Source: Escherichia phage UP19
Length of the DNA stretch: 64,000 nucleotides
Direction: 5' to 3' (one strand)
Sequence record: OX638288
Shown here: positions 1 through 64,000 of the stretch, in pieces
How the letters are laid out: every line of letters begins with the position of its first letter
How positions within the stretch are numbered: position 1 is the first letter of the stretch
Notes under the pieces: model-generated
What the model saw: the letters and a program-made list of their open reading frames with translations, nothing else
What the model was told of the DNA's origin: nothing
Database searches by the model: none
Made by a program: the position numbers and the translations under genes

Positions 1-26
1 CCGTGAATACGCTAAAGAGGTTCAAA

Positions 27-380
27 ATGGAACGGCCTAGTCTTTCATCGCATGTTTATCAATTGGCTGAATATGATATTGCTATTTCCTTATTCACGGG
101 AATTGTCACAGGTATGCTCGGCGGTCTGGTTGGTCTGGTAATGACCACAGTTATGGCTGCAATCGAAGGAGTCATGCCTATTGAGATGGGTTTCTATATG
201 ATAATCGCTCCGGCTGTCGTGGCTTATTTTATCCCTCTTGTGTATGATATTTGCCATACAAATGCTTTGAATGCTCCCATCCGTAAGAGATATGCTTTAG
301 AGATGGCTAATTATAATGAGTATGTAAAACAAACCAAACGTAATGACCTTGAAACCTTTATTAAGGAATGTAAATCATGA
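27..380 (+). CDS. hypothetical membrane protein (117 aa); start uncertain, may be truncated at window edge
   Basis: ORF track 3..380 (GTG alt start); ATG at 27 after AGAGG; hydrophobic segments; C-terminus resembles that of ORF 4458..5045. Confidence 0.45.
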   Translation: MERPSLSSHVYQLAEYDIAISLFTGIVTGMLGGLVGLVMTTVMAAIEGVMPIEMGFYMIIAPAVVAYFIPLVYDICHTNALNAPIRKRYALEMANYNEYVKQTKRNDLETFIKECKS

Positions 381-667
381 ATAAAATTGAAATTGAAATC
401 CCTGAATACAACGACGAGAAATCTGCAGAAAAAGCTATCTATGCTCTTCTGAATAAAGTAGATACCATCGAACATGAATGTGAAGCTATTGCTGATAAGT
501 ACGGTATTCAATTCGGAACAGGTGATTATGGCTCAGGACGTACATACTACCCTGTTGGTTATGAATGCTCCCAGTGGTTTAAAGATGAAATTGAAAACAA
601 TGGTGGTGAAGTTGAAAATGGCGTCGTTACAGTTGGTGCCTGGATCTCCTCTTCAGCATTATGCTAA
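377..667 (+). CDS. small protein, member 1 of tandem W-x-SSS-x-x-C family (96 aa)
   Basis: ORF track; ATGA overlap with upstream stop; C-terminus AWISSSALC. Confidence 0.6.
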   Translation: MNKIEIEIPEYNDEKSAEKAIYALLNKVDTIEHECEAIADKYGIQFGTGDYGSGRTYYPVGYECSQWFKDEIENNGGEVENGVVTVGAWISSSALC

Positions 668-676
668 GGAAACGCT

Positions 677-958
677 ATGATGAATGATAATCATAACCAC
701 CCAGAGCTTCTGGCCGCAGTAAAAGAAATTCATGAAGCTATTCGTCGTGCCGAGGAAATTGCAGACAAATATGAGACTCATTTTAATATATACCCTGCTC
801 GCGGTATGGGCGGTGACTATTATTCTCCTGGCGCCCTGAAAGCTGACCTAGCCCACTGGGAAGAAGATGGTCATCCTGAATGGGCTATTGTTAATACTCA
901 TGACTATACAACTGACCTGGAAAATGGTGGTTGGGTGTCCTCTTCTTCTGAATGTTAA
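677..958 (+). CDS. small protein, member 2 of tandem W-x-SSS-x-x-C family (93 aa)
   Basis: ORF track; TAAGG stop/SD overlap 9 nt upstream; C-terminus GWVSSSSEC. Confidence 0.6.
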   Translation: MMNDNHNHPELLAAVKEIHEAIRRAEEIADKYETHFNIYPARGMGGDYYSPGALKADLAHWEEDGHPEWAIVNTHDYTTDLENGGWVSSSSEC

Positions 959-967
959 GGAAATATT

Positions 968-1165
968 ATGTCTCGTGAATTAGATTGTGCAATCCGTACT
1001 GCCGCCGCGGCTATTGAAAACGTTATCCAGATTTGCAAAGAAGAACGTGAAGAAGCTGATATCTATATCGATGGTGTTCGTGACCTGGAACGACATATCA
1101 CGCTTTACAATGGTTGTATTACAATTAGTGGTACCTCTTGGGTGTCCTCCTCTTACGAATGCTAA
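968..1165 (+). CDS. small protein, member 3 of tandem W-x-SSS-x-x-C family (65 aa)
   Basis: ORF track; TAAGG SD; C-terminus SWVSSSYEC. Confidence 0.6.
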   Translation: MSRELDCAIRTAAAAIENVIQICKEEREEADIYIDGVRDLERHITLYNGCITISGTSWVSSSYEC

Positions 1166-1174
1166 GGTAATAAA

Positions 1175-1387
1175 ATGACTATTGATGAAATTGAAAAACA
1201 AATCCGTGAATTAGTACGTAAAGGCCAGTCCGTGGCTGATGAAACAGGTGAAGAGTTCCATGTTTCCGGTCGTGGACAATACATTTCTCCAAAGAATCCG
1301 GAATATGATGATTACGAATGGGCCCGTGATGATTACGGTATCCCAGATGGTGAAGGTTTCTGGTTTACATCCTCTATGTCTTGCTAA
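1175..1387 (+). CDS. small protein, member 4 of tandem family (70 aa)
   Basis: ORF track; TAAGG SD; C-terminus FWFTSSMSC. Confidence 0.6.
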   Translation: MTIDEIEKQIRELVRKGQSVADETGEEFHVSGRGQYISPKNPEYDDYEWARDDYGIPDGEGFWFTSSMSC

Positions 1388-1396
1388 GGTGATAAA

Positions 1397-1621
1397 ATGT
1401 CTGATATTAATGAATTAGAAAAAGCTGCTCTTGAACTGGCTGCATTGTATAAGAAAGTAAAAGATATGGCTTCTGCTCAAAGTTTTGGTGTTGAGTTAGA
1501 CGATTACGATGGTGAAGTTCGTCTTGAAGATTGGTTGAATAGCTCTTGTTACGGCGAAGAAGCTGGTCGCACCTTCGTTGCTCGTTCCGATGGTAAAATC
1601 TGGTACCCGAGCTCATGCTAA
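1397..1621 (+). CDS. small protein, member 5 of tandem family (74 aa)
   Basis: ORF track; TAAGG SD; C-terminus IWYPSSC. Confidence 0.6.
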   Translation: MSDINELEKAALELAALYKKVKDMASAQSFGVELDDYDGEVRLEDWLNSSCYGEEAGRTFVARSDGKIWYPSSC

Positions 1622-1842
1622 AATTAAAGAAAAGATACATTCGTAAAATAAACGGTCTTCGCGATTATGCCAAAGGTTGGCCATTAAGTATTATTATGGC
1701 TGATAGACACCCACGTTATAATACTGAGATGACCTATTATAAAAAGTATGATTCATATTGTCGGTCTAAAGCAGGTCGTTTAGATGGTTCTTATGAAGAA
1801 TATTTTGGCAAAAAACCTACTCGTATTTCGTTAGGAAAATAA
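1615..1842 (+). CDS. hypothetical protein (75 aa), start uncertain
   Basis: ORF track; no clear SD. Confidence 0.4.
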   Translation: MLKLKKRYIRKINGLRDYAKGWPLSIIMADRHPRYNTEMTYYKKYDSYCRSKAGRLDGSYEEYFGKKPTRISLGK

Positions 1843-1872
1843 TTTAGCCACATGGACGTGGTAGGAGGACTT

Positions 1873-2202
1873 ATGCACAAAGATTCAGTATTCAAATATC
1901 TTTTGAAAACAGATAAAGAATTCTATATGAATGGGCAAGCTTTCTTGTTCGTTCGTGGTAAACGTGAGATGTTTTATAAATGCGACCTCTCAATGCACCA
2001 TCACATGTATCATACTCATGGTGAGCCTATACTAGGGTTCTCTGGTGACGAGACTAGACGCATAGCTATGTATTATGACCATTTTAAGCTCAATGACTGT
2101 GGTGACAACGCTTTGGTCTGGAATCCATCTTGGCGTCGTTGGGATACGGTAGACAACGATAAATTATTTTTAGAATATTGCAGAAGTGATGTACAACTCT
2201 AA
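1873..2202 (+). CDS. hypothetical protein (109 aa)
   Basis: ORF track 1852..2202 trimmed to ATG after AGGAGGA. Confidence 0.5.
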   Translation: MHKDSVFKYLLKTDKEFYMNGQAFLFVRGKREMFYKCDLSMHHHMYHTHGEPILGFSGDETRRIAMYYDHFKLNDCGDNALVWNPSWRRWDTVDNDKLFLEYCRSDVQL

Positions 2203-2245
2203 AAACTTGTGTTACTATTACCTTACACAAACATGAGGAGAACAT

Positions 2246-2485
2246 ATGTGGTATTACTCTCCATTGTCTGATAAGTCTGATGAGCCGGTACGAATTACTC
2301 GTGCCAAGTTTAAAAAGATTTATGGTTTTGCCTATAAGAAGTCTGATTATGGTGTTCGTTTTGAAGATGCTCACTGTATCAATGACCCTTATACAGAAGA
2401 AATCTCTAATGAGATAATTCCTATCATTAAGAATAATTCTGATGATATGTGGGAATTGCATAACGATTACGTTGCTGAAATTTAA
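2246..2485 (+). CDS. hypothetical protein (79 aa)
   Basis: ORF track; GAGGAGAA SD upstream. Confidence 0.5.
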   Translation: MWYYSPLSDKSDEPVRITRAKFKKIYGFAYKKSDYGVRFEDAHCINDPYTEEISNEIIPIIKNNSDDMWELHNDYVAEI

Positions 2486-2506
2486 GTTTACTCTGAGGAA
2501 AATATT

Positions 2507-3466
2507 ATGATGCTAGTTATTGGTTCTCGTGCACTGCACCATGCAGGTCTGATTGAAAGTAAGTATATAGAAAATTCTGATTGGGATTTCATTGCCGACC
2601 AAGGCTCGTGGAATCAATTTAAAGCCCGGATGTTCGGTGCTCACGTTCCTGTGGATAATCCAGATGTCCAGGCTTTTAAATGCATGTACAATGGTAAAGA
2701 AACCTATTTTGAAGCTTATATCGTTCGTGCTCTGACTAACGTACGAGAAATTACCGGTGAGCTTCAAGACGAAGATTTCACTTCAAGCTATCGTCTCCTG
2801 AAATATGCTGAAACCCATATTCAAAAGGACCGTCTTACTGGTTTCTATTGGGCAACCCCTGATATCTGTCTGGCTATCAAAATGAGCCATCGTTATTTGA
2901 AGAACAACCCGTTCTTTTTGAAGACGATGTCCCACATCAAATATCTTCGTAATAAAGGTGTAACCTTGAATGAAGAGCTCCAAGAAATCATGTTGCAACG
3001 TCAGAAAGAAACGTTGAGCTATTCTCATCCTAAATTGGATGTAAACAAATCATCATTCTTTAATGATACCATTTATACGCTAGACCATGACTCTATCCAC
3101 GAAGCTGTGGCATTGGCTGGACGCCCTGCATATACCTTTTATATGAAGGAAGGTTCTGAAGTCATGACCTCACGTGAGAAGTTTGAAGCTTTGCCTGAAG
3201 CTATTAAACTGGCTGGCGTATATGAAGAAACTTGTGTGTTGGCCCTAGAACGTTCACAGGTTCCTAACAACTTTAATATTTCACCGTCATTAAGTTTCTA
3301 TATGGCTCTTGAGAAAGTGTGTACCTCAATCACTTCAGGCTGGTTCCGTGAGTATGCCTGGGAAAACTACCAAGCTGTAGTGAATATGTATAAGACCCTA
3401 GGTGAAAATGACTACATCAAGCGGTTCCAAGATAACCATCATTTAATTCGTCCTTTCGAAAAATAA
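2507..3466 (+). CDS. hypothetical protein (319 aa) with possible Pol-beta-type nucleotidyltransferase motif
   Basis: ORF track; GAGGAAA SD; N-terminal VIGSRAL...NSDWDF resembles the GS...DxD nucleotidyltransferase signature (weak). Confidence 0.6.
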   Translation: MMLVIGSRALHHAGLIESKYIENSDWDFIADQGSWNQFKARMFGAHVPVDNPDVQAFKCMYNGKETYFEAYIVRALTNVREITGELQDEDFTSSYRLLKYAETHIQKDRLTGFYWATPDICLAIKMSHRYLKNNPFFLKTMSHIKYLRNKGVTLNEELQEIMLQRQKETLSYSHPKLDVNKSSFFNDTIYTLDHDSIHEAVALAGRPAYTFYMKEGSEVMTSREKFEALPEAIKLAGVYEETCVLALERSQVPNNFNISPSLSFYMALEKVCTSITSGWFREYAWENYQAVVNMYKTLGENDYIKRFQDNHHLIRPFEK

Positions 3467-3478
3467 TTGCATAAAACA

Positions 3479-3507
3479 GTATACAAGGTCTATAGGTGTG
3501 ATACTAT
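3479..3507 (+). promoter_or_regulatory. T4-type early promoter-like cassette (GTATAC -35, 17-nt spacer, TACTAT -10)
   Basis: matches the recurring GTTTAC/TAcTAT cassette; followed by 'tatagacctatcaa' leader. Confidence 0.5.
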
Positions 3508-3544
3508 AGACCTATCAAAACAACAGAGTGAAATGGAGAATAAA

Positions 3545-3757
3545 ATGAAACTTTCTAACCAAGCAATCAACATGTTAAACGAAGTTCGTGCAGCTGGTGC
3601 TAAATGTCTGATGGTTAACACTCGTGACGGTGACCTTCGTCAAGCATTTGGTGAATTGAAATCTGCTGACCTGGTTAAATGTTCAGTTGGTATCGGTAAC
3701 GCACTTCGTGTATCCTTATCCCCTAAAGGTAAAATGTACTTTTTCAACAAAAAGTAA
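3545..3757 (+). CDS. hypothetical protein (70 aa)
   Basis: ORF track 3467..3757 (TTG alt start) trimmed to ATG after GGAGA; in-frame ATG at 3533 also possible. Confidence 0.5.
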   Translation: MKLSNQAINMLNEVRAAGAKCLMVNTRDGDLRQAFGELKSADLVKCSVGIGNALRVSLSPKGKMYFFNKK

Positions 3758-3771
3758 TTGAGGAAAATATT

Positions 3772-4458
3772 ATGAACAGCCCGAAAACTTTTAATTCCAA
3801 AGCTCGTGCAGTGGGTAGTTTTGCCGGTAAAATTTCTAACGATAAAATCAAAAACGAAACTATGTTCTTCAACAGCTCATTGGCTTTCGCTTTTGATAAT
3901 GGTGGCCCTATTACTCGCAGCTTCATCATGAACCTGCCGGATGATTGGAACACTGACCAGGTTGTATTTGATTCTCGAGTTCATATGCTTATGCCTGGTT
4001 GGTATCCTGCTATCCCAGGTTATCACCATGATGATGTACCACGCCCGGATATTCCGGTTGGTCAACACTTTATTACCGCAGGGCAACCTGATTATGATAA
4101 TCCTCGATACCATTCTGAACATATTCTTGGTCTTGTTAACGCTGATGTGTGTCCTACTTATTTTGCAACCGGAACTGCACAATTTAGCCAGATTCCTGAA
4201 GGCGAACTTATCTATCGCCAGTGGCATAAAGAAGTTCTGGAAAAAATTGAGTCCAATGAATTAACCAAGTGGGATGCTCCTGACCGCACATTGCTCCAGT
4301 TTGATTGGCAGACGTGGCATACTGGTTCTCGTGCAGTAAGTAATGGCTGGCGCTGGTTTGGTCGTGTGTCCCGTAATACCGACCGTGTTAAAAAGATTAC
4401 AAATGAAATCCGCGTTAATGCTCAAGTATATCTGGAATTCCCTATGGAGGGCTGGTAA
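3772..4458 (+). CDS. hypothetical protein (228 aa)
   Basis: ORF track; GAGGAAA SD. Confidence 0.6.
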   Translation: MNSPKTFNSKARAVGSFAGKISNDKIKNETMFFNSSLAFAFDNGGPITRSFIMNLPDDWNTDQVVFDSRVHMLMPGWYPAIPGYHHDDVPRPDIPVGQHFITAGQPDYDNPRYHSEHILGLVNADVCPTYFATGTAQFSQIPEGELIYRQWHKEVLEKIESNELTKWDAPDRTLLQFDWQTWHTGSRAVSNGWRWFGRVSRNTDRVKKITNEIRVNAQVYLEFPMEGW

Positions 4459-5045
4459 TGGCCCTTTATGAACCTGGTTGCATGGGTGTTGATGTAAACT
4501 TCATCCGTCGGTCAGAAAATGCCGGAATCATTATCCCAAGTGGTGAACATATGATTATTAAAAAGTCCTGGCGAAATATTGATGATGGGGATGAAGGAAT
4601 TTCAGCCAGTACAATAGATTGGTCAGGTTGTACTGCTGAAATGAAACAACTTTTAATTGAGGAATATAAAATGGGCTATATCGTAAATGGTTGGCAACCA
4701 GAACCCCATAAAGAACAGACACCAGACCCATTGATTTGTTATAGCAAAAAATACGGCTTTCGTACATGGAGTGATGAATACGACAAATTAGTGAGTTCTA
4801 GGTTCTATGTTTGGATGGGGATATTATTTTTCCCACTCCTAGGGTTTTTCCTGACAACGGATAATGACTTACCTATTAGTGTGTTTGCTTCAGCGATGTC
4901 GGCGGCAATCTTAGGGCTTATTGCATCATTTTTATGGACTGCAGTTATTGAAGTACCTTTTCGTATTTCTAAAGTTAAAAAGGTGTATGACGATATCACT
5001 AAGAAAAATGCATTAAACTCTTTTATTGAGGAATGCCGTAAATGA
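4458..5045 (+). CDS. hypothetical membrane protein (195 aa)
   Basis: ORF track; TAATG overlap; C-terminal hydrophobic segments. Confidence 0.6.
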   Translation: MALYEPGCMGVDVNFIRRSENAGIIIPSGEHMIIKKSWRNIDDGDEGISASTIDWSGCTAEMKQLLIEEYKMGYIVNGWQPEPHKEQTPDPLICYSKKYGFRTWSDEYDKLVSSRFYVWMGILFFPLLGFFLTTDNDLPISVFASAMSAAILGLIASFLWTAVIEVPFRISKVKKVYDDITKKNALNSFIEECRK

Positions 5046-5278
5046 GTATTGCGATTTATATTAAATCCGAGTCATGCGATTCTTATCTGTATTCCTATGA
5101 CACCGGAACATCAGAAGAGAAAATCAAAGAAGATTTAGAAACCGACTTGGATATGTTCCGTCCTATTTCTGACTATATGGTCCAAGTGTCTGATAGTGAA
5201 AGCCCGTCATTAGAAAATAGACTTGAATTTTTAATGAGCGATATTTTTAACCAATCATGGAAACGTGATGATGAGTAA
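5042..5278 (+). CDS. hypothetical acidic protein (78 aa)
   Basis: ORF track; overlapping start with upstream stop. Confidence 0.5.
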   Translation: MSIAIYIKSESCDSYLYSYDTGTSEEKIKEDLETDLDMFRPISDYMVQVSDSESPSLENRLEFLMSDIFNQSWKRDDE

Positions 5279-5720
5279 GAAAGTTAAAGAACTATCAGCC
5301 GGTATTTTGTTCATGACTGTCGATAAAGAATTGGTTATGGGTCGTGTAACAGGTTCTCGTAATCCAGAGAATATGCGTCATAAATGGGACATTCCTAAAG
5401 GCCATGTCGAACCAGGTGAAGAGCCTATTCAAGCTGCTATGCGTGAAACCGAAGAAGAGATTGGATTCACTGCATATGACCCTGCGTTCCTGAAAGACCT
5501 AGGTGAGTTCAAATATTCTAGCAATAAGAATCTACATCTGTTCTTATATACTGTGCCTGTCGAACACGAGCAGTTCAAGGATTGCAAATGTACCGCTTAT
5601 CATACGTTCCCTGACGGCCGTACGATTCCTGAATTCGATGCCTTTGCCTTGATTAAACGTCCGCAATGGGAATATGTCATGGGCCCGTCGATGTTTAAGG
5701 TTTTAGATTCGCTCTTTTGA
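5265..5720 (+). CDS. nudE: Nudix hydrolase (NudE/e.1-like)
   Basis: Nudix box GHVEPGEEPIQAAMRETEEEIGF; located immediately upstream of e as in T4. Confidence 0.75.
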   Translation: MMMSKKVKELSAGILFMTVDKELVMGRVTGSRNPENMRHKWDIPKGHVEPGEEPIQAAMRETEEEIGFTAYDPAFLKDLGEFKYSSNKNLHLFLYTVPVEHEQFKDCKCTAYHTFPDGRTIPEFDAFALIKRPQWEYVMGPSMFKVLDSLF

Positions 5721-5748
5721 TATAAATACCTCCTATAATCAGGAGGTA
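5721..5748 (+). promoter_or_regulatory. late promoter TATAAATA (5721-5728) plus hairpin 5727-5748 sequestering the e RBS
   Basis: exact TATAAATA; arms TACCTCCT and AGGAGGTA are reverse complements; same arrangement described for T4 gene e. Confidence 0.6.
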
Positions 5749-5750
5749 TT

Positions 5751-6245
5751 ATGGATATTTTTGATATGTTACGTCAAGACGAAGGTCTTGATTTAAATCT
5801 TTATAAAGACACTGAAGGTTATTGGACTATTGGTATTGGCCAGTTAGTTACCAAGAACCCATCTAAAGATGTTGCTCGTGCCGAACTTGACAAACTTATG
5901 GGTCGGGTTTGCAATGGACGTATTACTATGGCTGAAGCTGAACAACTCTTTAACCGTTCAGTGGAAAATGCTCGTAGAGCTATAATGCGTAATCCTAAAT
6001 TGAAACCGGTTTATGATGTGCTGGACGAAGTTCGTCGTTGCGCGCTGATTAATATGGTCTTTCAAATGGGTGAAGCTGGTGTCGCTGGATTTACCAACTC
6101 TCTGCGTATGCTCCAGCAGAAACGTTGGGATGATGCCGCAGTTAACCTGGTGCAGTCCCGTTGGTATAAGCAGACTCCGAATCGCGCTAAGCGAGTTATC
6201 TCTACATTTAAAACAGGAACTTGGAAAGCATATGAAAACCTATAA
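5751..6245 (+). CDS. e: lysozyme (endolysin), T4 e-type, 164 aa
   Basis: protein [13 protein letters not shown]...[10 protein letters not shown] closely matches T4 lysozyme as recalled. Confidence 0.95.
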
Positions 6246-6501
6246 AGAATTTTTGGCCGAATCTCAACTGAACGAAAACACTGACCTAGACCGTATGACA
6301 TTCCTGGCTAAGAAAGGCGGCTTCGAATTTAAAGCCATTAAGAAAGTAAATGGGTATTCTTTTGAAGTCGGTGAATATACCTTTGGTAACAAGGGTGATG
6401 GCCAGTGGCAAATTGTTAAAAACGGCAAAGAAGTAGACTACCTTTTCGGTAAGAAACTTAGTGACATTGCTAAAATAATGGGCGAATATTCTAAAAAATA
6501 G
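6232..6501 (+). CDS. internal-protein-like, N-terminal capsid targeting sequence [10 protein letters not shown] (89 aa)
   Basis: ORF track 6070..6501 trimmed to ATG overlapping e stop; N-terminus matches T4 IP capsid-targeting consensus MKTYQEFIAE. Confidence 0.7.
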
Positions 6502-6529
6502 TTTACATCTCCTGTATGCATGATATTAT
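6501..6529 (+). promoter_or_regulatory. T4-type early promoter (GTTTAC 6501-6506, TATTAT 6524-6529) inside inverted repeat CTCCTGTA/TACAGGAG
   Basis: sequence read; inverted repeat 6509-6516 and 6542-6549 pairs the promoter region with the denV SD. Confidence 0.6.
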
Positions 6530-6557
6530 AGACCTATCAATTACAGGAGATTACAAA

Positions 6558-6974
6558 ATGACTCGTATCAACCTTACCTTAGTATCTGAATTGGCTGACC
6601 AACACTTAATGGCTGAATACCGTGAATTACCACGTGTTTTCGGTGCAGTTCGTAAGCATGTTGCTAACGGTAAACGTGTTCGTGATTTTAAAATCAGCCC
6701 TACTTTTATCCTTGGTACAGGCCATGTTACATTCTTTTATGATAAGCTTGAATTTTTACGTAAGCGACAAATTGAGCTTATAGCCGAATGTTTAAAACGT
6801 GGATTCAATATCAAGGATACTACTGTCCAAGACATTTCCGATATTCCACAGGAATTCCGTGGTGATTATATTCCTCACGAAGCTTCTATCGCTATTTCAC
6901 AAGCCCGTTTGGATGAAAAAATTGCACAGCGTCCTACCTGGTACAAATATTATGGTAAGGCTATTTACGCTTAA
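6558..6974 (+). CDS. denV: endonuclease V (pyrimidine dimer DNA glycosylase), 138 aa
   Basis: protein [31 protein letters not shown]... appears near-identical to T4 DenV as recalled. Confidence 0.95.
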
Positions 6975-7016
6975 TTAAATCCGTGATAGAATACTTCTAT
7001 CAACTTAAGGAATAAT

Positions 7017-7316
7017 ATGAAAACTTATCAAGAATTTATTACAGAAGCCAAAGCTCCTAAAGCATTCCAAATAGGTGTCCAAGGCACCTTAGACCAAGAA
7101 TATGTTGATGCTATTGTAGCAAGCCTCGGTAAACAGGGCGTACAAGTGGATTTGGTTGATTTTACTAAAGGTAATACTTTTAATATTGTTACATCTAAAG
7201 GCTCTTTAGCTAAAGTTAAAAAGGCCTTTGGTGTAGCCCAAGCATACGAAATCGACCACTCTGAATTAGAAAATAAAGGTCGCCAGAATACAATTAAAGG
7301 TTCTGGTTCTTTCTAA
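7017..7316 (+). CDS. internal-protein-like with capsid targeting sequence MKTYQEFITEA (99 aa)
   Basis: ORF track; N-terminus matches T4 internal-protein capsid-targeting sequence. Confidence 0.75.
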   Translation: MKTYQEFITEAKAPKAFQIGVQGTLDQEYVDAIVASLGKQGVQVDLVDFTKGNTFNIVTSKGSLAKVKKAFGVAQAYEIDHSELENKGRQNTIKGSGSF

Positions 7317-7476
7317 TAAAGGCAAGCCGACCCTCTCCTCATGAACGTCGCATCCTCTGAGTGATGGACCTTTCCCTACCTGTAATAAGGTCGAGCCCAA
7401 GTGCGGTAAAGGGTTTACATACGGATACATGGATGAATTATGTGCCAAGGAACGGCCCCACAACTAAGAGACCACT

Positions 7477-8004
7477 ATGAAATTTTTAACTCCCATTTAT
7501 CTAACCTTAATGCACGCCTTCGCTGAACGCGCCATTGAACGTTTAGACTCAGACCAATATACCTGGTACGAACCCACTTCAAGAATGCAAGAGTTTGGTA
7601 CTCTTCGACTTGACGGCGGGCGTCAAACAGGTAAAACAAGTGCCCTTGCCCAGTTCGCAGCTGATTGGGTTTCCAAGGGTAATGATGTGATTGTTATGTC
7701 AAGTTCTTCGCATCGCTCACGAGAAATCTGTAATATAATAAAAAGGGTTTCTAAGGCCCAACCACACCTTCAAGTAGAAGGTCCTGGGTTTGTTGTATAT
7801 GATACCATGCGTTCATTTTTAGACGAAGATAACTTCCATAAGTATCGTGGTCTATCAGTTACTCGATTATTGATTATTATCGAAGAGCCAATGCGCCTTC
7901 CATCGATGGATAAGTTCTATGAAGCTTACCAGGTAATGATTAACAAATTTATGTGCCAGGGTTCTAAACCTCTGCCACTGTTCTTTGTGATAGGAATGCA
8001 ATGA
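7477..8004 (+). CDS. P-loop NTPase-like protein (175 aa)
   Basis: Walker A GGRQTGKTS; Walker-B-like LLIIIEE. Confidence 0.55.
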   Translation: MKFLTPIYLTLMHAFAERAIERLDSDQYTWYEPTSRMQEFGTLRLDGGRQTGKTSALAQFAADWVSKGNDVIVMSSSSHRSREICNIIKRVSKAQPHLQVEGPGFVVYDTMRSFLDEDNFHKYRGLSVTRLLIIIEEPMRLPSMDKFYEAYQVMINKFMCQGSKPLPLFFVIGMQ

Positions 8005-8297
8005 TGACTGATGAAGAGCTTTTTGAGTTCTGCTATTTCTCACGTAAGGTTCGAAGAGAGGACCTTACTGCAAATTTCGAATATGCTTATTTCTATCCAT
8101 TAGAATATGTATTCATGACAGGGCCCTTTAAGGGCTCTCGTTTTAGATGTCATGCCCCAAGCATCCGATTAATGAAACAGGTTCCTTACTTCACTCTCGA
8201 GTTCATCTCAGGCCCGTGTAAGGGTATTATTACTCGCAGTCTCTTGACGTATGACCAAGAGATTCATATGATTTCTGACTGGAAAAAATATGTCTAA
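8001..8297 (+). CDS. hypothetical protein (98 aa)
   Basis: ORF track; ATGA overlap. Confidence 0.5.
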   Translation: MMTDEELFEFCYFSRKVRREDLTANFEYAYFYPLEYVFMTGPFKGSRFRCHAPSIRLMKQVPYFTLEFISGPCKGIITRSLLTYDQEIHMISDWKKYV

Positions 8298-8508
8298 ATT
8301 GACAATTGAAGGCTCTGATGCAGTCCTGAAAAGATTTGTTGAATGGTTTAATGGGCCGGGTGAACAAGACTTTCTGGAAGTCTGGAACGGTGGCCAGTGG
8401 AATGGTAAAGAAATAGTTTACCCGACTACTTATATCTCTGTATGTGGTGGGATCGACGGCCTTCGTTTGGTAGAATATGATATTGCAACAGGTGAGGAAG
8501 TGAAATGA
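8290..8508 (+). CDS. hypothetical protein (72 aa)
   Basis: ORF track. Confidence 0.5.
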   Translation: MSKLTIEGSDAVLKRFVEWFNGPGEQDFLEVWNGGQWNGKEIVYPTTYISVCGGIDGLRLVEYDIATGEEVK

Positions 8509-8783
8509 TTGAAGATATCAAAGGTTACAAGCCACATACCGACGATAAAATCGGTAAAGTGAATGCCATTAAAGATGCTGAAGTCCGATTAGGCTTAATC
8601 TTTAAAGCATTAGAAGAAGAATATGTTGAAGCCTTTACATGCTCAGGTGTTGATAAAATGAGTGATGAAGAATTCAACCTCACCCATGAACGCCTCGCCC
8701 AGATTCGTACGGCAATCGAACGCTTGAAAGAAGCTTCTATGTGGGCGTGTCGTTCCGTTTTCCAGCCCGAGGAAAAATACTAA
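8505..8783 (+). CDS. hypothetical protein (92 aa)
   Basis: ORF track; ATGA overlap. Confidence 0.5.
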   Translation: MIEDIKGYKPHTDDKIGKVNAIKDAEVRLGLIFKALEEEYVEAFTCSGVDKMSDEEFNLTHERLAQIRTAIERLKEASMWACRSVFQPEEKY

Positions 8784-8788
8784 AAGCA

Positions 8789-8817
8789 GTTTACATCTCC
8801 TGTAGACGTGGTACTAT
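8789..8817 (+). promoter_or_regulatory. T4-type early promoter (GTTTAC 8789-8794, TACTAT 8812-8817) within inverted repeat CTCCTGTAG/CTACAGGAG
   Basis: 17-nt spacer; arms at 8797-8805 and 8829-8837, the latter containing the regB SD. Confidence 0.6.
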
Positions 8818-8845
8818 AGACCTATCAACTACAGGAGATTACAAA

Positions 8846-9304
8846 ATGTCAGAAATTAATTCAGAAGTATTCATCCGCCGCAACAAATTACGTCGACAGT
8901 TCGAAACCGAATTTCGTGAACTTAACGCGTCCATCAAAAAAGCCGCCATTAAGAGTGGTGTCCCAGCTTTCTTTATTAAGTACTCTAATCACTTGTTGGA
9001 CCGTGCTATCCAACGTGAAATTGACGAAAAATATGTTTTCTCTTTGTTCAAGAAGCTCCACAATCATGTTAAAGAAATCCATGAATTTTTAATCCAGGAG
9101 CCTCTTCCTGACGTAGAATCTGAAATTGTCCCGGGTAAAGTGTATCGACCACTGCGTCTCGAGATTACCGATAAAACCTTATGGTTAGGTATGACCGTAG
9201 ATCGTAAACATCCTGATAAAGGATATTCATTAAAATGCCGTATGGCATTTGTTAACTCTAAACGTTTAGAAGGTAAAACCAGCACTAAAGTAATCTATCT
9301 TTAA
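8846..9304 (+). CDS. regB: RegB site-specific endoribonuclease (152 aa)
   Basis: ORF track 8741..9304 trimmed; EVFIRRNKLRR...LLDRAIQREIDE...RPLRLEITD matches T4 RegB as recalled. Confidence 0.85.
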   Translation: MSEINSEVFIRRNKLRRQFETEFRELNASIKKAAIKSGVPAFFIKYSNHLLDRAIQREIDEKYVFSLFKKLHNHVKEIHEFLIQEPLPDVESEIVPGKVYRPLRLEITDKTLWLGMTVDRKHPDKGYSLKCRMAFVNSKRLEGKTSTKVIYL

Positions 9305-9316
9305 TAATGAGGTCTC

Positions 9317-9856
9317 ATGAAAAAAGTATTAGCCACTTTACTATTGACAGTTAGTATGTCTGCCTATAGCGTAGAGCCTACTTTCAGTAATGAACAACTC
9401 GATAATTTACATTATGCGTATGCTTTCGGTGAACAATACCAAAAGTCGGGAAAGTTCAAAGAAAACCCTAATCAAAAAGGATTAGGATATATAATGGCCG
9501 GATTATTATGGCAGGAATCATCTGCTGGAATTAATCAAGGTTTAAATAAAGATAAGCACCATGCTTATGGCATGTTCCAAAATTACTTGCCTACGTTAAG
9601 AAGTCGTGTTCAACAGGTAGGTTGGAAGATGTCAGACAAAGAAATAATTCGTATGGTCCAAAAACGACAGAACAGTGCCTCTTGGGCCTACATTGAACTG
9701 TCTTATTGGATTGATGTTCACAAAGGTGACCTGAGAAAAGCGATTGCTTCTTATAATGCGGGCTGGAATGTCAAAGCAGGCAGTAAATATGCTTCCGAAG
9801 TTCTAGAAAAGGCCAATTACCTAAAATCTAAAAAGATGTTTGAGGCGGTATATTAA
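9317..9856 (+). CDS. secreted protein with lytic-transglycosylase-like motifs (179 aa)
   Basis: N-terminal signal peptide; WQESS and ASYNAG motifs resemble SLT domain. Confidence 0.6.
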   Translation: MKKVLATLLLTVSMSAYSVEPTFSNEQLDNLHYAYAFGEQYQKSGKFKENPNQKGLGYIMAGLLWQESSAGINQGLNKDKHHAYGMFQNYLPTLRSRVQQVGWKMSDKEIIRMVQKRQNSASWAYIELSYWIDVHKGDLRKAIASYNAGWNVKAGSKYASEVLEKANYLKSKKMFEAVY

Positions 9857-10213
9857 ATGATTAAACAGATGACTATAGCGCTTATGTTTATTGCTCCGGG
9901 AGTATTAGCATCACAGGTTGATGATACAAATAATTCAATTGTCGAGTATGCCACCCGTACAGCAAAAGATTATTGTCATCCGAGTAATACTGAATGTGTT
10001 ATTGAATTCAGTTCAAAAATAACAGCTGCTTTTAAAGATGGACAGAACGACGTCGAGCATCGCCGAATGAAAGAGAAAACTCTTTCTAAAAGATACGAGC
10101 AACGTCTAAACGTTACTGAATGTGTTCCATCTGATAAAAAGTACAAAGAAATGTGCGCGTCTATGGTAGACAGACTCGTTGACTCTTACAACCGAGGGCT
10201 AAACTCTAAATGA
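9857..10213 (+). CDS. hypothetical secreted protein (118 aa)
   Basis: ORF track; N-terminal signal-like segment. Confidence 0.55.
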   Translation: MIKQMTIALMFIAPGVLASQVDDTNNSIVEYATRTAKDYCHPSNTECVIEFSSKITAAFKDGQNDVEHRRMKEKTLSKRYEQRLNVTECVPSDKKYKEMCASMVDRLVDSYNRGLNSK

Positions 10214-10677
10214 TTATTGATTATATTAAGGGCGATATCGTCGCCCTGTTTCTTCAAGGCAATAATGTTGCACACGGGTGTAACTGCTTTCACACAATGG
10301 GTTCAGGTGTAGCAGGTCAATTGGCTAAGGCGTATCCACCTATTCTTGCTATCGATAAAACCACTTATTTAGGTGATATAGCAAAACTTGGAACATATAC
10401 CCAAGCCACAGGTAATAATGGACAAATTTGCTATAATTTATACACCCAATACGAACCAGGCCCTAATCTTGATTACGGTGCTTTAGTAAACTGTATGATA
10501 GAATTAAACCATACTTCAAAAGGTCTTTTGTTTAAACCGAGAATTTATATTCCTCGCATTGGCTGTGGTATTGCTGGTGGTGATTGGGACAAGGTTTATC
10601 AATTGATTAATTTGTTTACTCCTGATATTAATTTAGTGGTGGTAGATTATGAAAGCTCATTATCCGCATCCGTTTGA
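10210..10677 (+). CDS. macro-domain-like protein (155 aa)
   Basis: VAHGCNCFHTMGSGVAGQL and PRIGCGIAGG resemble macro-domain ADP-ribose-binding motifs. Confidence 0.6.
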   Translation: MIIDYIKGDIVALFLQGNNVAHGCNCFHTMGSGVAGQLAKAYPPILAIDKTTYLGDIAKLGTYTQATGNNGQICYNLYTQYEPGPNLDYGALVNCMIELNHTSKGLLFKPRIYIPRIGCGIAGGDWDKVYQLINLFTPDINLVVVDYESSLSASV

Positions 10678-10861
10678 CCCTAAAAACAAAGCGGAAATTA
10701 TTCGCCGCTGGACCGAAACCCGAGTAACTAAATGCCCTATAAAAAGTCATCACAATACTGATAAATGGTATATAGGTGAATATGTTGAATATACTTTTAT
10801 AGATAAAAATAAACGTAAACAGTATGTAGAAGAATACTGCTTAAAGGTGCAATGGTTATGA
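10649..10861 (+). CDS. hypothetical protein (70 aa)
   Basis: ORF track. Confidence 0.45.
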   Translation: MKAHYPHPFDPKNKAEIIRRWTETRVTKCPIKSHHNTDKWYIGEYVEYTFIDKNKRKQYVEEYCLKVQWL

Positions 10862-11064
10862 GCCAAACCCGAATTCTTAAAACGGCTAAATGTGAAAAAT
10901 GTGAATGGCCGGTAATCGCAGCTTTATGCAACGATGAAATGGAATGTGAATTTGATTACTGGTGGTACTGTTCTAATAAAGGATGTTCTAATCATAAGGG
11001 TGAAGGTTTTCATTCCGGTTATTGCGAACATCCTAAATTTGTGCGATATGGTGAACCTAAATGA
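10852..11064 (+). CDS. Cys-rich small protein, probable zinc-binding (70 aa)
   Basis: CEKCEW...C...C...C...C pattern. Confidence 0.5.
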   Translation: MVMSQTRILKTAKCEKCEWPVIAALCNDEMECEFDYWWYCSNKGCSNHKGEGFHSGYCEHPKFVRYGEPK

Positions 11065-11246
11065 GTTTAAGTATTAGTCAGAAAAGTAGATTGTTTGAGC
11101 TTATCCATGAGCTTTTGGATGAGCATACAGAAGCAAACGCTTTTTACGATGAATATGGCCCGCTATCTCCCGAACAGCAAGAAGAATTTGCTGATCGGTT
11201 TGATGAGAAAGAAAACGAATTAATAGCTTATGTGAATACGCTTTAA
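11061..11246 (+). CDS. hypothetical acidic protein (61 aa)
   Basis: ORF track; ATGA overlap. Confidence 0.45.
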   Translation: MSLSISQKSRLFELIHELLDEHTEANAFYDEYGPLSPEQQEEFADRFDEKENELIAYVNTL

Positions 11247-11255
11247 GAAGGTAAT

Positions 11256-11828
11256 ATGGCTCAACTTTATTTTCATTATGCGGCAATGAACTCAGGTAAG
11301 ACCGCTTCATTGCTAACGGCAGCTCATAACTACAAAGAACGCGGTATGAGCGTGCTCCTTTTAAAGCCTGCGATAGACAATAGAGAATCAAGCCATACCA
11401 TTTCGTCTCGTATAGGGATTAGTCAAGAGGCTAATGCGGTGACTCCGGATATGGACCTATACGAGTTCTATCGTTGGGCTGAATCTCAAAAAGATATCCA
11501 CTGTGTGTTTGTGGATGAAGCACAATTCTTAGAACCTGCACAGATAAAACAACTGGCAAAGATAGTAGACAATTATAATGTTCCAGTTATGTGTTATGGG
11601 CTAAGAACTGATTTTCAGGGTAAACTGTTTCCTGGTTCTGCTGAATTACTCGCTACGGCAGATAAACTCGTTGAGTACAAAGGTGTGTGCCATTGCGGCC
11701 GTAAAGCTACTATGACTGCTAGGGTCCAAGATGGTGTCGCAATTAAGGACGGAGCCCAAGTTTCTATAGGTGGCAACGATTCTTACGTGTCATTGTGCAG
11801 GAAGCACTGGATAGAAATAACGAGTTGA
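11256..11828 (+). CDS. tk: thymidine kinase (190 aa)
   Basis: P-loop MNSGKTASLL; thymidine-kinase-like throughout; C-terminal zinc ribbon CHCGRKAT...LCRKH. Confidence 0.9.
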   Translation: MAQLYFHYAAMNSGKTASLLTAAHNYKERGMSVLLLKPAIDNRESSHTISSRIGISQEANAVTPDMDLYEFYRWAESQKDIHCVFVDEAQFLEPAQIKQLAKIVDNYNVPVMCYGLRTDFQGKLFPGSAELLATADKLVEYKGVCHCGRKATMTARVQDGVAIKDGAQVSIGGNDSYVSLCRKHWIEITS

Positions 11829-11835
11829 GGGTACT

Positions 11836-12114
11836 ATGGACCTAAATTCAAAGATTTTAATTCTAGCGTTCGCTGTGGCCATCTCTTATATTGTTCTTTC
11901 GCCCATCATGGATGATGCGGCTTACAAAAGAGAGATAGAAGTTGTAGCAGCGACGTATAATGCTAATAATAAAGAATGCCCTAATAAAAATGGAATGGAT
12001 TTAATTAAAGCACATTATATGCTTTCCATTACCTCGCCTATACAGAGGAATTGGGTTGAATATAATTTTAACGACGTGTTCTATTCTTATTGTCGTAAGC
12101 TTAAAAAGCTATAA
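11836..12114 (+). CDS. hypothetical membrane-anchored protein (92 aa)
   Basis: ORF track; N-terminal hydrophobic segment. Confidence 0.5.
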   Translation: MDLNSKILILAFAVAISYIVLSPIMDDAAYKREIEVVAATYNANNKECPNKNGMDLIKAHYMLSITSPIQRNWVEYNFNDVFYSYCRKLKKL

Positions 12115-12117
12115 ATA
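12110..12117 (+). promoter_or_regulatory. late promoter motif TATAAATA
   Basis: exact TATAAATA about 90 nt upstream of rI-like gene. Confidence 0.35.
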
Positions 12118-12207
12118 GTAATACTAACCGTAGAGCTTTAGCTTTTGGTAATCGCTATCGGTTAAGGCCGAAAGGCAAATTCGTATAAAATAACAAAGGA
12201 CTTTTGT

Positions 12208-12501
12208 ATGGGTATTTTCCGTACAGTGGCTTGTATCCTTATGATTGGATGTTTAAGCCCAACATCTTCACTAGCAAACAAATCCGACCCTAAATTGATG
12301 GACGCCTTTGCTAGTAGTGCGATGCCAGTTTATGCGCAAATGAGTAAACCTAGTGTAAAGGCCTCCGAAGACTACTGGGCTTATGTAACTGCTTCTTGGA
12401 AAATTTCAAATTGCAATACAATAGAGTCTTGCTCGATTGAAGGTCAGGCTATCGGAGAACGATACGCTAAACTAATGAAGGTAGATGATGAAATTCAATG
12501 A
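12208..12501 (+). CDS. rI: lysis inhibition regulator RI-like periplasmic protein (97 aa)
   Basis: 97 aa, N-terminal signal anchor, two Cys, resembles T4 RI as recalled; located next to tk as in T4. Confidence 0.6.
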   Translation: MGIFRTVACILMIGCLSPTSSLANKSDPKLMDAFASSAMPVYAQMSKPSVKASEDYWAYVTASWKISNCNTIESCSIEGQAIGERYAKLMKVDDEIQ

Positions 12502-12871
12502 TTTCGTACTTAGTCGAGGGACTGAAGTAGATTCTTATATTGGTTGGCTGTTGGTTTCTTTAGCCTATTTTAAGTCAGCCCATTTGGAAACCAAAAGCTA
12601 TGCAAGACACAAAGCATATGACTTCTATTATACAGAAGTTCAAGGACCACTAGACCAGTTCAGTGAACAGTATTTAGGATTTAGTGGCAAAGAATATAAA
12701 GCATCACTACCATCTGCTTCAGAACTGCCTAAAGACCCCATAGATTTTCTTGATGAACTTATTAAAGCGTCTGATAAAATCTACAAAAATCTTCCTAAGG
12801 CCATCCAATCGACTTTGGACGACATCACTGGTGTCTTTTACCAGACTAAGTATTTGTTAACGTTAGAATAA
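12485..12871 (+). CDS. hypothetical protein (128 aa)
   Basis: ORF track. Confidence 0.5.
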   Translation: MMKFNDFVLSRGTEVDSYIGWLLVSLAYFKSAHLETKSYARHKAYDFYYTEVQGPLDQFSEQYLGFSGKEYKASLPSASELPKDPIDFLDELIKASDKIYKNLPKAIQSTLDDITGVFYQTKYLLTLE

Positions 12872-12875
12872 TCAA

Positions 12876-12902
12876 AGGTCTCACTTCGGTGGGACCTTTT
12901 TT
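12876..12902 (+). terminator. rho-independent terminator (stem with UUCG loop plus T-run)
   Basis: AGGTCTCAC-TTCG-GTGGGACCT followed by TTTTTT. Confidence 0.6.
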
Positions 12903-12911
12903 CGTTTTAGT

Positions 12912-12940
12912 GTTTACTTCCTCTAGGAACGTGATACTAT
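12912..12940 (+). promoter_or_regulatory. T4-type early promoter (GTTTAC 12912-12917, TACTAT 12935-12940)
   Basis: 17-nt spacer; followed by 'tatagacctatcaa'. Confidence 0.55.
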
Positions 12941-12968
12941 AGACCTATCAACTAATGAGGAGAACAGT

Positions 12969-13205
12969 ATGAAACTTACAAGTACTACGGTTTCATTGGA
13001 ATATGAAATCAATAACCGCCTCCTTGAGATTAAGATATTCGACGACCGAAGTATCTTTGCTGACTACCGAGGGTACAGAATTCGCCTAGAAAAGGACGAG
13101 CTCAAGGAACCACGGCTCCTTAAAGACACATTAAAGGGATGTGGGTGTAAGCTGAAGACCACTCAAGCCCAAGAATTAATTTCTACTATCAACAAATACT
13201 GGTGA
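12969..13205 (+). CDS. hypothetical protein (78 aa)
   Basis: ORF track; GAGGAGAA SD. Confidence 0.55.
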   Translation: MKLTSTTVSLEYEINNRLLEIKIFDDRSIFADYRGYRIRLEKDELKEPRLLKDTLKGCGCKLKTTQAQELISTINKYW

Positions 13206-13209
13206 TATT

Positions 13210-13392
13210 ATGTTAACTACTGAACAGATTGAGAAAATTATTAAACTCGCCCAGCATATTGAAAACGCATCCAATGACCTAGCTGTTGAATATTGCGAAG
13301 GTTATTCATATTCTGGAATAGAGCAGTGTAAACGAGATTTGGCTAACTCCAAAGCGGCCTTGGCTGAGTATCTTAATGAGTTGAAAGCATAA
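13210..13392 (+). CDS. hypothetical protein (60 aa)
   Basis: ORF track. Confidence 0.45.
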   Translation: MLTTEQIEKIIKLAQHIENASNDLAVEYCEGYSYSGIEQCKRDLANSKAALAEYLNELKA

Positions 13393-13649
13393 TGGCTGTT
13401 GGATTTGCTAAGGACGGAGCCGAACAGCTCGAAATGGAAGCGGTCGTTCAGGCCGCTATAGTACACGCCCGTAAGCAAGTAGCAGTTGAACGTGAATCGG
13501 CTAAATATTGTTTTGATTGTGATGAAGAGATTCCTGAAGCACGACGTCAAGCTATCAAAGGTGTGATATATTGTATAGGTTGTCAGTCAATGCATGATGA
13601 AATTTTTAAACGTGAGCCACGTAACTGTTGGCACAGGAGCATGAGATGA
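13392..13649 (+). CDS. DksA/TraR-type C4 zinc-finger protein (85 aa)
   Basis: CFDC-x17-CIGC spacing typical of TraR/DksA zinc fingers. Confidence 0.55.
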   Translation: MAVGFAKDGAEQLEMEAVVQAAIVHARKQVAVERESAKYCFDCDEEIPEARRQAIKGVIYCIGCQSMHDEIFKREPRNCWHRSMR

Positions 13650-13740
13650 TTTACTATCTTGAACCTTGGGCTTGGCTTACAATGCTTATTGGTCCAGTTT
13701 TAATAGGTTTATTCTTTTCATGGCTAGCGAGGAAACTGTA

Positions 13741-13938
13741 ATGTTATACGACCCAAGTGGTAATTCTGAAGACGGTATTATTGTCCTTTTGGCAGATGTT
13801 GAAGAGTCTGACGATGACATTTTTGTTAAAGATTGGGAAGAAAAAGGCGGAATCACGCTCCAACAAGAAAATGATATGATTTGTCTGAATGCGAGCCAAG
13901 TCGAAGAACTGTACAGTATTTTAAAACACAACCGTTGA
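13741..13938 (+). CDS. hypothetical acidic protein (65 aa)
   Basis: ORF track 13666..13938 (TTG alt start) trimmed to ATG after GAGGAAA. Confidence 0.45.
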   Translation: MLYDPSGNSEDGIIVLLADVEESDDDIFVKDWEEKGGITLQQENDMICLNASQVEELYSILKHNR

Positions 13939-13948
13939 GGAACAGAAA

Positions 13949-14509
13949 ATGATTATTGAAACAACTGAATTGTTTGGCGAACTGACCGCTGAAGTAGTTA
14001 ATAATGCAATTGAGCTTTGTCAAGAAGACGATAAAATCGTACTGACTATCCAAGATATTAAACCACTTTATGATTTAAAGGTTTTGGATAAAGATGGGTA
14101 TCTTGATGGACGCCATAGAGCATCGTTTGATATTAACGACGATGTATGGGCCCAGATTTATAAAAATGAAGACGGATTTAATATCGAAACTGATACTGAA
14201 TGTCTAAGCATTAGGAATTCTAGTAATTTCTTTAAATGTATTTTTAAACTGTTCCAGGAAGAATGCAAGCCAGAAGTTGAATGGAAAGTTCCAGGTCAAG
14301 ATGCAGTGATTCGTTCTAGTGAAACATTTGAAGGTGATGAAGAAGAACTGGATTATGATACCGAATTAACCGTGTATCAACACCAGGGTCGTGATTTGCT
14401 ATCCTTGACCCAAAGACACGACGGTGAAAATGAAGTGGTATTTACTAAAGACGAGCTAAAAGTTTTAGTCTCTTATCTGAACTCTGTTATCCCAACTATG
14501 AACCCTTAA
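13949..14509 (+). CDS. hypothetical acidic protein (186 aa)
   Basis: ORF track; GAGGA SD. Confidence 0.55.
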   Translation: MIIETTELFGELTAEVVNNAIELCQEDDKIVLTIQDIKPLYDLKVLDKDGYLDGRHRASFDINDDVWAQIYKNEDGFNIETDTECLSIRNSSNFFKCIFKLFQEECKPEVEWKVPGQDAVIRSSETFEGDEEELDYDTELTVYQHQGRDLLSLTQRHDGENEVVFTKDELKVLVSYLNSVIPTMNP

Positions 14510-14519
14510 GGAAAATATT

Positions 14520-14972
14520 ATGATTATCAATTCAAACTCTTGGCACGTTAAATTACACGACCGTTTTTATGACCGTCATTCTCGACCACACTCTTTGTGT
14601 GCTTATTTCTGGAAAATGGTTTGGGCTTGTTTTGCTTGTGCTGTTGTTGCAGGTAGTACGCTTTTTGGATTAACTGTTGCAGGAGCTGGTGTATTAGAGC
14701 ATTTCTTTGTATTAAGTACTCCTGTTCTGTTGAGTCTAGGGTTTGTTTTAGGGTTGATTGCAATAGCTCTTATTATTGCTCTATCCATTGGTTTGGCATT
14801 AGGTGCGATGAATTTACACGCGTGGTATGATGCACGTAGAGAAGAAAAGGAATGGCAACGTATTCAAGCTGAGCGTGAAGGCCGAGAAACTAAAGAAAAT
14901 ATCGTCGTCCAATACATTAAAGCTCGTAAATCTAAGATGTGTCCTGTAATTCACTTCGAGAACAAAGAATGA
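14520..14972 (+). CDS. hypothetical membrane protein (150 aa)
   Basis: ORF track; multiple hydrophobic helices. Confidence 0.55.
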   Translation: MIINSNSWHVKLHDRFYDRHSRPHSLCAYFWKMVWACFACAVVAGSTLFGLTVAGAGVLEHFFVLSTPVLLSLGFVLGLIAIALIIALSIGLALGAMNLHAWYDARREEKEWQRIQAEREGRETKENIVVQYIKARKSKMCPVIHFENKE

Positions 14973-14980
14973 GAACAGTT

Positions 14981-15979
14981 ATGAAAGGCTACTTCGGTAG
15001 CCATCTTTATGGAACAAGTACTCCGGAATCTGATGTCGATTTTAAAGAAATCTTTGTTCCACATCCGCGTGATATTCTGTTAGGTACGGCAATGAATCAT
15101 ACCAACCTGAACACGAATAACACTGCTTCCAAAAACACTAAAGATGATGTTGACCATGAGCTTTACAGCCTGAAATATTTCTTTAAACTGGCTGCTGAAG
15201 GCGAAACCGTTGCTCTGGATATGCTCCACACTCCGCCTGAAATGGTGGTTAAATCCGATTTACCTGATGTATGGAAATTTATCCAAGATAACCGTTCGCG
15301 TTTCTATACAACTAACATGAAAGCCTATTTAGGGTACGTTCGTAAGCAAGCTTCTAAATATGGTGTTAAGGGTTCTCGTCTGGCTGCTCTGCGTGGTGTA
15401 CTGGCTATCGTTAACCAGATTCCTGAACAGTGGGTTGATTATCAAGAAGATGGTTCTACTAAGCAACGACGTACTAAGGTAGAAGATATTAAGCACCGGC
15501 TCCCTGAAAACGAGTTCTGTGAATGGGTATTTCATAACCACGAGAAAACAGGTCCTCAAACGTTCTATACTGTCCTCGGACGTAAGTACCAAACTACTCT
15601 GTCATTGGTCGAGCTTAAGCAATCTCTGAATAAACTTGATGCAGAATATGGCGAACGTGCTCGTAAGGCTGAAGCTAATGAAGGTATTGACTGGAAAGCT
15701 CTGAGCCATGCTTATCGTGCTGGATATCAGTTGAAGGAAATCTATATGACCGGTGACCTTCAATATCCTTTACGAACAGCACCATTTATCCTTGAAATCA
15801 AACAGGGGCTACATGCTTTTAAAGATGTACAGGCTGAGCTCGAAGCTATAGTTGATGAAGTCGAAACCAATGCCATCTGGGCAGCTAAGAACGGTATGCC
15901 TGATAAGGTAGATATGAAGTTCTGGGACAAGTTCGTTGAGCAGGTTTACCTAGAAAACCATAACTCGTATTATAAATGA
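14981..15979 (+). CDS. Pol-beta-superfamily nucleotidyltransferase-like protein (332 aa)
   Basis: ORF track 14939..15979 trimmed; N-terminal GSHLYGTSTPESDVDF matches the GS-x(9-13)-DxD signature. Confidence 0.65.
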   Translation: MKGYFGSHLYGTSTPESDVDFKEIFVPHPRDILLGTAMNHTNLNTNNTASKNTKDDVDHELYSLKYFFKLAAEGETVALDMLHTPPEMVVKSDLPDVWKFIQDNRSRFYTTNMKAYLGYVRKQASKYGVKGSRLAALRGVLAIVNQIPEQWVDYQEDGSTKQRRTKVEDIKHRLPENEFCEWVFHNHEKTGPQTFYTVLGRKYQTTLSLVELKQSLNKLDAEYGERARKAEANEGIDWKALSHAYRAGYQLKEIYMTGDLQYPLRTAPFILEIKQGLHAFKDVQAELEAIVDEVETNAIWAAKNGMPDKVDMKFWDKFVEQVYLENHNSYYK

Positions 15980-15982
15980 TAA

Positions 15983-16002
15983 AAGGCCTTCGGGCCTTTT
16001 TT
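15983..16002 (+). terminator. rho-independent terminator
   Basis: AGGCC-TTCG-GGCCT followed by TTTTTT. Confidence 0.7.
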
Positions 16003-16022
16003 GGGTTTAGTGCAAAAAAGTA

Positions 16023-16051
16023 GTGTACATCTGCTTTAAACATGTTATTAT
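16023..16051 (+). promoter_or_regulatory. T4-type early promoter (GTGTAC, 17 nt, TATTAT)
   Basis: near-identical to the cassette at 16335-16363. Confidence 0.5.
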
Positions 16052-16101
16052 AGACCTATCAGCTAAAGAGCTGAAAACTTAAACCAAACGGAGATATAAA
16101 A

Positions 16102-16332
16102 ATGTACGCTATCAAAAATTACAAATACGGTTCTTACACTACTAACTTGATCGCTCTGGAAGATACCTTTAAAGCTGATCGTGCTGAAGAATATGAAATT
16201 ATTGAAGCTGTAACTAAAAACAAAGGTAAACAAGTTGTTATGCCTAATGGCCGTAAAGCTGCTCTTTATACAGTAAATGGTGAAACATGGGCCCGCTATA
16301 AAGATGGCTTCTGTGAAATTATTGCAAAATAA
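16102..16332 (+). CDS. hypothetical protein (76 aa)
   Basis: ORF track; GGAGA SD. Confidence 0.55.
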   Translation: MYAIKNYKYGSYTTNLIALEDTFKADRAEEYEIIEAVTKNKGKQVVMPNGRKAALYTVNGETWARYKDGFCEIIAK

Positions 16333-16334
16333 GT

Positions 16335-16363
16335 GTGTACATCCATTTCAAACATGTTATTAT
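16335..16363 (+). promoter_or_regulatory. T4-type early promoter (GTGTAC, 17 nt, TATTAT), duplicate of 16023-16051
   Basis: shared core 'gtgtacatc...aaacatgttattatagacctatca'. Confidence 0.5.
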
Positions 16364-16398
16364 AGACCTATCAAATCTACTGAGTGAAGGAGAATAAA

Positions 16399-17379
16399 AT
16401 GTTAACTATCAAAATCAACAAAGGTATCTATCGCGGTAATGAAATCTCTGGTACGTTCATGAGTTCAGGTAAAACCTGGTTCCCAAATAAAATTCATGAA
16501 TCTGAAGCTCACCTCGGTGATGGCAAGGTATTCGTGCAGATTGATGGTGTTGAACGTGGTGTATGGGTGTTCAAATGTGACGTTGAAATGGAAGGCGCTG
16601 AAGCTCCTGCAATGGTTACTGAATCCGCTGAAGAAATGAAACATCGTATCAACAAACGTTTTAAAGTAATGAACATGATGACTAACGGAATCATCGATGG
16701 TAAAATTCGTTCCCTTATCATCTCTGGTGCCGCAGGTATTGGTAAAACTTATTCTTTGGATAAAGCATTACAGAATGCCCACGAAAATGAAACTATCGAA
16801 TATAAATCAATCAACGGAAAGATTAGTGGAATCGGTCTTTACGAGCAGCTTTGGAATAACCGCGGCCCTAATAGTGTTCTTCTTATTGATGATGTTGATG
16901 TATTCTCTGACATGGATATTCTGAACCTTCTGAAAGCCGCATTGGATACCGGTGAGAAACGTAAGGTGTGCTGGAGCACTTCAAGTTCTTATCTCGATGA
17001 TAAAAATATCGATAAAGAATTCGAATACGAAGGCACCATCGTGTTCATCACCAACGTTGATATTGACCGTGAATTAGAGCGTGGAACTAAACTTGCTCCG
17101 CACCTCCAGGCTTTAGTATCTCGTTCAGTTTACTTAGACCTCGGAGTTCACTCTAACGAAGAGATTATGGTTCGTGTTGAAGACGTTATCCTGTCCACTG
17201 ATATGATGCAAAATCGAGGTCTGACCGATGCTGAGACTTATCAAGCACTGGCATGGATGAAGGCTAATGTATCTCGTCTTCGTAACGTATCATTACGTAC
17301 AGCTCTTTATCTGGCGGACTTCATTGCCACCGATAAAAATGACTGGAGCGAAATCGCTGAAGTTACACTTCTGAAATAA
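16399..17379 (+). CDS. AAA+/P-loop ATPase-like protein with N-terminal extra domain (326 aa)
   Basis: ORF track 16384..17379 (GTG) trimmed; Walker A GAAGIGKT, Walker B LLIDDVD. Confidence 0.65.
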   Translation: MLTIKINKGIYRGNEISGTFMSSGKTWFPNKIHESEAHLGDGKVFVQIDGVERGVWVFKCDVEMEGAEAPAMVTESAEEMKHRINKRFKVMNMMTNGIIDGKIRSLIISGAAGIGKTYSLDKALQNAHENETIEYKSINGKISGIGLYEQLWNNRGPNSVLLIDDVDVFSDMDILNLLKAALDTGEKRKVCWSTSSSYLDDKNIDKEFEYEGTIVFITNVDIDRELERGTKLAPHLQALVSRSVYLDLGVHSNEEIMVRVEDVILSTDMMQNRGLTDAETYQALAWMKANVSRLRNVSLRTALYLADFIATDKNDWSEIAEVTLLK

Positions 17380-17389
17380 AGGTGAAATT

Positions 17390-17731
17390 ATGTTTGAACA
17401 ATTTATTTACAATCTTTATAAAGCAGGTTTGGCCCATCGTAATGCCATGAAACAGTCCGTCGAGGACTATGATAAAGAAGTTATCGACGGATATACTAAT
17501 AGAGTTTATAAAACAGATTGTGAAGAAGGAGACTACAAGAGACTGCTCTTGGCTGCGAAGACTCAGGCCTTAATAAATCTAGACCGTAAGCAGGTAAAGT
17601 TGGCAGGCGACTTCCGAGGTGAACTCTGCGCCATCAGGAATGAATATCGCATTCGTATTGAACATCAACGGAAACCTAATACCCAATCAGCGTGGTTTAG
17701 TGGACATGCCGGTGAAAAAAGTTTCTATTAG
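17390..17731 (+). CDS. hypothetical protein (113 aa)
   Basis: ORF track. Confidence 0.5.
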   Translation: MFEQFIYNLYKAGLAHRNAMKQSVEDYDKEVIDGYTNRVYKTDCEEGDYKRLLLAAKTQALINLDRKQVKLAGDFRGELCAIRNEYRIRIEHQRKPNTQSAWFSGHAGEKSFY

Positions 17732-17733
17732 TT

Positions 17734-17762
17734 GTTTACATCTCCAGTAGAAATGATACTAT
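17734..17762 (+). promoter_or_regulatory. T4-type early promoter (GTTTAC 17734-17739, TACTAT 17757-17762) within inverted repeat CTCCAGTAG/CTACTGGAG
   Basis: arms at 17742-17750 and 17774-17782, the latter covering the SD. Confidence 0.6.
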
Positions 17763-17788
17763 AGACCTATCAACTACTGGAGGTTATC

Positions 17789-18313
17789 ATGAACGCTAAA
17801 GATATTTTTTCACTGATTAATTTTAACAATGGTAATTTCAAATCTGAAAAACAAAGCAAGTTCTTTAACGACGTTGCTTGTGGTAATGAGATTACCGTAT
17901 CTGGAGGAGAGATTTACAAAAGCCGTTGGAACTGGATTGCTGTCATTGATTCAGTTGGTATTGTAGAGCTCTATAAAAACACTAACAAAAAACGTACTCT
18001 TCACTGGAGTCGTGAAACCAATCAAGCTTATCAAGCTGAACGTAACAAACGTTTAATGCCTACTGAATCTGACCTGGCAAACGTTAAATCAGATATCGCT
18101 TATTTTGATAACTTGATTGCTGAACAACAAGCGGTTATTGATAAGTTTGATGAAATCAAAGCTTGTAAAGAGATTCCTGAATTCATGCGGGAATCAGTAA
18201 ACGAACAATACGCCCTCACTTCAGGTCGTATCGAACAGTACAAATCGCAACGAGCTGAACGCCAAGCTCTGCTTCAGAAATTTGAAGAGCGTTTAAAGAC
18301 GGTTCTCGCATAA
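17789..18313 (+). CDS. hypothetical protein with C-terminal coiled coil (174 aa)
   Basis: ORF track. Confidence 0.55.
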   Translation: MNAKDIFSLINFNNGNFKSEKQSKFFNDVACGNEITVSGGEIYKSRWNWIAVIDSVGIVELYKNTNKKRTLHWSRETNQAYQAERNKRLMPTESDLANVKSDIAYFDNLIAEQQAVIDKFDEIKACKEIPEFMRESVNEQYALTSGRIEQYKSQRAERQALLQKFEERLKTVLA

Positions 18314-18376
18314 ACGCTTTATACCAAGGATGGTATAATGGTTCTAGGTTCTTAATTACTTACTGAGGAAATTATT

Positions 18377-19222
18377 ATGTCACAGGCAATTAATCAAATT
18401 CGTTCTGAAGTTAAAAAAGTTATTAAATTTGGTCATATTCCGAGTTCCAAAGAAGTGGTTGAAAAGGTCCTATATATGATGTGGGACAAGTTCAATGTTT
18501 GTACTGTTAAAGATGACTTCACTAAAATCTTTGACAAGACTAAAGGTTCGTTTACCTTAGAAGACCGAGTCATGAAAACTCTTCGTAAAACAGGTATGTT
18601 GTCTCGTGCTAATGCCAAAATTATTCTTAAAAATTATAACAAAGGCTACGACCTCTATGGTCGTTTAATCCCGGCGATGTCATTTGACGAAGTGGTTAAA
18701 GACCTTAATACTAATCAACGTCGTCTACTGGCTCTTGGCGCTCGCCTTGCAAAAGGCCAAGATAAACAAATGACATTTAAGACTAATGGTTCAGGTGATT
18801 GGATTATCTTTAATATTGTTAACCACCCTAGAAATGAAAATGAGTATACCATTTCCCATTACAGTGGTTGCCAATACGACAACTGGAAGTTCCATCTCCG
18901 ATTAGCCTTGTCTGAATTAGAACAGCACGGTGTTCTTAGTTTTGGTGATGCCGAAACTGGAGTGGGTCAGCGTATTAAACTTTATAAAATTAAAGACCTG
19001 GCTGAAGAGCATCCAGAACAAGCTCCTAAAATGGAACCTGTACCAGTGCGCAGCAATGAGAAACATCAAGCCCAGATTGAGTATTTTAGCAATTTGATTA
19101 CTTGCTTGAATGTTACAATCCAACAACAAGATGATGAGATTTTCCGACTCTCTGGTCTGAATGCCAAAGCTAAGGCTGAACGCCAGAAATATATCGATAT
19201 CCTAAATCTTCTTAAGGGTTAA
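18377..19222 (+). CDS. hypothetical protein (281 aa)
   Basis: ORF track; shares upstream leader and N-terminus MSQAI with ORF 26197. Confidence 0.55.
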   Translation: MSQAINQIRSEVKKVIKFGHIPSSKEVVEKVLYMMWDKFNVCTVKDDFTKIFDKTKGSFTLEDRVMKTLRKTGMLSRANAKIILKNYNKGYDLYGRLIPAMSFDEVVKDLNTNQRRLLALGARLAKGQDKQMTFKTNGSGDWIIFNIVNHPRNENEYTISHYSGCQYDNWKFHLRLALSELEQHGVLSFGDAETGVGQRIKLYKIKDLAEEHPEQAPKMEPVPVRSNEKHQAQIEYFSNLITCLNVTIQQQDDEIFRLSGLNAKAKAERQKYIDILNLLKG

Positions 19223-19306
19223 TTATGGAATGGCTCGCTGTTCTTGGATATGTAATCGTAGCCACGGGTGTTCTGTGGCTAATTTTCTCAAACATTGTAG
19301 GTTAAT

Positions 19307-19522
19307 ATGGAAATCTTAGGTTTTATTCTCCTTTACTTTGTGCTAGGATTTATGACGACCTTTATCATTCATAAATCAGGTGATTGGAATCCAATCGAAA
19401 TTGAATCAAGCTATGATGCAGTATTCATTACACTAGTATGGCCCCTACTTTGGGTTGTTTTGGTCATTATGATGGTGTTTTGGCCTATTGCTAAATTCTA
19501 TGAAAAATTATTTGGACTTTAA
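19307..19522 (+). CDS. hypothetical membrane protein (71 aa)
   Basis: ORF track; two hydrophobic helices. Confidence 0.5.
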   Translation: MEILGFILLYFVLGFMTTFIIHKSGDWNPIEIESSYDAVFITLVWPLLWVVLVIMMVFWPIAKFYEKLFGL

Positions 19523-19523
19523 T

Positions 19524-20405
19524 ATGAACATTAAAACACGTAAAGAATACTCTATATACGACCATGACACGACTCGTCGTATCGCTATCGATCGGCTAGC
19601 CGACTTTGGCTATATTCGTAATGGTAATTATACTTATGGTGTAGGACGTAAAGGAACTTATATCGGTTCTTTGAACGATTATTGCCGTTGCCCAGCCCAC
19701 CTGTTTGGTGCAACATTGCGGGCTAATATCAAAGACCTCTTGGCTACCGCAGGACGTATTTCTACGGTTCCTGTTAATATCAAAAGTATTAATTTTACGG
19801 CTCGTAACCTAGTCATTAATATTCTGGCTGACGGTATTCAAGTTCGTTTCCGTCCTACCTCAAAAGGTAATAAGGCCCTTCGTGAAGCATTCGAAACCTT
19901 ATTCAGAGAAGCAATGACTCGTATTAAGGCCGTAGAATCATATAAAGTTACAACCGATGAATATGCTGATTGTTCTGGACGGGCTGATGCGGTGTATTTT
20001 AATGTTAAACTAACTCGTGAATATCTTTTGTCTTATGCCCCTTATCAATCCCAACAAAAGGACCCACAAATGGAACGTCGTATATCTATCGCTACCTCTA
20101 CAGTATCATGTGACAGTGTAGGCCAGTATGCAGCCTATGACAAATTCAAAACCACTGCTGTGCCTAGTCCATTCAATTCCGAACCATATCATTGGAAAAT
20201 TAAACCTGATAATTCTTTGGTTGTTACTAACCCTACGATGAAACCTATTGAGACCTATTATGCAGATAGCATTCAGGAATCAATCCACCGTTTAAATGGT
20301 CAGATTGAAGATGAGAAAAAGAGCATTCAAGACGTATTGACCCGCATCAAGAATATGGAAAACCAGCGTGACAAGCTCAGCGCGGCACTATTAGCTCTAA
20401 AATAG
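19524..20405 (+). CDS. hypothetical protein (293 aa)
   Basis: ORF track 19488..20405 trimmed to ATG after previous stop. Confidence 0.55.
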   Translation: MNIKTRKEYSIYDHDTTRRIAIDRLADFGYIRNGNYTYGVGRKGTYIGSLNDYCRCPAHLFGATLRANIKDLLATAGRISTVPVNIKSINFTARNLVINILADGIQVRFRPTSKGNKALREAFETLFREAMTRIKAVESYKVTTDEYADCSGRADAVYFNVKLTREYLLSYAPYQSQQKDPQMERRISIATSTVSCDSVGQYAAYDKFKTTAVPSPFNSEPYHWKIKPDNSLVVTNPTMKPIETYYADSIQESIHRLNGQIEDEKKSIQDVLTRIKNMENQRDKLSAALLALK

Positions 20406-20406
20406 T

Positions 20407-20436
20407 GTTTACATCCAAGGACGGATGGAGTATAAT
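20407..20436 (+). promoter_or_regulatory. T4-type early promoter (GTTTAC 20407-20412, TATAAT 20431-20436)
   Basis: 18-nt spacer. Confidence 0.55.
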
Positions 20437-20464
20437 CCTTTTATCAACTACTGAGGAGAATATC

Positions 20465-21475
20465 ATGACCCGTACTGAATACATCAATGCCTTTACTAAG
20501 TATATCACTGACAATACCCCTCCATTAACACCGTATGAGGTGATAGTTTCTAATATCAATAAATGGGTAGACCAAATTGATAAAGCATTATCCAATTGTT
20601 TCAAAGATGAAATCGAAAAGATTGCAGGCCGTTTGTTTATTTCTGATATCGTAGATACATTTAAAGGTTCTCGACTGCTTTCACGGTTGGTCAATAAGGA
20701 TATCCTTTCAGAGTTTGGCAAAGAGAAACACCCAGGTTCCAGCCACGTTGTTAGCTACCAATGGTTTGGTGATGTTTTAAAAAGCTATATCAAAATGAAA
20801 GGTACCGACCCTAAGGGCTTATTTCCTTTACGTTGGGCCGGTGAATTTAAGGCTAACTCCGCATTAATTCTAAAAGCAGCAACCAAAACCTTTGTAAAGG
20901 GTGATTGTCGTACTATCCACCCTATGGCTGATGGCATGATTAAAACAAACAACTATAAAGGGAAGGTGCTTATTTCTATTATTTGGTCGCCTAGTTGGAA
21001 ACCTAAAGAAGTTGAAGTTTCGAAATACCAAGATATTTCCTACAATACCCTGAATATTGTAGAACAAGCTTTAGCTTTGATGGATACAGTAGAGAAATAT
21101 GAGATTCAAGAAATCAACCACCACTTAGGCTGGAAAGGATATGAAGTTTTAGTAACAGTTCGCGAAATCAAATGCCCTGTTCCAAAAACCGACGCTGAAA
21201 TTTACCAAGAAAAATGTGAGGAAATTGTGAACACTGATAAAGAGCCTGCAACCTTAGAAGACTTGATTGATGAGCTGAATGGCCCAAGGCTACTGGCCTG
21301 TGCACCAATTACTAAATCCAAGCCGCCAGAAGTAGTTGTTCTGGAAAAAGCATATAAAGATGCCCTTGCTATCAACAAAAAACTGACCGGACAATATACT
21401 GCTGCCAAGAAACTTTGGGAAGAGTCTACCAATCGTCTGGATAAACTGGAACAAGCCCTGGAGCTGTTGAAATGA
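20465..21475 (+). CDS. hypothetical protein (336 aa)
   Basis: ORF track 20405..21475 (GTG) trimmed to ATG after GAGGAGAA. Confidence 0.55.
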   Translation: MTRTEYINAFTKYITDNTPPLTPYEVIVSNINKWVDQIDKALSNCFKDEIEKIAGRLFISDIVDTFKGSRLLSRLVNKDILSEFGKEKHPGSSHVVSYQWFGDVLKSYIKMKGTDPKGLFPLRWAGEFKANSALILKAATKTFVKGDCRTIHPMADGMIKTNNYKGKVLISIIWSPSWKPKEVEVSKYQDISYNTLNIVEQALALMDTVEKYEIQEINHHLGWKGYEVLVTVREIKCPVPKTDAEIYQEKCEEIVNTDKEPATLEDLIDELNGPRLLACAPITKSKPPEVVVLEKAYKDALAINKKLTGQYTAAKKLWEESTNRLDKLEQALELLK

Positions 21476-21693
21476 AATACCAATTAGCTGACGATATTGA
21501 CCAAACTATTCCTGATTGGAATGCTGTTATTAAAATTGTCGAACGTCGTGAAAAAGCTTCTAAGAATGTTCCAAACTGTCCTATGTGTGGAACTGAACAG
21601 GTCCAGTTGGTTCAATGGCGCCATAATCCGCTTCAGTATAAATGCCGCCATTGTAAACACCGATTTGAGCGAGACGAAAATGGCAAAGCGTAA
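21472..21693 (+). CDS. zinc-ribbon protein (73 aa)
   Basis: CPMCG...CRHCKH. Confidence 0.5.
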
Positions 21694-21916
21694 AGAATAT
21701 GTAGAGGCCGCCGATAAGGCGGTTCGTGAACTTACTCTGGCTTATTATAAAGAGCATGGTAAATTCCCGGACAGTTATTCAGTATTGAAATCTGCTTTAA
21801 CTCGTTCATATAATAATATGCGTTCAGAAGTTTATGATATTATGGACAAACATAAAGAACAAACCGGTCAATACCCGGATTATACTGAGACCTTCAAACA
21901 AGTATTAGGAATTTAA
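21677..21916 (+). CDS. hypothetical protein (79 aa)
   Basis: ORF track 21497..21916 trimmed to internal ATG. Confidence 0.45.
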
Positions 21917-21917
21917 A

Positions 21918-22181
21918 ATGTTTAAAATTTATGGTTATGATTCAAATATTCATCGTTGTGTTTTCTGTGATAATGCTAAACGTTTTTTGGATGTTAAGAA
22001 ACAACCTTACGAATTCATCAACGTTATGCCAGAAAAAGGTATGTTTGATGATGAGAAGATTGCTCAACTCCTGGCTGCACTTGGTCGCGAATCTCAAATC
22101 GGTTTGACCATGCCGCAAGTATTTGCCCCTGACGGAACTTCTATTGGTGGCTTTGACCAACTGCGAGCATATTTCAAATGA
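21918..22181 (+). CDS. nrdC: glutaredoxin/thioredoxin NrdC (87 aa)
   Basis: MFKIYGYDSNIHRCVFCDNAKR... matches T4 NrdC as recalled; CVFC active site. Confidence 0.9.
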   Translation: MFKIYGYDSNIHRCVFCDNAKRFLDVKKQPYEFINVMPEKGMFDDEKIAQLLAALGRESQIGLTMPQVFAPDGTSIGGFDQLRAYFK

Positions 22182-22339
22182 TTGAATTATCATTAGTTAT
22201 TTTGTATCTTATCATCGGTATTGGTTATGCTAAGACCCTAGCTAAATTGGATGATTCGGGTGATTTTTGTTGGTGGTTGACGTCTATGATTTGTTGGCCT
22301 TTATTTCTGGTTGGTGCTTCATTCTGGAACTTCAAATGA
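22178..22339 (+). CDS. small hydrophobic protein (53 aa), below ORF-track cutoff
   Basis: ATGA overlap with nrdC stop; translated by eye. Confidence 0.35.
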   Translation: MIELSLVILYLIIGIGYAKTLAKLDDSGDFCWWLTSMICWPLFLVGASFWNFK

Positions 22340-22512
22340 CCGAATTTGATACAGCTTATGAAACCTGCGCAGGAGAGTTTGATACTCCTGCCCCTAGTAA
22401 AGAAACCGTATTGGCAAATCTCCCGGTTTGGTTAAAAGAAGAAGCCAACGAATGGGGCTGGACTGATACCTGTGTACGTGACCAACTATTTGAATTTATG
22501 GCGGAGTTATGA
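22336..22512 (+). CDS. hypothetical acidic protein (58 aa)
   Basis: ORF track 22267..22512 trimmed to ATG. Confidence 0.45.
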   Translation: MTEFDTAYETCAGEFDTPAPSKETVLANLPVWLKEEANEWGWTDTCVRDQLFEFMAEL

Positions 22513-22817
22513 TTGAATTAAATGAACAGACTATTTTTCTAGGTGATGGTACTGAAGATGACCTGGAATATAAACTATACGAGTATATGGTTTGGTTGGC
22601 TAAAGCAGAAGGTATTGACTTTGTTGTGGCTAATCCATATGGCGAGAACACCGTTGTAATCGGTGGCACTGCTTATGAAGTCCAATGGCAATACGTTGGG
22701 CTTGAATCTGAAGAATTTGAAGAAGATGAACATGGTGATTGGCATCCGGTTGGTCCCTGGTTCTGGGAAGACGGTGAACCCGATTTTGAAGTATCAAGTT
22801 GGTGGCGTGACCATTAA
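22509..22817 (+). CDS. hypothetical acidic protein (102 aa)
   Basis: ORF track; ATGA overlap. Confidence 0.5.
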   Translation: MIELNEQTIFLGDGTEDDLEYKLYEYMVWLAKAEGIDFVVANPYGENTVVIGGTAYEVQWQYVGLESEEFEEDEHGDWHPVGPWFWEDGEPDFEVSSWWRDH

Positions 22818-22950
22818 GCCCTGGTATACCGCTCGATGGGAAACCGTCGAGCCAGAGGAACCGGTTTACAACGATTCCGAAATAGATTATAATGAACCTT
22901 CAAACAATGATTTAATCGATATGGAGTTTGGATATGAGTACCAAAATTGA
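22726..22950 (+). CDS. alternative-frame ORF overlapping 22509..22817; possible frameshifted continuation
   Basis: ORF track 22663..22950; frame stays open about 130 nt beyond the frame-0 stop. Confidence 0.3.
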   Translation: MNMVIGIRLVPGSGKTVNPILKYQVGGVTIKPWYTARWETVEPEEPVYNDSEIDYNEPSNNDLIDMEFGYEYQN

Positions 22951-23107
22951 AGTTGGCCGTCATAAAGGCCGTCTGATTGAACATTCACTTTACGAATTGT
23001 CGGATTCCCGTAAGTTACCTGATGAAGAATCTGCTTTAATTTTTGCTGCAGCCGATTATATTCATTGGCTTGAAGCTCAACTTCGCTTTTCCGATGAGGC
23101 CTTCTGA
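22934..23107 (+). CDS. small protein (57 aa), below ORF-track cutoff
   Basis: translated by eye; TGATG overlap with next gene. Confidence 0.35.
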   Translation: MSTKIEVGRHKGRLIEHSLYELSDSRKLPDEESALIFAAADYIHWLEAQLRFSDEAF

Positions 23108-23409
23108 TGAATTTATTTGAATTTGAAGGTAAAACTGTTCGTATTACTGAAGAAGATGTCGACCATTATGTTGACTGGCCTGAATTAAACGGCAATCGCG
23201 GTTTTGAGTCAGGCGAGCTCTGTGAAGGTGCTGAAGTTAAAATCTTGAAGGTGGAGATTTCTCCATGGGGCAATCCTGAAATCATTGGCGTAACTGCTAT
23301 CGAATTCAATGGTAAGGTATACGAATACACTAAAGAAATGTTTGAAGATACTAAAGCTTCATTCTGGTGTTTTTGGACTAACGATGATAATGAATTTGAG
23401 GTCGCATGA
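23107..23409 (+). CDS. hypothetical acidic protein (100 aa)
   Basis: ORF track. Confidence 0.5.
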   Translation: MNLFEFEGKTVRITEEDVDHYVDWPELNGNRGFESGELCEGAEVKILKVEISPWGNPEIIGVTAIEFNGKVYEYTKEMFEDTKASFWCFWTNDDNEFEVA

Positions 23410-23582
23410 AAACTGCATTAGTCTATACCGAAAAGTTAAATGGTGACAAAGTCTGGAAACTTCTTATTAAAGGAAGTCCTACCGACCAGTTTATGGCCAC
23501 CTGTATTGGATTGTATACTCGTCCTACTAAAAAGATGATTCGTCAATTTAAACGGTTGCATCGCTCATTTTATAATGTTTAA
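23406..23582 (+). CDS. small basic protein (58 aa), below ORF-track cutoff
   Basis: translated by eye; ATGA overlap. Confidence 0.4.
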   Translation: MKTALVYTEKLNGDKVWKLLIKGSPTDQFMATCIGLYTRPTKKMIRQFKRLHRSFYNV

Positions 23583-23617
23583 TAAATACCCTTATCTAAT
23601 ACAGGTAAGGGTTTATT
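23581..23617 (+). promoter_or_regulatory. late-promoter-like TAATAAATA plus hairpin sequestering gene 49 RBS
   Basis: arms AATAAATACCCTTA (23581-23594) and TAAGGGTTTATT (23606-23617) are near-complementary; same arrangement known for T4 gene 49. Confidence 0.5.
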
Positions 23618-24091
23618 ATGTTGTTGACTGGTAAATTATACAAAGAAGAAAAACAAAAACTTTATGATGCACAGGATGGTAAGTGTTTAATCTGTACCCG
23701 TGAATTAAACCCTGATGTTCAAAGCAACCACCTTGACCATGACCACGAATTAAACGGGCCAAAAGCTGGTAAGGTTCGTGGGTTACTATGCAACCTGTGT
23801 AATGCCGCAGAAGGACAAATGAAGCATAAGTTTAACCGCTCTGGTCTTAAAGGTCAAAACGTTGACTACCTCGAATGGTTAGAGAATTTGCTTGTCTATC
23901 TGAAATCTGATTATACTGAAAACAATATCCATCCTAATTTCGTTCCTGATAAAACCAAAGAGTTCAGTAGATTAGGTAAGGAAGAAATGATTGCTGAAAT
24001 GCTTTCACACGGAATGACTTATAATGAATCTGACACAAAGAAACAAATGGTCGATTCATTTAAAAAACAACTGAGGAAATCGCTTAAATGA
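23618..24091 (+). CDS. 49: endonuclease VII (Holliday junction resolvase), 157 aa
   Basis: MLLTGKLYKEEKQK...HLDHDHELNGPKAGKVRGLLCNLCN matches T4 gp49 as recalled. Confidence 0.95.
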   Translation: MLLTGKLYKEEKQKLYDAQDGKCLICTRELNPDVQSNHLDHDHELNGPKAGKVRGLLCNLCNAAEGQMKHKFNRSGLKGQNVDYLEWLENLLVYLKSDYTENNIHPNFVPDKTKEFSRLGKEEMIAEMLSHGMTYNESDTKKQMVDSFKKQLRKSLK

Positions 24092-24185
24092 TTAATTTTT
24101 ATGCCTTAACCGAATCTATGAACGATATTATCCGGCGCATGGGTGTTGAGTATCCTGCTCAATGGTTATTTGTTGTAACTAATAC

Positions 24186-24413
24186 ATGGACTATCGTATG
24201 AATAAATTTCGTAATGCTGCTTCTGATATCCTGGCCAATATTACATTTGTCCTGTTTATTGTGTGCCTTTTAATCCTGGTTATCCCATTTGGATTGCTGT
24301 TCGTTATTATTGGTGCATTGAGTACTGAAAAGGGTCTTGAAGGGACTGAGTTCGACAAACGAATCCAGGCTGTTCATAGTGTTATTTCTAAAATGATGAA
24401 GGTGAAAGAATGA
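24186..24413 (+). CDS. hypothetical membrane protein (75 aa)
   Basis: ORF track; hydrophobic core. Confidence 0.45.
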   Translation: MDYRMNKFRNAASDILANITFVLFIVCLLILVIPFGLLFVIIGALSTEKGLEGTEFDKRIQAVHSVISKMMKVKE

Positions 24414-24706
24414 AACGTTTTGAAGAGTATGTAGCTTTGAATTGGACCGCATGGGACAAGTTCGGTAATGACTGGTACTTCCATGACTGTGACCTGAACC
24501 CTGAATTCTTTAAAGGTAAGGAAGACGACCTTAAGGACATCTATGCTCTGTCAGAGATTCATGGTATTAAACCAACGGTTTATTTCTCTTTTGATGACAC
24601 TGGTTTCCTTATCCAGATTTACGTCCCATACGGAACTAATGAAGACGAAGTTATCAAAACTTGGGACTACCAAGGAGTTATTTCCTGTGGACCAAAAGTT
24701 AACTAA
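24410..24706 (+). CDS. hypothetical protein (98 aa)
   Basis: ORF track; ATGA overlap. Confidence 0.5.
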   Translation: MKRFEEYVALNWTAWDKFGNDWYFHDCDLNPEFFKGKEDDLKDIYALSEIHGIKPTVYFSFDDTGFLIQIYVPYGTNEDEVIKTWDYQGVISCGPKVN

Positions 24707-25004
24707 AATTGAGATTTACGGTATCCCTGAGACAGTCATGCGCTGTCCAGGGTGCATTGCAGTTCTATCGCTCCTAAATTCCCTTTCTATCCCACATACT
24801 TTCTATCCTGTGATTAACCAGACGCCGTCAGGCGCAGTATATGACAAGCCTCTTATAGTATCATTGGCCAAACGTGCCGGCTTCAAGAGCTTAGCTATAC
24901 GCTATCCTGTAATCTTTGTTGATAATAAGAAAATAGAAAATATTCCTGCCTTCAAATCCCTTTTGATTGAGCTTGGCTATGACCGAGATTTAATTGAAGA
25001 TTAG
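24687..25004 (+). CDS. thioredoxin-fold protein with CPGC motif (NrdH/glutaredoxin-like), GTG start (105 aa)
   Basis: ORF track 24543..25004 trimmed to GTG 9 nt after AAGGAG; KIEIYGIPETVMRCPGC. Confidence 0.45.
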   Translation: MDQKLTKIEIYGIPETVMRCPGCIAVLSLLNSLSIPHTFYPVINQTPSGAVYDKPLIVSLAKRAGFKSLAIRYPVIFVDNKKIENIPAFKSLLIELGYDRDLIED

Positions 25005-25005
25005 T

Positions 25006-25034
25006 ATTTACTTCCTCTCCTCACGTGTTATAGT
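25006..25034 (+). promoter_or_regulatory. T4-type early promoter-like (ATTTAC, 17 nt, TATAGT) with inverted repeat CTCCTCA/TGAGGAG
   Basis: arms 25017-25023 and 25051-25057. Confidence 0.45.
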
Positions 25035-25063
25035 CTATCCTATCAACACATGAGGAGAACATT

Positions 25064-25240
25064 ATGACTATCCAAGATAAAGAAATTAAAGTCAACCAGT
25101 ATTATTCAATCAACGGCAAAGCTGTTCTAGTAACTGAAATATCTAGCCTAGACGTGTGGTATACCATAATTGACCTTAATATTAAAACGATTTGTGACCG
25201 TGGTGTATTTTGTTCGATAGCTAAGGAAATTAAATTATGA
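25064..25240 (+). CDS. small protein (58 aa), below ORF-track cutoff
   Basis: translated by eye; GAGGAGAA SD. Confidence 0.4.
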   Translation: MTIQDKEIKVNQYYSINGKAVLVTEISSLDVWYTIIDLNIKTICDRGVFCSIAKEIKL

Positions 25241-25491
25241 GCCTGAAATTGCATTCAATGAAAAATGTCATCACCCTTAATCTGGATGATGAGCGCCTAA
25301 TTTTTCTCACCGTCACTGATAAGAATATTGAAATTGCAAATGGTCCTAAGACTTATTGCTGTCCTGTTAAGAATTGGAAGCATGTAACCTTTTTGACCCT
25401 GGCCGACCGTCTGAAAGACCTTAAGTTGGATTTGGATATCAAAGACATCCAGTACATTAAAAACCTTATTGGATACAAACTGTTGAGGTAA
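25237..25491 (+). CDS. hypothetical protein (84 aa)
   Basis: ORF track. Confidence 0.5.
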   Translation: MSLKLHSMKNVITLNLDDERLIFLTVTDKNIEIANGPKTYCCPVKNWKHVTFLTLADRLKDLKLDLDIKDIQYIKNLIGYKLLR

Positions 25492-25493
25492 CT

Positions 25494-25787
25494 ATGGGTA
25501 AAACTATCCGTCGTAAAGAATTGCCATCTAGAGATTTTAATTGCATTGCTAGACGTAAAGCACCTGATGGCGTATCGGAAGAAACTTTGAATGAAAATAT
25601 CTTCCGGTCAGATAAATGGAAACGCTTTAGCGGCGTTGATTCTGAAGTTAAGAATGAAATGAACCGCCAACTTCGTAAAGAAGTGAGAAAACTGAAAAAA
25701 GATGTTTACAGCGACGATGAACCTGATTACAATACTTCTCATCGAGTTGCAAAACGTAAATCAAACGAATGCTATCGTTACAGCTGA
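25494..25787 (+). CDS. hypothetical basic protein (97 aa)
   Basis: ORF track. Confidence 0.5.
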   Translation: MGKTIRRKELPSRDFNCIARRKAPDGVSEETLNENIFRSDKWKRFSGVDSEVKNEMNRQLRKEVRKLKKDVYSDDEPDYNTSHRVAKRKSNECYRYS

Positions 25788-25794
25788 GGAAAAT

Positions 25795-25926
25795 ATGAAT
25801 ATCAAACGTATGCTTTTTAAACAAGGATTATACACTTTAAATGTTACTCCAAAAGGCGATACGACTAAGTGGTCAGTAAATGACTGGATTAAATTTATTG
25901 ATGAAAACGGCAACTGGAAAATTTAA
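25795..25926 (+). CDS. small protein (43 aa)
   Basis: ORF track 25702..25926 trimmed to ATG after GAGGAAA. Confidence 0.4.
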   Translation: MNIKRMLFKQGLYTLNVTPKGDTTKWSVNDWIKFIDENGNWKI

Positions 25927-26127
25927 ATGAATCCTGAATCTAAATTATCACAACGAATTGCTGAAGCCCGTCGTCAGTTCTTTGAAAATATGATAGCTCA
26001 AGGTATTGATGACGAAGTTTTTCTAAACTGGTTTTGGAATAACAAATATTCAAAATGCGCAGGAGCAATATTAATATCAGCCGCAATGATGTATGAAGGT
26101 TGGAAAGGTGCATTAGCACAAAAATAG
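25927..26127 (+). CDS. hypothetical protein (66 aa)
   Basis: ORF track. Confidence 0.5.
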   Translation: MNPESKLSQRIAEARRQFFENMIAQGIDDEVFLNWFWNNKYSKCAGAILISAAMMYEGWKGALAQK

Positions 26128-26156
26128 TTTACAAACTCTTGGGACCAGAGTATAAT
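26127..26156 (+). promoter_or_regulatory. T4-type early promoter (GTTTAC 26127-26132, TATAAT 26151-26156) with -10 inside GGACC/GGTCC hairpin
   Basis: 18-nt spacer; hairpin arms flank the -10 hexamer. Confidence 0.55.
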
Positions 26157-26196
26157 GGTCCTACGGATTATAAATTTTTAAACTGAGGAAATTATT

Positions 26197-26526
26197 ATGT
26201 CACAAGCTATTAAAAACGTACTGAACTCTTTCGCTTTCGATAAAGTTAATGAACTGATGAAAACTGGCTTTGTAACTCCTCAGGTTCTTGACCAATGGGT
26301 TGCTGAACTGTTACCAATCATGCACTCTAAAGACCAAAAAATTGGTAAGAACGGTATTCGTGAAATCCTGGTTCAATATATTCTCGACGAGTTTGATGTG
26401 GCCGCCTTTGGTGTCGAATCTAAAGCTTGGCAGCCAGGTGAAATCACAGACAAAACCATCCGTCGTATGAAGAATCAACGTAAGAAAAAATTCGTTGACC
26501 TGAAAATTGTTAAGGCAGCTAAATGA
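26197..26526 (+). CDS. hypothetical protein (109 aa)
   Basis: ORF track; leader and first codons shared with ORF 18377. Confidence 0.55.
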   Translation: MSQAIKNVLNSFAFDKVNELMKTGFVTPQVLDQWVAELLPIMHSKDQKIGKNGIREILVQYILDEFDVAAFGVESKAWQPGEITDKTIRRMKNQRKKKFVDLKIVKAAK

Positions 26527-26771
26527 GTAATTTGCCTGAAGATGTATCGGTTATAATAGTCCTTAAAGCTTTAGCCGGTTTCCAACGTACCCCTATGATG
26601 AATAATAGTGAAACCATTATAAAAGCGGCTAATATGCTAAGTGGAAGTCATCGCGATTTCAGGATATTTCCTATAAGCTCTAAGACCACTTATATGAAAA
26701 TGCCCGATCCTAAAATAGCTTGGGACGAAGGCATGACATTAAATGAATTTGAGGATTATTTAAATGATTAA
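26523..26771 (+). CDS. hypothetical protein (82 aa)
   Basis: ORF track. Confidence 0.5.
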   Translation: MSNLPEDVSVIIVLKALAGFQRTPMMNNSETIIKAANMLSGSHRDFRIFPISSKTTYMKMPDPKIAWDEGMTLNEFEDYLND

Positions 26772-27030
26772 AATAAAACTCTCTAATTACGATAAAAACT
26801 TGGAAATGATTGCTATGAAAGAAGAACTCCTGAATGATGTCCGCTTTACAGGTTATGCAGTCCAATTTAATGGTGATGGGGCTCTCCAGATTGAAGGTGA
26901 CCACTTTATTATCGAATATGAATTTAAACGGTACTGGCTATACGCTAAAGATGAAGTTGGCGGTATTGATTACGTCGATGAGTTTGATAATCTTGATGAT
27001 GCATTAGAAGGAGCTCGATTCCTACAATGA
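26764..27030 (+). CDS. hypothetical protein (88 aa)
   Basis: ORF track. Confidence 0.5.
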   Translation: MIKIKLSNYDKNLEMIAMKEELLNDVRFTGYAVQFNGDGALQIEGDHFIIEYEFKRYWLYAKDEVGGIDYVDEFDNLDDALEGARFLQ

Positions 27031-27290
27031 AACCCATATCCACCACCCTCGCTTATGAAGGTCTCGGATTTTTCTTAATAGATAACTGTATGGATGTTGA
27101 GTTTGTTTGTGGTGAGACTTCTTTAGTATGGAAGTCTCATATTTCCAAATACAACCATCGGGATTATCCGGAACTTTTTAAAGAATTTTGCGGATATATG
27201 TCCGAACATGGATGTACTGATACAATTTCTTATCCCGAGTTCATACAAATCCTTGAAACAGTATTTCAGGCTTATTGCTTACTCCGTTGA
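27027..27290 (+). CDS. hypothetical protein (87 aa)
   Basis: ORF track. Confidence 0.5.
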   Translation: MKPISTTLAYEGLGFFLIDNCMDVEFVCGETSLVWKSHISKYNHRDYPELFKEFCGYMSEHGCTDTISYPEFIQILETVFQAYCLLR

Positions 27291-27317
27291 TGCTTTAAAC
27301 GGGTCTCCAAATACTAT
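27291..27317 (+). promoter_or_regulatory. candidate MotA-dependent middle promoter (TGCTTTA box 27291-27297, -10 TACTAT)
   Basis: MotA-box-like heptamer about 13 nt upstream of a -10-like hexamer, upstream of gene 55. Confidence 0.35.
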
Positions 27318-27356
27318 GATATAATAGACCTATGATTTGAGTTATCTGAGGTAACA

Positions 27357-27914
27357 ATGACCGAAATTAAACTGACTAAAAATAACTATGTAAATAATAA
27401 GGAGCTTCTGAAAGCCATTACCCAGTGGAAAACAGAACTCCGAGAAAATACCGACCCTAATAAAATAGTTCGTCAGAACGACGTTATCGGCTTGGCTATT
27501 ATGCTCATTGCTGAAGGCCTTTCTAAGCGTTTCAACTTCTCCGGATATACCCAATCTTGGAAGCAAGAAATGATTGCTGATGGAATCGAAGCCTCTATTA
27601 AAGGTCTTCATAACTTCGACGAAACAAAATACGACAACCCACATGCATATATCACTATGGCTTGTTTTAATGCCTTTGTTCAGCGTATCAAGAAAGAACG
27701 TAAAGAAATGGCAAAGAAATACAGCTACTTCGTCCATAACGTTTATGACGCCAATGACGACGACATGGTAGGTATCGCAGATGAAACTTTTATCCAGGAT
27801 ATTTACGACAAAATGACTCAGTATGAAACCTCTTTAGTTAAAGCGCCAGGGTCTGATAAGAGCGCCGAATCTAAAGTTGGTGAGCTGGATTTTTTATATG
27901 GAACTCAAGATTAA
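27357..27914 (+). CDS. 55: late-transcription sigma factor gp55 (185 aa)
   Basis: YVNNKELL...[55 protein letters not shown] matches T4 gp55 as recalled. Confidence 0.92.
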
Positions 27915-28125
27915 CCTGGTAGGCCTTTTAGAAGAAGTAGATGGAGAGTATTCGGCAATTCCTTATGTTCTTAAAATGTACCTTAAGGATATTGCCAAGC
28001 TTCCTATTGTAATAGACCCAAAACACCCTGATTCAGTAGAAATTAAAGCTGAAAAAGGAACATTAACTTATAACTATCACGTTACCGACGAAGATTTTTA
28101 TATAAAACTGAATTACAAGGATTAA
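27898..28125 (+). CDS. hypothetical protein (75 aa)
   Basis: ORF track 27877..28125 trimmed to ATG. Confidence 0.5.
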
Positions 28126-28126
28126 T

Positions 28127-28438
28127 ATGCAAAGCACCGACATTTCTCAATTGACCGAAGAGCAAATTGAAGAAGCCCAGAAGCGTTTAGAAGAGAATAA
28201 TGCTAAAGAAGCCGCTTCTCAAGCTGCCAAAATTCTTAAAAAGAATGCCCGTGAAATTAAGCGTCTTAATACACATGCTCAGGGCGCTGTTCTCGAAAAC
28301 AATTTCGAAGCTTACAAATATGCTATAATTAAATTACGTGGTATTTACCGTCAACCGACTACTGACGAAATCGTTAGAGTTATGTGGGAAACTACGCGTA
28401 AACAGATTTGGGAAATTATCAATGGCGCTAGTAAATAA
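28127..28438 (+). CDS. hypothetical protein (103 aa)
   Basis: ORF track. Confidence 0.5.
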   Translation: MQSTDISQLTEEQIEEAQKRLEENNAKEAASQAAKILKKNAREIKRLNTHAQGAVLENNFEAYKYAIIKLRGIYRQPTTDEIVRVMWETTRKQIWEIINGASK

Positions 28439-28622
28439 ACCCTTTAAACGGCTTCTTATTGGAGCCGCCTTCAGACTTCGCTCATACGGTAATATTTGTA
28501 TTAAGCAGACTGAAACCGAATATAAAATGATTGGGCAGTATTCCGATGAAATTTTTCGGATTGAGCCTGTAGCCAAGGTTTGGGTGGATTCACATCAACT
28601 TAAGAAGTGGTGGCAACGATGA
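28425..28622 (+). CDS. hypothetical basic protein (65 aa)
   Basis: ORF track 28338..28622 trimmed to ATG. Confidence 0.4.
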   Translation, partial: ALVNKPFKRLLIGAAFRLRSYGNICIKQTETEYKMIGQYSDEIFRIEPVAKVWVDSHQLKKWWQR

Positions 28623-28710
28623 TAACATGGACAGGTGGCTAATGAAAGACGAACATCCGGATTTTTAAGCTATGAATGACGAATACGAAAAAGTTTAAGA
28701 GGTTTTATGA

Positions 28711-28884
28711 ATGACGAATTCGATGGATTTTGATAAGATTAAATCTGACAAAAATGAGATGATACTTAAATTTGAAGCTGCTCGTATTAAAGCGGAAAAT
28801 GAAGGTACTATTACCTATAAGCCTATCAAGTTCAGGTCTTCTCATGAACCTCTGTATGGCGTATTAATTGGTAAAGGAGCTTAG
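28711..28884 (+). CDS. small protein (57 aa), below ORF-track cutoff
   Basis: translated by eye; AAGAGG SD 8 nt upstream. Confidence 0.4.
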   Translation: MTNSMDFDKIKSDKNEMILKFEAARIKAENEGTITYKPIKFRSSHEPLYGVLIGKGA

Positions 28885-28895
28885 GCTCCTTTTTT
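28874..28895 (+). terminator. rho-independent terminator
   Basis: GGAGC-TTAG-GCTCC followed by TTTTTT. Confidence 0.6.
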
Positions 28896-28938
28896 GCTTT
28901 ATATTCGGATGATAAAATGAACCAACTGAGGAGAACAT

Positions 28939-29082
28939 ATGGAATTACTTTTAGGATATGTCGTGTTATTCATGGCATTCTACACATTCACACGAGCCTG
29001 TTGGATAGGATTCTTTTCTACTCCTGATGGGTTCATCTCAATAATTTTATTTTGCATTGCGATAACGGTGCTCGGCTTATGA
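28939..29082 (+). CDS. small membrane protein (47 aa)
   Basis: translated by eye; GAGGAGA SD; ATGA overlap with gene 47 start. Confidence 0.45.
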   Translation: MELLLGYVVLFMAFYTFTRACWIGFFSTPDGFISIILFCIAITVLGL

Positions 29083-30101
29083 AAATATTAAACACAGGTG
29101 ACTGGCACCTTGGAGTGAAGGCCGATGATGTGTGGGTACAAAATATCCAACGTCAAGGTATCCAAGACGCTATCAATTATTCTAAAGCAAATGGTATTAC
29201 CGTGTGGATTCAATACGGTGATATCTTTGACGTTCGTAAAGCAATTACCCATAAGTGTATGGAATTCGCTCGCGAAATCTCTGATTTGCTTAAAGCTAAT
29301 GGCATTACCATGTATACCATTGTTGGTAATCATGATATGCACTACAAAAATACCTTGACTCCTAACGCAGCTTCTGAAGTTCTGGGTAAATATGACCATA
29401 TCAAGGTTATTGAGAAACCTACTACGGTTAACTTTGATGGCACCGAAATTGATTTGATTCCATGGATGTGTGAAGAAAACACGACTGATATCATGGACCA
29501 TATCAAAAATACCACAGCAGATTTCTGTATTGGACATTGGGAATTAAATGGTTTCTATTTCTATAAAGGAATGAAATCTCATGGTTTAGAACCTGATTTC
29601 CTTAAAAAGTATAAGCAAGTTTGGTCAGGCCACTTCCACACTATTTCTGATGCAGCAAACGTCAAGTACATTGGTACTCCATGGACCCTTACTGCAGGCG
29701 ATGAGAACGACCCTCGTGGTTTCTGGATTTTCGATACCGAAACTCATAAAATGGATTTCATCATTAATGAAACCTGTTGGCATCGTAAGATTCATTATCC
29801 TAACGAGACTATCGATTACAAAGATTTTACAAATATCGCAGTTCGTGTTATAGTCGATAAAATCGATGACGGTCTTACTAAGTTCGAATCAGAGCTTGAA
29901 AAGGTTGTTCACTCTTTACGTATTGTGTCTAAGGTAGATAATAGTGTTGATATCGATGATTCTGAAGAGGAAGACGAAGTTAAATCCCTCTTGGATATGA
30001 TGTATGATTATATCGATGCCCTTCCTGATGGCCACACTGAAGCCGATGTTAAAGCCCTTAAGACTATGGCTGCACAACTTTATAATGAGGTTACACGATG
30101 A
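29079..30101 (+). CDS. 47: recombination nuclease subunit gp47 (SbcD/Mre11-like), 340 aa
   Basis: ORF track 29052..30101 trimmed; MKILNTGDWHLGVKADD... matches T4 gp47 as recalled. Confidence 0.93.
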   Translation: MKILNTGDWHLGVKADDVWVQNIQRQGIQDAINYSKANGITVWIQYGDIFDVRKAITHKCMEFAREISDLLKANGITMYTIVGNHDMHYKNTLTPNAASEVLGKYDHIKVIEKPTTVNFDGTEIDLIPWMCEENTTDIMDHIKNTTADFCIGHWELNGFYFYKGMKSHGLEPDFLKKYKQVWSGHFHTISDAANVKYIGTPWTLTAGDENDPRGFWIFDTETHKMDFIINETCWHRKIHYPNETIDYKDFTNIAVRVIVDKIDDGLTKFESELEKVVHSLRIVSKVDNSVDIDDSEEEDEVKSLLDMMYDYIDALPDGHTEADVKALKTMAAQLYNEVTR

Positions 30102-30361
30102 CTTTAGATGAATTCAAAAAATCGGGACTTGAACTGGAACACGACTGTATAGTTATTGATGATGATGGTCAACCTAGTACAATTAAGTTCTGGTTTGAAG
30201 CCGTGAGCACTCGTGATACCGGCGAGCTTATTAAAGTTTATGTTGCTACCGATTGGGCTGTAGAATTTAGCTTTAATGTAATGGTAGATGATACTCCAGA
30301 AACATTAATTCATATGGCTGAATCATGCATCAAGGATGCTTATAACGATGAAGACTTTTAA
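30098..30361 (+). CDS. hypothetical protein (87 aa)
   Basis: ORF track; ATGA overlap. Confidence 0.5.
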   Translation: MTLDEFKKSGLELEHDCIVIDDDGQPSTIKFWFEAVSTRDTGELIKVYVATDWAVEFSFNVMVDDTPETLIHMAESCIKDAYNDEDF

Positions 30362-32030
30362 GTTAAAGAAAGTAACGTATAAAAATATTATGTCGGTCGG
30401 GCAGCAGCCCATTACAATCCAACTTGATAAGGTCCAAAAGACCTTAGTCACTGGTAAAAATGGTGCAGGGAAATCAACATTCCTTGAAGCTGTAACATTT
30501 GCTCTGTTCGGTAAGCCTTTTCGTGATGTTAAGAAAGGGCAGTTGATTAACTCAAGTAACAAGAAAGACCTTTTGGTCGAACTGTGGATGGAATATGATG
30601 GCAAAGAATACTATATCAAACGCGGGCAAAAACCCAACGTTTTTGAAATCTCTTGTGACGGTGAACGTCTTGATGAATCTGCCAGCAGTAAAGACTTCCA
30701 AGCGGAATTTGAACAGCTTATCGGAATGTCCTATGCAAGCTTCAAACAAATTGTCGTACTCGGCACAGCTGGATATACCCCTTTTATGGGCCTATCCACT
30801 CCTGCAAGAAGAAAACTCGTCGAAGACCTCTTAGAGGTTTCTGTATTGGCGGATATGGATAAGTTAAACAAATCTTTGATTCGTGAGACCAATAGCCAAA
30901 TCCAAGTAATAGACGTTAAGCAAGATTCTATTACCCAACAAATTAAAATTTATAATGACAACGAAGAACGTCAACGTAAATTATCTGGCGAAAACGCTGC
31001 CCGTCTACAATTAATGTATGATGAGCTCGTTAAAGAAGCCAGGACTGCGAAGGCGAGCATAGAATCCCTGACTGATGAATTACTCAATGTTATCGTAGAT
31101 GATGACCCTAGCGATTCCATGAGTGACCTGAGTAATAAAGGATTTGCAATCAAAAATGATATGGCAACCTTTACAAAGGTGGTTAAGTTATACGAAACCG
31201 GTGGTCACTGCCCTACGTGTATGCAAGGGTTAGAAGAGAATGGTAATATCCTTACTAAAATTAAGGATAAAAACTTTGAGCTTCAAAAATCTTTGGATAA
31301 GATTAATGAGCAATACCAAGAGCTCAAGCTCATTAAAGACCAAGTAACCGAACAACGCAATAAAGCGTTGGCTATTAAATCTCAGATAGCTACTCATAAG
31401 CAGCAAGCCATTACTGCTGTAGAGAAAGCCAAAAAGGTTAAGGTATTAATTGACCAAGCGGCAGCTGAGTTCGTAAGTAATGCCGAAGAGATTGCTGCGC
31501 TTCAAGCAGAGCTTGATAAAATCGTCTCTACCAAATCGTCCTTGGTAATGGAAAAATATCATCGTGGAATTCTGACAGAAATGTTGAAGGATACAGGTAT
31601 TAAAGGTTCCATTATTAAGAAATACATTCCTATCTTTAATAAGCAGATTAATTCTTATTTGAAGATGTTAGAGGCGGATTATAGTTTTTCTCTTGACGAA
31701 GAGTTCAATGAGACGATTAAGTCGCGTGGACGCGAAGACTTTAGTTATGCTTCATTTAGTGAAGGTGAAAAGTCTAGAATAGATGTGGCTCTGTTATTTA
31801 CCTGGCGAGATATTGCTTCAAAGGTTTCAGGCATTAATATATCTACTCTTATTCTTGATGAGGTCTTTGATGGAAGTTTTGATGCAGAAGGTATTAAAGG
31901 TGTATCAAATATTATAAATTCTTTGGAAGATTCTAATGTCTTTATAATTTCACACAAAGACCATGACCCACAATCGTATGGACAACATTTACAAATGAAG
32001 AAGGTTGGCCGCTTTACAGTATTAGAATAA
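30348..32030 (+). CDS. 46: recombination nuclease ATPase subunit gp46 (SbcC/Rad50-like), 560 aa
   Basis: ORF track 30336..32030 trimmed; MKTFKLKKVTYKNIMSVGQ...GKNGAGKST matches T4 gp46 as recalled. Confidence 0.93.
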   Translation: MKTFKLKKVTYKNIMSVGQQPITIQLDKVQKTLVTGKNGAGKSTFLEAVTFALFGKPFRDVKKGQLINSSNKKDLLVELWMEYDGKEYYIKRGQKPNVFEISCDGERLDESASSKDFQAEFEQLIGMSYASFKQIVVLGTAGYTPFMGLSTPARRKLVEDLLEVSVLADMDKLNKSLIRETNSQIQVIDVKQDSITQQIKIYNDNEERQRKLSGENAARLQLMYDELVKEARTAKASIESLTDELLNVIVDDDPSDSMSDLSNKGFAIKNDMATFTKVVKLYETGGHCPTCMQGLEENGNILTKIKDKNFELQKSLDKINEQYQELKLIKDQVTEQRNKALAIKSQIATHKQQAITAVEKAKKVKVLIDQAAAEFVSNAEEIAALQAELDKIVSTKSSLVMEKYHRGILTEMLKDTGIKGSIIKKYIPIFNKQINSYLKMLEADYSFSLDEEFNETIKSRGREDFSYASFSEGEKSRIDVALLFTWRDIASKVSGINISTLILDEVFDGSFDAEGIKGVSNIINSLEDSNVFIISHKDHDPQSYGQHLQMKKVGRFTVLE

Positions 32031-32713
32031 TGAGACATCTTGTTTACAAAATAATAAATTTAGTTAATAATAAGTACTATGTAGGGATACATAGTACTGA
32101 AAATATTAAAGATTCGTATATGGGCTCTGGTTTATATATTAAAGCTTCTATTAAAAAATATGGTTTGGAAAATCATAGAAAGGAAATACTTTATAATTTT
32201 GATACCAGAGAAGAGGCTATCCAAATGGAAAGAATTATAGTCAATGAGGAATTTATAAAGAACCCTCTTACATATAATATTTCTTTAGGAGGTAATGCCG
32301 CACCTTTTATAAAAGAGGAAACCAGACTTAAACAGAGTATAGCTGCTAAAAATAGACCGTATTCATTTTATGAAAACCTTTTTAAAACTAGAAAGAAATC
32401 TAAATGCCTAGAGCTAAGAAATAAATCTAAAGAACATATAGAAAAAATTCGTCAGAGTAATATAAGAAATGGTACATATTTGCCTGAGAACAACCCTATG
32501 TTCGGAAAAACTCATAGCCAAGAAACAAGGGATAAAATTTCTATAGCCCTTAATTCTAGGTCTGACGAAGCAAAACAGGCTATGAAAAGCAAACAATCTG
32601 CAAAAGCTAAAAGCAGACCAACTGTAAAGTGCCCATATTGTGATAAAATTGGCTCTAACAACATTATGAAACGATGGCACTTTGATAATTGTAAATTAAA
32701 GGATGCTTCATAA
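32030..32713 (+). CDS. GIY-YIG homing endonuclease (Seg-like), 227 aa
   Basis: GIY-YIG motif 'VYKIINLVNNKYYVGIHST'; AT-rich codon usage; inserted between 46 and rpbA. Confidence 0.8.
   Translation: MRHLVYKIINLVNNKYYVGIHSTENIKDSYMGSGLYIKASIKKYGLENHRKEILYNFDTREEAIQMERIIVNEEFIKNPLTYNISLGGNAAPFIKEETRLKQSIAAKNRPYSFYENLFKTRKKSKCLELRNKSKEHIEKIRQSNIRNGTYLPENNPMFGKTHSQETRDKISIALNSRSDEAKQAMKSKQSAKAKSRPTVKCPYCDKIGSNNIMKRWHFDNCKLKDAS
32030..32713 (+). mobile_element. free-standing homing endonuclease gene
   Basis: GIY-YIG ORF between conserved genes; markedly more AT-rich than flanks. Confidence 0.55.
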
Positions 32714-32904
32714 TGAGTGATTTTATAACAGGCCAGCATTTGTTGGCCGTTCCAGAAATAAAGAGATATGTTTTAGTTAACAACTTCTCTGGAGACGAAC
32801 ATCTTGTTACTGAAGATTATCTCCAAAATGCTTTTAAGTCAGAATATGTTACAATCATGTCAAATAGAAATCCAGCATGGTTTGTCTATGAGTACTTTGA
32901 TTAA
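32713..32904 (+). CDS. hypothetical protein (63 aa)
   Basis: ORF track; TAATG overlap. Confidence 0.5.
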   Translation: MSDFITGQHLLAVPEIKRYVLVNNFSGDEHLVTEDYLQNAFKSEYVTIMSNRNPAWFVYEYFD

Positions 32905-32960
32905 ATTGCTTTAAAATATTGATTTATAATACATTTACCAACTAAATGAGAGAAAATATT

Positions 32961-33380
32961 ATGTTTGCTACTTCTAATGGCGTTACCGTTAAAGATATCC
33001 AAGTTAAAACCATCCGTACTGATTCCAACCCACATAATCAGAACCGTATCCGTAAATCATGGGTACTGAATATTGATACCGACTCTGCACGCCGACTGCA
33101 GTCTCTTCCACAAGAAACCAAGTTTATGCTGTACAGTATCATCGATAATGATGTATCTGATAAGTGGATTGAAATCATGCGTAAACACTTTAAAGATTCT
33201 TTGGCTGCAGGTGCTAAACTTGTTATCGACCGCGACGGTTCTGAACGTTTAGAAGACGATTATTGCGTCGACCCTGATGAGCAGTTGCTTGAAGCCGGTT
33301 CTATTATTGCTTCCAAGATTCCAGAGTATATTGAATCTCTGCCTGAATCAATCCGTAAACAAATGATCGTAATTGCTTAA
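32961..33380 (+). CDS. rpbA: RNA polymerase binding protein RpbA-like (139 aa)
   Basis: ORF track 32946..33380 trimmed; position upstream of gene 45 and similarity to T4 RpbA as recalled. Confidence 0.65.
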   Translation: MFATSNGVTVKDIQVKTIRTDSNPHNQNRIRKSWVLNIDTDSARRLQSLPQETKFMLYSIIDNDVSDKWIEIMRKHFKDSLAAGAKLVIDRDGSERLEDDYCVDPDEQLLEAGSIIASKIPEYIESLPESIRKQMIVIA

Positions 33381-33405
33381 TAATTTGACTTGATAAGGAA
33401 ACATT

Positions 33406-34104
33406 ATGAAATTCTCTAAAGAAACCCTGAACATTCTTAAAAACTTCTCTGGTATTAACCCAGGCATTATGCTTAAACCAGGTAACACCATTCTGACCCG
33501 ATCTGTTACCGGTGCAAGTTATGGTGAAGCTACTGTAAGTGATACCTTCGATATCGAAGCAGCAATCTATGATTTGAATGGCTTCTTAAGTATTCTGTCT
33601 TTGGTATCGGAAAGTGCTGAAGTTTCGGTAAGTGAAGACCAAACAACATTAATTATTAAAGACCAACGTTCAACAATTAAGTGGCCTATTGCCGACCCAA
33701 GCACAATCGCATTCCCAAGTAAAGCTATTCCGTTCCCTGTGGCCGAAGTTATTTTCGACCTGAAAGCCGAAGATTATCAACAGTTGATGCGTGTGTCCTC
33801 TGGTCTGAGTATTGATACATTTGCAATCACTGTAGACGATGGTAAAATTGTTATCAACGGTTATAAACAAGTCGACGATAAAGAATTAACTCGCCCATTG
33901 TATTCTCTGGTCGTGGCCGACCATGATGGTCCTGACTTTAAGTTCATCATTAACAAAACCAATATGAAAATGATGCCTGCTGATTATCATGTGTTGTTAT
34001 GGGCGCGCGGTGAAGGTCAGGATGCTCGATTTGCAGCTAAGTTTGAAGGTACACAAGCTTCTTATGTATTAGCTATGGAAGCAGGCTCAAGCCACTCGTT
34101 CTAA
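33406..34104 (+). CDS. 45: sliding clamp gp45 (232 aa)
   Basis: MKFSKETLNILKNF...AIYDLNGFLSILSL matches T4 gp45 as recalled. Confidence 0.93.
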   Translation: MKFSKETLNILKNFSGINPGIMLKPGNTILTRSVTGASYGEATVSDTFDIEAAIYDLNGFLSILSLVSESAEVSVSEDQTTLIIKDQRSTIKWPIADPSTIAFPSKAIPFPVAEVIFDLKAEDYQQLMRVSSGLSIDTFAITVDDGKIVINGYKQVDDKELTRPLYSLVVADHDGPDFKFIINKTNMKMMPADYHVLLWARGEGQDARFAAKFEGTQASYVLAMEAGSSHSF

Positions 34105-34110
34105 AGCATA

Positions 34111-34127
34111 GGGAGGAATTTCCTCCC
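34111..34127 (+). promoter_or_regulatory. GC-rich hairpin in 45-44 intercistronic region
   Basis: GGGAGG-AATTT-CCTCCC, followed by TATAAT-like hexamer. Confidence 0.35.
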
Positions 34128-34165
34128 TTGGAGTATAATGTAAAAACAAACCTGAGGAAATTAAT

Positions 34166-35125
34166 ATGCTTACAGTAAATAATAATGAATTCATGTGGGA
34201 ACAGAAATATCGTCCAGGTACTTTATCTGAATGTATTCTGCCTGCTCATGATAAAGAAACTCTCCAAGCCATTGTTAATAAGGGCCTAATCCCTAACATT
34301 ATCCTAGTCTCTGCTTCACCAGGCACAGGTAAAACTACCGTGGCTAAAGCATTGTGTGCTGATACAAATTCAGACATGTTGTTTGTTAACGGTTCCGACT
34401 GTCGTATTGATTTCGTTCGTAACGAACTTACTCGTTTTGCATCTTCTAAATCTATCGAAGGTAAACGTAAGGTAATTGTTATTGACGAATTCGACCGTGC
34501 TGGTGTTGCTGAAGCTCAACGCCACCTTCGTTCATTCTTAGAGGCCTATTCCTCAAACTGTTCTGTAATTATTACAGCAAACAATATTGATGGTATCATC
34601 GGTCCACTTCAATCCCGTTGTCGTGTAATTAAATTTGGTGAAGCCACTCCAGCTGACCAAACAGCCATGATGAAAGAAATGATTCATCGTGCCGTAGCAA
34701 TTTGTAAAAACGAAAATATCGAAGTCGAAGACCTTAAAGTTATTGCGGCTTTAGTTAAACAAAACTTCCCTGACTTCCGTAAAACAGTTAACCAACTGGA
34801 CCGTTATTCCTCAAGTGGTAAAATCGATACAGGCATTTTGAGTATTGTAATGAATACCAATTCGCCTATTGATGAAGTAGTGGCTGCACTGAAAGATAAA
34901 AACTTTAAAGAACTCCGTGCATTAGCTCCTCGCCATGTCAATGATTATGCCAACTTTATTATGGCATTGGCTAACGAACTCTATGGTAAATTGCCTGGAC
35001 CAAGCATTGTTAGAATGTATGAAATCGTCGGTGAAAATAACCAATACCACGGTATTGCTGCTAACCCAGAAATTCACCTGACTTATCTGTTTATCCAACT
35101 TGCTCTGGAGCTCCAATGGCTATAA
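34166..35125 (+). CDS. 44: clamp loader large subunit gp44 (319 aa)
   Basis: Walker A SPGTGKTT; matches T4 gp44 as recalled. Confidence 0.95.
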   Translation: MLTVNNNEFMWEQKYRPGTLSECILPAHDKETLQAIVNKGLIPNIILVSASPGTGKTTVAKALCADTNSDMLFVNGSDCRIDFVRNELTRFASSKSIEGKRKVIVIDEFDRAGVAEAQRHLRSFLEAYSSNCSVIITANNIDGIIGPLQSRCRVIKFGEATPADQTAMMKEMIHRAVAICKNENIEVEDLKVIAALVKQNFPDFRKTVNQLDRYSSSGKIDTGILSIVMNTNSPIDEVVAALKDKNFKELRALAPRHVNDYANFIMALANELYGKLPGPSIVRMYEIVGENNQYHGIAANPEIHLTYLFIQLALELQWL

Positions 35126-35688
35126 GTCTTTTTGATGATGACGTTGAACTGAATGAACATGAAGTTGCTTGGAAACAACGTAACGACGCTGCTATTCAAG
35201 CCTTGGCCGATTCATTTAAAGAAAAGGCTGAAAATGAATTGTTCGCCATTATGAACGATATCACGTACGGTAAAAAACAACGTAACCTGGCTCAATCAGA
35301 AAACTATAATCAATTCTGGCTCGATAATAGTTTGAGCCAGCACGTAGATTGCATTATGCAAGCTGCAATGGTTAACTGTCTTAAACTTGACGACCAAAGT
35401 CACTTCAATTATCTTTTACATGCTGTTCCTAAGGGTAAGAGATTTGGTAAATGGGCTAAGGCCCATGATGATGAAGTTAGTGTAGTTTTTATTACTCGTT
35501 TATTGATGAAATACCATTCAATTAATAATGATGACGCTTATCGTTATCTCGAGACTTATAAAATTAAAGGCCATCTTCCAGCAATGCTTAAGAAGATGAA
35601 AGGGTTGGTTACGGACGAGTTCCTGAAATCCGTAACCAAAAATGTGAAAGAACAAAAAGACTTGAAAAAGAAAGCATTGGAATGGTAA
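35116..35688 (+). CDS. 62: clamp loader small subunit gp62 (190 aa)
   Basis: matches T4 gp62 as recalled; overlaps gene 44 end. Confidence 0.9.
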   Translation: MAISLFDDDVELNEHEVAWKQRNDAAIQALADSFKEKAENELFAIMNDITYGKKQRNLAQSENYNQFWLDNSLSQHVDCIMQAAMVNCLKLDDQSHFNYLLHAVPKGKRFGKWAKAHDDEVSVVFITRLLMKYHSINNDDAYRYLETYKIKGHLPAMLKKMKGLVTDEFLKSVTKNVKEQKDLKKKALEW

Positions 35689-35694
35689 ATTAAA

Positions 35695-36057
35695 ATGATT
35701 GAAATTACTCTGAAGCAACCTGAAGACTTCCTAAAAGTGAAAGAGACCCTGACTCGTATGGGTATCGCCAATAATAAAGAAAAGAAACTATATCAGTCCT
35801 GTCACATTTTGCAAAAGCAAGGACGATATTATATTGTCCACTTTAAAGAGATGTTGCGTATGGACGGGCGCCAGGTAGATATCGATGGTGAAGACTACCA
35901 ACGTCGTGATTCTATCGCCCAGCTTCTTAAGGATTGGGGACTTATTGATATAGTAGACGATTCTGAATTGTTCGAAATTACTAATAATTTCCGTGTCATT
36001 TCCTTTAAACAGAAAAATGACTGGGAACTATTGTCTAAGTATACGATTGGTAATTAA
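35695..36057 (+). CDS. regA: translational repressor RegA (120 aa)
   Basis: MIEITLKQPEDFLKVKETLTRMGIANNKEK... matches T4 RegA as recalled. Confidence 0.92.
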   Translation: MIEITLKQPEDFLKVKETLTRMGIANNKEKKLYQSCHILQKQGRYYIVHFKEMLRMDGRQVDIDGEDYQRRDSIAQLLKDWGLIDIVDDSELFEITNNFRVISFKQKNDWELLSKYTIGN

Positions 36058-36058
36058 T

Positions 36059-36274
36059 ATGATTCTTGAAATTGAAACGTGTGAACGTCTTAAAGAGGTG
36101 TATGGGCTTTCACCAACTCAAACTGTTTTTGACCTTTCCGAAGAGCTCCAAATAGAATTTCAAAAGGACCTCCATAAGTTACTACATCCAGGTCAGCAAG
36201 TCTTCCAGGCTATGATTAAAACTAAAGACGAAGATGGCAATCCGACTATTAAACGCTTGACAATAGAAATTTAA
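36059..36274 (+). CDS. hypothetical protein (71 aa) between regA and 43
   Basis: ORF track 35993..36274 trimmed to ATG. Confidence 0.5.
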   Translation: MILEIETCERLKEVYGLSPTQTVFDLSEELQIEFQKDLHKLLHPGQQVFQAMIKTKDEDGNPTIKRLTIEI

Positions 36275-36278
36275 GCAA

Positions 36279-36298
36279 AGGGACTTCGGTCCCTTTTT
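36279..36298 (+). terminator. rho-independent terminator
   Basis: AGGGAC-TTCG-GTCCCT followed by TTTTT. Confidence 0.7.
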
Positions 36299-36326
36299 GG
36301 AGTATAATGATTCATCAACAAACAAA

Positions 36327-36350
36327 AGACAATCACTCGTCTATAAAGGA
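36327..36350 (+). promoter_or_regulatory. candidate gp43 translational operator hairpin abutting SD
   Basis: AGAC-AATCACTC-GTCT; 8-nt loop resembles the T4 gene 43 operator loop as recalled; immediately 5' of AAGGA SD. Confidence 0.45.
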
Positions 36351-36356
36351 AATGAA

Positions 36357-39068
36357 ATGCAAGAATTCTATTTGACAGTCGAACAAATCGGTGATAATAT
36401 TCTCGAACGTTACATCGATAAAAATGGTAACGAACGTAGTCGTGAAGTTCCTTACAAGCCTACAATGTTTATGCACGCTAACCCAGAGCAAGCCGTAAAA
36501 TATATTGACATCTACGGTAAGGGTTGTGTTAAGAAAGAATTCGATTCAATGCGCGATGCTTCTCAGTGGATGAAGCGCATGGACGATATGGGTCTCGAAG
36601 CCCTTGGTATGGACGACTATAAATTAGCCTATTTGTCTGATACCTATCGTAAAGAAATCAAGTATGATTCTTCCAAGATTCGTATTGCAAACTTCGACAT
36701 CGAGGTAACATCCCCTGATGGATTCCCTGAACCTGCCCAGGCTAAACATCCTATCGATGCCATTACTCACTACGACTCGATTGATGATAAATTCTATGTA
36801 TTTGACCTTTTAGTTTCACCTTATGGTACGGTCGAAGAGTGGTCGATTAAAATCGCTGAGAAACTCCAAGACGAAGGTGGCGACGAAGTTCCACAAGAAA
36901 TCATTGACAAAATCGTTTATCTTCCGTTTAATTCTGAAGAAGAAATGATGCTTGAGTATCTGAATTTCTGGCAACAGAAAACTCCTGTGATTTTGACTGG
37001 ATGGAACGTTGAATCATTTGACGTGCCATACGTTTATAACCGTCTGAAAAATCTGTTTGGTGAGAACACTGCTAAGCGATTAAGCCCACATCGTAAGACT
37101 CGTGTTAAAGTTATCGAGAATATGTACGGTGTTCGCGAAATTATTACACTGTTCGGTATCTCTGTTCTGGATTATATCGACCTTTATAAAAAATTCAGCT
37201 TTACTAACCAGCCTTCTTATTCTCTGGATTATGTTTCTGAATATGAATTGAAAGTAGGTAAGTTGAAATATGATGGTCCTATCTCCAAGTTACGTGAGAC
37301 GAACCACCAACGATATATTTCCTATAACATTATCGACGTATATCGTGTTGTGCAGATTGATATGAAACGCCAGTTCATTCTTCTTAGTCTGGACATGGGT
37401 TACTATGCCAAGATGCAGATTCAGTCGGTGTTCAGTCCAATTAAGACTTGGGACGCTATTATCTTTAATAGCCTTAAAGAACAGGGTAAAGTTATTCCTC
37501 AGGCCAAATCGCATGCGGTTCAACCTTATCCAGGTGCTTTCGTTAAGGAACCTATTCCTAACGCGTACAAATATGTAATGAGTTTCGACCTTACATCTCT
37601 GTACCCGAGTATCATTCGACAAGTGAATATAAGCCCAGAGACCATCGCAGGGACATTCGCCAACGCACCGATACATGAATATATTGCCGGAACTGCTCCG
37701 CGTCCTAGCGACACCTACAGTTGCTCTCCTAACGGCATGATGTACTATAAAGACCGTGATGGTGTGATTCCTACAGAAATCACGAAGGTGTTCTTACAGC
37801 GTAAAGAACATAAAGGTTATATGCTTGCAGCTCAACGTAATGGTGAGTTAATTAAAGAAGCATTAGAAAATCCTAATCTGTCTGTTGATAGTCCACTGGA
37901 TATCGATTATCGTTTCGACTTCTCTGACGAAATCAAAGCTCAGATTAAAAAATTGTCAGCATCTTCTTTAAAAGAAATGTTGTTCAAAGCCGAACGTACT
38001 GAAGTCGCAGGTATGACTGCTCAGATTAACCGTAAGTTGCTTATCAACTCCCTTTATGGTGCACTTGGTAACGTATGGTTCCGTTACTATGACCTCAGGA
38101 ACGCAACTGCAATCACATTGTTTGGTCAAATGGCCCTCCAATGGATTGAACGTAAGGTTAACGAATATCTGAATGGCGTGTGCAAGACTGAAAACCAGAA
38201 GTTCGTGCTCTATGGTGATACTGACTCCATTTATGTTAAGGCTGACGCAATCATCAATAAAGTAGGCGAAGACAAATTCCGTGATACTAACCACTGGGTT
38301 GACTTCTTAGATAAATTTGCACGTGAACGTATGGAACCGGCTATTGATGCAGGCTTCCGTGAGATGTGCGAATACATGAACAACAAACAGCACTTGATGT
38401 TCATGGACCGAGAAGCTATCGCTGGTCCTCCGCTTGGTTCTAAAGGTCTTGGTGGATTCTGGACAGGCAAGAAACGTTATGCACTGAACGTTTGGGACAT
38501 GGAAGGTACTCGTTATGCCGAACCACACTTGAAAATCATGGGTCTCGAAACTCAGAAATCAAGTACGCCTAAAGCGGTTCAGAAAGCACTGAAAGAATGT
38601 ATCCGTCGTATGCTTCAAGAAGGCGAGGCTTCTTTGCAAGAATATTTCAAACAGTTTAATAAGGAATTTAACGAATTAGACTATGTAAGCATTGCTGCAG
38701 TATCCAGTGCTAACAACATCGAGAAATATAATGAAGGCGGATTCCCTGGTTCTAAATGCCCGTACCACATCAAAGGTTGCTTAGCTTACATGCGTGCTTC
38801 TGCTGGTGATTTGACTATGCCTCGTATCGTTGATGGTGAAAAGGTATATGTACTGCCACTTAAAGAAGGCAACCCGTTCGGTGAAGCTTGTATGGCGTGG
38901 CCGTCAGGTATTGAACTTCCGATTCAGATTCGTGACCAAGTCCTCCGTTGGATGGACTACAACGTACTGTTCCAAAAGACCTTTATCAAACCTCTAACCG
39001 GTTTTACTGAGTCTGCTAAAATCGACTACGAGAAAAAAGCAACATTATTTGACATGTTTGACTTTTAA
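36357..39068 (+). CDS. 43: DNA polymerase gp43 (family B), 903 aa
   Basis: ORF track 36297..39068 (TTG alt start) trimmed to ATG; strong similarity to T4/RB69 gp43 as recalled, closer to RB69-type. Confidence 0.97.
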   Translation: MQEFYLTVEQIGDNILERYIDKNGNERSREVPYKPTMFMHANPEQAVKYIDIYGKGCVKKEFDSMRDASQWMKRMDDMGLEALGMDDYKLAYLSDTYRKEIKYDSSKIRIANFDIEVTSPDGFPEPAQAKHPIDAITHYDSIDDKFYVFDLLVSPYGTVEEWSIKIAEKLQDEGGDEVPQEIIDKIVYLPFNSEEEMMLEYLNFWQQKTPVILTGWNVESFDVPYVYNRLKNLFGENTAKRLSPHRKTRVKVIENMYGVREIITLFGISVLDYIDLYKKFSFTNQPSYSLDYVSEYELKVGKLKYDGPISKLRETNHQRYISYNIIDVYRVVQIDMKRQFILLSLDMGYYAKMQIQSVFSPIKTWDAIIFNSLKEQGKVIPQAKSHAVQPYPGAFVKEPIPNAYKYVMSFDLTSLYPSIIRQVNISPETIAGTFANAPIHEYIAGTAPRPSDTYSCSPNGMMYYKDRDGVIPTEITKVFLQRKEHKGYMLAAQRNGELIKEALENPNLSVDSPLDIDYRFDFSDEIKAQIKKLSASSLKEMLFKAERTEVAGMTAQINRKLLINSLYGALGNVWFRYYDLRNATAITLFGQMALQWIERKVNEYLNGVCKTENQKFVLYGDTDSIYVKADAIINKVGEDKFRDTNHWVDFLDKFARERMEPAIDAGFREMCEYMNNKQHLMFMDREAIAGPPLGSKGLGGFWTGKKRYALNVWDMEGTRYAEPHLKIMGLETQKSSTPKAVQKALKECIRRMLQEGEASLQEYFKQFNKEFNELDYVSIAAVSSANNIEKYNEGGFPGSKCPYHIKGCLAYMRASAGDLTMPRIVDGEKVYVLPLKEGNPFGEACMAWPSGIELPIQIRDQVLRWMDYNVLFQKTFIKPLTGFTESAKIDYEKKATLFDMFDF

Positions 39069-39070
39069 GT

Positions 39071-39100
39071 GTTTACATACCACATGGAACGTGGTAGTAT
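39071..39100 (+). promoter_or_regulatory. T4-type early promoter (GTTTAC 39071-39076, TAGTAT 39095-39100) with hairpin TACCAC/GTGGTA in spacer
   Basis: 18-nt spacer; hairpin 39078-39096. Confidence 0.5.
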
Positions 39101-39130
39101 CCTTCCTATCAACTACATGAGGAAATTATA

Positions 39131-39367
39131 ATGGAAGCTTTAATCGTTAGTGCTGGTGTTTTAGGATTCGGTTCTCTGGTTATTATGTTCATTGGTTACT
39201 TTTTACCATGGATTCTGGCCCTTCTGCGAGGCACTCGTAGCAATGTTGGAATCTTCTTCCTTAATCTCCTGTTAGGGTGGACGATGATTGGTTGGGTAGT
39301 GGCTTTAATCTGGGCTATCGTCGCTGAACGTAAATCAAACGCACAAATCATTATCGTTAAACAATGA
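39131..39367 (+). CDS. imm: small two-helix membrane protein, Imm-like by position (78 aa)
   Basis: position immediately downstream of gene 43; two transmembrane segments. Confidence 0.5.
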   Translation: MEALIVSAGVLGFGSLVIMFIGYFLPWILALLRGTRSNVGIFFLNLLLGWTMIGWVVALIWAIVAERKSNAQIIIVKQ

Positions 39368-39501
39368 AGATAATTATTTTATTTCTTATAATGGCTGCCT
39401 TTACCGTTTATTGGGCAGTGGCAATTCCTCCAATGATTCCAACATTAATCATGGGATGGATTATTCTTATAGCACAAATTAAGTATAACTGTTTTAATTG
39501 A
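39364..39501 (+). CDS. small hydrophobic protein (45 aa), below ORF-track cutoff
   Basis: translated by eye; ATGA overlap with imm-like stop. Confidence 0.4.
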   Translation: MKIIILFLIMAAFTVYWAVAIPPMIPTLIMGWIILIAQIKYNCFN

Positions 39502-39508
39502 GGATATT

Positions 39509-40009
39509 ATGAAAAAGTTAATTATCGCAATGAGTATGCTCCTATCAGGTTGCGCAGTCCAATACGGTGATGCAGTTTCTGCTGATGAAGTTGGTAAAGC
39601 TCGTATCGCAGCTGAACAGAAACAATTCGACGGCGAAATGAAATTCCGTGCCGGTTCTGGACTTGTGTACACCCGAGCTAATAATCAATGTGGTAATAAC
39701 TGTGCAAAATATGCTCAAGGGGAAATCGAATTCCAACGTGAACAAGAGTCTAAGCGTGAAGCGGTACTAGCCAAACACCAGGCAGAAATGAAGCGCCAAG
39801 ATGATTTGTACAAAAAGCAGAAACTGTATGCCATGTGTGTAAACCATATCAATCTACAGATTTCTGTCCACGAGGCTCGTTATTACGAAATGCTCGAAAC
39901 CGAGAGCTTCGATAAGGCTCGTGATTATAAGAAACAAATCAACAAGCTTAAGACCAAAGTGCCTGCTGCAGTAGAACAGTGCATGGAATACGGTAAAGAT
40001 AAGATTTAA
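39509..40009 (+). CDS. lipoprotein (166 aa)
   Basis: signal peptide with lipobox LSGC; charged coiled-coil-like C-terminal half. Confidence 0.6.
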   Translation: MKKLIIAMSMLLSGCAVQYGDAVSADEVGKARIAAEQKQFDGEMKFRAGSGLVYTRANNQCGNNCAKYAQGEIEFQREQESKREAVLAKHQAEMKRQDDLYKKQKLYAMCVNHINLQISVHEARYYEMLETESFDKARDYKKQINKLKTKVPAAVEQCMEYGKDKI

Positions 40010-40069
40010 GCAATAGAAATTTATTAAAAATAGTGTATAATGTACCTACATTCACTTGAGGAACAGATA

Positions 40070-41743
40070 ATGAAAAAGGTTGTTATTTTAGGCGCAGGTC
40101 TTGGCTCACGGTTGTATCCAATTACTAACGAAATCCCAAAGGTATTGGTTAACTACAAACAACATACGGTATTAAAACATTTGTATGATTTGTATAGTAA
40201 CCAATCAGATGAAATTATTCTGGTTATTCACAGCAAATTTAACGACCTCGTTAAAGGCTATATTAAATCCATTAACATGATTACTGGTGATAAGCCTAAA
40301 TTCACTATTCGTAACGTTGATGTTGCTAATGGTTCAGCTCATGCTATCGATTGCATTGCCGAAGATATCATTGGCCATAATGTCCTGTTTAACTGGTGTG
40401 ACATCATTCCTATCGGTCATAAAGTTGAATGGGGTAACGACTATTGTTATACCTATGGAACTGACTGTCGCTTTACATTTGAAGAACCGTACTTACGTGA
40501 AATTGGTACCGGTGGCGGTGTAGTTGGTTTGTATCAGGTAGCCAATTGGACAGGTTTCGACCGTTCTAATTATGGCGAAGACCTTGCTGATAACCTGGAT
40601 TCAATGGTCTATTTGACTGAACGTAAACTGGATTTTGTAGTTGATGTCGGTGACAAATTGAAACTTGCCAAGGCCCATGAAGATTCTGAAATTAACCGTG
40701 AATTTAATAAATTAGAGTTCACCGAGAATCTGGCTATTAAAGTACCAACTAACGAATTAGGTAAAGAAATTCAATCTAAAGAAATCAATTGGTATAATTC
40801 TATTGATTCTGAATTCGTTCCTAGCATTGTAGACTTTTCTCCAGGCGAATTCATTAAAATGGAACGTATCTTTGGTCGTACCATGGCAGATGCCTACCGG
40901 TTTATGTCCAAAGAAACTAAAGTCCTCATGGTTTATAAGGTCATTAGTGCATTACGTTCATTCGGTGGAACTATCGATAATCCGTCCGATGAGCAATGGT
41001 ATTCCGATGTTAAGAAAGAAGTGTTGGACAAGGTCCTTATTCGTAATGCTTCTATTGCCGGATTGATTGAAGGCTTTGCTCCACAGGGCATTACCCATGT
41101 TAACGATTTCAAAGTAGGCGACCCCGAAAAACTTCTCCGCCATGCACTAGAAATTCTGTCTGAACATAAAGAACCGTACCAACTTATTCATGGCGACCCG
41201 CACTACAGTAATATTATGCTGTCGGACGAAGGTGATATTAAAATCATCGACCCACGTGGTTATTTCGGTAATAGTTCTAAAGGCCCTGCGATTTATGATG
41301 AAGCTAAGGTGCTTTATTCTATCGATGGCTATGACAAATTTAACTCAGACCCTCTATGGGGTGGATTAACTCGTAACGGAACTCGTGTATTCGTTGATAT
41401 CGAAAAGGTTATGCCTTTAGACGATATTCCTATGTGCACATTTAAGCACAAGCTCTGGATTGCTGTTATTTGGATGGCGCTGGCAGGTTACTTTAAGAAT
41501 AACCCTCTGAAAGCTCTGGGTGCTTATTATAACGGTTTGTATCAACTGAGTGTGCTGCTGAAGCGGCATCCTCGTAAGCGTAAGCTTATTACTGGTGAAT
41601 TTGTCGATGAAGTTCGTGACCCTATCACGGCTCAAATTATTACTCGTTGTCCTGATAAGTGGGTTTTGCTTGACCAGGAAACTGGTGTAAAATATAAACC
41701 TACAGGTTCTACTGAGCTCCACAAACAATGGAAGAAAATTTAA
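40070..41743 (+). CDS. bifunctional nucleotidyltransferase/kinase-like protein (557 aa)
   Basis: ORF track 40040..41743 trimmed; N-terminal ILGAGLGSRLYPITNEIPKVLV; C-terminal HGDPHYSNIM and IIDPRG. Confidence 0.75.
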   Translation: MKKVVILGAGLGSRLYPITNEIPKVLVNYKQHTVLKHLYDLYSNQSDEIILVIHSKFNDLVKGYIKSINMITGDKPKFTIRNVDVANGSAHAIDCIAEDIIGHNVLFNWCDIIPIGHKVEWGNDYCYTYGTDCRFTFEEPYLREIGTGGGVVGLYQVANWTGFDRSNYGEDLADNLDSMVYLTERKLDFVVDVGDKLKLAKAHEDSEINREFNKLEFTENLAIKVPTNELGKEIQSKEINWYNSIDSEFVPSIVDFSPGEFIKMERIFGRTMADAYRFMSKETKVLMVYKVISALRSFGGTIDNPSDEQWYSDVKKEVLDKVLIRNASIAGLIEGFAPQGITHVNDFKVGDPEKLLRHALEILSEHKEPYQLIHGDPHYSNIMLSDEGDIKIIDPRGYFGNSSKGPAIYDEAKVLYSIDGYDKFNSDPLWGGLTRNGTRVFVDIEKVMPLDDIPMCTFKHKLWIAVIWMALAGYFKNNPLKALGAYYNGLYQLSVLLKRHPRKRKLITGEFVDEVRDPITAQIITRCPDKWVLLDQETGVKYKPTGSTELHKQWKKI

Positions 41744-42126
41744 TGTCGCATCGAGTAGAAAATAAGCCACATTTATGTTTTGATATCGATAACACAATCA
41801 CGATTTGGAACCATGACCGTGATTATGAGAACTTTAAACCGGACACCGAAATGGTGTCCATGATTAATAAGCTTTATGATGAAGGGTACGAGATTACATT
41901 ATTCACTGCCCGTGGCATGACTTCATGTGGCCCAGGTCGAATCTTGGTTGAAGTAGTTCCTGCATTGGTTAAGAACCTTGAAAAGATTGGATTGAAATAT
42001 CATAATCTGCTTACGCATAAGCCGAGTTATACTTTTATCATCGATGACCGAGCAATCCGTCCTGACCACTTTAAAGAAATGGTTCGTGAAGGAACTCTTG
42101 ATAGTTATAAGGCCTATCATCCATGA
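41743..42126 (+). CDS. HAD-superfamily phosphatase-like protein (127 aa)
   Basis: ORF track 41728..42126 trimmed to TAATG-overlap ATG; HAD motif I FDIDNTIT. Confidence 0.65.
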   Translation: MSHRVENKPHLCFDIDNTITIWNHDRDYENFKPDTEMVSMINKLYDEGYEITLFTARGMTSCGPGRILVEVVPALVKNLEKIGLKYHNLLTHKPSYTFIIDDRAIRPDHFKEMVREGTLDSYKAYHP

Positions 42127-42659
42127 ATCCAAAAATCATTGTTATAGACGGCCCGGATAATTCCGGGAAGTCCACTTTAATTAAAAATCTGTTATCCAAT
42201 AAGAAATACCGCCTTATTGATTTTCCTAAAAAGATTAATGGCAAGTGTATTTCATTAGGAACTGATAACGATAAGGCTTTAGTTGAAACTCTGTATAAGT
42301 TTTTAGACCCTAATTTCGTTTATATCCTTGACCGTGGTTATCCAAGTAATATTGTTTACTCAGGATTCCTTCGTGGTGAAATGGACCCTTATGTAGAACT
42401 GGAAGATTGGAAAGGGTTTAAATCCGAATTTAACGTTATCGAGGTTATTTTAACTCGCAATCCATTAGACGAAGACTTCGAAGACGACCTTATTAAATTA
42501 ACCAAAGATGAGTTCAACCTAACTATCCGGCAATACGAAACATGTTTTGAAAACGTGTTTAAAATCTTAAATCATGACGGCCATAATAATTTGCTTAATG
42601 TTGATATGGTAGAATTAAAACGTCTGAACGAATATATTGAAAATAAGGTGAATAAATGA
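42123..42659 (+). CDS. P-loop (d)NMP-kinase-like protein (178 aa)
   Basis: Walker A IVIDGPDNSGKST resembles thymidylate/deoxynucleotide kinase family. Confidence 0.65.
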   Translation: MNPKIIVIDGPDNSGKSTLIKNLLSNKKYRLIDFPKKINGKCISLGTDNDKALVETLYKFLDPNFVYILDRGYPSNIVYSGFLRGEMDPYVELEDWKGFKSEFNVIEVILTRNPLDEDFEDDLIKLTKDEFNLTIRQYETCFENVFKILNHDGHNNLLNVDMVELKRLNEYIENKVNK

Positions 42660-43354
42660 AACACATTACCGCTGTTAGTTTTGAAAATGCATTTAAACAA
42701 ATGAACGAAGAAATCCTGGAAGCTCCACAGTTTGCAGTTGATTCTCGTATCGGACGTTGTTATGAAATTGGTTCTGCTTCGGTAGAAGTACTGGATGCAA
42801 GCACCTATAAATTCACCGACCCACGTATCAATCGTATTAGTTATGAATATGCCGAATCCTTTTGGAAATTTATGATTTCTGGTGGTACTGACGCTGCCGA
42901 AGCATTTAAGGAATACCCTAATGTTGCTAAGTTCATTGATAAGCCGAAAAGTGATGTATTGCCTGCAAACTTCAACACTTTCTATGGACCTCGAATTGTG
43001 GCCCAACTCCCAGCCCTACTTAAAGAGCTTAAAGAAAAGGCTAACTCGCGAAGAGTTGTGTTCCAGATTCTCCAAGAACAAGACCAAGCCCTCCTTGATT
43101 CTGACGAATCCTTAGAATATCCTTGCACCGATTCGGTAACGTATTATATTCGTGACGGACGTTTGTATGCACACACCCATATGCGTTCACAAAACTGCGC
43201 CGTTGTTATGCAGCTGGATTTCTATCTGCAGGGTAAACTGATGGCATTTATTGCTGAACAGTGTGGTGTCGGTTTAGGTACATATTCCCACACCATGGTA
43301 AGTGCACACGTGTTTGAACGTGATTTTGACTACGTCCGAGGTTTCCTGAAATGA
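42656..43354 (+). CDS. 42: thymidylate-synthase-fold pyrimidine hydroxymethylase (gene 42 position), divergent from T4 gp42 (232 aa)
   Basis: NSRRVVFQI, EYPCTDSVTYYIRDGRLYAHTHMRSQNCA and SAHVFERDF align with T4 gp42 motifs as recalled. Confidence 0.7.
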   Translation: MKHITAVSFENAFKQMNEEILEAPQFAVDSRIGRCYEIGSASVEVLDASTYKFTDPRINRISYEYAESFWKFMISGGTDAAEAFKEYPNVAKFIDKPKSDVLPANFNTFYGPRIVAQLPALLKELKEKANSRRVVFQILQEQDQALLDSDESLEYPCTDSVTYYIRDGRLYAHTHMRSQNCAVVMQLDFYLQGKLMAFIAEQCGVGLGTYSHTMVSAHVFERDFDYVRGFLK

Positions 43355-44244
43355 GTTTGTTTATCGTTCCTATTTTCAGTATGCGTAGTTACGAAACAGG
43401 TGAATATGCCGTCCTTAAGGACGGCAATTTTCAACTCCATTTAAATCGTGCTCGTCCAGGTGATTATCTGGCTTATCCTAGAAATTCGAGCGATATCAAA
43501 GAATGCATTGAATTATTCCCAGAACTGAATTTCGTACCACTTTGGTATAAAGAAAATGCTTATGAAACCCGTAAACATTTCTGGTCTGAAAATGAGTTTG
43601 TAGTCGATTCACTAATCGAATACTATGATTGCTCAGGACTGGTGACCGATATCACCGGTTATGATGGTGCTCATACTGTACAATTCAACTTTAATATCAC
43701 AATGGACCCTGAAGTTCCTCGTTATTATATCGACGAGTTCATTGATATTGATGTGGCTTCAGTTGAACGTTCACTTTATACTACAGTCTTGAATCAATGC
43801 CAGAAAGACGTCCTGGTGTCACGAGGTGCATCCTCTGATAAGATTTTTGTAGACCAAAAGGTAATTAATCCTGCAGTAATTGAGCGTTACTCTGAAGGTC
43901 TAGCGCCTATTAAAATTGATGGTATTTTCCATCCATTCCGTATTTCGGATAAGTGTTATCAATTCGAAAGAGTTGTAGACCAAGCTGCCGCTGAAGGTGC
44001 TCGTCTTTATATCACCGACCCTAATGATTCATTTAAGCGCGAAGACTATCGTCCTGATGTAGAGATTATTAAATTCAAACCGAGTAAGGTTGAATATTAT
44101 CAAATTCTGAAATCAAGACCACATATCATTTATCATGAGAACCCAGGTTTAGTATTCCATCCTGGTCTGGCTGAATTCATTTATTTTGGTGCCAATATTC
44201 ATTCTGAATACGAAATGCCACGTTATGAGGACGTAGTATGCTAG
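43351..44244 (+). CDS. hypothetical protein in beta-glucosyltransferase position; candidate DNA-modifying transferase (297 aa)
   Basis: ORF track; positional replacement of T4 beta-gt between 42 and uvsX; no recognisable similarity to T4 beta-gt as recalled. Confidence 0.6.
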   Translation: MSLFIVPIFSMRSYETGEYAVLKDGNFQLHLNRARPGDYLAYPRNSSDIKECIELFPELNFVPLWYKENAYETRKHFWSENEFVVDSLIEYYDCSGLVTDITGYDGAHTVQFNFNITMDPEVPRYYIDEFIDIDVASVERSLYTTVLNQCQKDVLVSRGASSDKIFVDQKVINPAVIERYSEGLAPIKIDGIFHPFRISDKCYQFERVVDQAAAEGARLYITDPNDSFKREDYRPDVEIIKFKPSKVEYYQILKSRPHIIYHENPGLVFHPGLAEFIYFGANIHSEYEMPRYEDVVC

Positions 44245-44369
44245 GTCCTCTATTGCTTTTTATAGGTTTGTTATTATTCTCTTTCGGAGGCTTGCTATTA
44301 TTAGTGTGGCTCGAGAAACGAGAAGTTCGGAAGATAGTCGATAAGGCTATCAACCGAGGAATTAAGTAA
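44238..44369 (+). CDS. small hydrophobic protein (43 aa), below ORF-track cutoff
   Basis: translated by eye; overlaps preceding stop. Confidence 0.3.
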   Translation: MLGPLLLFIGLLLFSFGGLLLLVWLEKREVRKIVDKAINRGIK

Positions 44370-44446
44370 TGCTGTAGCTGTGAAGTGATATAATTACCCT
44401 ATCTTAAAACGTGAGAAAAATATAATGATGCCTATGGAAAAATATA

Positions 44447-45619
44447 ATGTCTGATTTAAAATCCCGTTTGATTAAAGCTTCTACTTCTAAAATGACTGCC
44501 GACCTGACCAAATCTAAATTGTTTAATGGTCGTGACGAAGTTCCTACTCGTATTCCTATGCTTAATATTGCATTGGGTGGTGCGTTGAATGCAGGCTTAC
44601 AATCAGGTTTGACAATCTTTGCTGCACCGTCTAAACACTTTAAAACGTTGTTTGGATTAACTATGGTTGCGGCATATATGAAGAAATATCCAGACGCAAT
44701 TTGCTTGTTCTATGACTCTGAGTTCGGTGCTTCAGAATCTTATTTCCGTTCAATGGGTGTTGACCTGGAACGTGTGGTTCATACGCCAATCCAGTCAGTC
44801 GAACAACTGAAGGTTGACATGACCAACCAATTAGAAGAAATTACTCGTGGTGAAAAGGTTATTATCTTTATCGACTCCATCGGTAACACTGCTTCTAAGA
44901 AAGAAACCGAAGATGCTTTGAACGAGAAAGTTGTAGGTGATATGACTCGTGCTAAGTCTCTGAAATCTCTGTTCCGTATCGTAACACCTTATCTGACTAT
45001 CAAGGATATTCCTTGCGTAGCAATTAACCATACGGCTATGGAAATTGGTGGAATGTATCCTAAAGAGATTATGGGTGGTGGTACTGGTATTCTGTACTCT
45101 GCTTCTACCGTATTCTTTATCTCTAAACGTCAGGTTAAAGATGGTACCGAGCTCACTGGTTATGACTTCACCCTGAAGGCCGAAAAATCTCGTACTGTTA
45201 AAGAGAAATCAACGTTCCCAATTACTGTGAACTTTGAAGGTGGTATCGACCCGTTTAGTGGTCTGCTCGAAATGGCTACTGATATTGGCTTTGTCGTGAA
45301 ACCTAAAGCTGGTTGGTATAATCGTGCATTCCTTGACGAAACCACGGGTGAAATGGTTCAAGAAGAAAAATCATGGCGTGCTAAAGCTACCGATTGTGTC
45401 GAGTTCTGGGGACCACTGTTTAAACATGCTCCATTCCGTGAAGCAATCGAGAATAAGTATAAGCTCGGTGCAATTAATTCTATTAAAGAAGTCGATGATG
45501 CAGTGAACGACCTTATTAACTCTCGTGTCTCTAAGAACGTTGCAGTTAAATTGAGCGGTGACACTCAAAGCGCTGCTGATATCGAAAACGATTTAGAAGA
45601 GATGGATTTAGATGACTGA
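44447..45619 (+). CDS. uvsX: recombinase UvsX (RecA-like), 390 aa
   Basis: MSDLKSRLIKASTSK...FAAPSKHFKT matches T4 UvsX as recalled. Confidence 0.95.
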   Translation: MSDLKSRLIKASTSKMTADLTKSKLFNGRDEVPTRIPMLNIALGGALNAGLQSGLTIFAAPSKHFKTLFGLTMVAAYMKKYPDAICLFYDSEFGASESYFRSMGVDLERVVHTPIQSVEQLKVDMTNQLEEITRGEKVIIFIDSIGNTASKKETEDALNEKVVGDMTRAKSLKSLFRIVTPYLTIKDIPCVAINHTAMEIGGMYPKEIMGGGTGILYSASTVFFISKRQVKDGTELTGYDFTLKAEKSRTVKEKSTFPITVNFEGGIDPFSGLLEMATDIGFVVKPKAGWYNRAFLDETTGEMVQEEKSWRAKATDCVEFWGPLFKHAPFREAIENKYKLGAINSIKEVDDAVNDLINSRVSKNVAVKLSGDTQSAADIENDLEEMDLDD

Positions 45620-45941
45620 TTTATCTGATTTAGATAATTTTGTTAAAGATACTGAAGAGGGTCCTAGTGACCCTCGGTATTATGAGAAATCGTTAGATAT
45701 AATCCGTAAGTCAATGGGTTCTGTTAAGCAGGAAATTATGCTTACATTACCTGATGGCACTGCTCACATCGTTTATGTGATGAATATTGTTATTGAGAAA
45801 GATGGAAAAGTGTCGGTTGATTTCGGAACGCCTTCCGAAGACCGAAAAGAAGAGCTAGCGCTTCATGTAGAAAAATGTGTTACAATGCAAATACAAGAAG
45901 AACTGGATAAAATTAAATCTAAGAGGTGGTGGAAGTGGTAG
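45612..45941 (+). CDS. 40: gene 40-like protein by position (109 aa)
   Basis: ORF between uvsX and 41 as in T4; sequence identity not verified. Confidence 0.45.
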   Translation: MTDLSDLDNFVKDTEEGPSDPRYYEKSLDIIRKSMGSVKQEIMLTLPDGTAHIVYVMNIVIEKDGKVSVDFGTPSEDRKEELALHVEKCVTMQIQEELDKIKSKRWWKW

Positions 45942-47365
45942 AAACTATTTTGGCTCAACTGCTAGGCAATAGTGATTATTTCACTAAGGTCTGGCCTTAT
46001 ATGAATGATTCTTATTTTGACCAGGGTCCGGCAAAGACCCTTTTCAAAGAAATCAAAAAACATGTCAATGAATATAATGCGGTGCCTTCTAAAAATGCTT
46101 TGAGTATTGCATTAGATAACAGCACCCTTTCAGAAGTTGAACATCAAGGAGCTAAAGAGCTTTTAAATTCTCTGAATGCAGGCCCTGAAGACCAAGAATG
46201 GTTGGTTAAAGAGACAGAGAAATATGTTCAGAAGGCAGCGATGTATAATGCCACTTCAAAAATTATTGAAATTCAAACTAATGCAGACCTTCCGGTTGAG
46301 CAACAAAATAGAAAACTCCCAGGTATTGGTGCTATTCCAGATATCATGCGTGATGCATTATCGATTTGTTTCGATTCTGAATTAGGCCATGACTGGATGG
46401 ATGACTATGAAGAACGTTTTAAAAGTTATTCTGATAAAGCCCGTAAGGTTCCATTCCGACTTAATATTCTGAATAAGATTACTAAGGGTGGAGCAGAGTT
46501 TGGTACTGAAAACGTATTGTTGGCAGGGACAAACGTAGGTAAGTCTCTTGGACTATGTTCATTGGCTGCTGATTACCTTCAATCCGGTTATGATGTTCTT
46601 TATATCTCCATGGAGATGGCAGAGGAAGTATGTGCTAAGCGTATCGATGCTAACCTTCTGGATGTATCACTGGATGATATCGATGATGGTCACGTCTCAT
46701 GGCCTGAATATAAAGCTAAGATGGATAAATGGCGTTCAACTGCTACTTTAGGTCGTTTAAAGATTAAACAGTATCCTACTGGTGGCGCGAATGCCGATAC
46801 ATTCCGTGCATTGTTAAACGAATACAAGCTCAAACAAAACTTTGTCCCACAGGTCGTTATCGTCGACTACTTGGCTATCTGTGCTTCATCCCGTACGAAA
46901 GTTTTCTCTGAAAACAGTTATGGATTGATTAAGATGGTTGCCGAAGAACTACGTGGACTTGCAGTAGAGAAGAAATTATTGTTGTGGACTGCAGCCCAGA
47001 CTACTCGTGGTGCGAACGTTGCCGCCGAAATCGATATGGCTGATATCGCTGAATCCTTTGGTATTGCACATACTGCAGACTTCATGTTAGGTGTGGTCGA
47101 GACAGAAGAGTTTGCTCAGATGGGTATGCAGATGGTTAAGCAGCTTAAATCTCGTTATGGTGATAAGAGCTACTACAACAAATTTAAGATTGGTGTTAAG
47201 AAAGGAAACCAGCGTTGGTATGAAGTTGAAGACGATTCTAACCCAGGTCCAGTGAACACTGTTCGTGAGGCTACAGGTGAAATGAACCGCCAAGCAGAGG
47301 TCAATCGCCAGTCGCGTGTTAATAGAAGTGATTTAGACGATTTAGCAGCATCTATCAAATTTTAA
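45935..47365 (+). CDS. 41: replicative DNA helicase gp41 (DnaB-like), 476 aa, GTG start
   Basis: ORF track 45926..47365 trimmed to GTG 8 nt after AAGAGG giving MVETIL...; Walker A GTNVGKS; matches T4 gp41 as recalled. Confidence 0.93.
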   Translation: MVETILAQLLGNSDYFTKVWPYMNDSYFDQGPAKTLFKEIKKHVNEYNAVPSKNALSIALDNSTLSEVEHQGAKELLNSLNAGPEDQEWLVKETEKYVQKAAMYNATSKIIEIQTNADLPVEQQNRKLPGIGAIPDIMRDALSICFDSELGHDWMDDYEERFKSYSDKARKVPFRLNILNKITKGGAEFGTENVLLAGTNVGKSLGLCSLAADYLQSGYDVLYISMEMAEEVCAKRIDANLLDVSLDDIDDGHVSWPEYKAKMDKWRSTATLGRLKIKQYPTGGANADTFRALLNEYKLKQNFVPQVVIVDYLAICASSRTKVFSENSYGLIKMVAEELRGLAVEKKLLLWTAAQTTRGANVAAEIDMADIAESFGIAHTADFMLGVVETEEFAQMGMQMVKQLKSRYGDKSYYNKFKIGVKKGNQRWYEVEDDSNPGPVNTVREATGEMNRQAEVNRQSRVNRSDLDDLAASIKF

Positions 47366-47385
47366 GGAGCTTCGGCTCCTTTTTT
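47366..47385 (+). terminator. rho-independent terminator
   Basis: GGAGC-TTCG-GCTCC followed by TTTTTT. Confidence 0.7.
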
Positions 47386-47394
47386 GTTTTAAGG

Positions 47395-47423
47395 GTTTAC
47401 ATCTCCTATAGGCATGATACTAT
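47395..47423 (+). promoter_or_regulatory. T4-type early promoter (GTTTAC 47395-47400, TACTAT 47418-47423)
   Basis: 17-nt spacer; followed by 'tatagacctatcaa'. Confidence 0.6.
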
Positions 47424-47447
47424 AGACCTATCAACTTGGAGAACAAA

Positions 47448-47765
47448 ATGAAAACCATCGACTGTAAAGCAGAATATAAAGTGTATTATCACGGAAGTTG
47501 TAGTGTTGCTAATATTGGTAATATGCTTTGTCCTCCTGAGGAAACAGGAGTTCTGTCTGAAACTGGTCGTAAGAAAAACCTAAATCGTGTGTTCTTTACT
47601 GAAGATATCGGTTTGGCTAAGATTTATGCTGGACGAGCTGCTCGTTCAGTGGGAGGAGAACCTCGTCTTTATCGTGTAATTGCTCCGGTAGATGTGGTTT
47701 GTTTAAATGATACTAAAGGCGCCACGGTTTATCATGCTGAATGGGCCTTCTGTGAGGAAATCTAA
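47448..47765 (+). CDS. hypothetical protein (105 aa)
   Basis: ORF track 47436..47765 (TTG) trimmed to ATG after GGAGA. Confidence 0.5.
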   Translation: MKTIDCKAEYKVYYHGSCSVANIGNMLCPPEETGVLSETGRKKNLNRVFFTEDIGLAKIYAGRAARSVGGEPRLYRVIAPVDVVCLNDTKGATVYHAEWAFCEEI

Positions 47766-47766
47766 A

Positions 47767-47973
47767 ATGCGTAAATTAGAAGAGATCGTAGTGTTTATTG
47801 GTTGGTTTGAAAATGGTAATATGTTTACCAAAGAAACTGCGCTGGATGTTAGTGACCAAAAAATGATTGAATGGGTTACAGTGCAGTATGCAGAAGTGAA
47901 TAATGCACTGGTGAAAGCCTTTGTTAATGACAATAAAGTTTTTGAATATGATGCCCGCATTGAGGAAATCTAA
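47767..47973 (+). CDS. hypothetical protein (68 aa)
   Basis: ORF track 47707..47973 trimmed to ATG after GAGGAAA. Confidence 0.5.
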   Translation: MRKLEEIVVFIGWFENGNMFTKETALDVSDQKMIEWVTVQYAEVNNALVKAFVNDNKVFEYDARIEEI

Positions 47974-48114
47974 ATGGAAGAGGTTGAATGTGTAGTATGT
48001 GGTTGTTCGGTATGTGAAGACCAGGCGGTATTTGATGCTTGGGACAACGCAACTTGTTTAGACTGCGATAGCGAATACGAAGAAATTGCTCATAAACATG
48101 AAGACGAGGAATAA
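47974..48114 (+). CDS. small Cys-rich zinc-binding protein (46 aa), below ORF-track cutoff
   Basis: translated by eye; CVVCGCSVC...C...C. Confidence 0.4.
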   Translation: MEEVECVVCGCSVCEDQAVFDAWDNATCLDCDSEYEEIAHKHEDEE

Positions 48115-48378
48115 ATGAATATTCAAATTATGAAGCCTGTTAAAAGTGGCTTTTGGGACCGGTCTTTCGGTAAGCATAAGATTTATGCAGATCGTATTAA
48201 CAGTCGCTGGGAACTTGTCCTTTCTCAGGAAACTAAAGGTGAAATGGATTTTGTAGAGTTCTACGAATTTACTGTTCGTCCTACTAAGCGCCAGATTCGT
48301 CAGTGCAAAAAAGCTTTTCGTGCTTATGTCGGCGGTGAGGTTCTCCGTCGTCAACGTCGTCTGATAATGGAATCATAG
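48115..48378 (+). CDS. hypothetical basic protein (87 aa); paralogue of 49200..49421
   Basis: shared motif VRPTKRQ(I/L)R...KKA.R. Confidence 0.5.
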   Translation: MNIQIMKPVKSGFWDRSFGKHKIYADRINSRWELVLSQETKGEMDFVEFYEFTVRPTKRQIRQCKKAFRAYVGGEVLRRQRRLIMES

Positions 48379-48413
48379 TTAGTAACTTTAGATTACGCTA
48401 AAGTAAAATAAGT

Positions 48414-48443
48414 GTTTACAACGGTCTATGGTAATGATACTAT
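48414..48443 (+). promoter_or_regulatory. T4-type early promoter (GTTTAC 48414-48419, TACTAT 48438-48443)
   Basis: 18-nt spacer. Confidence 0.55.
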
Positions 48444-48471
48444 GGACCTATCAACTAACTAGGAGTTAAAA

Positions 48472-48765
48472 ATGAAAAAGTTATTAATCGCAGCAATCCT
48501 TACAGTAGCATCATGTGGCACGGCTCCGGTAACGGCCGGTTATGACGCAGACCTTTGTGAGTGGTCTATGACTGCCGATCAAGAAGCAGTTGAGCATCAG
48601 ATTTATGCCGATATCATGAACATCACTAAACGTGACCGTCCTGATATGGTTAAAGAAGTATCTGACCAATTGGCTTCTAGCGGTGTTATGCAGTATAACT
48701 ATGTTCTGTACTGTGATGCTAATTTCGATAACAAAAATATCGTTAAAGAGGTGACAGGTGAATAA
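48472..48765 (+). CDS. sp: Spackle periplasmic superinfection-exclusion protein (97 aa)
   Basis: signal peptide; GYDADLCEWSMTADQ...VMQYNYVLYCD matches T4 Sp as recalled; located between 41 and 61. Confidence 0.85.
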   Translation: MKKLLIAAILTVASCGTAPVTAGYDADLCEWSMTADQEAVEHQIYADIMNITKRDRPDMVKEVSDQLASSGVMQYNYVLYCDANFDNKNIVKEVTGE

Positions 48766-49198
48766 GATTAACAGAAATTTGGTTATCAAAAAACTTCGTT
48801 GTAAAAATCCAAATGCCCAGGCATACAGAATGTATTGGAGCGACGACCACCAGTACCTGGGCTATTTTCTTGTTGATAGTGATGATAGGATTGTATTTGC
48901 CCATAAACTTCTTAATAGAGAATTAAATCACTGGCAAGAACTTATTGCTGTTAAGTCTAAATTATTTTCGCGCAATACAATACACCAATTGGTTTATTTT
49001 TTCGCTGATGGTTTTCCTGACAAGGTTGAATTTGAAGGATTCGAATTTAAAGATATCCTCCCGGACAACGAATTGAACGACTGCGTTAATATGGATATCC
49101 CTAGCAAGTATATCAAAAATAGCCTGTTGAAAATTCTGGAAGCCCCAGTTTATTCAATTGACGACCAGATTTTTAATGCCTTTATGAATCGAGGTTGA
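48758..49198 (+). CDS. hypothetical protein (146 aa)
   Basis: ORF track. Confidence 0.55.
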   Translation: MNKINRNLVIKKLRCKNPNAQAYRMYWSDDHQYLGYFLVDSDDRIVFAHKLLNRELNHWQELIAVKSKLFSRNTIHQLVYFFADGFPDKVEFEGFEFKDILPDNELNDCVNMDIPSKYIKNSLLKILEAPVYSIDDQIFNAFMNRG

Positions 49199-49199
49199 T

Positions 49200-49421
49200 A
49201 TGTTTGTTTTAACTCAATTCTCTAAAGCGGTATATGGTTACTCCTGCCAGTGGGAAGTCTTTATTGATTCTCCTTCACCTAAGTATGGTGTTTTTGGACG
49301 AGTAACTACTCAAGCTTATGTTGTACGGCCAACTAAGCGCCAGCTTCGTAAACTTAAAAAGGCCCATCGTAAACTGATTAAAAGAAGGGAACAATATGAG
49401 TGCAATGTGTACGGGCTCTAA
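49200..49421 (+). CDS. hypothetical basic protein (73 aa); paralogue of 48115..48378
   Basis: shared VRPTKRQLRKLKKAHR motif. Confidence 0.5.
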   Translation: MFVLTQFSKAVYGYSCQWEVFIDSPSPKYGVFGRVTTQAYVVRPTKRQLRKLKKAHRKLIKRREQYECNVYGL

Positions 49422-49587
49422 GATTTCTGTATTCGAGTTGTTCGAAGAATATGAAATCGTATCAAAAGACCAAGAAGCTATCCATGTTATTGCTGATGAT
49501 GGTGTGACCTGGATTATCCCACTTTACCACGAAGATACGTACGAAGTCACTGACGCCAACGGTGACAAAGCTATTTTCGTAATATAA
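49396..49587 (+). CDS. hypothetical acidic protein (63 aa)
   Basis: ORF track. Confidence 0.45.
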   Translation: MSAMCTGSKISVFELFEEYEIVSKDQEAIHVIADDGVTWIIPLYHEDTYEVTDANGDKAIFVI

Positions 49588-49590
49588 ATA
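49583..49590 (+). promoter_or_regulatory. late promoter motif TATAAATA
   Basis: exact TATAAATA overlapping upstream stop, 14 nt before AGGAG SD. Confidence 0.45.
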
Positions 49591-49603
49591 AGGCCAGGAG
49601 CCT

Positions 49604-49786
49604 ATGAAATCTTTTAAAGAAGTTATGAACGAAGATATGGTCGCAGGCGATGCAGGTGGAAACCCATCTAATATTGCCTCCGGAACTACCTCAGGTGCAG
49701 TTGTCAACAAAGGGCCTGAACAAATCCCATCTAAAAAGCGTAAAGAAAATCCGAAAACGAATGATATAATGGCTCTATTAATTTAG
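49604..49786 (+). CDS. hypothetical low-complexity protein (60 aa)
   Basis: ORF track; AGGAG SD. Confidence 0.45.
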   Translation: MKSFKEVMNEDMVAGDAGGNPSNIASGTTSGAVVNKGPEQIPSKKRKENPKTNDIMALLI

Positions 49787-49802
49787 AGCCCAAGGAAAAA
49801 TA

Positions 49803-50831
49803 ATGTCATATGTCGATAGAGAATTTGCTGTACGTGCCTTGAATTACCAACCTAAATTCAGACAAGTAACCGGTAGTGATTTTAAATTAAATTGTCGTTG
49901 TCGTGTGTGTGGTGACTCACAAAAAGATGAGAACAAAGCTCGTTTTTGGGCCTATCCGGCCAATGACGGCTCTGTAATGCTACACTGTTTTAACTGTGAT
50001 TATTCGGCAGGAATTAAGAAGTACCTATACGAATATGAGCCTGATTTATATCGCGAATATATTCTTGAGAAACATAAAGAGCAATCGTTTGGGAGACAAG
50101 CTGCACCTAAGGTGGAGATATCTGAAAAAATTAAAGCTAAGATGCCTGTCATTGAAAAGCTTAATTTCTGTGAACGATTAGATAGAATGCCGAAAGACCA
50201 TCCTATTATTAAGTATGTAACTCTGCGGTGCATTCCTGAAAATAAATGGAATCGGTTATGGTTTACTAAAGAATGGCCTGCATTGGTGAATTCTGTTAAT
50301 CCGGGGACCTATTCCAAAGAAATGCCTGAACCACGTTTGGTTATTCCAATTTTCAATAAGAATAAACAAATTGAAAGTTTTCAGGGCCGAGCCTTGCGTA
50401 AAGATGCTCCACAAAAATATATTACAATAAAAGCTCATGACCAAGCTACAAAAATATATGGAATGGATACAGTTGACGAACGTCAATTGGTGTGGGTAAT
50501 GGAAGGTCCTATTGATTCATTATTCGTACCTAATGCAATAGCAATTACTGGTGGGTCGTTGGACTTGGCTATGGTTCCATGTAAAGAAACTCGTGCTTGG
50601 GTAATGGACAATGAACCCCGTCATCCTGACACAATTAAGCGTATGCAACGATTAGTTGATGCCGGCGAAAGGGTTCTATTCTGGGACAAGGCTCCATGGC
50701 CTTCTAAAGATATAAATGATATGGTTATGAAAGATAAAGCTGATATAAATGATGTATTGGCATATATGAAAGCTAATATAGCCCAAGGGTTAATGGCAAA
50801 AATGAGGCTTTCAAAATATTCTAAAATTTAG
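49803..50831 (+). CDS. 61: DNA primase gp61 (342 aa)
   Basis: zinc ribbon CRCRVCGDSQKDENKAR; matches T4 gp61 as recalled. Confidence 0.93.
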   Translation: MSYVDREFAVRALNYQPKFRQVTGSDFKLNCRCRVCGDSQKDENKARFWAYPANDGSVMLHCFNCDYSAGIKKYLYEYEPDLYREYILEKHKEQSFGRQAAPKVEISEKIKAKMPVIEKLNFCERLDRMPKDHPIIKYVTLRCIPENKWNRLWFTKEWPALVNSVNPGTYSKEMPEPRLVIPIFNKNKQIESFQGRALRKDAPQKYITIKAHDQATKIYGMDTVDERQLVWVMEGPIDSLFVPNAIAITGGSLDLAMVPCKETRAWVMDNEPRHPDTIKRMQRLVDAGERVLFWDKAPWPSKDINDMVMKDKADINDVLAYMKANIAQGLMAKMRLSKYSKI

Positions 50832-51028
50832 ACAGGAACTCCGCTAAAGAATCCAATTATGCTTAATACGTGTTCCATTGTAACCGCTGGTAAAATTACC
50901 CCTTGGCTAGCGGCTACAGGAACTACTAAAAGATTCCAAAGGAATACGTCTAGCGCAAGAAAACCTAACATCATTTTCTTGTCTTTCTTTTCAGCCAATT
51001 TCCAGATTTGGTAAAAAATACTACCCAT
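50828..51028 (-). CDS. small membrane protein (66 aa), only convincing minus-strand gene
   Basis: ORF track; perfect AGGAGG SD 6 nt upstream on minus strand; convergent with gene 61. Confidence 0.6.
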   Translation of the reverse strand: MGSIFYQIWKLAEKKDKKMMLGFLALDVFLWNLLVVPVAASQGVILPAVTMEHVLSIIGFFSGVPV

Positions 51029-51122
51029 GTTATCCTCCTGTTAAATTAATATTTATTCGCTTTAATCTAGCAGTTTATAATTATCTAACTTACTAACAAA
51101 TGAATTGATAAGGAAAAATATA

Positions 51123-51644
51123 ATGGCTCATTTTAATGAATGTTCTCAACTTATTGCCGGTGCCGATAAAGCTGAAGAAGCTTATTTTAATGCTCTGATT
51201 CACGAAGATAAAGACCCTCTACAGGTTATGCTTGATATGCAGAAATCTTTGCAGGTTCGTTTAGCTAAAGATAAGCCTGAATATAATCGTCATCCTGATG
51301 ATTTGGCCACTGCGGGTGAAGTTGTCGATTGGCTTCGCAACCAGAAAGATTATATTGATGACGAATTCCGTGAACTTCTGACTTCTCTTGGTGGTATGAG
51401 CAATGGTGAAAAAGATGCATCTGCAGTATGGAAGCCTTGGAAAGCTCAACATGCTGAACGTCGTGAAACCCTGATTAACGATTTGTCTCCTGAAGACCAG
51501 CTCGAAATTAAATTCGAAATGATTGATATTCTGCACTTTGTTCTGAATATGTTCCAGGGTCTTGGACTGACCGCTGAAGAAATCTTTAAACTGTATTACC
51601 TGAAAAATGCCGAGAACTTTGCTCGTCAAGACCGAGGTTATTAA
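51123..51644 (+). CDS. 56: dCTPase/dUTPase gp56 (173 aa)
   Basis: ORF track 51105..51644 trimmed; MAHFNEC...DPLQVMLDMQ...FRELLTSLG matches T4 gp56 as recalled. Confidence 0.9.
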   Translation: MAHFNECSQLIAGADKAEEAYFNALIHEDKDPLQVMLDMQKSLQVRLAKDKPEYNRHPDDLATAGEVVDWLRNQKDYIDDEFRELLTSLGGMSNGEKDASAVWKPWKAQHAERRETLINDLSPEDQLEIKFEMIDILHFVLNMFQGLGLTAEEIFKLYYLKNAENFARQDRGY

Positions 51645-51646
51645 GT

Positions 51647-51654
51647 TATAAATA
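51647..51654 (+). promoter_or_regulatory. late promoter TATAAATA upstream of soc
   Basis: exact TATAAATA 32 nt upstream of soc ATG. Confidence 0.6.
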
Positions 51655-51685
51655 CACCTGTAATTAAACAACAAAGGAGTTAATT

Positions 51686-51919
51686 ATGGGTGGTTTCGTT
51701 AATATCAAAACCTTTACGCATCCAGCTGGTGAAGGTAAAGAAGTTAAAGGTACTGAGGTTTCAGTTCCGTTTGAAATCTATTCAAATGAGCATCGTATTG
51801 CCAATGCTCATTATCAGACTTTCCCTTCGGCCGTTGCAGCCTATACTACTGTAGTGACTGATGCAGCCGATTGGCGAACTAAGAACGCGGCGATGTTTAC
51901 GCCAACTGATATTGTTTAA
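51686..51919 (+). CDS. soc: small outer capsid protein Soc (77 aa)
   Basis: GFVNIKTF...AHYQTFPS matches T4 Soc as recalled. Confidence 0.85.
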   Translation: MGGFVNIKTFTHPAGEGKEVKGTEVSVPFEIYSNEHRIANAHYQTFPSAVAAYTTVVTDAADWRTKNAAMFTPTDIV

Positions 51920-51925
51920 TTATAA

Positions 51926-51946
51926 GGAACCTTCGGGTTCCTTTTT
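51926..51946 (+). terminator. rho-independent terminator
   Basis: GGAACC-TTCG-GGTTCC followed by TTTTT. Confidence 0.7.
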
Positions 51947-51956
51947 CGTTTTAAGG

Positions 51957-51994
51957 GTTTACTTTATAGGAGGGTTATGATAAGATGGTCTTAT
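51957..51994 (+). promoter_or_regulatory. early-promoter-like GTTTAC followed by palindrome ATAAGA-TGG-TCTTAT
   Basis: GTTTAC at 51957-51962; -10 not canonical. Confidence 0.35.
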
Positions 51995-52012
51995 CTTATA
52001 GAGGAGAACACT

Positions 52013-52222
52013 ATGTTAAATCGTTGGATTAAACCAAATAAAACTTTGGATGAAATTATCGCTAATCACGTATTGAAAAAGTACTTCTATACTCCTTGGT
52101 ATACCGAAGTTATTGTCCATTCATTTATGATGCATGAAGACGGTTCTATCGAATTTAATGCCGAAATCCGTCACGAGACTGATGATATTGATAAGGTCGA
52201 ATTTAAACGAGGTTTCCTATGA
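52013..52222 (+). CDS. hypothetical protein (69 aa)
   Basis: ORF track 51977..52222 trimmed to ATG after GAGGAGA. Confidence 0.5.
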   Translation: MLNRWIKPNKTLDEIIANHVLKKYFYTPWYTEVIVHSFMMHEDGSIEFNAEIRHETDDIDKVEFKRGFL

Positions 52223-52554
52223 TTCGTTGGCTTAAGAATTTTTTCAAGACCACTCCTGGTGAAGGTGTAGTTCCTATCTCAGGCCCGAAGGAATATGTTT
52301 ATGTAGGCGACGGTATGATGGAAGAAGTTATCCGTCAGCCTGAAAAAGCAGGCAATGTTGGGTCTCACGCTTCGAGCTTAAATGCCGACGAATTAAAAGC
52401 CCGTTTAGAAAAATTAAAAGACGAGCGAGCGCAAAGGCAAAATTATATTGATACCACTCCTATTGTAGTAGCGGCTGCCGTTAGTTCTTGGACCGGCGAT
52501 TCGTCTTATTCTGACTCAGGAAGCTGTGACTCATCGTCCGGCTCGTGTGATTAA
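52219..52554 (+). CDS. hypothetical protein with Ser/Cys/Asp-rich C-terminal tail (111 aa)
   Basis: ORF track; C-terminus SSYSDSGSCDSSSGSCD. Confidence 0.5.
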   Translation: MIRWLKNFFKTTPGEGVVPISGPKEYVYVGDGMMEEVIRQPEKAGNVGSHASSLNADELKARLEKLKDERAQRQNYIDTTPIVVAAAVSSWTGDSSYSDSGSCDSSSGSCD

Positions 52555-52754
52555 TGAAACCTTTATCATGGCTTAAAGATTGGCTAGACCGTCCCGGTGA
52601 TTATCTTGATGACGGTTGGTTAGACCAAGCTAATGCAGAAATGAAACGTGAATCCGAGGAATGGATTCTTAAAGGCATCCGTGACGAACGCGAAAAGAAA
52701 TTAGAACGCGAGGCCCTTAGGATTATGCGTGATATCTATGGGGATAAATCATGA
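52554..52754 (+). CDS. hypothetical protein (66 aa)
   Basis: ORF track. Confidence 0.45.
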
Positions 52755-52918
52755 CTATTGAAGAAGCTGAAGCACGTACTAAAGAGGCAATGGATTTGCT
52801 TCTTAAAATTGGTAGTAAAATGATGGAAGAAAACGAGAAATACATCCAGGAAAATAAAATTCCGGACGGTCCTTTAGTAGGTAAACTAAAAAGAGGAAAA
52901 CATAATGAAAGTCTATGA
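52751..52918 (+). CDS. small protein (55 aa), below ORF-track cutoff
   Basis: translated by eye; overlaps preceding stop. Confidence 0.3.
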
Positions 52919-53396
52919 ACTCGAATTCCATGTACGTGATTCATCAGGCCAAACGCGTCCTTATGATGCTACGGCGTGTCTTATCTTTGTCGACAATGGT
53001 ATGAATTCTATAACCCAGTTAGAAACACGATTAAAAGATATTAAGCTGCCAGAAAATATTCTGATGAAGGCTTACCATAACAAAAATGTTGATGTCGCTG
53101 AGGGGTGCCCTTTTAGTGTGGCTCAAGCCTTGCATATCAAAGGCTATCGTTACCCGGCAGACCCGTATGCCGATGGAACAATGGATATTTTCTATAAAGA
53201 TAGAGATAGAATGGCTACTGAACGTCTTAAAGGTCGTACTTATCTGATTTCTACCGTCGAAGACCTGACGGAGGTAGAATGTCAGATTTGGAAACACTTT
53301 GATATTGGTTTGCGTTTTACCCCGACCGAAGAAGCTATTCGTGATGCTAAGTTACGAGCTCGTATGTATGGTTATGGTCCTATCGGTGGTTACTAA
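52905..53396 (+). CDS. hypothetical protein (163 aa)
   Basis: ORF track; GAGGAAA SD. Confidence 0.55.
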
Positions 53397-53572
53397 TGGA
53401 CTTATTTGATATGTTCGATGCTCCTGAAACAACTCAGGAGCCGCCTATTGACCTTGTCAACGAACTTGATATGATTATACAGAAGCATGGTTTTAAGTTG
53501 CCTAAAGAGGTTCTTATTGACCTAGCTTCTTATTACTTAGACCCTCCACCATGGGCACCTTGGGTAAAATAA
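53396..53572 (+). CDS. small acidic protein (58 aa), below ORF-track cutoff
   Basis: translated by eye; TAATG overlap. Confidence 0.35.
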   Translation: MDLFDMFDAPETTQEPPIDLVNELDMIIQKHGFKLPKEVLIDLASYYLDPPPWAPWVK

Positions 53573-53805
53573 TGAATTGGCTAACTAATATACCTACATC
53601 GGCGTTGGATATCGACCGTAAACAAGCTCGTAAGGAAACCGAGCAAAAAAATATTCAGGCAAAAGCTCCTAAGATTGAAGCTGAGAAGCCAGAAACAAAA
53701 AGCTCTTATGAATCAAAAAGCTCCTATACTTCATATACCCAATCCTCATTAGGCATGGCTGCCGACATTGCAGTGTTTGGCGTCCCACTTGGTGTGTTTA
53801 AGTAG
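53572..53805 (+). CDS. hypothetical protein (77 aa)
   Basis: ORF track 53551..53805 trimmed to TAATG-overlap ATG. Confidence 0.45.
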   Translation: MNWLTNIPTSALDIDRKQARKETEQKNIQAKAPKIEAEKPETKSSYESKSSYTSYTQSSLGMAADIAVFGVPLGVFK

Positions 53806-53833
53806 TTTACACCCCCTCCCTTCATGTTATAAT
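53805..53833 (+). promoter_or_regulatory. T4-type early promoter (GTTTAC 53805-53810, TATAAT 53828-53833) followed by RBS hairpin TGACCTC/GAGGTCA
   Basis: 17-nt spacer; hairpin 53833-53856 overlaps the SD. Confidence 0.6.
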
Positions 53834-53857
53834 GACCTCTAAATCACTGGAGGTCAT

Positions 53858-54427
53858 ATGAACATCGAACAAAAATGTCTTTATCAAGACCGAATCAATT
53901 CTAAATTTTCAAAATCTGAACAAGCGTTATTAGAGAAATGTCTAGACGCCAAAAAAGACCCTAACTTCCATTACGACCTCGACAAACTGGTTCGCAAGCA
54001 TGTTACTTCAGCGGTTCCAGTAGAGTTGTATCGTGGGATTACCACCAGAGAACTTGAGCAATTAGAGCTCCTTTCAGTAGGGTATCAATGGTCTCCTGGT
54101 CGAGTTACTTCTTTTAGTACACAATACTCTCAGGCTCGTCAGTTCGCAGGGGCATGGGAGTATGGAACCAAAACCATTTTAAGTCTCAGGAATGCACCGT
54201 TCATTTTCGACTACTACAATCATGCTATCGACCTTGTTCTTGCAGGGAATGTGGATGAGCTTGAAATAGATGAATCTCGTATCGACCTCTATGATATGGT
54301 TGAAACTGAATGCGAGTTCATGGTCTCTAGTCTATCGCGATTTGAGATTGTTGCAATCGAAACCGTCAAAAGGGATCCATACGAAATCGAGTATAAAACA
54401 ATTCATTTAAAAATGTTAGATTTTTAG
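53858..54427 (+). CDS. ADP-ribosyltransferase, Mod-type (ModB-like by position), 189 aa
   Basis: R-S-E-type motifs LYRGIT, SFSTQYS, ECEF; paralogue of next gene; position between soc and srd as for T4 mod genes. Confidence 0.65.
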   Translation: MNIEQKCLYQDRINSKFSKSEQALLEKCLDAKKDPNFHYDLDKLVRKHVTSAVPVELYRGITTRELEQLELLSVGYQWSPGRVTSFSTQYSQARQFAGAWEYGTKTILSLRNAPFIFDYYNHAIDLVLAGNVDELEIDESRIDLYDMVETECEFMVSSLSRFEIVAIETVKRDPYEIEYKTIHLKMLDF

Positions 54428-54456
54428 TTTACAGGCAAGGAAGCTTGTGGTACTAT
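54427..54456 (+). promoter_or_regulatory. T4-type early promoter (GTTTAC 54427-54432, TACTAT 54451-54456)
   Basis: 18-nt spacer. Confidence 0.55.
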
Positions 54457-54481
54457 CTTTCTATCAACTGAGGAGAATAAT

Positions 54482-55096
54482 ATGTTATATCCAAGCCATA
54501 AATTAGCAGAATTTATCAACAATGTCAAATGCGATGATTTCCGTGAGAATACCCAGATAGAAATTGATGAGGTGTATTCTGATTTAGAACAGAGCACGCT
54601 CTGGCAGTGTATGGAAAATAAACCTGATTCTATCCAGGAAACTCTGAACAAAATTATTCGTAAGAACCTGACTTCTGTAGTGCCTGATAAGCTCTATCGC
54701 GGTATATCTAAAAAGACCCTGAAGTATCTAGAGTCCACAATGTGTGTGGGTGCGGTAATTGAATTCGACCGTGTGATGAGCTTCTCTAAAGACTTCAACG
54801 TAGCAAGGAATTTCGCATCTTATAACTTCTACGGCACATTTAATATCTTTTGTATTAATGATGCGCCATTTGTGTACAATTATCAGGAAGAAATCTTTAA
54901 AATGTTATGTGCTGCGCCCCCTGAAGAGTTCCCAGGCGCATTTCCTGAATCTACACGTGTAGCAAACTTACAATTAATTAATGATGAAGATGAGATGATG
55001 TTCCCTGCGGGAACTACGCTGCGCGTAGACTCTATTGAGAGAAATCCTAAATGGAATAATTACACCATTTGGAATCTTTCCGTTCTTTCTTACTGA
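54482..55096 (+). CDS. ADP-ribosyltransferase, Mod-type (ModA-like by position), 204 aa
   Basis: LYRGIS motif; paralogue of 53858..54427. Confidence 0.65.
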   Translation: MLYPSHKLAEFINNVKCDDFRENTQIEIDEVYSDLEQSTLWQCMENKPDSIQETLNKIIRKNLTSVVPDKLYRGISKKTLKYLESTMCVGAVIEFDRVMSFSKDFNVARNFASYNFYGTFNIFCINDAPFVYNYQEEIFKMLCAAPPEEFPGAFPESTRVANLQLINDEDEMMFPAGTTLRVDSIERNPKWNNYTIWNLSVLSY

Positions 55097-55165
55097 ACCA
55101 CCCGGTTTAATTGAAAGGCAAAGTCCTTGATTCATTATACCGTTGAAAATTTAAAGCAAAAAAGT

Positions 55166-55194
55166 GTTTACTTTATCAAGCAACATGATACTAT
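55166..55194 (+). promoter_or_regulatory. T4-type early promoter (GTTTAC 55166-55171, TACTAT 55189-55194)
   Basis: 17-nt spacer; followed by 'tatagacctatcaa'. Confidence 0.6.
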
Positions 55195-55234
55195 AGACCT
55201 ATCAACTAATCGTCCGTAAGATGAGAAAAATATC

Positions 55235-55984
55235 ATGCCTACTATTAAAACTAACGATGAATTTGAGTTAAAGGTTTACAACCGCCGCAAACACACCAAA
55301 GCTTCTGCTTATAAACGTGGTAAGGACTTCAATCTGTCTAGTAAATATGTTCGTAGACTTCTCGAACAAAAAGTGTGCGCTTATTCAGGCGAGTACTTTG
55401 ATGAAAATTCAGTTAATGATAAGATTTCATTTGAACGTTTTAACAACGATATCGGCTATATTGAGGGTAATGTAATCCCAGTTAAAGTTAAGTATAACAG
55501 CTTACGTGCCGATTTGTCCCTTGATGAACTGAAACGTGCTCAGACTCGTTTAGCAGTTCGTATTTCAGGTAGTTCTAAAATGCCTAATAGTTTTAAAGTT
55601 ACCCCTGATAATTATTATAAAATCCGTAAAATCGTTAAAAATATAAAAGATACCCAAAGAGGTCTTAAAAAACGTGAAAAACGTCTTAAAGACCTTATTA
55701 AATCAGGAGCTACTGATAAGACTCCTTCTGTTATCGCAGTTAAGGCCTGTATCCACGGTTCTAATGCTTCAATCGGTACTATGGAAAAAGGTCTTAAATC
55801 TTTAATTGGTGGACCTGACTGGCGTGTCAAGTTTAAATTGTCTGAAGCAGAAACGCGTTACGATATGTATGATAAAATTATTCAAGGTCTGGAGCGTTTA
55901 GAACACCTTTCTTTTATTGACAAATTGAAGTTGAAAAAAGGTCTTCCGCTGAATGCTTCAATTTTTTCACTGATTAGAGGTTAA
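55235..55984 (+). CDS. srd: Srd-like protein by position (249 aa)
   Basis: size and position between mod genes and dda as in T4; sequence identity not verified. Confidence 0.5.
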   Translation: MPTIKTNDEFELKVYNRRKHTKASAYKRGKDFNLSSKYVRRLLEQKVCAYSGEYFDENSVNDKISFERFNNDIGYIEGNVIPVKVKYNSLRADLSLDELKRAQTRLAVRISGSSKMPNSFKVTPDNYYKIRKIVKNIKDTQRGLKKREKRLKDLIKSGATDKTPSVIAVKACIHGSNASIGTMEKGLKSLIGGPDWRVKFKLSEAETRYDMYDKIIQGLERLEHLSFIDKLKLKKGLPLNASIFSLIRG

Positions 55985-55988
55985 CGTG

Positions 55989-56285
55989 ATGTACTATGCA
56001 TACGTATTGGTTCACAAGGACAAAGACGGGTATGAAATTCCGTTAGAAGATGCCGGTGAAGTGACTTTGTATTCGACAAAGATTGGGGCTGACACTGCTT
56101 TAGAGGCTTATGAAATCTCAACAAAAAGATATCTTCGGCTTGGACGCCTTGAAACAGTGTGCACGCCAAGAAAGTGGTGGTTTGATAAGTGGGAAACTAA
56201 AACAGTTTTTCCTACCAAAGAACGGGCCCGAGAATTAAAATTGATTTTAGACACTTTATATGTTAAGCGAGTAAAATTGGCATGA
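55989..56285 (+). CDS. hypothetical protein (98 aa)
   Basis: ORF track 55986..56285 (GTG) trimmed to adjacent ATG. Confidence 0.5.
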   Translation: MYYAYVLVHKDKDGYEIPLEDAGEVTLYSTKIGADTALEAYEISTKRYLRLGRLETVCTPRKWWFDKWETKTVFPTKERARELKLILDTLYVKRVKLA

Positions 56286-57613
56286 TTACATTTGAAGACT
56301 TGAATATTGGGCAACGGACGGCCTTTAAAGAAATCATTGAAGCTATTAAACGACGTAAGGGCGAATGGATTACATTGAATGGTCCTGCGGGTACAGGTAA
56401 AACGACCCTTACTAAATTTATCCTTGACCACTTAGTCAAGAATGGCGAACTCGGAGTTATTTTGACCGCACCTACACACGCGGCCAAGAAGGTATTGTCG
56501 AAACTCGCAGGCCAAGAAGCATCGACAATCCACCGAATCTTAAAGATTAACCCGACTACATACGAAGACCAGGATATTTTTGAACAACGTGAAGCTCCTG
56601 ACTTGAGCAAATGTAATGTTCTTGTGGTCGACGAAGGCTCAATGATTGACGGCAAGCTGTTTAAGATTATCGAAGCTTCGGTTCCACCATGGTGCACTGT
56701 ACTAGGGATTGGCGACCGAGCACAGTTACAACCTGTAGAACCAGGAAGTGATGGAAGCCCTCAGTTGTCTCCATTCTTTACTCATCCTAAAATTAAACAG
56801 CTGCACCTTACTGAAGTAATGCGTAGTAATGCTCCCATCATTGAGGTTGCTACTGAAATCCGTAATGGTGGATGGTTCCGAGATTGTATATTCGAAGGTC
56901 ACGGTGTCCATGGTTTTAAATCTCAAACGGCTTTAAAAGATTTTATGATGAATTATTTTTCCATCGTAAAAGATGCCGATGCCTTGTTTGAGAATAGGAT
57001 GTTTGCTTATACAAATAAATCAGTTGAAAAACTGAATAGTATTATTCGTAAAAAGCTTTATGAAACCGATGCGCCTTATATCAAGGGCGAAATCCTCGTG
57101 ATGCAAGAGCCTTTTATTAAGGAACTTGAATACGACGGTAAGAAATTCTCTGAAACCATTTTTAATAACGGCCAGATGGTTCGTATTTTAGATGTGAACC
57201 ACACCTCATTGTTTTTGTCTGCCAAGGATGTAGGCACTCGCCAGATGATTAATTACTGGGACCTCCAGGTTGAATCTGTTGATGAGGATGACGAGTACTA
57301 TGTAGAACACTTGAAAGTTATTGATGAGGCTTCAGTTGAGAAGTTCCATTATTTCTTGGCTAAGGTGGCTACTGAGTACAAGGCTATGCGTGGAACTGGT
57401 AAGAAACCTAAGTGGGCTGATTTCTGGAAAGCTAAGCGAATGTTCACTAAGGTTCGAGCTCTTCCGGTGAGCACTGTTCATAAATCACAGGGTCTTACTG
57501 TCCAAAACAGTTTCATCTATACTCCGTGCATGCACATGGCAGATGCCAATTTAGCTTCACAGCTGGCTTATGTTAGTATTACCCGTGCTCGTACTGATGC
57601 CTATTATGTTTGA
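56282..57613 (+). CDS. dda: Dda DNA helicase (SF1), 443 aa
   Basis: Walker A GPAGTGKTT; LTAPTHAAKK; matches T4 Dda as recalled. Confidence 0.93.
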   Translation: MITFEDLNIGQRTAFKEIIEAIKRRKGEWITLNGPAGTGKTTLTKFILDHLVKNGELGVILTAPTHAAKKVLSKLAGQEASTIHRILKINPTTYEDQDIFEQREAPDLSKCNVLVVDEGSMIDGKLFKIIEASVPPWCTVLGIGDRAQLQPVEPGSDGSPQLSPFFTHPKIKQLHLTEVMRSNAPIIEVATEIRNGGWFRDCIFEGHGVHGFKSQTALKDFMMNYFSIVKDADALFENRMFAYTNKSVEKLNSIIRKKLYETDAPYIKGEILVMQEPFIKELEYDGKKFSETIFNNGQMVRILDVNHTSLFLSAKDVGTRQMINYWDLQVESVDEDDEYYVEHLKVIDEASVEKFHYFLAKVATEYKAMRGTGKKPKWADFWKAKRMFTKVRALPVSTVHKSQGLTVQNSFIYTPCMHMADANLASQLAYVSITRARTDAYYV

Positions 57614-57620
57614 GGAAAAT

Positions 57621-57860
57621 ATGATTAAAGTAACTAAAGACCAATTTTATAAGTTGAAATTCGAGACGGAATATATTATTAAGGTCAACCCAGACGATAC
57701 AAATATCCGTGGCAAGGCTCATAAGGTCTTGCATTCACTTAAAGAGATTGAAAGTGATTTTATTGCAGTGCAAAAACTGATGGACGACAATATCTCTTCG
57801 GTTTATATTGAAGACTATACTGTTGGCCAAATCCGAGACCTTATGAGGTACGTTAAATGA
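57621..57860 (+). CDS. hypothetical protein (79 aa)
   Basis: ORF track 57570..57860 trimmed to ATG after GAGGAAA. Confidence 0.5.
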   Translation: MIKVTKDQFYKLKFETEYIIKVNPDDTNIRGKAHKVLHSLKEIESDFIAVQKLMDDNISSVYIEDYTVGQIRDLMRYVK

Positions 57861-58531
57861 AAGATATAATTATTGACTTCGAAACCTTTGCCACTACCCA
57901 AAATGCAGCAGTTATAGACCTCGCCGTAATTGCTTATGACCCCAATCCAGAGGTAGTAGAATCGTTTGAAGAGCTTACTCAACGCGGCCTTCGTATTAAA
58001 TTCGATTTGGCTTCTCAACGCGATAAACGTCTGTTCTCTAAAAGCACATTGCAGTGGTGGAAAGAACAAGGACCTGAAGCACGTAAAAACCTGGCTCCGT
58101 CCGAAATTGATGTGAGTACTTCTATCGGCATTGGTAATTTCCTGGAATACTGCCGTAAAAACGAAGTGGACCAATGGAAATCGCAGATGTGGTGCCGTGG
58201 GATGTCCTTTGACTTTCCAATCTTAGTGGACCTTATTCGCGATGCTTATCGTTCTGAAGGTGTTCCTGAGAACGAAATCGATACCACTAAGTTGGAACCG
58301 GTTAAATTCTGGAACCAACGTGATATCCGCACGGCCATTGAAGCCTATTCACTGACGCGTGGATTAAGCATGTGCCCTCTGCCTAACGGAACATTGAATG
58401 GCTTTGTAGCCCATGACTCTATCCATGACTGTGCTAAGGATATCTTGATGCTGAAATATGCCCAACGATATGCTTTAAACCTGGAAGATGTTCCTGAGAA
58501 TCCAGACCCATTAAGTGTAAAAAATCGATAA
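57857..58531 (+). CDS. dexA: exonuclease A DexA (DEDDh 3'-5' exonuclease), 224 aa
   Basis: IIDFETF exonuclease motif; position next to dda as in T4. Confidence 0.85.
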   Translation: MKDIIIDFETFATTQNAAVIDLAVIAYDPNPEVVESFEELTQRGLRIKFDLASQRDKRLFSKSTLQWWKEQGPEARKNLAPSEIDVSTSIGIGNFLEYCRKNEVDQWKSQMWCRGMSFDFPILVDLIRDAYRSEGVPENEIDTTKLEPVKFWNQRDIRTAIEAYSLTRGLSMCPLPNGTLNGFVAHDSIHDCAKDILMLKYAQRYALNLEDVPENPDPLSVKNR

Positions 58532-58535
58532 AAGT

Positions 58536-58564
58536 GTTTACTTCTCCTCATGACATGATATTAT
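58536..58564 (+). promoter_or_regulatory. T4-type early promoter (GTTTAC 58536-58541, TATTAT 58559-58564) within 10-bp inverted repeat TCTCCTCATG/CATGAGGAGA
   Basis: arms 58543-58552 and 58577-58586, the latter covering the SD. Confidence 0.6.
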
Positions 58565-58591
58565 CTACCCTATCAACATGAGGAGAACAAA

Positions 58592-59101
58592 ATGAAAATT
58601 TATCGAGTTGAGTCATCGTTCAGTATCTTAGATGATGGAAACGCTATCACAATACGACGAGACCTCTGTACCCAAATGACCCCGTATAGAAGTACAACAG
58701 ACTCATGGAGTGAAGGCTGGTTATTAGAAGTAGGTTTAGACAGACCTATTTTTAGACATCATCATAGCATTAATAAAAATATCCCACTACCAAGTCAAGA
58801 TAAGTTGCTGGTAGAAAATTCTAATAAAACCATTAGAACTAAGTGGAAACGGCCTGATTATGAAGGCTGCGACGATTATATTCCAGGCTGGTTTGTTAAC
58901 CTCTACCATTTTGCTTTTGCCAGTGAGTATGATATGATGCGCTGGTTCACTCGTGAAGAGCGTAAAGAATTATCTTCTAAAGGATTCTATCTTGCTGTTT
59001 ACGAAATACCAGAAGATGAGGTTGTCATCGGTGGCCGCCAAGTAATGTTCCGCAAATCTTATGCCGAACTCGTAGATTTTATTGAATTGAGAACAATATG
59101 A
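58592..59101 (+). CDS. hypothetical protein (169 aa)
   Basis: ORF track. Confidence 0.55.
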   Translation: MKIYRVESSFSILDDGNAITIRRDLCTQMTPYRSTTDSWSEGWLLEVGLDRPIFRHHHSINKNIPLPSQDKLLVENSNKTIRTKWKRPDYEGCDDYIPGWFVNLYHFAFASEYDMMRWFTREERKELSSKGFYLAVYEIPEDEVVIGGRQVMFRKSYAELVDFIELRTI

Positions 59102-59646
59102 AATTTAATTACAACCCTAAATATACCCCGAATCCGGCAGCTAAACTGATTGATTTTGATGTTTTAAGCACTTATGTATGCCCTGTTAAACCACTGGAAA
59201 TTAAGGAAACCACTATGACTACTCAGACTATCGAAATCGGCAAAACCTACAAACTGGTTGAACCTGAAATTAAAATTAAGGCCTTGATTTCTGGTTATAA
59301 AACTCTGACTGATGTTTTTGGCGAAGGCGAATTTATTGTTGAAGAATTCGCCAAAAGTGAGTGGTTTGACAAATCTTACGTCATCCACGGCCGCCGGTTA
59401 GATAATAACAAAATAGAGAAAAACCTGGTTTATGAAGATGAGTTCATCCTGTTCCAAGAAGTTGAAGAACAAGGCCCTACCGACCTGTTGTGTGCTGCTG
59501 TGGCTATCCGTCGTCCTTTTGATAATCCTATCTGTGGTTGGGTAACAGACCAGTGGATTGAAGATGGTGTTGAACTCCTGAACGTTGTACATGCTGGTGA
59601 TTTTAGCATAGTACCTCGTAGTGCAGTGGTTAATGTATTGAATTAA
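59098..59646 (+). CDS. hypothetical protein (182 aa); paralogue of 59720..60271
   Basis: shared C-terminal motif TDQW(I/V)E.GV.L.N(V/I)V. Confidence 0.55.
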   Translation: MKFNYNPKYTPNPAAKLIDFDVLSTYVCPVKPLEIKETTMTTQTIEIGKTYKLVEPEIKIKALISGYKTLTDVFGEGEFIVEEFAKSEWFDKSYVIHGRRLDNNKIEKNLVYEDEFILFQEVEEQGPTDLLCAAVAIRRPFDNPICGWVTDQWIEDGVELLNVVHAGDFSIVPRSAVVNVLN

Positions 59647-59648
59647 TA

Positions 59649-59677
59649 GTTTACTTTATCGAGAGCCATGTTATAAT
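59649..59677 (+). promoter_or_regulatory. T4-type early promoter (GTTTAC 59649-59654, TATAAT 59672-59677) with -10 inside hairpin AGAGCCAT/ATGGCTCT
   Basis: 17-nt spacer; hairpin 59662-59683 has the -10 hexamer in its loop. Confidence 0.6.
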
Positions 59678-59719
59678 GGCTCTTATGGATTATAATCCTT
59701 TAACCAAGAGAGAAAAATT

Positions 59720-60271
59720 ATGATTACTATCGGTGAAATTGTTCGTGTATCCAAAGAATCTCGCTCAAAAGCCGCAGGTCGTTTTGTTGAAGTTGCAGGT
59801 ATTCGTACCAATTTAGTAGGTGGAATTAAAGAAGTTAAAGTGCGTATTATTCCTAAAAATGGCCAGACCGAAACCGAATTTGCTTATGTTCGCCCTAAAT
59901 TTTTAAAATCGACTGAATTTACCGGATACATCGCTCCTGTAGTTGAAGAAGTTGAATCCCATGATGGGTATGTATGTGAAAGCAATGATATCCGTGGCGT
60001 AGTAGCTCAAGACGTTGAAACTATTGACCAATCTCATGTCGGCGTTGATTTCAAATGGAAATTAGGTCGAGGAGTGTGTTTTAATACTCCTAAACCGTTC
60101 AAATATGTTGACGAACCTTTTGGTACTTACGAAACCAGTAGCATGTCTGGTTACATCACAGACCAGTGGGTTGAAGGTGGCGTTAAGCTCTATAACATCG
60201 TGTTCCTTGGAACCTTTAAGGTTGTTCCTGAAAGCTTTATTGTTGAATATGCTAACATTCACCGTGCATAA
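59720..60271 (+). CDS. hypothetical protein (183 aa); paralogue of 59098..59646
   Basis: ORF track; shared C-terminal motif. Confidence 0.55.
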   Translation: MITIGEIVRVSKESRSKAAGRFVEVAGIRTNLVGGIKEVKVRIIPKNGQTETEFAYVRPKFLKSTEFTGYIAPVVEEVESHDGYVCESNDIRGVVAQDVETIDQSHVGVDFKWKLGRGVCFNTPKPFKYVDEPFGTYETSSMSGYITDQWVEGGVKLYNIVFLGTFKVVPESFIVEYANIHRA

Positions 60272-60284
60272 AGTTTAAAAAACA

Positions 60285-60320
60285 GTATACAATACGGTAG
60301 GGTAGTGATAAGATTACCCT
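60285..60320 (+). promoter_or_regulatory. early-promoter-like cassette (GTATAC) with hairpin AGGGTA/TACCCT; duplicate of cassette at 3479
   Basis: downstream leader matches 3517-3547. Confidence 0.4.
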
Positions 60321-60352
60321 ATCAAAACAAATGAGTGAAATGGAGAATAAAA

Positions 60353-60421
60353 ATGTTTGCACCTTATATTATGATTGCAGTTATCGTTATCTGTCTGTAT
60401 CTTTTAATTAAAGCTTGTTAA
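60353..60421 (+). CDS. tiny hydrophobic peptide (22 aa), speculative
   Basis: translated by eye; ATG after GGAGA in duplicated leader. Confidence 0.25.
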   Translation: MFAPYIMIAVIVICLYLLIKAC

Positions 60422-60432
60422 GGAGATTTAAA

Positions 60433-60654
60433 ATGACTACTAAAATCACTGCAAACTCGACTCGTGAAGAATTTGAAGATGTTCTGTTCAACCCTGATTT
60501 AATCGTGGTTCAAAAGGAACATTCTGATACGTTTTCTCATTTATCGTCGGTTTATGTATACGAAAATCAAGGTGATAAAAACCCTATCTATGCAGTGTTC
60601 CGTGAAATCACTGCTGAAGGCACCGACTTCTGGAAGGAAACTTACAATGCTTAA
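60433..60654 (+). CDS. hypothetical protein (73 aa)
   Basis: ORF track 60415..60654 trimmed to ATG after GGAG. Confidence 0.5.
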   Translation: MTTKITANSTREEFEDVLFNPDLIVVQKEHSDTFSHLSSVYVYENQGDKNPIYAVFREITAEGTDFWKETYNA

Positions 60655-61084
60655 TCAAGAACTCGAATTTGAAAAGGGTAAATGGTACTATTTTAAAGAT
60701 GATGCTGCAGAAGCTGAATTCCGTAAGCTGAATTCCCATAATATTAGGACTCCTAATAATTCTTCTATAGCAGATATTATTGTCAATTCTGAAGGTTTTT
60801 GCCCTGTTAGAGTAACGGCTGGATATGTATTTAATGCAGACTTGGCTTATGGCGATAACATTGATATGGTTTTATATCCAAGCGAGCGTAAATTCTTTAC
60901 GGAAATGGTTGTAGTTGACAGTGAAGACGAATGGGCCGAAGATGGTTTTTCTGAAGACGAAGACCAGTCTGAAGACGCGGCCCCATCTGAACCGAGTGAT
61001 TTCCCTTTGACTAAAATCACTATCTCCAATAATTCTGAAGCCTGGACCGTTTACCAGATGTTGAAAGCCCACTTTAAGGAATAA
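60647..61084 (+). CDS. hypothetical protein with acidic C-terminal region (145 aa)
   Basis: ORF track 60554..61084 trimmed to ATG. Confidence 0.5.
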   Translation: MLNQELEFEKGKWYYFKDDAAEAEFRKLNSHNIRTPNNSSIADIIVNSEGFCPVRVTAGYVFNADLAYGDNIDMVLYPSERKFFTEMVVVDSEDEWAEDGFSEDEDQSEDAAPSEPSDFPLTKITISNNSEAWTVYQMLKAHFKE

Positions 61085-61085
61085 T

Positions 61086-61262
61086 ATGCCACTTTATGAT
61101 TACAAATGCCAATCCGAAGACTGTGCAAAAGAATACGAAAAAATCAAGAAAATCTCTGAAAGAGATAATGATGTTTGCCCTGATTGCCATCGGCTGGCTG
61201 TTCGGTTAGTTTCAGCTCCTAAACATGTTAACGGCGGGTTCTATGACCTGCTAACTAAGTGA
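61086..61262 (+). CDS. FmdB-like zinc-ribbon protein (58 aa), below ORF-track cutoff
   Basis: translated by eye; MPLYDYKC...C...CPDC. Confidence 0.45.
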   Translation: MPLYDYKCQSEDCAKEYEKIKKISERDNDVCPDCHRLAVRLVSAPKHVNGGFYDLLTK

Positions 61263-61268
61263 GAAATT

Positions 61269-61529
61269 ATGAAATATGTTAATCGTTCTATTGCAGCTCT
61301 TGTACTAGCAGTTTCGTTGGTTGGTTGTACTGATGCCGATAATGCTACCCGTGTATTGGATGCAAATGGCTACGAACAAATCCAAATCACAGGATACAAC
61401 TTATTTGGCTGTTCTGAAGATGATTTCCAACGTACAGGCTTTATTGCTGTAGGGCCGACAGGTAAAAGGGTTGAAGGAACAGTTTGTTCTGGGTTATTCT
61501 TTAAAAAGTCAACCATTCGATTTGATTAA
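61269..61529 (+). CDS. lipoprotein (86 aa)
   Basis: signal peptide with lipobox LVGC. Confidence 0.55.
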   Translation: MKYVNRSIAALVLAVSLVGCTDADNATRVLDANGYEQIQITGYNLFGCSEDDFQRTGFIAVGPTGKRVEGTVCSGLFFKKSTIRFD

Positions 61530-61545
61530 GGGCTTCGGCCCTTTT
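61529..61545 (+). terminator. candidate rho-independent terminator (short T-run)
   Basis: AGGGC-TTCG-GCCCT followed by TTTT. Confidence 0.45.
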
Positions 61546-61595
61546 ATGCTTTAAGTGAAATGGGATAATATTCTCCTACTACATGAGGAAATAAC

Positions 61596-63413
61596 ATGAT
61601 TAAGAATGAAATTAAAGTACTGTCCGACATTGAACATATCAAAAAACGTAGTGGGATGTATATTGGCTCAAGTGCTAATGAAGCCCACGGTCGATTCCTG
61701 TTCGGTAATTTTACCCAGGTGAACTATGTTCCTGGACTGGTTAAATTAATTGACGAAATCATTGATAACTCTGTCGATGAGGCTATTCGTACCAATTTTA
61801 AATTCGCAAATAAAATTGATGTTCAAATTAAGAATAACCAGGTTTCGGTTTCTGATAATGGCCGTGGTATTCCTCAAGCAATGGTTACTGACCAAAACGG
61901 TGAACAAATTCCAGGTCCTGTAGCTGCATGGACTATTCCAAAGGCCGGTGGTAACTTTGGAGATGACGCTGAGCGTAAGACAGGCGGCATGAACGGTGTT
62001 GGTAGTAGTTTAACTAATATCTTCTCTGTTTTGTTCACAGGCATCACCTCTGATGGTGAGAATGAGATTACTGTTAACTGTTCCAATGGAATGGAAAACA
62101 AAGGTTGGTCTACTAAGAAATCTAAAGGTAAGGGTACTTCGGTTATATTCACCCCAGACTTTAACCATTTCGAAGAAAATAGTCTGTCCCAAATTTATCT
62201 GGATATTACATTAGACCGTCTTCAAACACTGGCCGTAATTTATCCAGATATCCAATTTACTTTTAATGGTAAAAAAGTAGATGGTAACTTTAAAAAGTAT
62301 GCTAAGCAATTTGGTGAAGACTTTGTAATCCAAGAAACTGATAATGTTTCGATGGCATTTACTCCTTCTCCGGACGGGTTCCGTCAACTGACGTATGTAA
62401 ACAATATCCATACCAAGAATGGTGGCCACCACGTTGAATGTGTGTTTGATGATATTTGTGAGCACCTTCTGCCTGGTATTAAAAAGAAATATAAAGGAAT
62501 CGAAGTAACTAAGGCTCGTGTTAAAGAATGCCTTACTATGGTAATGTTCATTCGTGATATGAGCAATATGCGTTTTGATTCACAGACTAAAGAGCGATTA
62601 ACCTCTCCGTTTGGTGAGATTCGTAACCATATCCAAATTGATGCTAAGAAAATTGCAACGGCTATTCTTAAGGTCGATGGGTTGATTATGCCTATTGTCG
62701 AAGCCGCTTTAGCACGTAAACTCGCTGCTGAAAAAGCCGCCGAAACAAAAGCTGCTAAGAAAGCTTTGAAAGCCAAGGTCCATAAGCATATTAAAGCCAA
62801 TATGTATGGCAAAGACGCTGATACGACTTTATTCCTTACGGAAGGTGATTCTGCAATGGGTCCTTTCATTGAAGTTCGTAATAAAGACCTCCAAGGTGGT
62901 TATCCGTTACGCGGAAAGGTTATGAATACCTGGGGTATGACTGCTGCCGATATCATGAAGAACAAAGAATTGTTTGATATCTGTGCAATCACTGGACTGG
63001 TTATTGGTGAACCTGCAGATAAAACCAACTACCGAAATATCGCTATCATGACTGACGCCGATGTGGATGGTACTGGTTCGATTTATCCTTCGTTATTAGC
63101 TTTCTTTAGTCAGTGGCCGGAATTGTTTGAACAGGGACGAATTCGTTTCTGTAAGACTCCTGTAATTATTGCCCAGATTGGTAAAGAACAAGAATGGTTT
63201 TATGACGTTCCTAGTTATACCAAAGTCAAGGACTCTCTACCAAAACATTCTATTCGATATATCAAAGGTCTCGGTTCTCTTGAGAAAGCTGAATACCGTC
63301 GAATGATTCAGGACCCTAAATTTGATGTGGTTCAATTGCCTGAAGATTGGAAAGAACAGTTCGAAATGCTCCTTGGAAACGACCCTCAACTCCGTAAGGC
63401 TTGGATGTCGTAA
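61596..63413 (+). CDS. 39: DNA topoisomerase II large (ATPase, GyrB-like) subunit gp39 (605 aa)
   Basis: GyrB ATPase motifs; matches T4 gp39 as recalled. Confidence 0.95.
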   Translation: MIKNEIKVLSDIEHIKKRSGMYIGSSANEAHGRFLFGNFTQVNYVPGLVKLIDEIIDNSVDEAIRTNFKFANKIDVQIKNNQVSVSDNGRGIPQAMVTDQNGEQIPGPVAAWTIPKAGGNFGDDAERKTGGMNGVGSSLTNIFSVLFTGITSDGENEITVNCSNGMENKGWSTKKSKGKGTSVIFTPDFNHFEENSLSQIYLDITLDRLQTLAVIYPDIQFTFNGKKVDGNFKKYAKQFGEDFVIQETDNVSMAFTPSPDGFRQLTYVNNIHTKNGGHHVECVFDDICEHLLPGIKKKYKGIEVTKARVKECLTMVMFIRDMSNMRFDSQTKERLTSPFGEIRNHIQIDAKKIATAILKVDGLIMPIVEAALARKLAAEKAAETKAAKKALKAKVHKHIKANMYGKDADTTLFLTEGDSAMGPFIEVRNKDLQGGYPLRGKVMNTWGMTAADIMKNKELFDICAITGLVIGEPADKTNYRNIAIMTDADVDGTGSIYPSLLAFFSQWPELFEQGRIRFCKTPVIIAQIGKEQEWFYDVPSYTKVKDSLPKHSIRYIKGLGSLEKAEYRRMIQDPKFDVVQLPEDWKEQFEMLLGNDPQLRKAWMS

Positions 63414-63455
63414 TAAATACGTACGGTACATGAGTACCGTATAAAAGGAGACTTT

Positions 63456-63617
63456 ATGAGAAAGTACTGGGTTACGCTCGTCACAGGTGAATATGGTTAT
63501 CTCTGGACAGATACACGTCCTCTTTTTGCAGAGTACGTTACTATCACAGTTGAAACATGGGACGGCGAAGTTTACCAAACCCGTGGTCAAGTTTATAGAG
63601 TCGATTCAAGCAACTAA
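63456..63617 (+). CDS. small protein (53 aa), below ORF-track cutoff
   Basis: translated by eye; strong AAAAGGAG SD; preceded by hairpin ACGGTAC/GTACCGT. Confidence 0.45.
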   Translation: MRKYWVTLVTGEYGYLWTDTRPLFAEYVTITVETWDGEVYQTRGQVYRVDSSN

Positions 63618-63620
63618 TCA

Positions 63621-63639
63621 AGGGCCTTCGGGCCCTTTT
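63621..63639 (+). terminator. rho-independent terminator
   Basis: GGGCC-TTCG-GGCCC followed by TTTT. Confidence 0.65.
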
Positions 63640-63643
63640 CGGG

Positions 63644-63673
63644 GTTTACAACAGATTAAAAGTGTGATACGAT
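63644..63673 (+). promoter_or_regulatory. T4-type early promoter (GTTTAC 63644-63649, TACGAT 63668-63673)
   Basis: 18-nt spacer. Confidence 0.5.
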
Positions 63674-63691
63674 TCTCTAAGAGGTGAGAAT

Positions 63692-64000
63692 ATGATTATG
63701 CAAGATAATAGTATAGTGAACACTGATAACTTGGCTTTGTCCTTTATGGAGACCGCAATTCGCAATTGTAAAGACGAAGGAGTAGTGATTACAAGCGGCA
63801 AGGGACTAGAATATCTCAAGGCTGTAAAATCTATTGCCTTAAAGATTAAAGATAACCAGGAGCTCTCTCCTGTTGTCCAGGAAAAGGTTTTAGAGATAAT
63901 GTATCGCCACAGAGAGCATAAAAGTACAATGGGTTCTATGAGAAGAATTCTGGCTGAACTGGGTTCTACCAGAGAATATGTTCAACATGAGGTAGTTAAA
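63692..64000 (+). CDS. hypothetical protein, 3'-truncated by window end
   Basis: ATG after GAGGTGAGAA; open frame runs to window end. Confidence 0.5.
   Translation, partial: MIMQDNSIVNTDNLALSFMETAIRNCKDEGVVITSGKGLEYLKAVKSIALKIKDNQELSPVVQEKVLEIMYRHREHKSTMGSMRRILAELGSTREYVQHEVVK

Follow-up and report, generated by a model that had tools for sequence, protein, structure and literature searches.

Five small tandem genes of Escherichia phage UP19, the products of which share a nearly invariant C-terminal tail, belong to a large phage protein family that is linked near-obligately to the gene of a putative nucleotidyltransferase (2507–3466, plus strand). This linkage points to a system of an enzyme and its partners in virulent phages that has not been described before. 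In our preferred but tentative reading, the small proteins are dedicated partners of the nucleotidyltransferase and present their tails to it as hydroxyl acceptors. The window, a stretch of 64,000 nucleotides from sequence record OX638288, belongs to a JS98-like Dhakavirus, a T-even coliphage.

Organization of the gene array

The array consists of five co-directional ORFs on the plus strand at positions 377–1621, encoding proteins of 96, 93, 65, 70 and 74 aa in this order; the ORF list and the raw sequence both agree with the first-pass annotation in this respect, and the five tails are as it gave them. Paralogue 1 (377–667; pI 4.3; phrog_899, E 1.5e-22) ends in AWISSSALC (nt 641–664) and has orthologues in JS98 (orf129) and RB69 (ORF139c). 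Paralogue 2 (677–958; one Cys; phrog_899, E 3.4e-19) ends in GWVSSSSEC (nt 932–955), and paralogue 3 (968–1165; phrog_4882, E 2.4e-36), the body of which is divergent, ends in SWVSSSYEC (nt 1139–1162). In the case of paralogue 4 (1175–1387; one Cys; phrog_899, E 3.3e-14), the tail is FWFTSSMSC (nt 1361–1384); there is an annotation gap at this place in JS98, yet a 69-aa ORF is intact there (locus L001, 7175–7384). Paralogue 5 (1397–1621; phrog_899, E 1.4e-9) contains two copies of the motif, an internal WLNSSC (nt 1532–1549) and a terminal WYPSSC (nt 1601–1618) within the tail IWYPSSC, and the double motif is also present in its orthologue from Phapecoctavirus ESCO13.

Each of the last four ORFs starts 9 nt past the previous stop codon with a TAAGG stop/SD overlap, as the first-pass annotation had described, and this holds at all four junctions (TAAGGnnnn..ATG on the plus strand at 665–679, 956–970, 1163–1177 and 1385–1399). 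The junction sequence reads TGC/TGT-TAAGG(A/T)(A/G)A...ATG, and these junctions are apparently arranged for translational coupling. At the borders of the array, the ATG of ORF1 overlaps the stop codon of the upstream ORF (ATGA, 377–380), and the stop codon of ORF5 is overlapped by the ATG of the following ORF (1615). Three ORFs of 75, 116 and 79 aa (1615–2485, plus strand; phrog_7065, phrog_9796 and phrog_3723) are located between the array and the enzyme gene, the first two of which are missing from Mosigvirus. They are lineage-specific insertions and not conserved parts of the module, and the array and enzyme genes form one co-directional stretch.

The C-terminal tail and the small-protein family

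All five ORFs end in W-x-[S/T/P]-S-S-(x-x)-C. In the HMM search, ORF1, ORF2, ORF4 and ORF5 matched phrog_899, and ORF3 matched phrog_4882. The tail-defined family proposed by the first-pass annotation is real and large, with no fewer than 334 clusters (50% identity); its tail is constituted by W at −7, [SAP] at −5, S at −4 and −3, and Cys as the last residue. This tail is present in 144 of the 150 listed representatives (50% identity); together with the phrog_899 and phrog_4882 matches, this argues that the pattern in the five ORFs is evidently not due to chance. Cys is the last residue in 137 of the 150, and among these Cys-ending representatives, W at −7 and S at −4 and −3 are each found in 136 of 137.

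The Ser codons of the tail include all six types, AGY among them. The junction RNAs have no structure, being less stably folded than shuffled sequences (z = +0.7 to +1.6). Owing to the invariance of W and S, the use of all six Ser codons and this lack of junction RNA structure, the tail appears to be under selection at the amino-acid level. Furthermore, the W-x-S-S-(x)-C unit also occurs internally in some members (ORF5, P0074, P0126, P0170 and P0174), and such recurrence of the whole motif is what one expects of a unit that is recognised or processed.

The family members are small and acidic, with a net charge of approximately −8 and mostly one Cys per chain. By eye, the N-terminal extensions of the long representatives are helical or coiled-coil-like or apparently mis-started, and no fused domain was recognisable in them. 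Searches of Pfam, NCBIfam and PDB sequences with the five proteins and the family profile gave nothing significant, and nothing relevant was found in the literature on phrog_899, the RB69 ORF names, or phage NTases and AMPylation.

Fold and age of the paralogues

ORF1, ORF2 and ORF4 are alike over their whole length, with an N-terminal helix (..EAExIADE..), an F-x-F strand and an (A)YG(M/S)GG(T/R)xYYP loop. The YGxGG loop is degenerate in ORF5 and absent from ORF3, and these two ORFs align to the main family profile through the tail alone (hhalign), although ORF5 is a full-length phrog_899 member despite this tail-only match. The AF2 model of paralogue 1 (pLDDT 92.4) contains a long N-terminal helix packed against a small antiparallel sheet; compared with PDB folds, it matches none and resembles no known binder. 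In the tail of the model, the W is situated in a strand and the S-S-x-x in a short terminal helix (pLDDT approximately 80). Across the family, the ends are conserved and the middle is variable, and in many members the middle is a short, acidic, low-complexity stretch. The first-pass annotation had described variable N-termini and conserved C-termini; the conservation of the tail stands, but the bodies are homologous and are predicted by AF2 with confidence to share a common domain. Its description of a diversifying family was overstated. Because other T4-like genera carry a separate orthologue of every one of the five paralogue types, the copies are apparently old and individually retained, not rapidly diversifying.

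The five proteins have no Pfam match to the WW domain (PF00397; W...GRxYYxN...W..P on a three-stranded sheet) at E ≤ 1. However, the family profile picks up six stretches of the eukaryotic multi-WW protein P0169 (E 3.9e-6) and matches the WW domains of PRPF40A in the PDB weakly (E approximately 0.6), and ORF1 contains GRTYYP...QW. The beta-grasp fold, C-terminal Gly-Gly and E1-like enzyme of the ubiquitin-like or sulfur-carrier proteins (ThiS, MoaD) are not seen here. In T4 internal proteins, an N-terminal sequence of the MKTYQEFIAE type directs the protein to the capsid and is cleaved by the prohead protease. The N-termini of the five proteins (MNKIEIEI, MMNDNHNH, MSRELDCA, MTIDEIEK and MSDINELE) are unlike this type, and an assignment to this capsid-targeted class was rejected.

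The downstream nucleotidyltransferase

The gene at 2507–3466 encodes a protein of 319 aa with Pfam DUF7277 and DUF7275 (phrog_2141), which, judging by its structural model, is an uncharacterised Pol-beta-type nucleotidyltransferase. The residues of catalytic type are G6-S7...D25-x-D27...E69, and the protein has the G-[ST]...D-x-D and downstream Lys motif of Pol-beta NTases; K125, H128, K139, H194-D195, H198, E240-E241, E248-R249 and K270 are also invariant. The best structural matches of the enzyme model are MenT1, MenT3, MenT4, ANT(2'') and LnuA, all of which transfer NMP to a hydroxyl. With a pI of 6.1 the enzyme is not basic overall, so any charge complementarity with the acidic partners would be local at most. 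The first-pass annotation had not noticed this gene.

The enzyme family is represented in 733 sequenced phages, and its sequences fall into at least 2,237 clusters (90% identity). The clade associated with the small partners has its own conserved residues (R129, R148, R165, H174, C272, R281 and W285), and most of these are missing from the partner-less enzymes. No PF08843 (DUF1814/AbiEii) match was found among 42 enzyme homologues, even at E ≤ 5, and RlaP was rejected as an assignment, PF10127 being a different Pfam family without a match. Nothing relevant was found in the literature on DUF7275/DUF7277. In the distant enzyme clades, the small neighbours are unrelated to the present family and very acidic (net −8 to −15).

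Linkage and distribution of the module

In 46 of the 49 loci anchored on a small protein, a sample found with the YGMGGTY subset and thus biased towards loop-bearing members, one gene for the enzyme, a protein of about 300 aa, is located on the same strand, 9 to approximately 1600 bp 3' of the small genes; the three exceptions are contig ends, less than 900 bp past the small gene. When the loci were anchored on enzymes of at least 35% identity, small paralogues adjoined the enzyme in nine, and the tenth was an uninformative 2.3-kb contig. The number of tandem paralogues per enzyme ranges from 1 to 6. Two to five are found beside the enzyme in ESCO13, Acinetobacter Minot, RSP15, phiPsa267 and Stenotrophomonas Ps15, in the last of which they are downstream of the enzyme, and one to three are found in MAG contigs (L062–L065) with enzymes of 35–54% identity. 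The linked module spans T4-like, Phapecoctavirus, Otagovirus, Menderavirus and jumbo phages. Linkage of the small family to the enzyme is near-obligate; the small family was not seen without the enzyme, contig ends apart, and distant enzymes (below 33% identity) occur without the small family, hence the dependence runs from the small protein to the enzyme. The idea in the first-pass annotation that the tail serves C-terminal modification or targeting thereby gains a candidate modifying or partner enzyme adjoining the array, while modification of the tail itself is something that we infer.

No member of the small family was found in bacteria (185,579 species, each represented by one genome), and in bacterial data the enzyme occurs on five MAG contigs only, which are phage-like. 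A search of 5,426 E. coli genomes gave no match. Both families are missing from T4 (1–74 kb), and over this region the first-pass remark that the small family is not one known from T4 is borne out; T4 Tk.1, a weak partial HMM match without the tail in the same region, was rejected as a member. The array sits in the hyperplastic e-tRNA region of T-even phages. An association with tRNA genes is not general: of 43 loci, 11 had tRNA genes at a distance of 10 kb or less.

Proposed mechanism and alternatives

In the acceptor mechanism that we tentatively prefer, the conserved helix and the YGxGG-YYP sheet would dock on the enzyme, and the invariant tail, G-x-W-x-S-S-S-x-x-C, would be presented to the catalytic pocket. 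A tail Ser hydroxyl may then take the place of the 3'-OH used by MenT toxins or of the drug hydroxyl used by ANT/Lnu enzymes. We infer a covalent transfer to Ser, by which the small proteins would become nucleotidylylated acceptors or carriers, and the divergent middles may give each paralogue its own downstream role. Five retained types and up to six copies per enzyme favour several substrates or adaptors over redundant inhibitors. A possible parallel is given by the holo-ACP synthases CitX and MdcG, enzymes of nucleotidyltransferase type that attach a nucleotide-derived group through a phosphodiester to the Ser of a small acidic carrier; the Ser of these carriers is internal, however, and they lack a Cys motif at the terminus and do not occur in several copies. 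Several points stand against the acceptor role. With the W in a strand and the S-S-x-x in a helix of the AF2 model, the motif could have a structural role or contribute to a ligand site instead of being a flexible acceptor; nucleotidylylation of Ser alone does not explain the invariant Cys; and in MenA1-MenT1, the nearest characterised analogue in gene arrangement, the small protein inhibits the enzyme and is not its substrate (PMC10435456). Enzyme homologues without partners show that the ancestral substrate was presumably something else.

The main rival, possible though on balance unlikely, is that the small proteins are MenA1-type inhibitors or regulators, the N-terminal helix of which binds the nucleotidyltransferase and, in the manner of antitoxins, blocks or times its activity, while the tail acts as a pseudo-substrate plug without covalent transfer. 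MenA1, a mainly helical protein of 68 aa encoded upstream of MenT1, obstructs the active site of the toxin, for which its N-terminal helix alone is enough (PMC10435456). The gene order here is the same, and the distant enzymes have unrelated acidic small neighbours, diverse non-homologous partners being typical of antitoxins. However, inhibition is hard to square with five individually conserved types per enzyme, and six elsewhere, and the C-terminal 17 residues of MenA1 are disordered and dispensable, whereas the tail is the most conserved part here. Moreover, the module resides in virulent phages and not in bacterial chromosomes, and the enzyme does not match DUF1814/AbiEii.

A more specific form of the acceptor reading, which we regard as unlikely, is a phage post-translational modification system in which the enzyme covalently modifies the Ser-Ser-x-x-Cys tails and thereby yields several distinct modified effectors that T4-like, rV5-like, Otagovirus and jumbo phages would use when they infect. 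Candidate modifications would be O-nucleotidylylation, a protein-linked oligonucleotide such as MenT builds on tRNA ends, or activation of Ser followed by elimination and a thioether to Cys. RiPP loci encode tandem precursors that are processed by one modifying enzyme, and in lanthipeptides S/T...C rings are formed, with a C-terminal S-x-x-C in the AviCys type. The present module resembles them in its tandem small genes, single enzyme and terminal, sometimes repeated, Ser-Ser-x-x-Cys unit. In contrast to RiPP precursors, the predicted structure of the small proteins is well ordered (pLDDT 92) and not a leader followed by a disordered core, and the equivalent of the core is conserved, not variable. 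Among the neighbours, Pfam, NCBIfam and PHROG revealed no dehydratase, cyclase, LanD, protease or exporter.

It is improbable that the small proteins are specificity adaptors, the variable middle of which binds a different host or phage target in each paralogue while the conserved helix, loop and tail recruit the shared enzyme, so that the target, for which RNA ends are candidates, is nucleotidylylated. The conserved ends, variable middle and individually retained paralogues fit such a role, and RNA ligase and/or PNK-phosphatase genes are found within a few kb in several unrelated lineages, namely a jumbo-phage group (L010 and others), L006/7, L023 and RSP15, with Rnl2 directly downstream of the module in RSP15; in DSS3_VP1 and Wakanda, too, the distant enzymes have such genes nearby. 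Yet RNA-repair or tRNA surroundings are not general, no RNA ligase lies beside the module in the window, short acidic low-complexity middles are poor candidates for specific recognition, and the invariant Ser-Ser and Cys are left without explanation.

More doubtful still is a role as independent effectors, either ligand or metal binders or anti-defence 'sponges' with a composite YGMGG/Ser-Ser/Cys site, for which the linkage would reflect a shared pathway, such as binding of the nucleotide product of the enzyme. Some small phage proteins are known to sequester nucleotides, and the Gly-rich loop and the Ser/Cys tail are the two most conserved motifs. The arrangement of the 60-aa minimal members (helix, beta1, loop, beta2, turn, beta3) would bring both motifs to one end of the sheet, and the tail is ordered in the AF2 model. 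However, a net charge of approximately −8 is unfavourable to nucleotide binding, most members have one Cys per chain, and no structural match to known binders was found.

Finally, a nucleic-acid element at the junctions (a repeat or a translational-coupling RNA structure), with the protein motif as a by-product, can be dismissed with near certainty: a 42-nt direct repeat of 62–81% identity does span the tail codons and TAAGG..ATG at the four junctions, but the tail is kept in relatives of 25–35% identity, where all six codons for Ser and both for Cys are in use, it is present in ORF5 without a junction, and this codon usage together with the poor folding refutes an RNA or DNA element.

Comparison with known systems and significance

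MenA1-MenT1 of Mycobacterium tuberculosis pairs a nucleotidyltransferase toxin with a short antitoxin protein (PMC10435456, PMC11375011). Compared with MenT1, the phage enzyme is unrelated in sequence and Pfam family (DUF7277/DUF7275, not DUF1814) and is 100 aa longer, with an extra, highly conserved helical domain. The phage-only module has 1–6 paralogous partners per enzyme, and these partners, unlike MenA1, carry the invariant C-terminal W-x-S-S-S-x-x-C on a predicted helix-and-sheet fold without a PDB match. The Pol-beta fold and motifs of the MenAT/AbiE systems are present, but PF08843 and residence in bacterial chromosomes or plasmids are not. ANT(2'')/AadB and LnuA differ in being bacterial resistance enzymes without a protein partner and without DUF7275. 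The RlaP proteins (PF10127) are RNA-ligase-associated Pol-beta NTases of phages (PMC7824862, PMC12776372); the present enzyme is likewise a phage Pol-beta NTase that sometimes lies beside RNA ligase or PNK genes, but it belongs to another Pfam family, and no small tail-tagged partner has been reported for RlaP.

Both families are large, uncharacterised and phage-restricted, and their linkage, the nearly invariant tail and the retained paralogues turn 'hypothetical proteins' into a concrete, testable hypothesis. If the tail is nucleotidylylated or otherwise processed, it would represent a new protein-modification chemistry in phage–host conflict; if the small proteins are inhibitors, the module would be the first MenAT-like regulated NTase of virulent phages. 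Whether acceptors or inhibitors, either outcome would provide a function for DUF7275/DUF7277.

The five-gene array and its setting

The window belongs to a JS98-like Dhakavirus, a T-even coliphage, and over its bases 1–4000 it shares 95.8% identity with Escherichia phage JS98. The region is bounded by an e.6 homologue and orf131/orf130 on one side and by e.2/nudE/e on the other, and is the counterpart of the hyperplastic 'e-tRNA' block of T4. ORF calling and the raw sequence confirm the five ORFs with shared tails proposed in the first-pass annotation, all on the plus strand: ORF1 (377–667, 96 aa, ending AWISSSALC), ORF2 (677–958, 93 aa, GWVSSSSEC), ORF3 (968–1165, 65 aa, SWVSSSYEC), ORF4 (1175–1387, 70 aa, FWFTSSMSC), and ORF5 (1397–1621, 74 aa, IWYPSSC), the last containing an additional internal copy of the motif, WLNSSC. 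The proposed 9-nt spacing from stop to next start is also exact at every junction, each reading TG(C/T)-TAAGG...ATG. The start of ORF1 overlaps the stop of the preceding membrane-protein ORF (ATGA), and the stop of ORF5 is overlapped by the ATG of a strongly basic 75-aa ORF (ATGCTAA; 1615–1842, pI 10, phrog_7065), an insertion specific to Dhakavirus, which separates the array from the downstream enzyme gene and is 100% identical in JS98. Neither a promoter-like excess nor a terminator-like site was found in positions 1–4600, a result that fits transcription of the array together with the genes that follow it. Compared with JS98, paralogue 4 (1175–1387) is the least conserved of the five (80% identity; 96–100% for the other four); it is intact there (NC_010105, 7175–7384; 69 aa, ending FWFSSSMSC) and unannotated in the RefSeq record.

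A large phage-only family with an almost invariant terminus

ORF1, 2, 4, and 5 match phrog_899 (E 1e-22 to 1e-9) and ORF3 matches phrog_4882; sequence searches of Pfam, NCBIfam, and PDB found no relative. A profile from 15 members, searched against 1.84 billion proteins (E ≤ 0.001, representatives at 50% identity), extends the family to at least 334 clusters. Among the matches listed, the tail W-x-[SAPTC]-S-[SATN]-x-x-C, with or without one further residue, ends 144 of 150 representatives. In the 137 listed representatives terminated by Cys, Trp at −7 occurs in 136, as does Ser at both −4 and −3, while position −5 is Ser, Ala, or Pro and Gly is frequent at −8/−9. The terminal Cys is the sole Cys in 89 of 149 listed; a few members extend one residue beyond it, and a few contain additional internal W-(D/E)-S-S-(G)-C units. 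The listed members have a median length of 86 aa and a median net charge of −8. Their bodies, previously described as variable, are more than that, since the family consensus, helix(..EAExIADE..)-F-x-F-..AYGMGGTYYP-(acidic variable linker)-G-G-W-x-S-S-S-x-x-C, shares the helix, the F-x-F, and the loop besides the tail; the [YF]GxG loop is present in 133 listed representatives. ORF3 and ORF5 are divergent, with hhalign against the main profile aligning the tail only. Residues ~52–68 of ORF1 (window 530–580; profile positions 38–67), GSGRTYYP...QW, recall the β2–β3 of WW domains (GRxYYxN...W). The family profile matched a 1171-aa eukaryotic multi-WW protein (P0169) at six places (E 3.9e-6) and, weakly, the PRPF40A WW domains in PDB; Pfam WW itself was unmatched.

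At the two invariant Ser positions all six Ser codons occur, with AGY in 11 and 19 of 62 distinct tails, respectively; both Cys codons are in use, and the predicted folds of the four junction RNAs are weaker than those of shuffled controls. Hence, the tail is conserved at the protein level rather than as DNA or RNA, and a nucleic-acid explanation of the junction repeat is refuted.

A YGMGGTY[YFI] scan of one genome per species (185,579 bacterial and archaeal species) detected no relative, and none of 5,426 complete E. coli genomes contains similar DNA. This is a genuine family, large and restricted to phages. It had not been recognized from T4, and indeed neither the family nor the enzyme was found in T4 1–74 kb; the match of T4 Tk.1 is weak and partial and lacks the tail, and this candidate was rejected.

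Linkage to a nucleotidyltransferase

Loci were compared by ORF calling, family-HMM search, and clustering of all neighbours, using 43 viral-contig loci retrieved through the small protein, to which JS98, a Mosigvirus, Aeromonas phage 44RR2, Pseudomonas phage SYP, and the window were added. Tandem arrays of one to six paralogues are usual (maximum six, locus L029). In 46 of 49 loci, exactly one copy of a ~300-aa protein lies on the same strand, 9–1600 bp downstream of the small genes; the contigs of the other three stop <900 bp past the small gene. This neighbour in the window is a 319-aa ORF (2507–3466; Pfam DUF7277 and DUF7275, phrog_2141). Its alignments contain the invariant G6-S7...D25-x-D27...E69, the signature of Pol-beta nucleotidyltransferases (NTases), and a helical domain with highly conserved K125, S127, H128, K139, H194, D195, H198, E240, E241, E248, R249, and K270. 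DUF1814/AbiEii and RlaP (PF10127) gave no match by sequence methods. The enzyme occurs in 733 phage records and at least 2,237 clusters at 90% identity, all labelled 'hypothetical' apart from evident mis-annotations. The GenBank labels of two homologues, 'prohead assembly scaffold protein' (P0190, Klebsiella phage vB_KpnM-VAC36) and 'baseplate hub subunit' (H76, Yersinia phage vB_YenM_P8), look like annotation errors given their NTase fold and motifs. No paper found in a literature search mentions DUF7275, DUF7277, or phrog_899.

Anchoring on the enzyme gave the same association: enzymes at least 35% identical to that of the window adjoin two to five small paralogues, as in Phapecoctavirus ESCO13, Acinetobacter phage Minot, Ralstonia RSP15, Otagovirus phiPsa267, and Stenotrophomonas Ps15, the paralogues of Ps15 being downstream of the enzyme. 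'Bacterial' genome collections matched the enzyme only five times, all in MAG contigs, four with small paralogues upstream and the fifth a 2.3-kb fragment. The small family is absent beside distant enzymes (<33% identity) of Gordonia Bachita, Streptomyces Wakanda, Vibrio nt-1, Vibrio K470, and DSS3_VP1; therefore, it is the small family that relies on the enzyme, and not vice versa. Residues including R129, R148, R165, H174, C272, R281, and W285 are conserved in the partner-associated enzyme clade only. Small, very acidic, unrelated proteins (net charge −8 to −15), each different, adjoin distant DUF7275 enzymes (L051, 4645–4944; L052, 4600–4890; L053, 3705–4001; L060, 4614–4922; L054, 4884–5069); those of Wakanda and nt-1 share weak similarity over 87 aa, and an analogous partner family may be represented here.

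RNA-repair genes (Rnl1, Rnl2, PNK/phosphatase) occur close to the module in a number of unrelated lineages without being general: Rnl1-/Rnl2-type ligase and PNK/phosphatase genes are nearby in Ralstonia phage RSP15 (L057, 5006–6028) and loci L054 and L051, and ~3–6 kb upstream in loci L010, L012, L014, L021, L025, and L026. Only 11 of 43 loci have tRNA genes within 10 kb. NAMPT/NAD-salvage and Sir2 genes recur nearby in ESCO13, nt-1, Ps15, K470, and DSS3_VP1. In T-even relatives the module is closely followed by the gene for a highly conserved 228-aa RB69 ORF132c-like protein (window 3772–4458, phrog_1843), without Pfam or NCBIfam match, whose 77–99% identity across T4-like genera is above that of the NTase.

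Possible roles of the small proteins

A conserved phage module is established, in which a single MenT/ANT-like NTase is accompanied by between one and six small acidic proteins that possess a common docking-type body and the almost invariant terminal W-x-S-S-S-x-x-C. The small proteins would bind the enzyme, with the tail as the functional contact. Our tentative preference is for a tail that serves as hydroxyl acceptor, whereby the small proteins would become nucleotidylylated substrates or carriers, because its invariant residues are reactive (two Ser and one Cys) at a fixed distance from the terminus and the entire tail unit is repeatable. Furthermore, other T4-like genera keep a separate orthologue of each of the five paralogue types (43–70% identity; 62–74% for the enzyme), and this individual retention is better explained by several substrates or adaptors than by five redundant inhibitors.

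The main rival, a rather unlikely one, is a MenA1-like inhibitor or regulator of the enzyme. MenA1, a helical protein of 68 aa whose gene lies upstream of that for MenT1, obstructs the MenT1 active site (PMC10435456; PMC11375011), yet its C-terminus is dispensable, whereas in the small family no feature is more conserved than the terminus. A role as adaptors, although consistent with the retention of five types, appears improbable, and independent ligand-binding even more so. None of these models, the acceptor reading included, accounts for the terminal Cys, for which metal sharing with the clade-specific C272/H174 of the enzyme, or thioether formation, are possibilities. Paralogues with degenerate tails exist in Acinetobacter phage Minot (L050, 3068–3259) and RSP15 (L057, 3195–3398 and 3707–3979), in which the terminal Cys is missing (..NSNWSNSEA) or lies two to three residues before the end (..RWRSSTAICNGY, ..KWNASAGMCGYL); such natural variants could reveal whether a free C-terminal Cys is essential.

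The module resembles MenAT1-type pairs in gene arrangement and enzyme fold but is set apart by its family (no DUF1814), by its occurrence in virulent phages, and by the features of its partners. RiPP loci similarly combine tandem small genes beside one enzyme with a terminal S...C unit; however, the module's proteins are predicted to be folded, the tail is their conserved part, and no lanthipeptide enzymes were recognized among the neighbours. A categorically new protein-modification system is considered unlikely; the module is rated as a variant of the known pairing of NTases with cognate small proteins.

Follow-up and report, generated by a model that had tools for sequence, protein, structure and literature searches.

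Two probable internal-protein genes with T4-type capsid-targeting leaders flank denV in Escherichia phage UP19

Gene content and promoters of the e-denV region

The stretch of DNA analyzed here (the window) comprises 64,000 nt of Escherichia phage UP19 (sequence record OX638288), and the lysozyme, denV, and two ip genes considered below all lie on its plus strand. Gene e, which encodes a T4-type lysozyme (5751..6245; Pfam Phage_lysozyme, 8e-13), is followed by an ORF for an 89-aa internal-protein precursor of PHROG 8765 (ORF1, 6232..6501), by denV, which encodes endonuclease V, a pyrimidine-dimer glycosylase (6558..6974; Pfam Pyr_excise, 1.4e-14; phrog_1183, 1e-62), and by an ORF for a 99-aa precursor of the Ip7 family of internal head proteins (ORF2, 7017..7316); the coordinates of both ORFs include the stop codon. 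The ATG of ORF1 lies inside the 3' end of e, giving a 14-nt overlap. A noncoding spacer of 160 nt (7317..7476; strand not assigned) extends from the downstream ip slot to vs.8. The order nudE-e-[ip]-denV-[ip]-vs.8 is that of the polymorphic Ip locus in JS10, IME281, UPEC07, and T4, with denV as the conserved anchor that separates the two ip slots, and the layout e-ip-denV-ip7 is also present in UPEC07. T4 carries both of its ip genes upstream of denV (e-ipIII-ipII-denV) and none downstream, whereas UP19 has one on each side. At the nucleotide level, denV is 91% identical to that of T4 and the neighboring nudE and e genes only 67 to 72%, which indicates local mosaicism. Given the ∼94% nucleotide identity of the window to Dhakavirus genomes, we infer that the phage also has the head module (gp21 prohead protease and gp22 scaffolding core), although it lies outside these 64 kb.

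A T4 late-promoter motif, TATAAATA, is found at 5721..5728, 23 nt upstream of e; among four matches in 64 kb, this copy is the only one upstream of the two ip genes. The e-denV regions of T4 and JS10 likewise have the motif only before e, with the known ipIII and ipII genes downstream of it. A PeSL-type cassette, a 67-nt repeat with a promoter and a stem-loop, lies upstream of denV (6494..6560), and its early promoter (TTTACA-16-TATTAT) sits inside a 10-bp stem-loop that also contains the Shine-Dalgarno sequence. An early-promoter-like site detected by promoter scan (TTTACG-17-TAGAAT), followed by the ribosome-binding site AAGGA, precedes ORF2 and together with a degenerate PeSL core occupies 6964..7011. 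Because ORF2 has this early-type promoter and no late-promoter motif of its own, its late expression would rest on read-through.

Leaders and bodies of the two proteins

The initial annotation had proposed that two ORFs with T4-type capsid-targeting sequences (CTS) flank denV, and both leaders proved intact at 6232..6261 (ORF1) and 7017..7046 (ORF2). The N terminus of ORF2 reads MKTYQEFITEA, with MKTYQEFITE as its CTS; the proposed match to T4 also holds, as translation of NC_000866 gives MKTYQEFIAE at the start of IPII and IPIII alike. A six-frame scan of the whole 64 kb retrieved exactly two CTS-type N termini, those of ORF1 and ORF2. The analytic expectation for a chance occurrence of the motif in a sequence of this length is 9e-7, and 200 Markov-simulated windows gave 0 hits. 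Amber-suppression work on T4 IPIII identified the critical leader residues (PMC9026906): targeting depends on Tyr4 and Phe7, and processing by gp21 depends on Ile/Leu8 and Glu10. ORF1 and ORF2 keep all of them. Among 68 unique proteins representing 15 families, 66 to 68 have these residues unchanged, partly by construction, as the search pattern fixed or restricted most positions. Ten CTS residues are enough to package foreign proteins in T4. ORF1 and ORF2 are very likely CTS-directed virion proteins.

Each precursor is of about 10 kDa. Cleavage by gp21 is predicted after Glu10 in both proteins (L-A-E in ORF1 and I-T-E in ORF2), and ORF1 has a second motif, L-N-E ending at Glu15, that is conserved across its family. 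The predicted mature form of ORF1 has 79 aa (9.0 kDa, pI 9.1), or 74 aa if L-N-E15 is also cut, and that of ORF2 has 89 aa (9.5 kDa, pI 9.0). Both are thus small and basic, like IPII* (90 aa, 9.8 kDa, pI 9.6) and IPIII*.

ORF1 matches phrog_8765 ("internal virion protein") at 5e-36 over residues 1 to 89 of the 92-position profile, a full-length match. At least 80% of ORF1 is covered by 41 phage records, relative to which the UP19 copy is a diverged allele, with 64 to 77% amino acid identity to any isolate-phage copy (best, 77%). Its 99% cluster contains metagenomes only, and the exact allele occurs in two metagenome contigs only. PHROG 8765 members in Pectobacterium phage PM2, Edwardsiella phage PEi20, Enterobacter phage CIP9, Serratia phages CHI14/X20, and E. 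coli phages UPEC07/DK-13 occupy the same slot straight after e, match ORF1 over its full length, and share a conserved core with it that includes ...EVDYLF. Unlike ORF1, the PM2 representative is a 167-aa fusion of the PHROG 8765 body with another Ip body. In P0013, the Winklervirus homologue of ORF1, the N terminus is degenerate. By an exhaustive profile search of 1.84 billion representative proteins, which returned nine, the family is confined to CTS-bearing phage proteins; the three long ones among the nine, Big_13 Ig-repeat proteins matching a β-hairpin segment, were regarded as spurious. No Pfam domain was found in ORF1. Its AF2 model (pLDDT 84) has an α-β5-α topology (a helix, five strands, and a helix) and grossly resembles the architecture described for T4 IPI*, with β sheets between N- and C-terminal helices. 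Remote homology to IPI had been considered from a shared GDG(Q)W hairpin motif and was rejected, as hhalign of the family aligns the leader only, with a probability of 3%.

ORF2 is 100% identical in amino acid sequence to EpJS10_0110 of phage JS10, which is annotated as an internal head protein, 94 to 95% identical to ip7 of VR7/VR25 (VR7, 95%), and 50% identical to T2 Ip7 over 98% of the length. It matches phrog_2667 at 5e-43 over residues 1 to 99; ORF2 is thus homologous over its full length to named Ip7 proteins and belongs to that family. In T2, ip7 belongs to the other Ip locus, where it is flanked by 57B/ip5 and trna.4, whereas ORF2 lies downstream of denV. The AF2 model of ORF2 (pLDDT 76) shows a ferredoxin-like β-α-β-β-α-β arrangement plus a C-terminal helix. 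Searches of ORF2 against Pfam returned only subthreshold noise.

The bodies of the two proteins are unrelated to each other, as had been proposed initially: BLASTP of the CTS-less bodies returned only scraps with E values of >4, and profile-profile alignment covers just 12 leader residues. Structure prediction, suggested as a check at the same time, gave a different fold for each. Both families fold confidently and are under strong purifying selection (dN/dS, ∼0.08 for ORF1 and ∼0.06 for ORF2). The mature bodies have no detectable homology to Ip1, Ip2, or Ip3, and against the IPII and IPIII bodies, BLASTP gave only matches with E values of >2. Neither family profile found anything usable among PDB sequences, and that of ORF2 has no relative there, 2JUB included; T4 IPII and IPIII are without a solved structure in the PDB. 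Foldseek against viral models retrieved only members of the family itself, and PADLOC reported nothing for ORF1 or ORF2.

Exchange of cassettes at shared edges

The description of this locus as hypervariable in the initial annotation is borne out by its relatives. In 36 T4-like denV loci, 78 CTS-bearing ORFs on both sides of denV fall into 15 body families (ORF1 in F5 and ORF2 in F1) and 32 architectures, all behind the same leader and all cooriented with denV. Close relatives carry different Ip families, and some carry none on one side of denV. With dN/dS values of ∼0.06 to 0.08 within families, the sequences indicate that this variability is cassette replacement rather than fast sequence evolution.

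The leader sequence, the PeSL repeat, and the conserved 160-nt spacer mark the edges of the cassettes. The leader-coding DNA of ORF1 is a repeat of that of ORF2 (81% identity), and it is 83 to 90% identical to that of other phages even where the body is unmatched. In IME281, the e/ORF1 overlap junction is the same (two mismatches in the overlap) despite a different IP body, and the 132-aa IP of JS10/IME281 ends in ...MKTYK*, a leader remnant. The PeSL repeat, which has a fold z-score of −4.2, closes the upstream ip slot on its right and persists in T4, JS10, and IME281 behind other IP cassettes. A second copy lies at 8782-8848 (88%) and a third, with a compensatory stem change, at 17735-17783; the degenerate core before ORF2 is 70 to 73% identical to two PeSL copies. 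The two IP loci have been described as containing more than 30 IP variants as well as PeSL-like sequences (PMC2839356). PeSL mobile regulatory cassettes (Arbiol 2010; Comeau 2014) likewise bound variable cassettes and repeat at other gene boundaries. Unlike in those systems, the left shared flank here is the CTS-coding sequence itself rather than a PeSL.

On its right, the downstream ip slot is bounded by the spacer at 7317..7476. This spacer is 96 to 99% identical in JS10, IME281, and UPEC07, is present in 985 phage records, and in the 36 loci invariably follows the final ip gene or comes immediately behind denV. It is more conserved than the synonymous sites of the neighboring gene. The spacer gave no Rfam hit and an MFE z-score of −0.5, and covariation was not convincing, with RNAalifold predicting three short hairpins with single compensatory changes. 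A conserved small ORF within the spacer was also considered and was rejected, as the conserved blocks shift frame between T4 and the window. The spacer may function, as RNA or as DNA, in governing cassette expression or exchange. We propose that the locus would evolve by swaps of whole cassettes, with the ∼30-nt leader-coding sequence, the PeSL, and the 160-nt spacer serving as shared recombination flanks.

Possible functions and targets

We consider ORF1 and ORF2 to be ordinary T4-type internal proteins (Ips), with a probability of roughly 0.8. In this they resemble IPII and IPIII (Ip2 and Ip3) of T4, which share the locus, orientation, late-promoter context, near-identical 10-residue CTS, L/I-x-E cleavage motif, and small basic products; the T4 proteins differ in having bodies without detectable similarity to ORF1 or ORF2, and they target the GmrSD enzymes of ECOR21 and ECOR17. 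By analogy with T4 IPI, IPII, and IPIII, the leader would dock each precursor on the prohead scaffolding core during head assembly. The gp21 protease would then cut after Glu10, and possibly also after Glu15 in ORF1, freeing small basic proteins (pI ∼9) of 79 or 74 aa and of 89 aa inside the head. The mature proteins would leave the head together with the DNA and reach the host cytoplasm in time to act ahead of any phage gene expression. There they may inhibit a host defense nuclease, and each unrelated body would be specific for a different enzyme variant. T4 IPI* (PDB 2JUB), an inhibitor of GmrSD CT596, follows the same delivery logic as that proposed here. An anti-defense function of ORF1 and ORF2 has slightly better than even odds.

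Much of this is already known: an annotated gene identical to one of the pair exists, and an anti-restriction role is the hypothesis that the literature currently favors. Polymorphic CTS-tagged internal proteins of the e-denV region have reportedly been described since Repoila in 1994. Two polymorphic Ip loci, >30 Ip variants, and Ip1 to Ip3 as GmrSD inhibitors have been presented in published work (Repoila 1994; Comeau 2007; Black laboratory; Silas 2025). Each of Ip1, Ip2, and Ip3 blocks a GmrSD type IV restriction enzyme of its own; both Ip loci were proposed to be a GmrSD-inhibitor hotspot, and other proteins of these loci were proposed to act alike (PMC12373910). On ECOR17, the phage depends on IPIII, which is effective even without the CTS if provided inside the cell. 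The text of PMC12373910, as far as it shows, does not place the ORF1 family among the named ips tested against GmrSD variants. The genes ip4 to ip10, ip7 among them, have been tested on eight active GmrSD variants and gave no reproducible target; an apparent ip7/CLS_011 interaction did not recur. The literature searched contained no proteomic report for the PHROG 8765 or Ip7 family.

A GmrSD-type enzyme as the target of ORF1 or ORF2 is plausible but less likely than not. The window encodes a gene-42-like enzyme of the thymidylate synthase family and an NTP-transferase/kinase fusion of the RB69p052 type, from which the phage DNA is probably sugar modified and a substrate for type IV enzymes; the pathway seems to be arabinose type rather than glucose type. 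This last feature, together with the negative ip7 screen and the lack of relationship between the bodies and Ip1 to Ip3, would also fit packaged and injected effectors aimed elsewhere, at other nucleases or sensors of arabinosyl-type modified DNA, at first-response defenses, or at an Alt-like takeover of the host, Alt being a reminder that a capsid-delivered protein need not be a restriction inhibitor. We regard such targets as rather unlikely. All three Ips with known targets act on GmrSD-family enzymes, eight variants are a small sample of a very diverse family, and BrxU, itself a member of that family, also cuts arabinosylated DNA.

Two further explanations leave out a defense target. The basic character of both mature products (pI ∼9), the slower head assembly and smaller bursts of T4 IPIII mutants, and the ∼1,000 IP molecules embedded in T4 DNA could all reflect a mainly structural role, in which these proteins would aid core or head assembly or neutralize and organize the packaged DNA. 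Such a role is improbable here: T4 IPs are dispensable on laboratory hosts, the unrelated folds argue against a single shared structural role, and the variable family content of close relatives, down to an empty side of denV, fits accessory rather than structural genes. It is more improbable still, to the point of being barely credible, that the leader is only a recombination scar on unpackaged, ordinary cytoplasmic early proteins. The leader-coding DNA does act as a recombination flank, ORF2 has an early-type promoter, and the N terminus of the Winklervirus P0013 protein is degenerate; set against this are the near invariance of the critical leader residues across 15 families, even allowing for the contribution of the search pattern, and the sufficiency of ten residues for packaging in T4.

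Returning to ORF1 and ORF2 as injected internal proteins, it is conceivable, though doubtful, that PHROG 8765 and/or Ip7 inhibit a defense system not yet tied to internal proteins and, separately, that the 160-nt spacer is a functional element. An example of such a target would be a nuclease or sensor that recognizes the arabinosyl-type cytosine modification that this phage lineage appears to make. Ip7 and PHROG 8765 proteins are compact, predicted to be well folded, phage restricted, and under strong purifying selection, and they are sensible candidates for anti-defense screens, in particular with enzymes active on arabinosylated DNA. A screen of this kind could draw on the comparative map, with its 15 families, 32 arrangements, and defined cassette edges.

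Leaders of the denV-flanking genes

The window is a segment of a T4-like (Tevenvirinae) genome, with ∼94% DNA identity at positions 5200-8100 to the Dhakavirus phages IME281 and JS10. This region contains nudE (5265-5720), e (lysozyme; 5751-6245), ORF1 (6232-6501; 89 aa), denV (6558-6974), ORF2 (7017-7316; 99 aa), and vs.8 (7477-8004). The initial annotation described ORF1 and ORF2 as internal-protein (IP) genes with capsid-targeting sequences (CTS). This was confirmed, because a six-frame scan of the 64 kb retrieved exactly two CTS-type N-termini, those of ORF1 and ORF2, with a chance expectation of ∼1e-6 and none in simulated windows (0/200). The ORF2 N-terminus is MKTYQEFITE; both T4 IPII and IPIII (translated from NC_000866) begin with MKTYQEFIAE.

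As summarized in PMC9026906, residues 1 to 10 of IPIII are enough for packaging, targeting depends most on leader positions 4 and 7, processing by gp21 depends on positions 8 and 10, and packaging, processing, and injection have all been seen for leader-fused foreign proteins. ORF1 and ORF2 both retain Tyr4, Phe7, Leu/Ile8, and Glu10; judged by sequence, their leaders agree with the experimentally defined CTS. The predicted mature proteins (ORF1, 79 aa, 9.0 kDa, pI 9.1; ORF2, 89 aa, 9.5 kDa, pI 9.0) are comparable to mature T4 IPII* (9.8 kDa, pI 9.6). ORF1 carries a second L-N-E, conserved in its family, that ends at Glu15 within a low-confidence linker of the structural model; thus, the mature N-terminus may be residue 16. 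T4 IPI is cleaved after I-T-E19, as confirmed by the solved IPI* chain (PDB entry 2JUB, residues 20 to 95).

Body families and selection

Outside the leader, the two proteins are unrelated, as previously proposed. BLASTP of the leaderless bodies gave no match below E=4, profile-profile comparison of the families aligned the leader alone, and the AlphaFold models differ. ORF1 (pLDDT 84) is modeled as a helix, a five-stranded antiparallel sheet, and a helix, while the ORF2 model (pLDDT 76) shows a ferredoxin-like beta-alpha-beta-beta-alpha-beta fold to which a C-terminal helix is added. Both bodies are also unlike those of T4 IPI, IPII, and IPIII. Both families possess conserved cores, and their sequences beyond the leader evolve under strong purifying selection (median dN/dS of 0.08 for the ORF1 family and 0.06 for the ORF2 family).

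ORF2 belongs to the Ip7 family. Its sequence equals that of JS10 EpJS10_0110 (100% identity), which carries the annotation "internal head protein"; identity is 94 to 95% to the VR7 and VR25 genes that bear the name ip7 and 50% to T2 Ip7, across 98% of the ORF2 length. ORF2 also matches phrog_2667 ("internal head protein"; 5e-43). The T2 gene maps to the other Ip locus, flanked by 57B/ip5 on one side and trna.4 on the other, and the same cassette is therefore found in both loci. Full-length ORF1 matches phrog_8765 ("internal virion protein"; 5e-36). Its closest relative in an isolated phage, Klebsiella phage KLB31, is only 77% identical, followed by Escherichia coli phages UPEC07, TH55, and DK-13 (75.6%). 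The exact ORF1 sequence occurs on only two short metagenome contigs, both with the e-ORF1-denV context, and a 99% cluster is located on a 173-kb contig. An exhaustive search of 1.84 billion representative proteins with the ORF1 family profile retrieved only nine matches, the credible ones all being small proteins with a CTS-like start; ORF1 thus represents a narrow, phage-only family. We note that the Winklervirus homologue of ORF1 (Serratia phage X20) has a degenerate N-terminus, MTLLESYLQTYTQPLTES, in place of MKTY.EF; Thr-Tyr and an L-T-E site are retained, meaning that this lineage has either a diverged leader or none at all.

Cassette organization around denV

We compared 79 denV-centered loci from IMG/VR with those of T4, JS10, IME281, UPEC07, and the window. 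CTS-type open reading frames adjoin denV in 36 loci, all from T4-like enterobacterial phages. These 78 open reading frames (68 unique), all oriented as denV, comprise 15 body families in 32 different arrangements, which bears out the earlier description of the locus as hypervariable. Across the 36 loci, the ORF1 family is always found upstream of denV and Ip7-like genes mostly downstream; IpIII-like genes take both positions. UPEC07 has the same order as the window (ORF1 family, denV, Ip7). Its flanking genes nudE, e, and denV are 70 to 74% identical to those of the window, versus 90 to 99% overall for IME281/JS10, while the ORF1 body (75% in UPEC07) has no counterpart in IME281/JS10, and the ORF2 body is 95% identical in UPEC07 and 96 to 100% in IME281/JS10. 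Relative to T4, denV shows 91% nucleotide identity and e and nudE only 67 to 72%; thus, denV with its promoter/stem-loop repeat (PeSL) looks like a separately exchanged module.

The cassette edges fit recombination through leader-coding DNA and PeSL-type elements, as far as sequence comparison can indicate. The e/leader junction (…TGGAAAGCATATGAAAAC…), at which the ORF1 start overlaps the end of e (6232-6245; 2533-2546 in the IME281 locus), is shared by the window and IME281 while the bodies that follow differ, and in JS10 ipIII is inserted at this point; leader-coding DNA therefore appears to act as a recombination flank. Behind the upstream cassette, a 67-nt promoter/stem-loop is conserved in T4, JS10, IME281, and the window, regardless of the preceding cassette. 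PeSL-type copies occur upstream of denV (6494-6560), regB (8782-8848), and a third gene (17735-17783), with an early promoter in a 10- to 11-bp stem-loop that also holds the Shine-Dalgarno sequence; the third copy shows a compensatory stem change (CTCCAGTA/TACTGGAG). The 132-aa CTS protein of JS10 (3224-3622 of its locus) and IME281 (2533-2931) ends in …NWMKTYK*, a truncated second leader next to the PeSL stem-loop that is suggestive of a scar left by deletion of a downstream cassette. In Pectobacterium phage PM2 (2437-2940 of its locus), the ORF1-family copy continues in frame into the next cassette, yielding a 167-aa fusion with another Ip-like body. In this second half, a degenerate leader (MNESFLNE) retains the F-L-N-E / L-x-E cleavage motif, so processing might still release two proteins.

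Between ORF2 and vs.8 lies a 160-nt noncoding spacer (7317-7476), 96 to 99% identical in IME281/JS10 and 96% in UPEC07, i.e., across Dhakavirus and Gaprivervirus phages. Its conservation exceeds that of synonymous sites in the adjacent ip7 (divergence of 0.07 to 0.23 in the same comparisons). The spacer was found in 985 phage records; in every locus examined, it comes after the final ip gene or immediately after denV, and it always bounds the downstream ip slot on the right. In the T4 annotation, the corresponding DNA supplies codons 1 to 40 of vs.8, while the window's vs.8 begins at the position of T4 Met41; the reading frame of the conserved blocks shifts from phage to phage. The spacer had no Rfam match and no significant folding energy, and its covariation is weak; no convincing RNA structure emerged.

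Expression and candidate function

The sole T4 late-promoter motif near the ip genes is TATAAATA (5721-5728), immediately 5' of e; T4 and JS10 likewise carry it only before e, with bona fide IP genes downstream. The ORF1 ATG lies 14 nt inside e, and the two genes are thus probably cotranscribed and translationally coupled. An early promoter within a stem-loop precedes denV, and a degenerate copy precedes ORF2. Terminator prediction yielded no candidate site on the + strand at 5721-7316, and late read-through into ORF2 is plausible.

We consider it likely (probability of roughly 0.85) that ORF1 and ORF2 are both packaged, processed virion proteins. The precursors would dock on the prohead core and be cleaved by gp21; the processed proteins would stay in the head, leave with the DNA upon ejection, and inhibit a host defense enzyme. 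A nonfunctional leader is highly improbable. We lean toward an anti-defense role for both proteins, while a mainly structural or DNA-organizing role seems improbable. There is precedent for the former: infection of ECOR17 requires IPIII, and leaderless IPIII supplied in the cell works (Srikant et al.), while Ip1, Ip2, and Ip3 each block a different GmrSD type IV restriction enzyme (Silas et al. 2025, PMC12373910). PeSL-like sequences at two highly variable IP loci (Repoila et al., 1994) and >30 IP variants (Comeau 2007) are both reported in PMC2839356. The observation made initially is thus correct, and its reading as candidate injected anti-defense effectors is sound; it restates what textbooks and the current literature already say about a known feature.

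Silas et al. proposed that the remaining proteins of the two Ip loci act likewise; in their tests, ip4-10 gave no reproducible interaction with eight active GmrSD variants, and an apparent ip7/CLS_011 signal failed on repeat (PMC12373910). A GmrSD-type target for ORF1 and ORF2 is tentative, and a different target class is unlikely.

The genomic context bears on such a target. The window encodes a fusion of an NTP-transferase and an aminoglycoside-kinase-like domain (40040-41743; 567 aa), of a type listed for RB69 as probably serving UDP-arabinose synthesis, a gene-42-like enzyme of the thymidylate synthase family (42656-43354), and a 297-aa protein with no Pfam match (43351-44244). Together, these genes look more like the arabinosyl-cytosine modification cluster of the RB69 type than like T4 glucosylation, and arabinosylated DNA is cleaved by BrxU, a GmrSD-family enzyme. 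Thus, a putative sugar-modified genome requiring protection against type IV enzymes is plausible.

Follow-up and report, generated by a model that had tools for sequence, protein, structure and literature searches.

Promoter early stem-loop (PeSL) sequences of T4-type phages are intergenic repeats of ~60 to 100 bp that combine an A/T tract, an early promoter, a stem-loop, and a Shine-Dalgarno (SD) sequence with a start codon (Arbiol 2010, PMC2839356; Comeau 2014, PMC4122927). Their definition covers stem-loops between the promoter boxes or overlapping the -10, and PeSL-like sequences near g43 of JS98 have already been noted (Arbiol 2010, PMC2839356). The published stem-loops are read as terminators or attenuators, a description that does not include SD pairing (Arbiol 2010, PMC2839356; Comeau 2014, PMC4122927). 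PeSLs are further characterized by a preference for hyperplastic regions, ORFans, and indels and by recombination between copies, with mini-circles and chimeric cassettes (Arbiol 2010, PMC2839356; Comeau 2014, PMC4122927). Promoter-containing repeats also flank T-even internal-protein (IP) genes (Repoila 1994, as summarized in Arbiol 2010, PMC2839356); in that summary they resemble the cassettes described below in their T4-early-promoter base and AT-rich stem-loops of variable size, and differ from them in being restricted to IP loci and discussed as recombination substrates. Masking of translation signals is known from T4 e, soc, 49, and I-TevI, whose SD/AUG is base-paired when the RNA begins at a promoter further upstream; with the proximal promoter situated in or between the arms, the genes' own late transcripts lack the 5' arm and are translated (Uzan and Miller 2010, PMC3014915).

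We analyzed a 64,000-nt stretch of Escherichia phage UP19 (sequence record OX638288; hereafter, the window), which is a JS98/JS10-like Dhakavirus. The pattern GTTTAC-N16-19-TANNAT matched exactly at 19 sites, all on the + strand, versus 1.15 ± 0.99 expected in the whole window, and none of 100 shuffled sequences contained 19 or more matches. Admission of one-mismatch -35 variants (GTATAC at 3479 and 60285, GTGTAC at 16023 and 16335, and ATTTAC at 25006 and 6963) brought the set to 22 intergenic cassettes, each followed by an SD and an ATG, and three further copies lie inside ORFs (15944, 22864, and 25704). The count of about 25 genes given in a preliminary description of this DNA is therefore fair, and every coordinate that it listed for the recurrent GTTTAC unit is a real copy, some with one mismatch. 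It was wrong in stating that cassettes flank most non-core ORFs: they precede 22 of ~131 genes, a good number of which belong to the conserved early set (regB, denV, modA, modB, srd, motB, and sp). The enrichment is confined to the T4-specific GTTTAC pattern, a generic sigma70 scan giving no excess (65 versus 56.6 and 58 versus 56.0 in shuffles). A search via CTATCAA found no extra cassettes within the window, and no Rfam family matched anywhere within it.

The cassettes follow the order UP-like A/T tract, -35 GTTTAC, TGn, -10, CTATCAAC, SD, and ATG, with a spacer of 17 to 18 nt between the boxes and CTATCAAC conserved at the predicted +1, which we set 7 nt past the -10. The boxes are ~17 nt apart in 22/22 cassettes, 17/22 fit TTTACW, and most fit TAYWAT; the PeSL consensus of the PST/T4 type, TTTACW-N17-TAYWAT, fits most window copies. 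TGn is present in 20/22, and in 21/22 the 20 nt preceding the -35 have an A+T content of 0.60 to 0.90 (consensus aaaaAag). This A/T-rich tract is often the 3' end of the preceding gene, with the stop codon adjoining the -35 (overlapping it or ≤5 nt away in 12/22 cassettes; within -12 to +13 nt in 16/22). Downstream, AGACCTATCA, which the preliminary description had called frequent, occurs exactly nine times, and its core CCTATCAA is found in 15 to 18 of the 22. The ATG lies 18 to 50 nt past the -10 in 22/22 cassettes and is preceded by a GGA-containing SD in 18/22 (3479 being scored with its likelier ATG, at 3545); the srd, motB, and rIIA.1 cassettes carry only weak GAG/GAGG-type cores. The cassette SD is of the GGAG type, which matches the RegB/S1 cleavage consensus. 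In their GTTTAC, TGn-extended -10, A-rich upstream region, and CTATCAAC at +1, the cassettes resemble the "UP/-35/TGn/-10" type of T4 early promoter (Hinton 2010, PMC2988021), and 13 of them (denV, regB, nrdC.4, nrdC.8, nrdC.10, 55.6, sp, mrh.2, modB, srd, motB.2, motB, and rIIA.1) are positional orthologues of T4 cassettes with GTTTAC-N17/18-TANNAT. They differ from T4 in the dominant discriminator (agacctatcaac in the window and acaactatcaac in T4) and in the cassette type that occupies a given site. Judged by sequence, the cassettes are T4-type sigma70 early promoters (Pe), a class that would be read by unmodified host RNA polymerase as soon as infection starts, and each is fused to the point where translation of its gene begins.

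Predicted folding separated the cassettes by what their stems enclose (Table 1). Full masking of the SD in read-through RNA together with a free SD in self-initiated RNA (class I) is limited to denV, regB, nrdC.8, 55.6, motB.2, and modB. In five others (class II) the stem encloses the -10, ends at the +1, and leaves the SD untouched.

Table 1. Early-promoter cassettes of the window and their predicted structural elements
Feature	Coordinates	Strand	Elements
Cassette before ~70-aa ORF, class II	3479..3547	+	Stem 3486-3495 / 3504-3513
denV cassette, class I	6501..6560	+	Arms 6507-6516 and 6542-6551 (latter with SD); inner helix TGATA/TATCA
Cassette before internal-head-protein-like gene	6963..7019	+	-35 ATTTAC; without specific stem
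regB cassette, class I	8789..8848	+	-35 GTTTAC 8789-8794; TGn and -10 (TGGTACTAT) 8809-8817
regB cassette arms	8795-8805; 8829-8839	+	5' arm ATCTCCTGTAG; 3' arm CTACAGGAGAT
regB SD and start codon	8834-8837; 8846	+	SD GGAG within 3' arm; ATG at 8846
Terminator-promoter composite, 78-aa ORF	12874..12971	+	UUCG-loop terminator 12874-12899 with T-run; -35 at 12912
Terminator-promoter composite, 76-aa ORF	15981..16104	+	Terminator 15981-16000; -35 GTGTAC at 16023
nrdC.10 cassette	16335..16401	+	-35 GTGTAC; without specific stem
nrdC.8 cassette, class I	17734..17791	+	Arms 17740-17750 and 17774-17784 (ATCTCCAGTAG / CTACTGGAGGT)
nrdC.4 cassette	20407..20467	+	Weak stems only
55.6 cassette, class I	25006..25066	+	-35 ATTTAC; arms 25016-25033 and 25040-25058
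55.2 cassette, class II	26127..26199	+	Stem 26137-26147 / 26156-26167, -10 in loop; z -2.48
Cassette before imm-like gene, directly after gene 43	39071..39133	+	Small intra-spacer hairpin CCAC/GTGG
Terminator-promoter composite, 105-aa ORF upstream of dmd	47364..47450	+	Terminator 47364-47381; -35 at 47395
sp (spackle) cassette, class II	48414..48474	+	Stem 48423-48433 / 48438-48448; z -4.68
Terminator-promoter composite before mrh.2	51924..52015	+	Terminator 51924-51943; -35 at 51957; moderate cognate-specific stem
modB cassette, class I variant	53805..53860	+	5' arm = -10 end and discriminator, 53832-53841
modB 3' arm	53848-53857	+	SD through ATG
modA cassette	54427..54484	+	Hairpin between -35 and -10, 54429-54450
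srd cassette	55166..55237	+	Without specific stem
motB.2 cassette, class I	58536..58594	+	Arms 58542-58552 and 58577-58587 (TTCTCCTCATG / CATGAGGAGAA)
motB cassette, class II	59649..59722	+	Stem 59655-59669 / 59676-59689, -10 TATAAT in loop; z -4.09
Cassette before 21-codon hydrophobic ORF, class II	60285..60355	+	Stem 60296-60306 / 60313-60323; z -5.13
rIIA.1 cassette	63614..63694	+	Terminator-like GGGCCttcgGGCCC hairpin, then cassette; -35 at 63644

The regB cassette folds into a hairpin with an MFE of -18.3 kcal/mol (z -3.84), and its predicted +1 lies near 8824 (A of ATCAAC), between the arms, as it does in the five other class I cassettes. Since the arms stand on either side of the start, the hairpin would form only in RNA begun further upstream. 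The predicted probability of an unpaired SD is 0.00 for read-through RNA versus 0.66 for self-initiated RNA, the leader of which (8824-8860) has no structure (-1.4 kcal/mol, z 0.14). In six lineages, regB orthologues keep the stem with different arm sequences; cognate arms gave -19.8 versus -10.65 kcal/mol, and of the 720 permutations only the identity reached the observed mean. The cassette at this site is 90% identical to the denV cassette of the window and 72% identical to that of T4 regB.

Of the remaining class I cassettes, that of denV (z -3.89; probability of an unpaired SD, 0.00 in read-through versus 0.43 in self-initiated RNA) is nearly identical to its T4 counterpart, and denV orthologues always mask the SD, via either spacer-SD or discriminator-SD/AUG pairing. 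The latter design, common to many denV orthologues, is the one used by modB, whose discriminator pairs with the SD/ATG (z -3.29; 0.00 versus 0.55). The nrdC.8 hairpin (z -3.59; 0.01 versus 0.45) has a different stem in T4 (GTTCCTC/GAGGAAC), and motB.2 (z -5.42; 0.00 versus 0.84) has the arms TCCTCGGT.AG/CTACTGAGGA in T4-type orthologues. The 55.6 hairpin has an MFE of -21.1 kcal/mol (z -5.70; 0.00 versus 0.62). Class I cassettes are preceded by MotA-box-like middle promoters, which were located at 8082, 23998, and 52795.

Base-pair probabilities indicate that class II hairpins leave the SD open. At 3479 the -10 is located in the 3' arm and the stem ends at the predicted +1 (z -3.19), with an open SD (GGAG at 3535) and a likely ATG at 3545. 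motB orthologues covary (GAGAGCC/GGCTCTC versus GGGACC/GGTCCC in T4), all single changes creating G.U pairs, and a scan of T4 ipI, ipII, and ipIII detected class II stems of 8 to 14 bp. The cassette before 55.2 is of the motB type, being 83% identical to the T4 motB cassette. Five cassettes have upstream UUCG-type terminators, and only these five hairpins carry a T-run; an intrinsic-terminator role of the promoter-spanning stems was therefore rejected, as they lack T-runs. Strong spanning hairpins are found in 0/5 cassettes with an upstream terminator versus 11/17 without (Fisher p = 0.035, or 0.135 once mrh.2 is counted as strong). The 12874 composite shows weak spacer-SD pairing (probability of an unpaired SD, 0.15 in read-through versus 0.65 in self-initiated RNA), and folding of the 15981 composite, which belongs to a module (15973-16319) replaced in IME281, yielded no promoter-spanning stem. 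The cassette at 39071 occupies the g43 locus of the JS98 PeSL-like sequences (Arbiol 2010, PMC2839356), and the nrdC.10 SD, GGAGAATAAAA, matches the RegB consensus perfectly. What class II stems do is outside the reach of an SD-masking model.

Approximately 11 of the 22 cassettes thus form strong hairpins, with z scores of -2.5 to -5.7 against dinucleotide-preserving shuffles. Folds of cognate promoter-leader pairs were more stable than swapped ones both in the window (-13.19 versus -9.85 ± 0.55 kcal/mol) and in T4 (-13.89 versus -9.23 ± 0.53 kcal/mol), with 0/20,000 permutations in either case. For 13 distinct class I cassettes, the mean arm duplex was -19.6 versus -10.8 kcal/mol (0/100,000 permutations), and ~10 different arm extensions beyond the CTCC/GGAG core are in use. 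Stems are kept with different arms in regB, denV, motB.2, and motB orthologues of other T4-like lineages. The swap tests and the covarying extensions rule out a chance or compositional complementarity between CU-rich spacers and GGAG, and we conclude from these comparisons that selection acts on the hairpins. The stems tolerate G.U pairs as well as substitutions that create them, which points to structure in the sense-strand RNA rather than in DNA.

The predicted effect on the SD is confined to a subset of cassettes. For the six class I members, the probability of an unpaired SD is ~0.00 (0.00 to 0.01) in read-through versus 0.43 to 0.84 in self-initiated RNA; across all 22 cassettes, the cognate promoter lowered SD accessibility no more than swapped ones (Wilcoxon p = 0.46). 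The SD is masked in long RNA for 7/16 cassette genes versus 10/68 (15%) non-cassette genes (p = 0.016), an enrichment that is only moderate because 15% of the latter are masked too; the same calculation recovered the textbook sequestered RBS of gene e, which served as positive control. Of the structures proposed in the preliminary description, the inverted repeats CTCCTGTAG/CTACAGGAG (8797/8829) and TCTCCTCATG/CATGAGGAGA (58543/58577) are exact, and the -10-enclosing hairpins were found again, at 59655-59689 and 26137-26167. Inverted repeats in "many copies" hold for the ~11 strong hairpins, only six of which reach the SD, and RBS sequestration in read-through RNA is predicted for these six (eight at most) and not for the remainder of the 22.

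The PeSL-like label of that description fits the published definition broadly and is fair, because the definition includes between-box and -10-overlapping stem-loops. About 11 cassettes have their structures in published PeSL positions (five class II, one between the boxes, and five upstream terminators), the commonest PeSL subclasses (between boxes and overlapping the -10) corresponding to class II here. As in PeSLs, five copies place a terminator before the promoter, and cassettes seem exchangeable between sites. Published stem-loops, however, are compact, GC-rich in RB49/phi1, and accompanied by an SD described as a separate motif, whereas the class I structure is a long irregular hairpin that runs from the spacer across the -10/+1 to the SD and falls outside the five published subclasses (Arbiol 2010, PMC2839356; Comeau 2014, PMC4122927). 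Also unlike PeSLs, about a quarter of the window copies are stemless (~5 have no specific stem), and many serve conserved early genes, not ORFans.

By their geometry, class I cassettes instead resemble e, soc, 49, and I-TevI, since the predicted start lies 3' of the 5' arm; gene e of the window behaves like these T4 hairpins. Unlike these genes, which have late promoters (TATAAATA) and delayed expression, class I cassettes contain an internal promoter of the early sigma70 type, and early-only expression is therefore predicted; their SD is, in addition, a RegB target. The four TATAAATA late-promoter sites of the window (5721, 12110, 49583, and 51647) include none in a class I cassette. Full-text searches and T4 reviews yielded no description of spacer-SD pairing at T4 early promoters, although an older one is possible. 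Class I thus appears to be an undescribed, early-promoter version of T4 late-gene RBS masking within a known cassette family.

We propose that in about half of the cassettes the sequence upstream of the start (spacer or -10/discriminator) has been selected to be complementary to sequence downstream of it. These early promoters would thereby lie in hairpins and, with the SD as the 3' arm of class I, translation would be gated by where the RNA began, an interpretation of the modeled folds that we regard as probable, if by no means secure. Self-initiated immediate-early transcripts of class I would be translated and later inactivated by RegB, while read-through RNA from upstream early or middle promoters would be silent for that gene, with its GGAG shielded. 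Synthesis would then be limited to the short period of Pe activity, as a mirror image of late-only e, soc, 49, and I-TevI. Class II stems most likely attenuate, insulate, or process read-through RNA, as proposed for PeSL stem-loops, and the shared 40 to 60 bp of cassette homology may let sites exchange. Co-transcriptional folding and ribosomes that end at the stop codon just upstream could make the stems less stable in vivo. A general early-only translation gate across T4-like phages (regB, denV, motB.2, nrdC.8, modB, and others), with read-through RNA both silent and RegB resistant, is a tentative extension that we consider rather doubtful.

The stem-loops could alternatively be what PeSLs are classically taken for, terminators or attenuators and recombination targets in mobile linkers that shuffle accessory genes. 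The published definition accommodates between-box and -10-overlapping stem-loops, and five cassettes do have true upstream terminators; the promoter-spanning stems lack a T-run, however, and the covariation of class I arms is specific to the SD. Gene shuffling had been advanced in the preliminary description. Relative to JS10 and IME281, 7/14 indels break within a cassette (p = 1.8e-5 versus random positions), but usually at one end only, and the association weakens to p = 0.11 against a gene-junction null, so that the link is no more than suggestive. Exchange is also favored by the orf76 module, which is flanked by two cassettes, by the motB-type cassette before 55.2, and by 11/13 orthologous pairs whose cassette resembles a paralogue from the same genome more than its T4 orthologue (regB among them), so that cassette similarity does not follow position, although cassettes stand before conserved early genes and not only before ORFans. 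This classical account is a real possibility that we place short of even chances, and it is compatible with the gating of translation by RNA origin rather than exclusive of it. Another reading, somewhat unlikely in our estimate, holds that class I stems were mainly selected to hide GGAG from RegB in long polycistronic RNA, so that middle-period mRNAs running through early-gene leaders would escape cutting and degradation. All seven strong RegB-consensus sites on the + strand of the window fall in cassette leaders, the cassette SDs being its best RegB/S1 sites (7/7), and T4 reviews describe RNA structure as protective against RegB and most middle transcripts as resistant to it; the consensus sites and the protection by structure speak for the translation gate as well. 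Because 30S binding is inevitably blocked by the same stem, the RegB and translation effects are inseparable by sequence. In denV orthologues of the discriminator-SD/AUG design the start codon is paired too, a feature relevant to translation and not to RegB.

The proximity of upstream stop codons to the -35 would suit translational coupling, in which ribosomes ending there melt the stem and tie read-through translation to that of the upstream gene. The 5' arm begins 7 to 12 nt past the stop codon, however, and the footprint of a terminating ribosome would reach at most the first 1 to 3 bp of a 10- to 16-bp stem; nor are stems weaker where the stop codon is more distant, and we consider coupling quite improbable. 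Least credible, with only a slight chance of being correct, is an action at the DNA level, whereby a cruciform or a single-strand hairpin at the promoter would influence the binding of RNA polymerase, replication, or recombination of the endonuclease VII type. The -10 does lie between inverted repeats, and an endonuclease that cuts cruciforms is encoded by T4-type phages (gene 49 in the window), but the tolerated G.U pairs and substitutions would be G.T mismatches in DNA and A.C on the other strand, the internal bulges of class I loops disfavor cruciform extrusion, and the arms track the SD, an RNA signal.

The basic picture is unchanged by these findings: the cassettes are early promoters of a T4-type phage, and as such well known. 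For annotation, stem-loops labeled "PeSL" are heterogeneous, comprising terminators, -10 enclosers, and SD masks, and the denV-type cassette at regB is a concrete example of promoter-leader module swapping between sites. T4 reviews note that promoter shut-down and RegB only partly explain the arrest of early protein synthesis at ~3 to 4 min, the cause of which they regard as incompletely understood. If gating of translation by RNA origin is true, it would add a cis-acting layer that leaves regB and denV translatable only from their own early transcripts and would explain the RegB resistance of some GGAG sites. If, beyond that, the gate is general across T4-like phages, it would contribute broadly, and in a way not described before, to the abruptness with which early synthesis stops, and class I would be a sixth, functionally distinct PeSL subclass.

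Searching the window for GTTTAC-N16-19-TANNAT retrieved 19 matches, all on the + strand, whereas dinucleotide-preserving shuffles (n = 100) yielded 1.15 ± 0.99 and none attained 19. A generic sigma70 scan of the window revealed no enrichment; only the T4-type motif carries the signal. These exact matches, together with 22 intergenic cassettes that lead into an SD and ATG, confirm the repeated unit noticed in the preliminary description; all of its coordinates were retrieved with at most one mismatch in the -35 (including 3479, 16023, 16335, and 25006), and its inverted repeats match the sequence exactly. The cassette consensus is aaaaAag-GTTTAC-atc..c-N-caTGaTActAT-agaCCTAtcaAc, with TGn in 20/22. 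Downstream lie denV, regB, nrdC.10, nrdC.8, nrdC.4, 55.6, 55.2, sp, mrh.2, modB, modA, srd, motB.2, motB, rIIA.1, an IP-like gene, an imm-like gene after g43, and five small unnamed ORFs; with 22 of ~131 genes preceded by a cassette, the statement that cassettes flank most non-core ORFs was wrong. The window shares ~97.5% identity with Escherichia phages JS10 and JS98 (Dhakavirus), carries all genes on the + strand, and is syntenic with the T4 early region from rIIA to e. Scanning T4 revealed the equivalent cassette type at 13 of the window's cassette genes, so that, by sequence, the cassettes are the phage's early promoters and belong to the UP/-35/TGn/-10 class known from T4 (Hinton 2010, PMC2988021). 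The stop codon of the upstream gene overlaps the -35 (TA-GTTTAC) in several of them (6499-6506, 26125-26132, 53803-53810, 54425-54432, and others) and is no more than 5 nt away in 12/22; the UP-like A/T tract is thus coding sequence of the preceding gene. Promoter-like GTTTAC-N18-TANNAT sites also occur within ORFs at 15944, 22864, and 25704, the last two being kept at orthologous T4 positions (47452 before pin and 41261 before 55.4, respectively). Leaders of cassettes 3479, 16335, and 60285 share gagtgaa.ggagaataaaATG, and the last is predicted to drive a 21-codon hydrophobic ORF (MFAPYIMIAVIVICLYLLIKAC, 60353-60418) unannotated in JS10.

Hairpins adopt distinct architectures, pairing the SD (class I) or surrounding the -10 with the SD free (class II). 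In class I, the extended -10 (TGATA or TGGTA) pairs with a conserved TATCA at the predicted +1 to form an inner helix of 5 bp, so that the apparent 25-30 nt loop becomes part of a long, irregular hairpin whose loop measures 9-10 nt. The TATCA belongs to CTATCAAC, and its complementarity to the extended -10 holds at consensus level across the cassettes (e.g., 8809-8828), in both the window phage and T4; this inner helix may explain the conservation of CTATCAAC. Class II stems stop at the predicted +1. In five further cassettes, a UUCG hairpin occupies the 26-43 nt gap 5′ of the -35. Among the 17 cassettes that lack an upstream terminator, the stop codon generally sits close to the -35 (gaps of -12 to +13 nt, counted in 16); longer gaps occur only at sp (35 nt) and srd (69 nt), neither with a T-run terminator. 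Strong spanning hairpins were found in 0/5 terminator cassettes versus 11/17 others (Fisher p = 0.035, or 0.135 once mrh.2 counts as strong), which suggests that the two are alternative devices. Upstream of gene 39, a terminator (AAGGGCttcgGCCCTT, UUCG loop) directly precedes a MotA-box-like middle promoter (TATGCTTTA-N12-TAATAT; 61528-61575), a composite resembling "PmSL" (Comeau 2014, PMC4122927).

Cassette architectures and associated sites. Cassettes are given by -35 position; the last column is the SD mean unpaired probability (self-initiated / read-through).
Feature	Position	Description	SD unpaired
denV	6501	class I; SD pairs with spacer just 3′ of -35	0.43 / 0.00
regB	8789	class I, as denV	0.66 / 0.00
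nrdC.8	17734	class I, as denV	0.45 / 0.01
55.6	25006	class I, as denV	0.62 / 0.00
motB.2	58536	class I, as denV	0.84 / 0.00
modB	53805	class I variant; -10/discriminator pairs with SD through to AUG	0.55 / 0.00
Class II cassettes	3479, 26127, 48414, 59649, 60285	9-14 bp stem; -10 enclosed or in 3′ arm
Upstream-terminator cassettes	12912, 16023, 47395, 51957, 63644	UUCG-loop hairpin + T-run
Cassette-internal breakpoints	6496, 16319, 48404, 51916, 53806, 59699, 60335
RegB-consensus sites	3535, 12959, 16389, 47438, 54472, 58582, 60342	+ strand; ≥10/11 match

The hairpins were assessed by folding from -35 to ATG against chimeras joining one cassette's promoter half to another's leader. Cognate folds averaged -13.19 kcal/mol versus -9.85 ± 0.55 for permuted ones, a mean attained in 0/20,000 permutations. 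The phenomenon is not peculiar to the window, because T4 cassettes gave a matching outcome (-13.89 versus -9.23 ± 0.53; 0/20,000). Against shuffles, 11 individual hairpins scored z values of -2.5 to -5.7. SD accessibility was then compared between self-initiated RNA, with +1 set 7 nt 3′ of the -10, and read-through RNA starting further upstream. The preliminary description had proposed that the RBS is free in the former and sequestered in the latter. Folding and strong covariation support this for regB and five other cassettes (Table), where, as modeled, masking is specific to read-through RNA and we infer its function; it is not general among cassettes. Masking was weaker at 12912 (0.65/0.15) and 20407 (0.65/0.20), and unpaired probabilities revealed no read-through-specific masking in the other 14; over all 22, the cognate-promoter effect on SD accessibility was not significant (Wilcoxon p = 0.46). 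Foreign promoters swapped in left an SD unpaired probability of ~0.3, and regB RNA started at its own promoter has an unstructured leader (-1.4 kcal/mol, z 0.14). Masked SDs are commoner at cassette genes (7/16 versus 10/68, p = 0.016), although they also occur elsewhere. Gene e (lysozyme), a textbook sequestered RBS, served as positive control, its SD being predicted as fully paired in long RNA by the same calculation; it has a late promoter (TATAAATA) at 5721, and its known hairpin is conserved in the window (5721-5753).

Promoter-spanning stems occur upstream of regB in 6/6 T4-like lineages, built from different sequences: ATCTCCTGTAG/CTACAGGAGAT in the window, UUUUCCUCUUGAC/GUUAAGAGGAGAA in T4, and TTTCTCCTCTTTAT/ATAAAGAGGAGAAA in another lineage. 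Of the six, one carries a purely -10-enclosing stem and two nest class I and class II. Cognate regB folds averaged -19.8 kcal/mol versus -10.65 for chimeras, and only the identity among 720 permutations attained this value. The SD is masked in all denV orthologues examined, in some by spacer-SD pairing (extensions TGTAG, GTTTG, CCAAG, TGTG, and TGTAGATG with their complements) and in others by pairing of the -10/discriminator with the SD plus AUG (e.g., GATGTCTTCC/GGAGGACATC). Across 13 distinct class I cassettes, cognate arm duplexes averaged -19.6 versus -10.8 kcal/mol, a mean attained in 0/100,000 permutations. The class II motB stem also covaries (GAGAGCC/GGCTCTC in the window versus GGGACC/GGTCCC in T4), and all single substitutions observed in it yield a G.U pair. 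Tolerance of G.U pairs argues for stems acting as sense-strand RNA rather than as DNA structure.

A PeSL cassette is defined as an A/T-rich tract followed by a sigma70-like early promoter with a stem-loop, then an SD and a start codon; the stem-loop, read as terminator or attenuator, takes five possible positions, mostly between the boxes or overlapping the -10, and PeSL-like sequences were mentioned near g43 of JS98 (Arbiol et al. 2010, PMC2839356). They were later extended to T4/PST with the consensus TTTACW-N17-TAYWAT (Comeau et al. 2014, PMC4122927). The PeSL-like label thus broadly holds for the window: class II, the between-box stem of modA, and the five terminator-promoter composites conform to the definition, but class I matches no described subclass, and PeSL descriptions are without SD pairing. 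In function, class I comes closest to T4 e, soc, 49, and I-TevI, whose promoters likewise lie in a hairpin (Uzan and Miller 2010, PMC3014915) but are late rather than early. We found no description of an early-promoter version of the RBS-masking hairpin in the literature covered, which included the T4 reviews of Hinton (2010) and of Uzan and Miller (2010).

Shuffling by recombination between PeSL copies has been proposed (Arbiol et al. 2010, PMC2839356). Comparison with JS10 and IME281 identified 14 distinct indel/replacement events, 7 of them with a breakpoint in a cassette, usually at one end only; the replaced module 15973-16319 has a cassette on either side. The overlap is significant against random positions (p = 1.8e-5) but not against a gene-junction null (p = 0.11). 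Cassette similarity is the stronger evidence for exchange. In 11/13 orthologous pairs, the window cassette is nearer another window cassette than its T4 orthologue: identity of the regB cassette is 90% with window denV, 89% with T4 denV, and just 72% with T4 regB. The denV-type cassette occurs at at least seven sites in the window, and the 55.2 cassette shares 83% identity with that of T4 motB. A role of the cassettes in gene shuffling is only suggested by these sequence comparisons. A 227-aa ORF (32030-32713) is absent from JS10, and in IME281 the opposite strand encodes a homing endonuclease at the same junction (genes 46/45.2), probably an insertion hotspot for mobile endonucleases. Between the imm-like gene and uvsX, a block (40040-44244) takes the place of T4 42 and b-gt. 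Its JS10 annotation lists hypothetical genes along with a phosphoheptose isomerase and a thymidylate-kinase-like gene, and the block may represent an alternative DNA-modification module.

According to published work, RegB/S1 targets GG*AGRAYARAA, and cleavage is hindered by secondary structure. On the + strand, all seven sites matching GGAGRAYARAA at ≥10/11 positions lie in cassette leaders, immediately 5′ of the start codon; the cassettes are therefore predicted to join an early promoter to a RegB-sensitive SD. Upstream of class I cassettes, MotA-box-like middle promoters (8082, 23998, and 52795) may be a source of class I read-through RNA, which would be untranslatable and also RegB-resistant.
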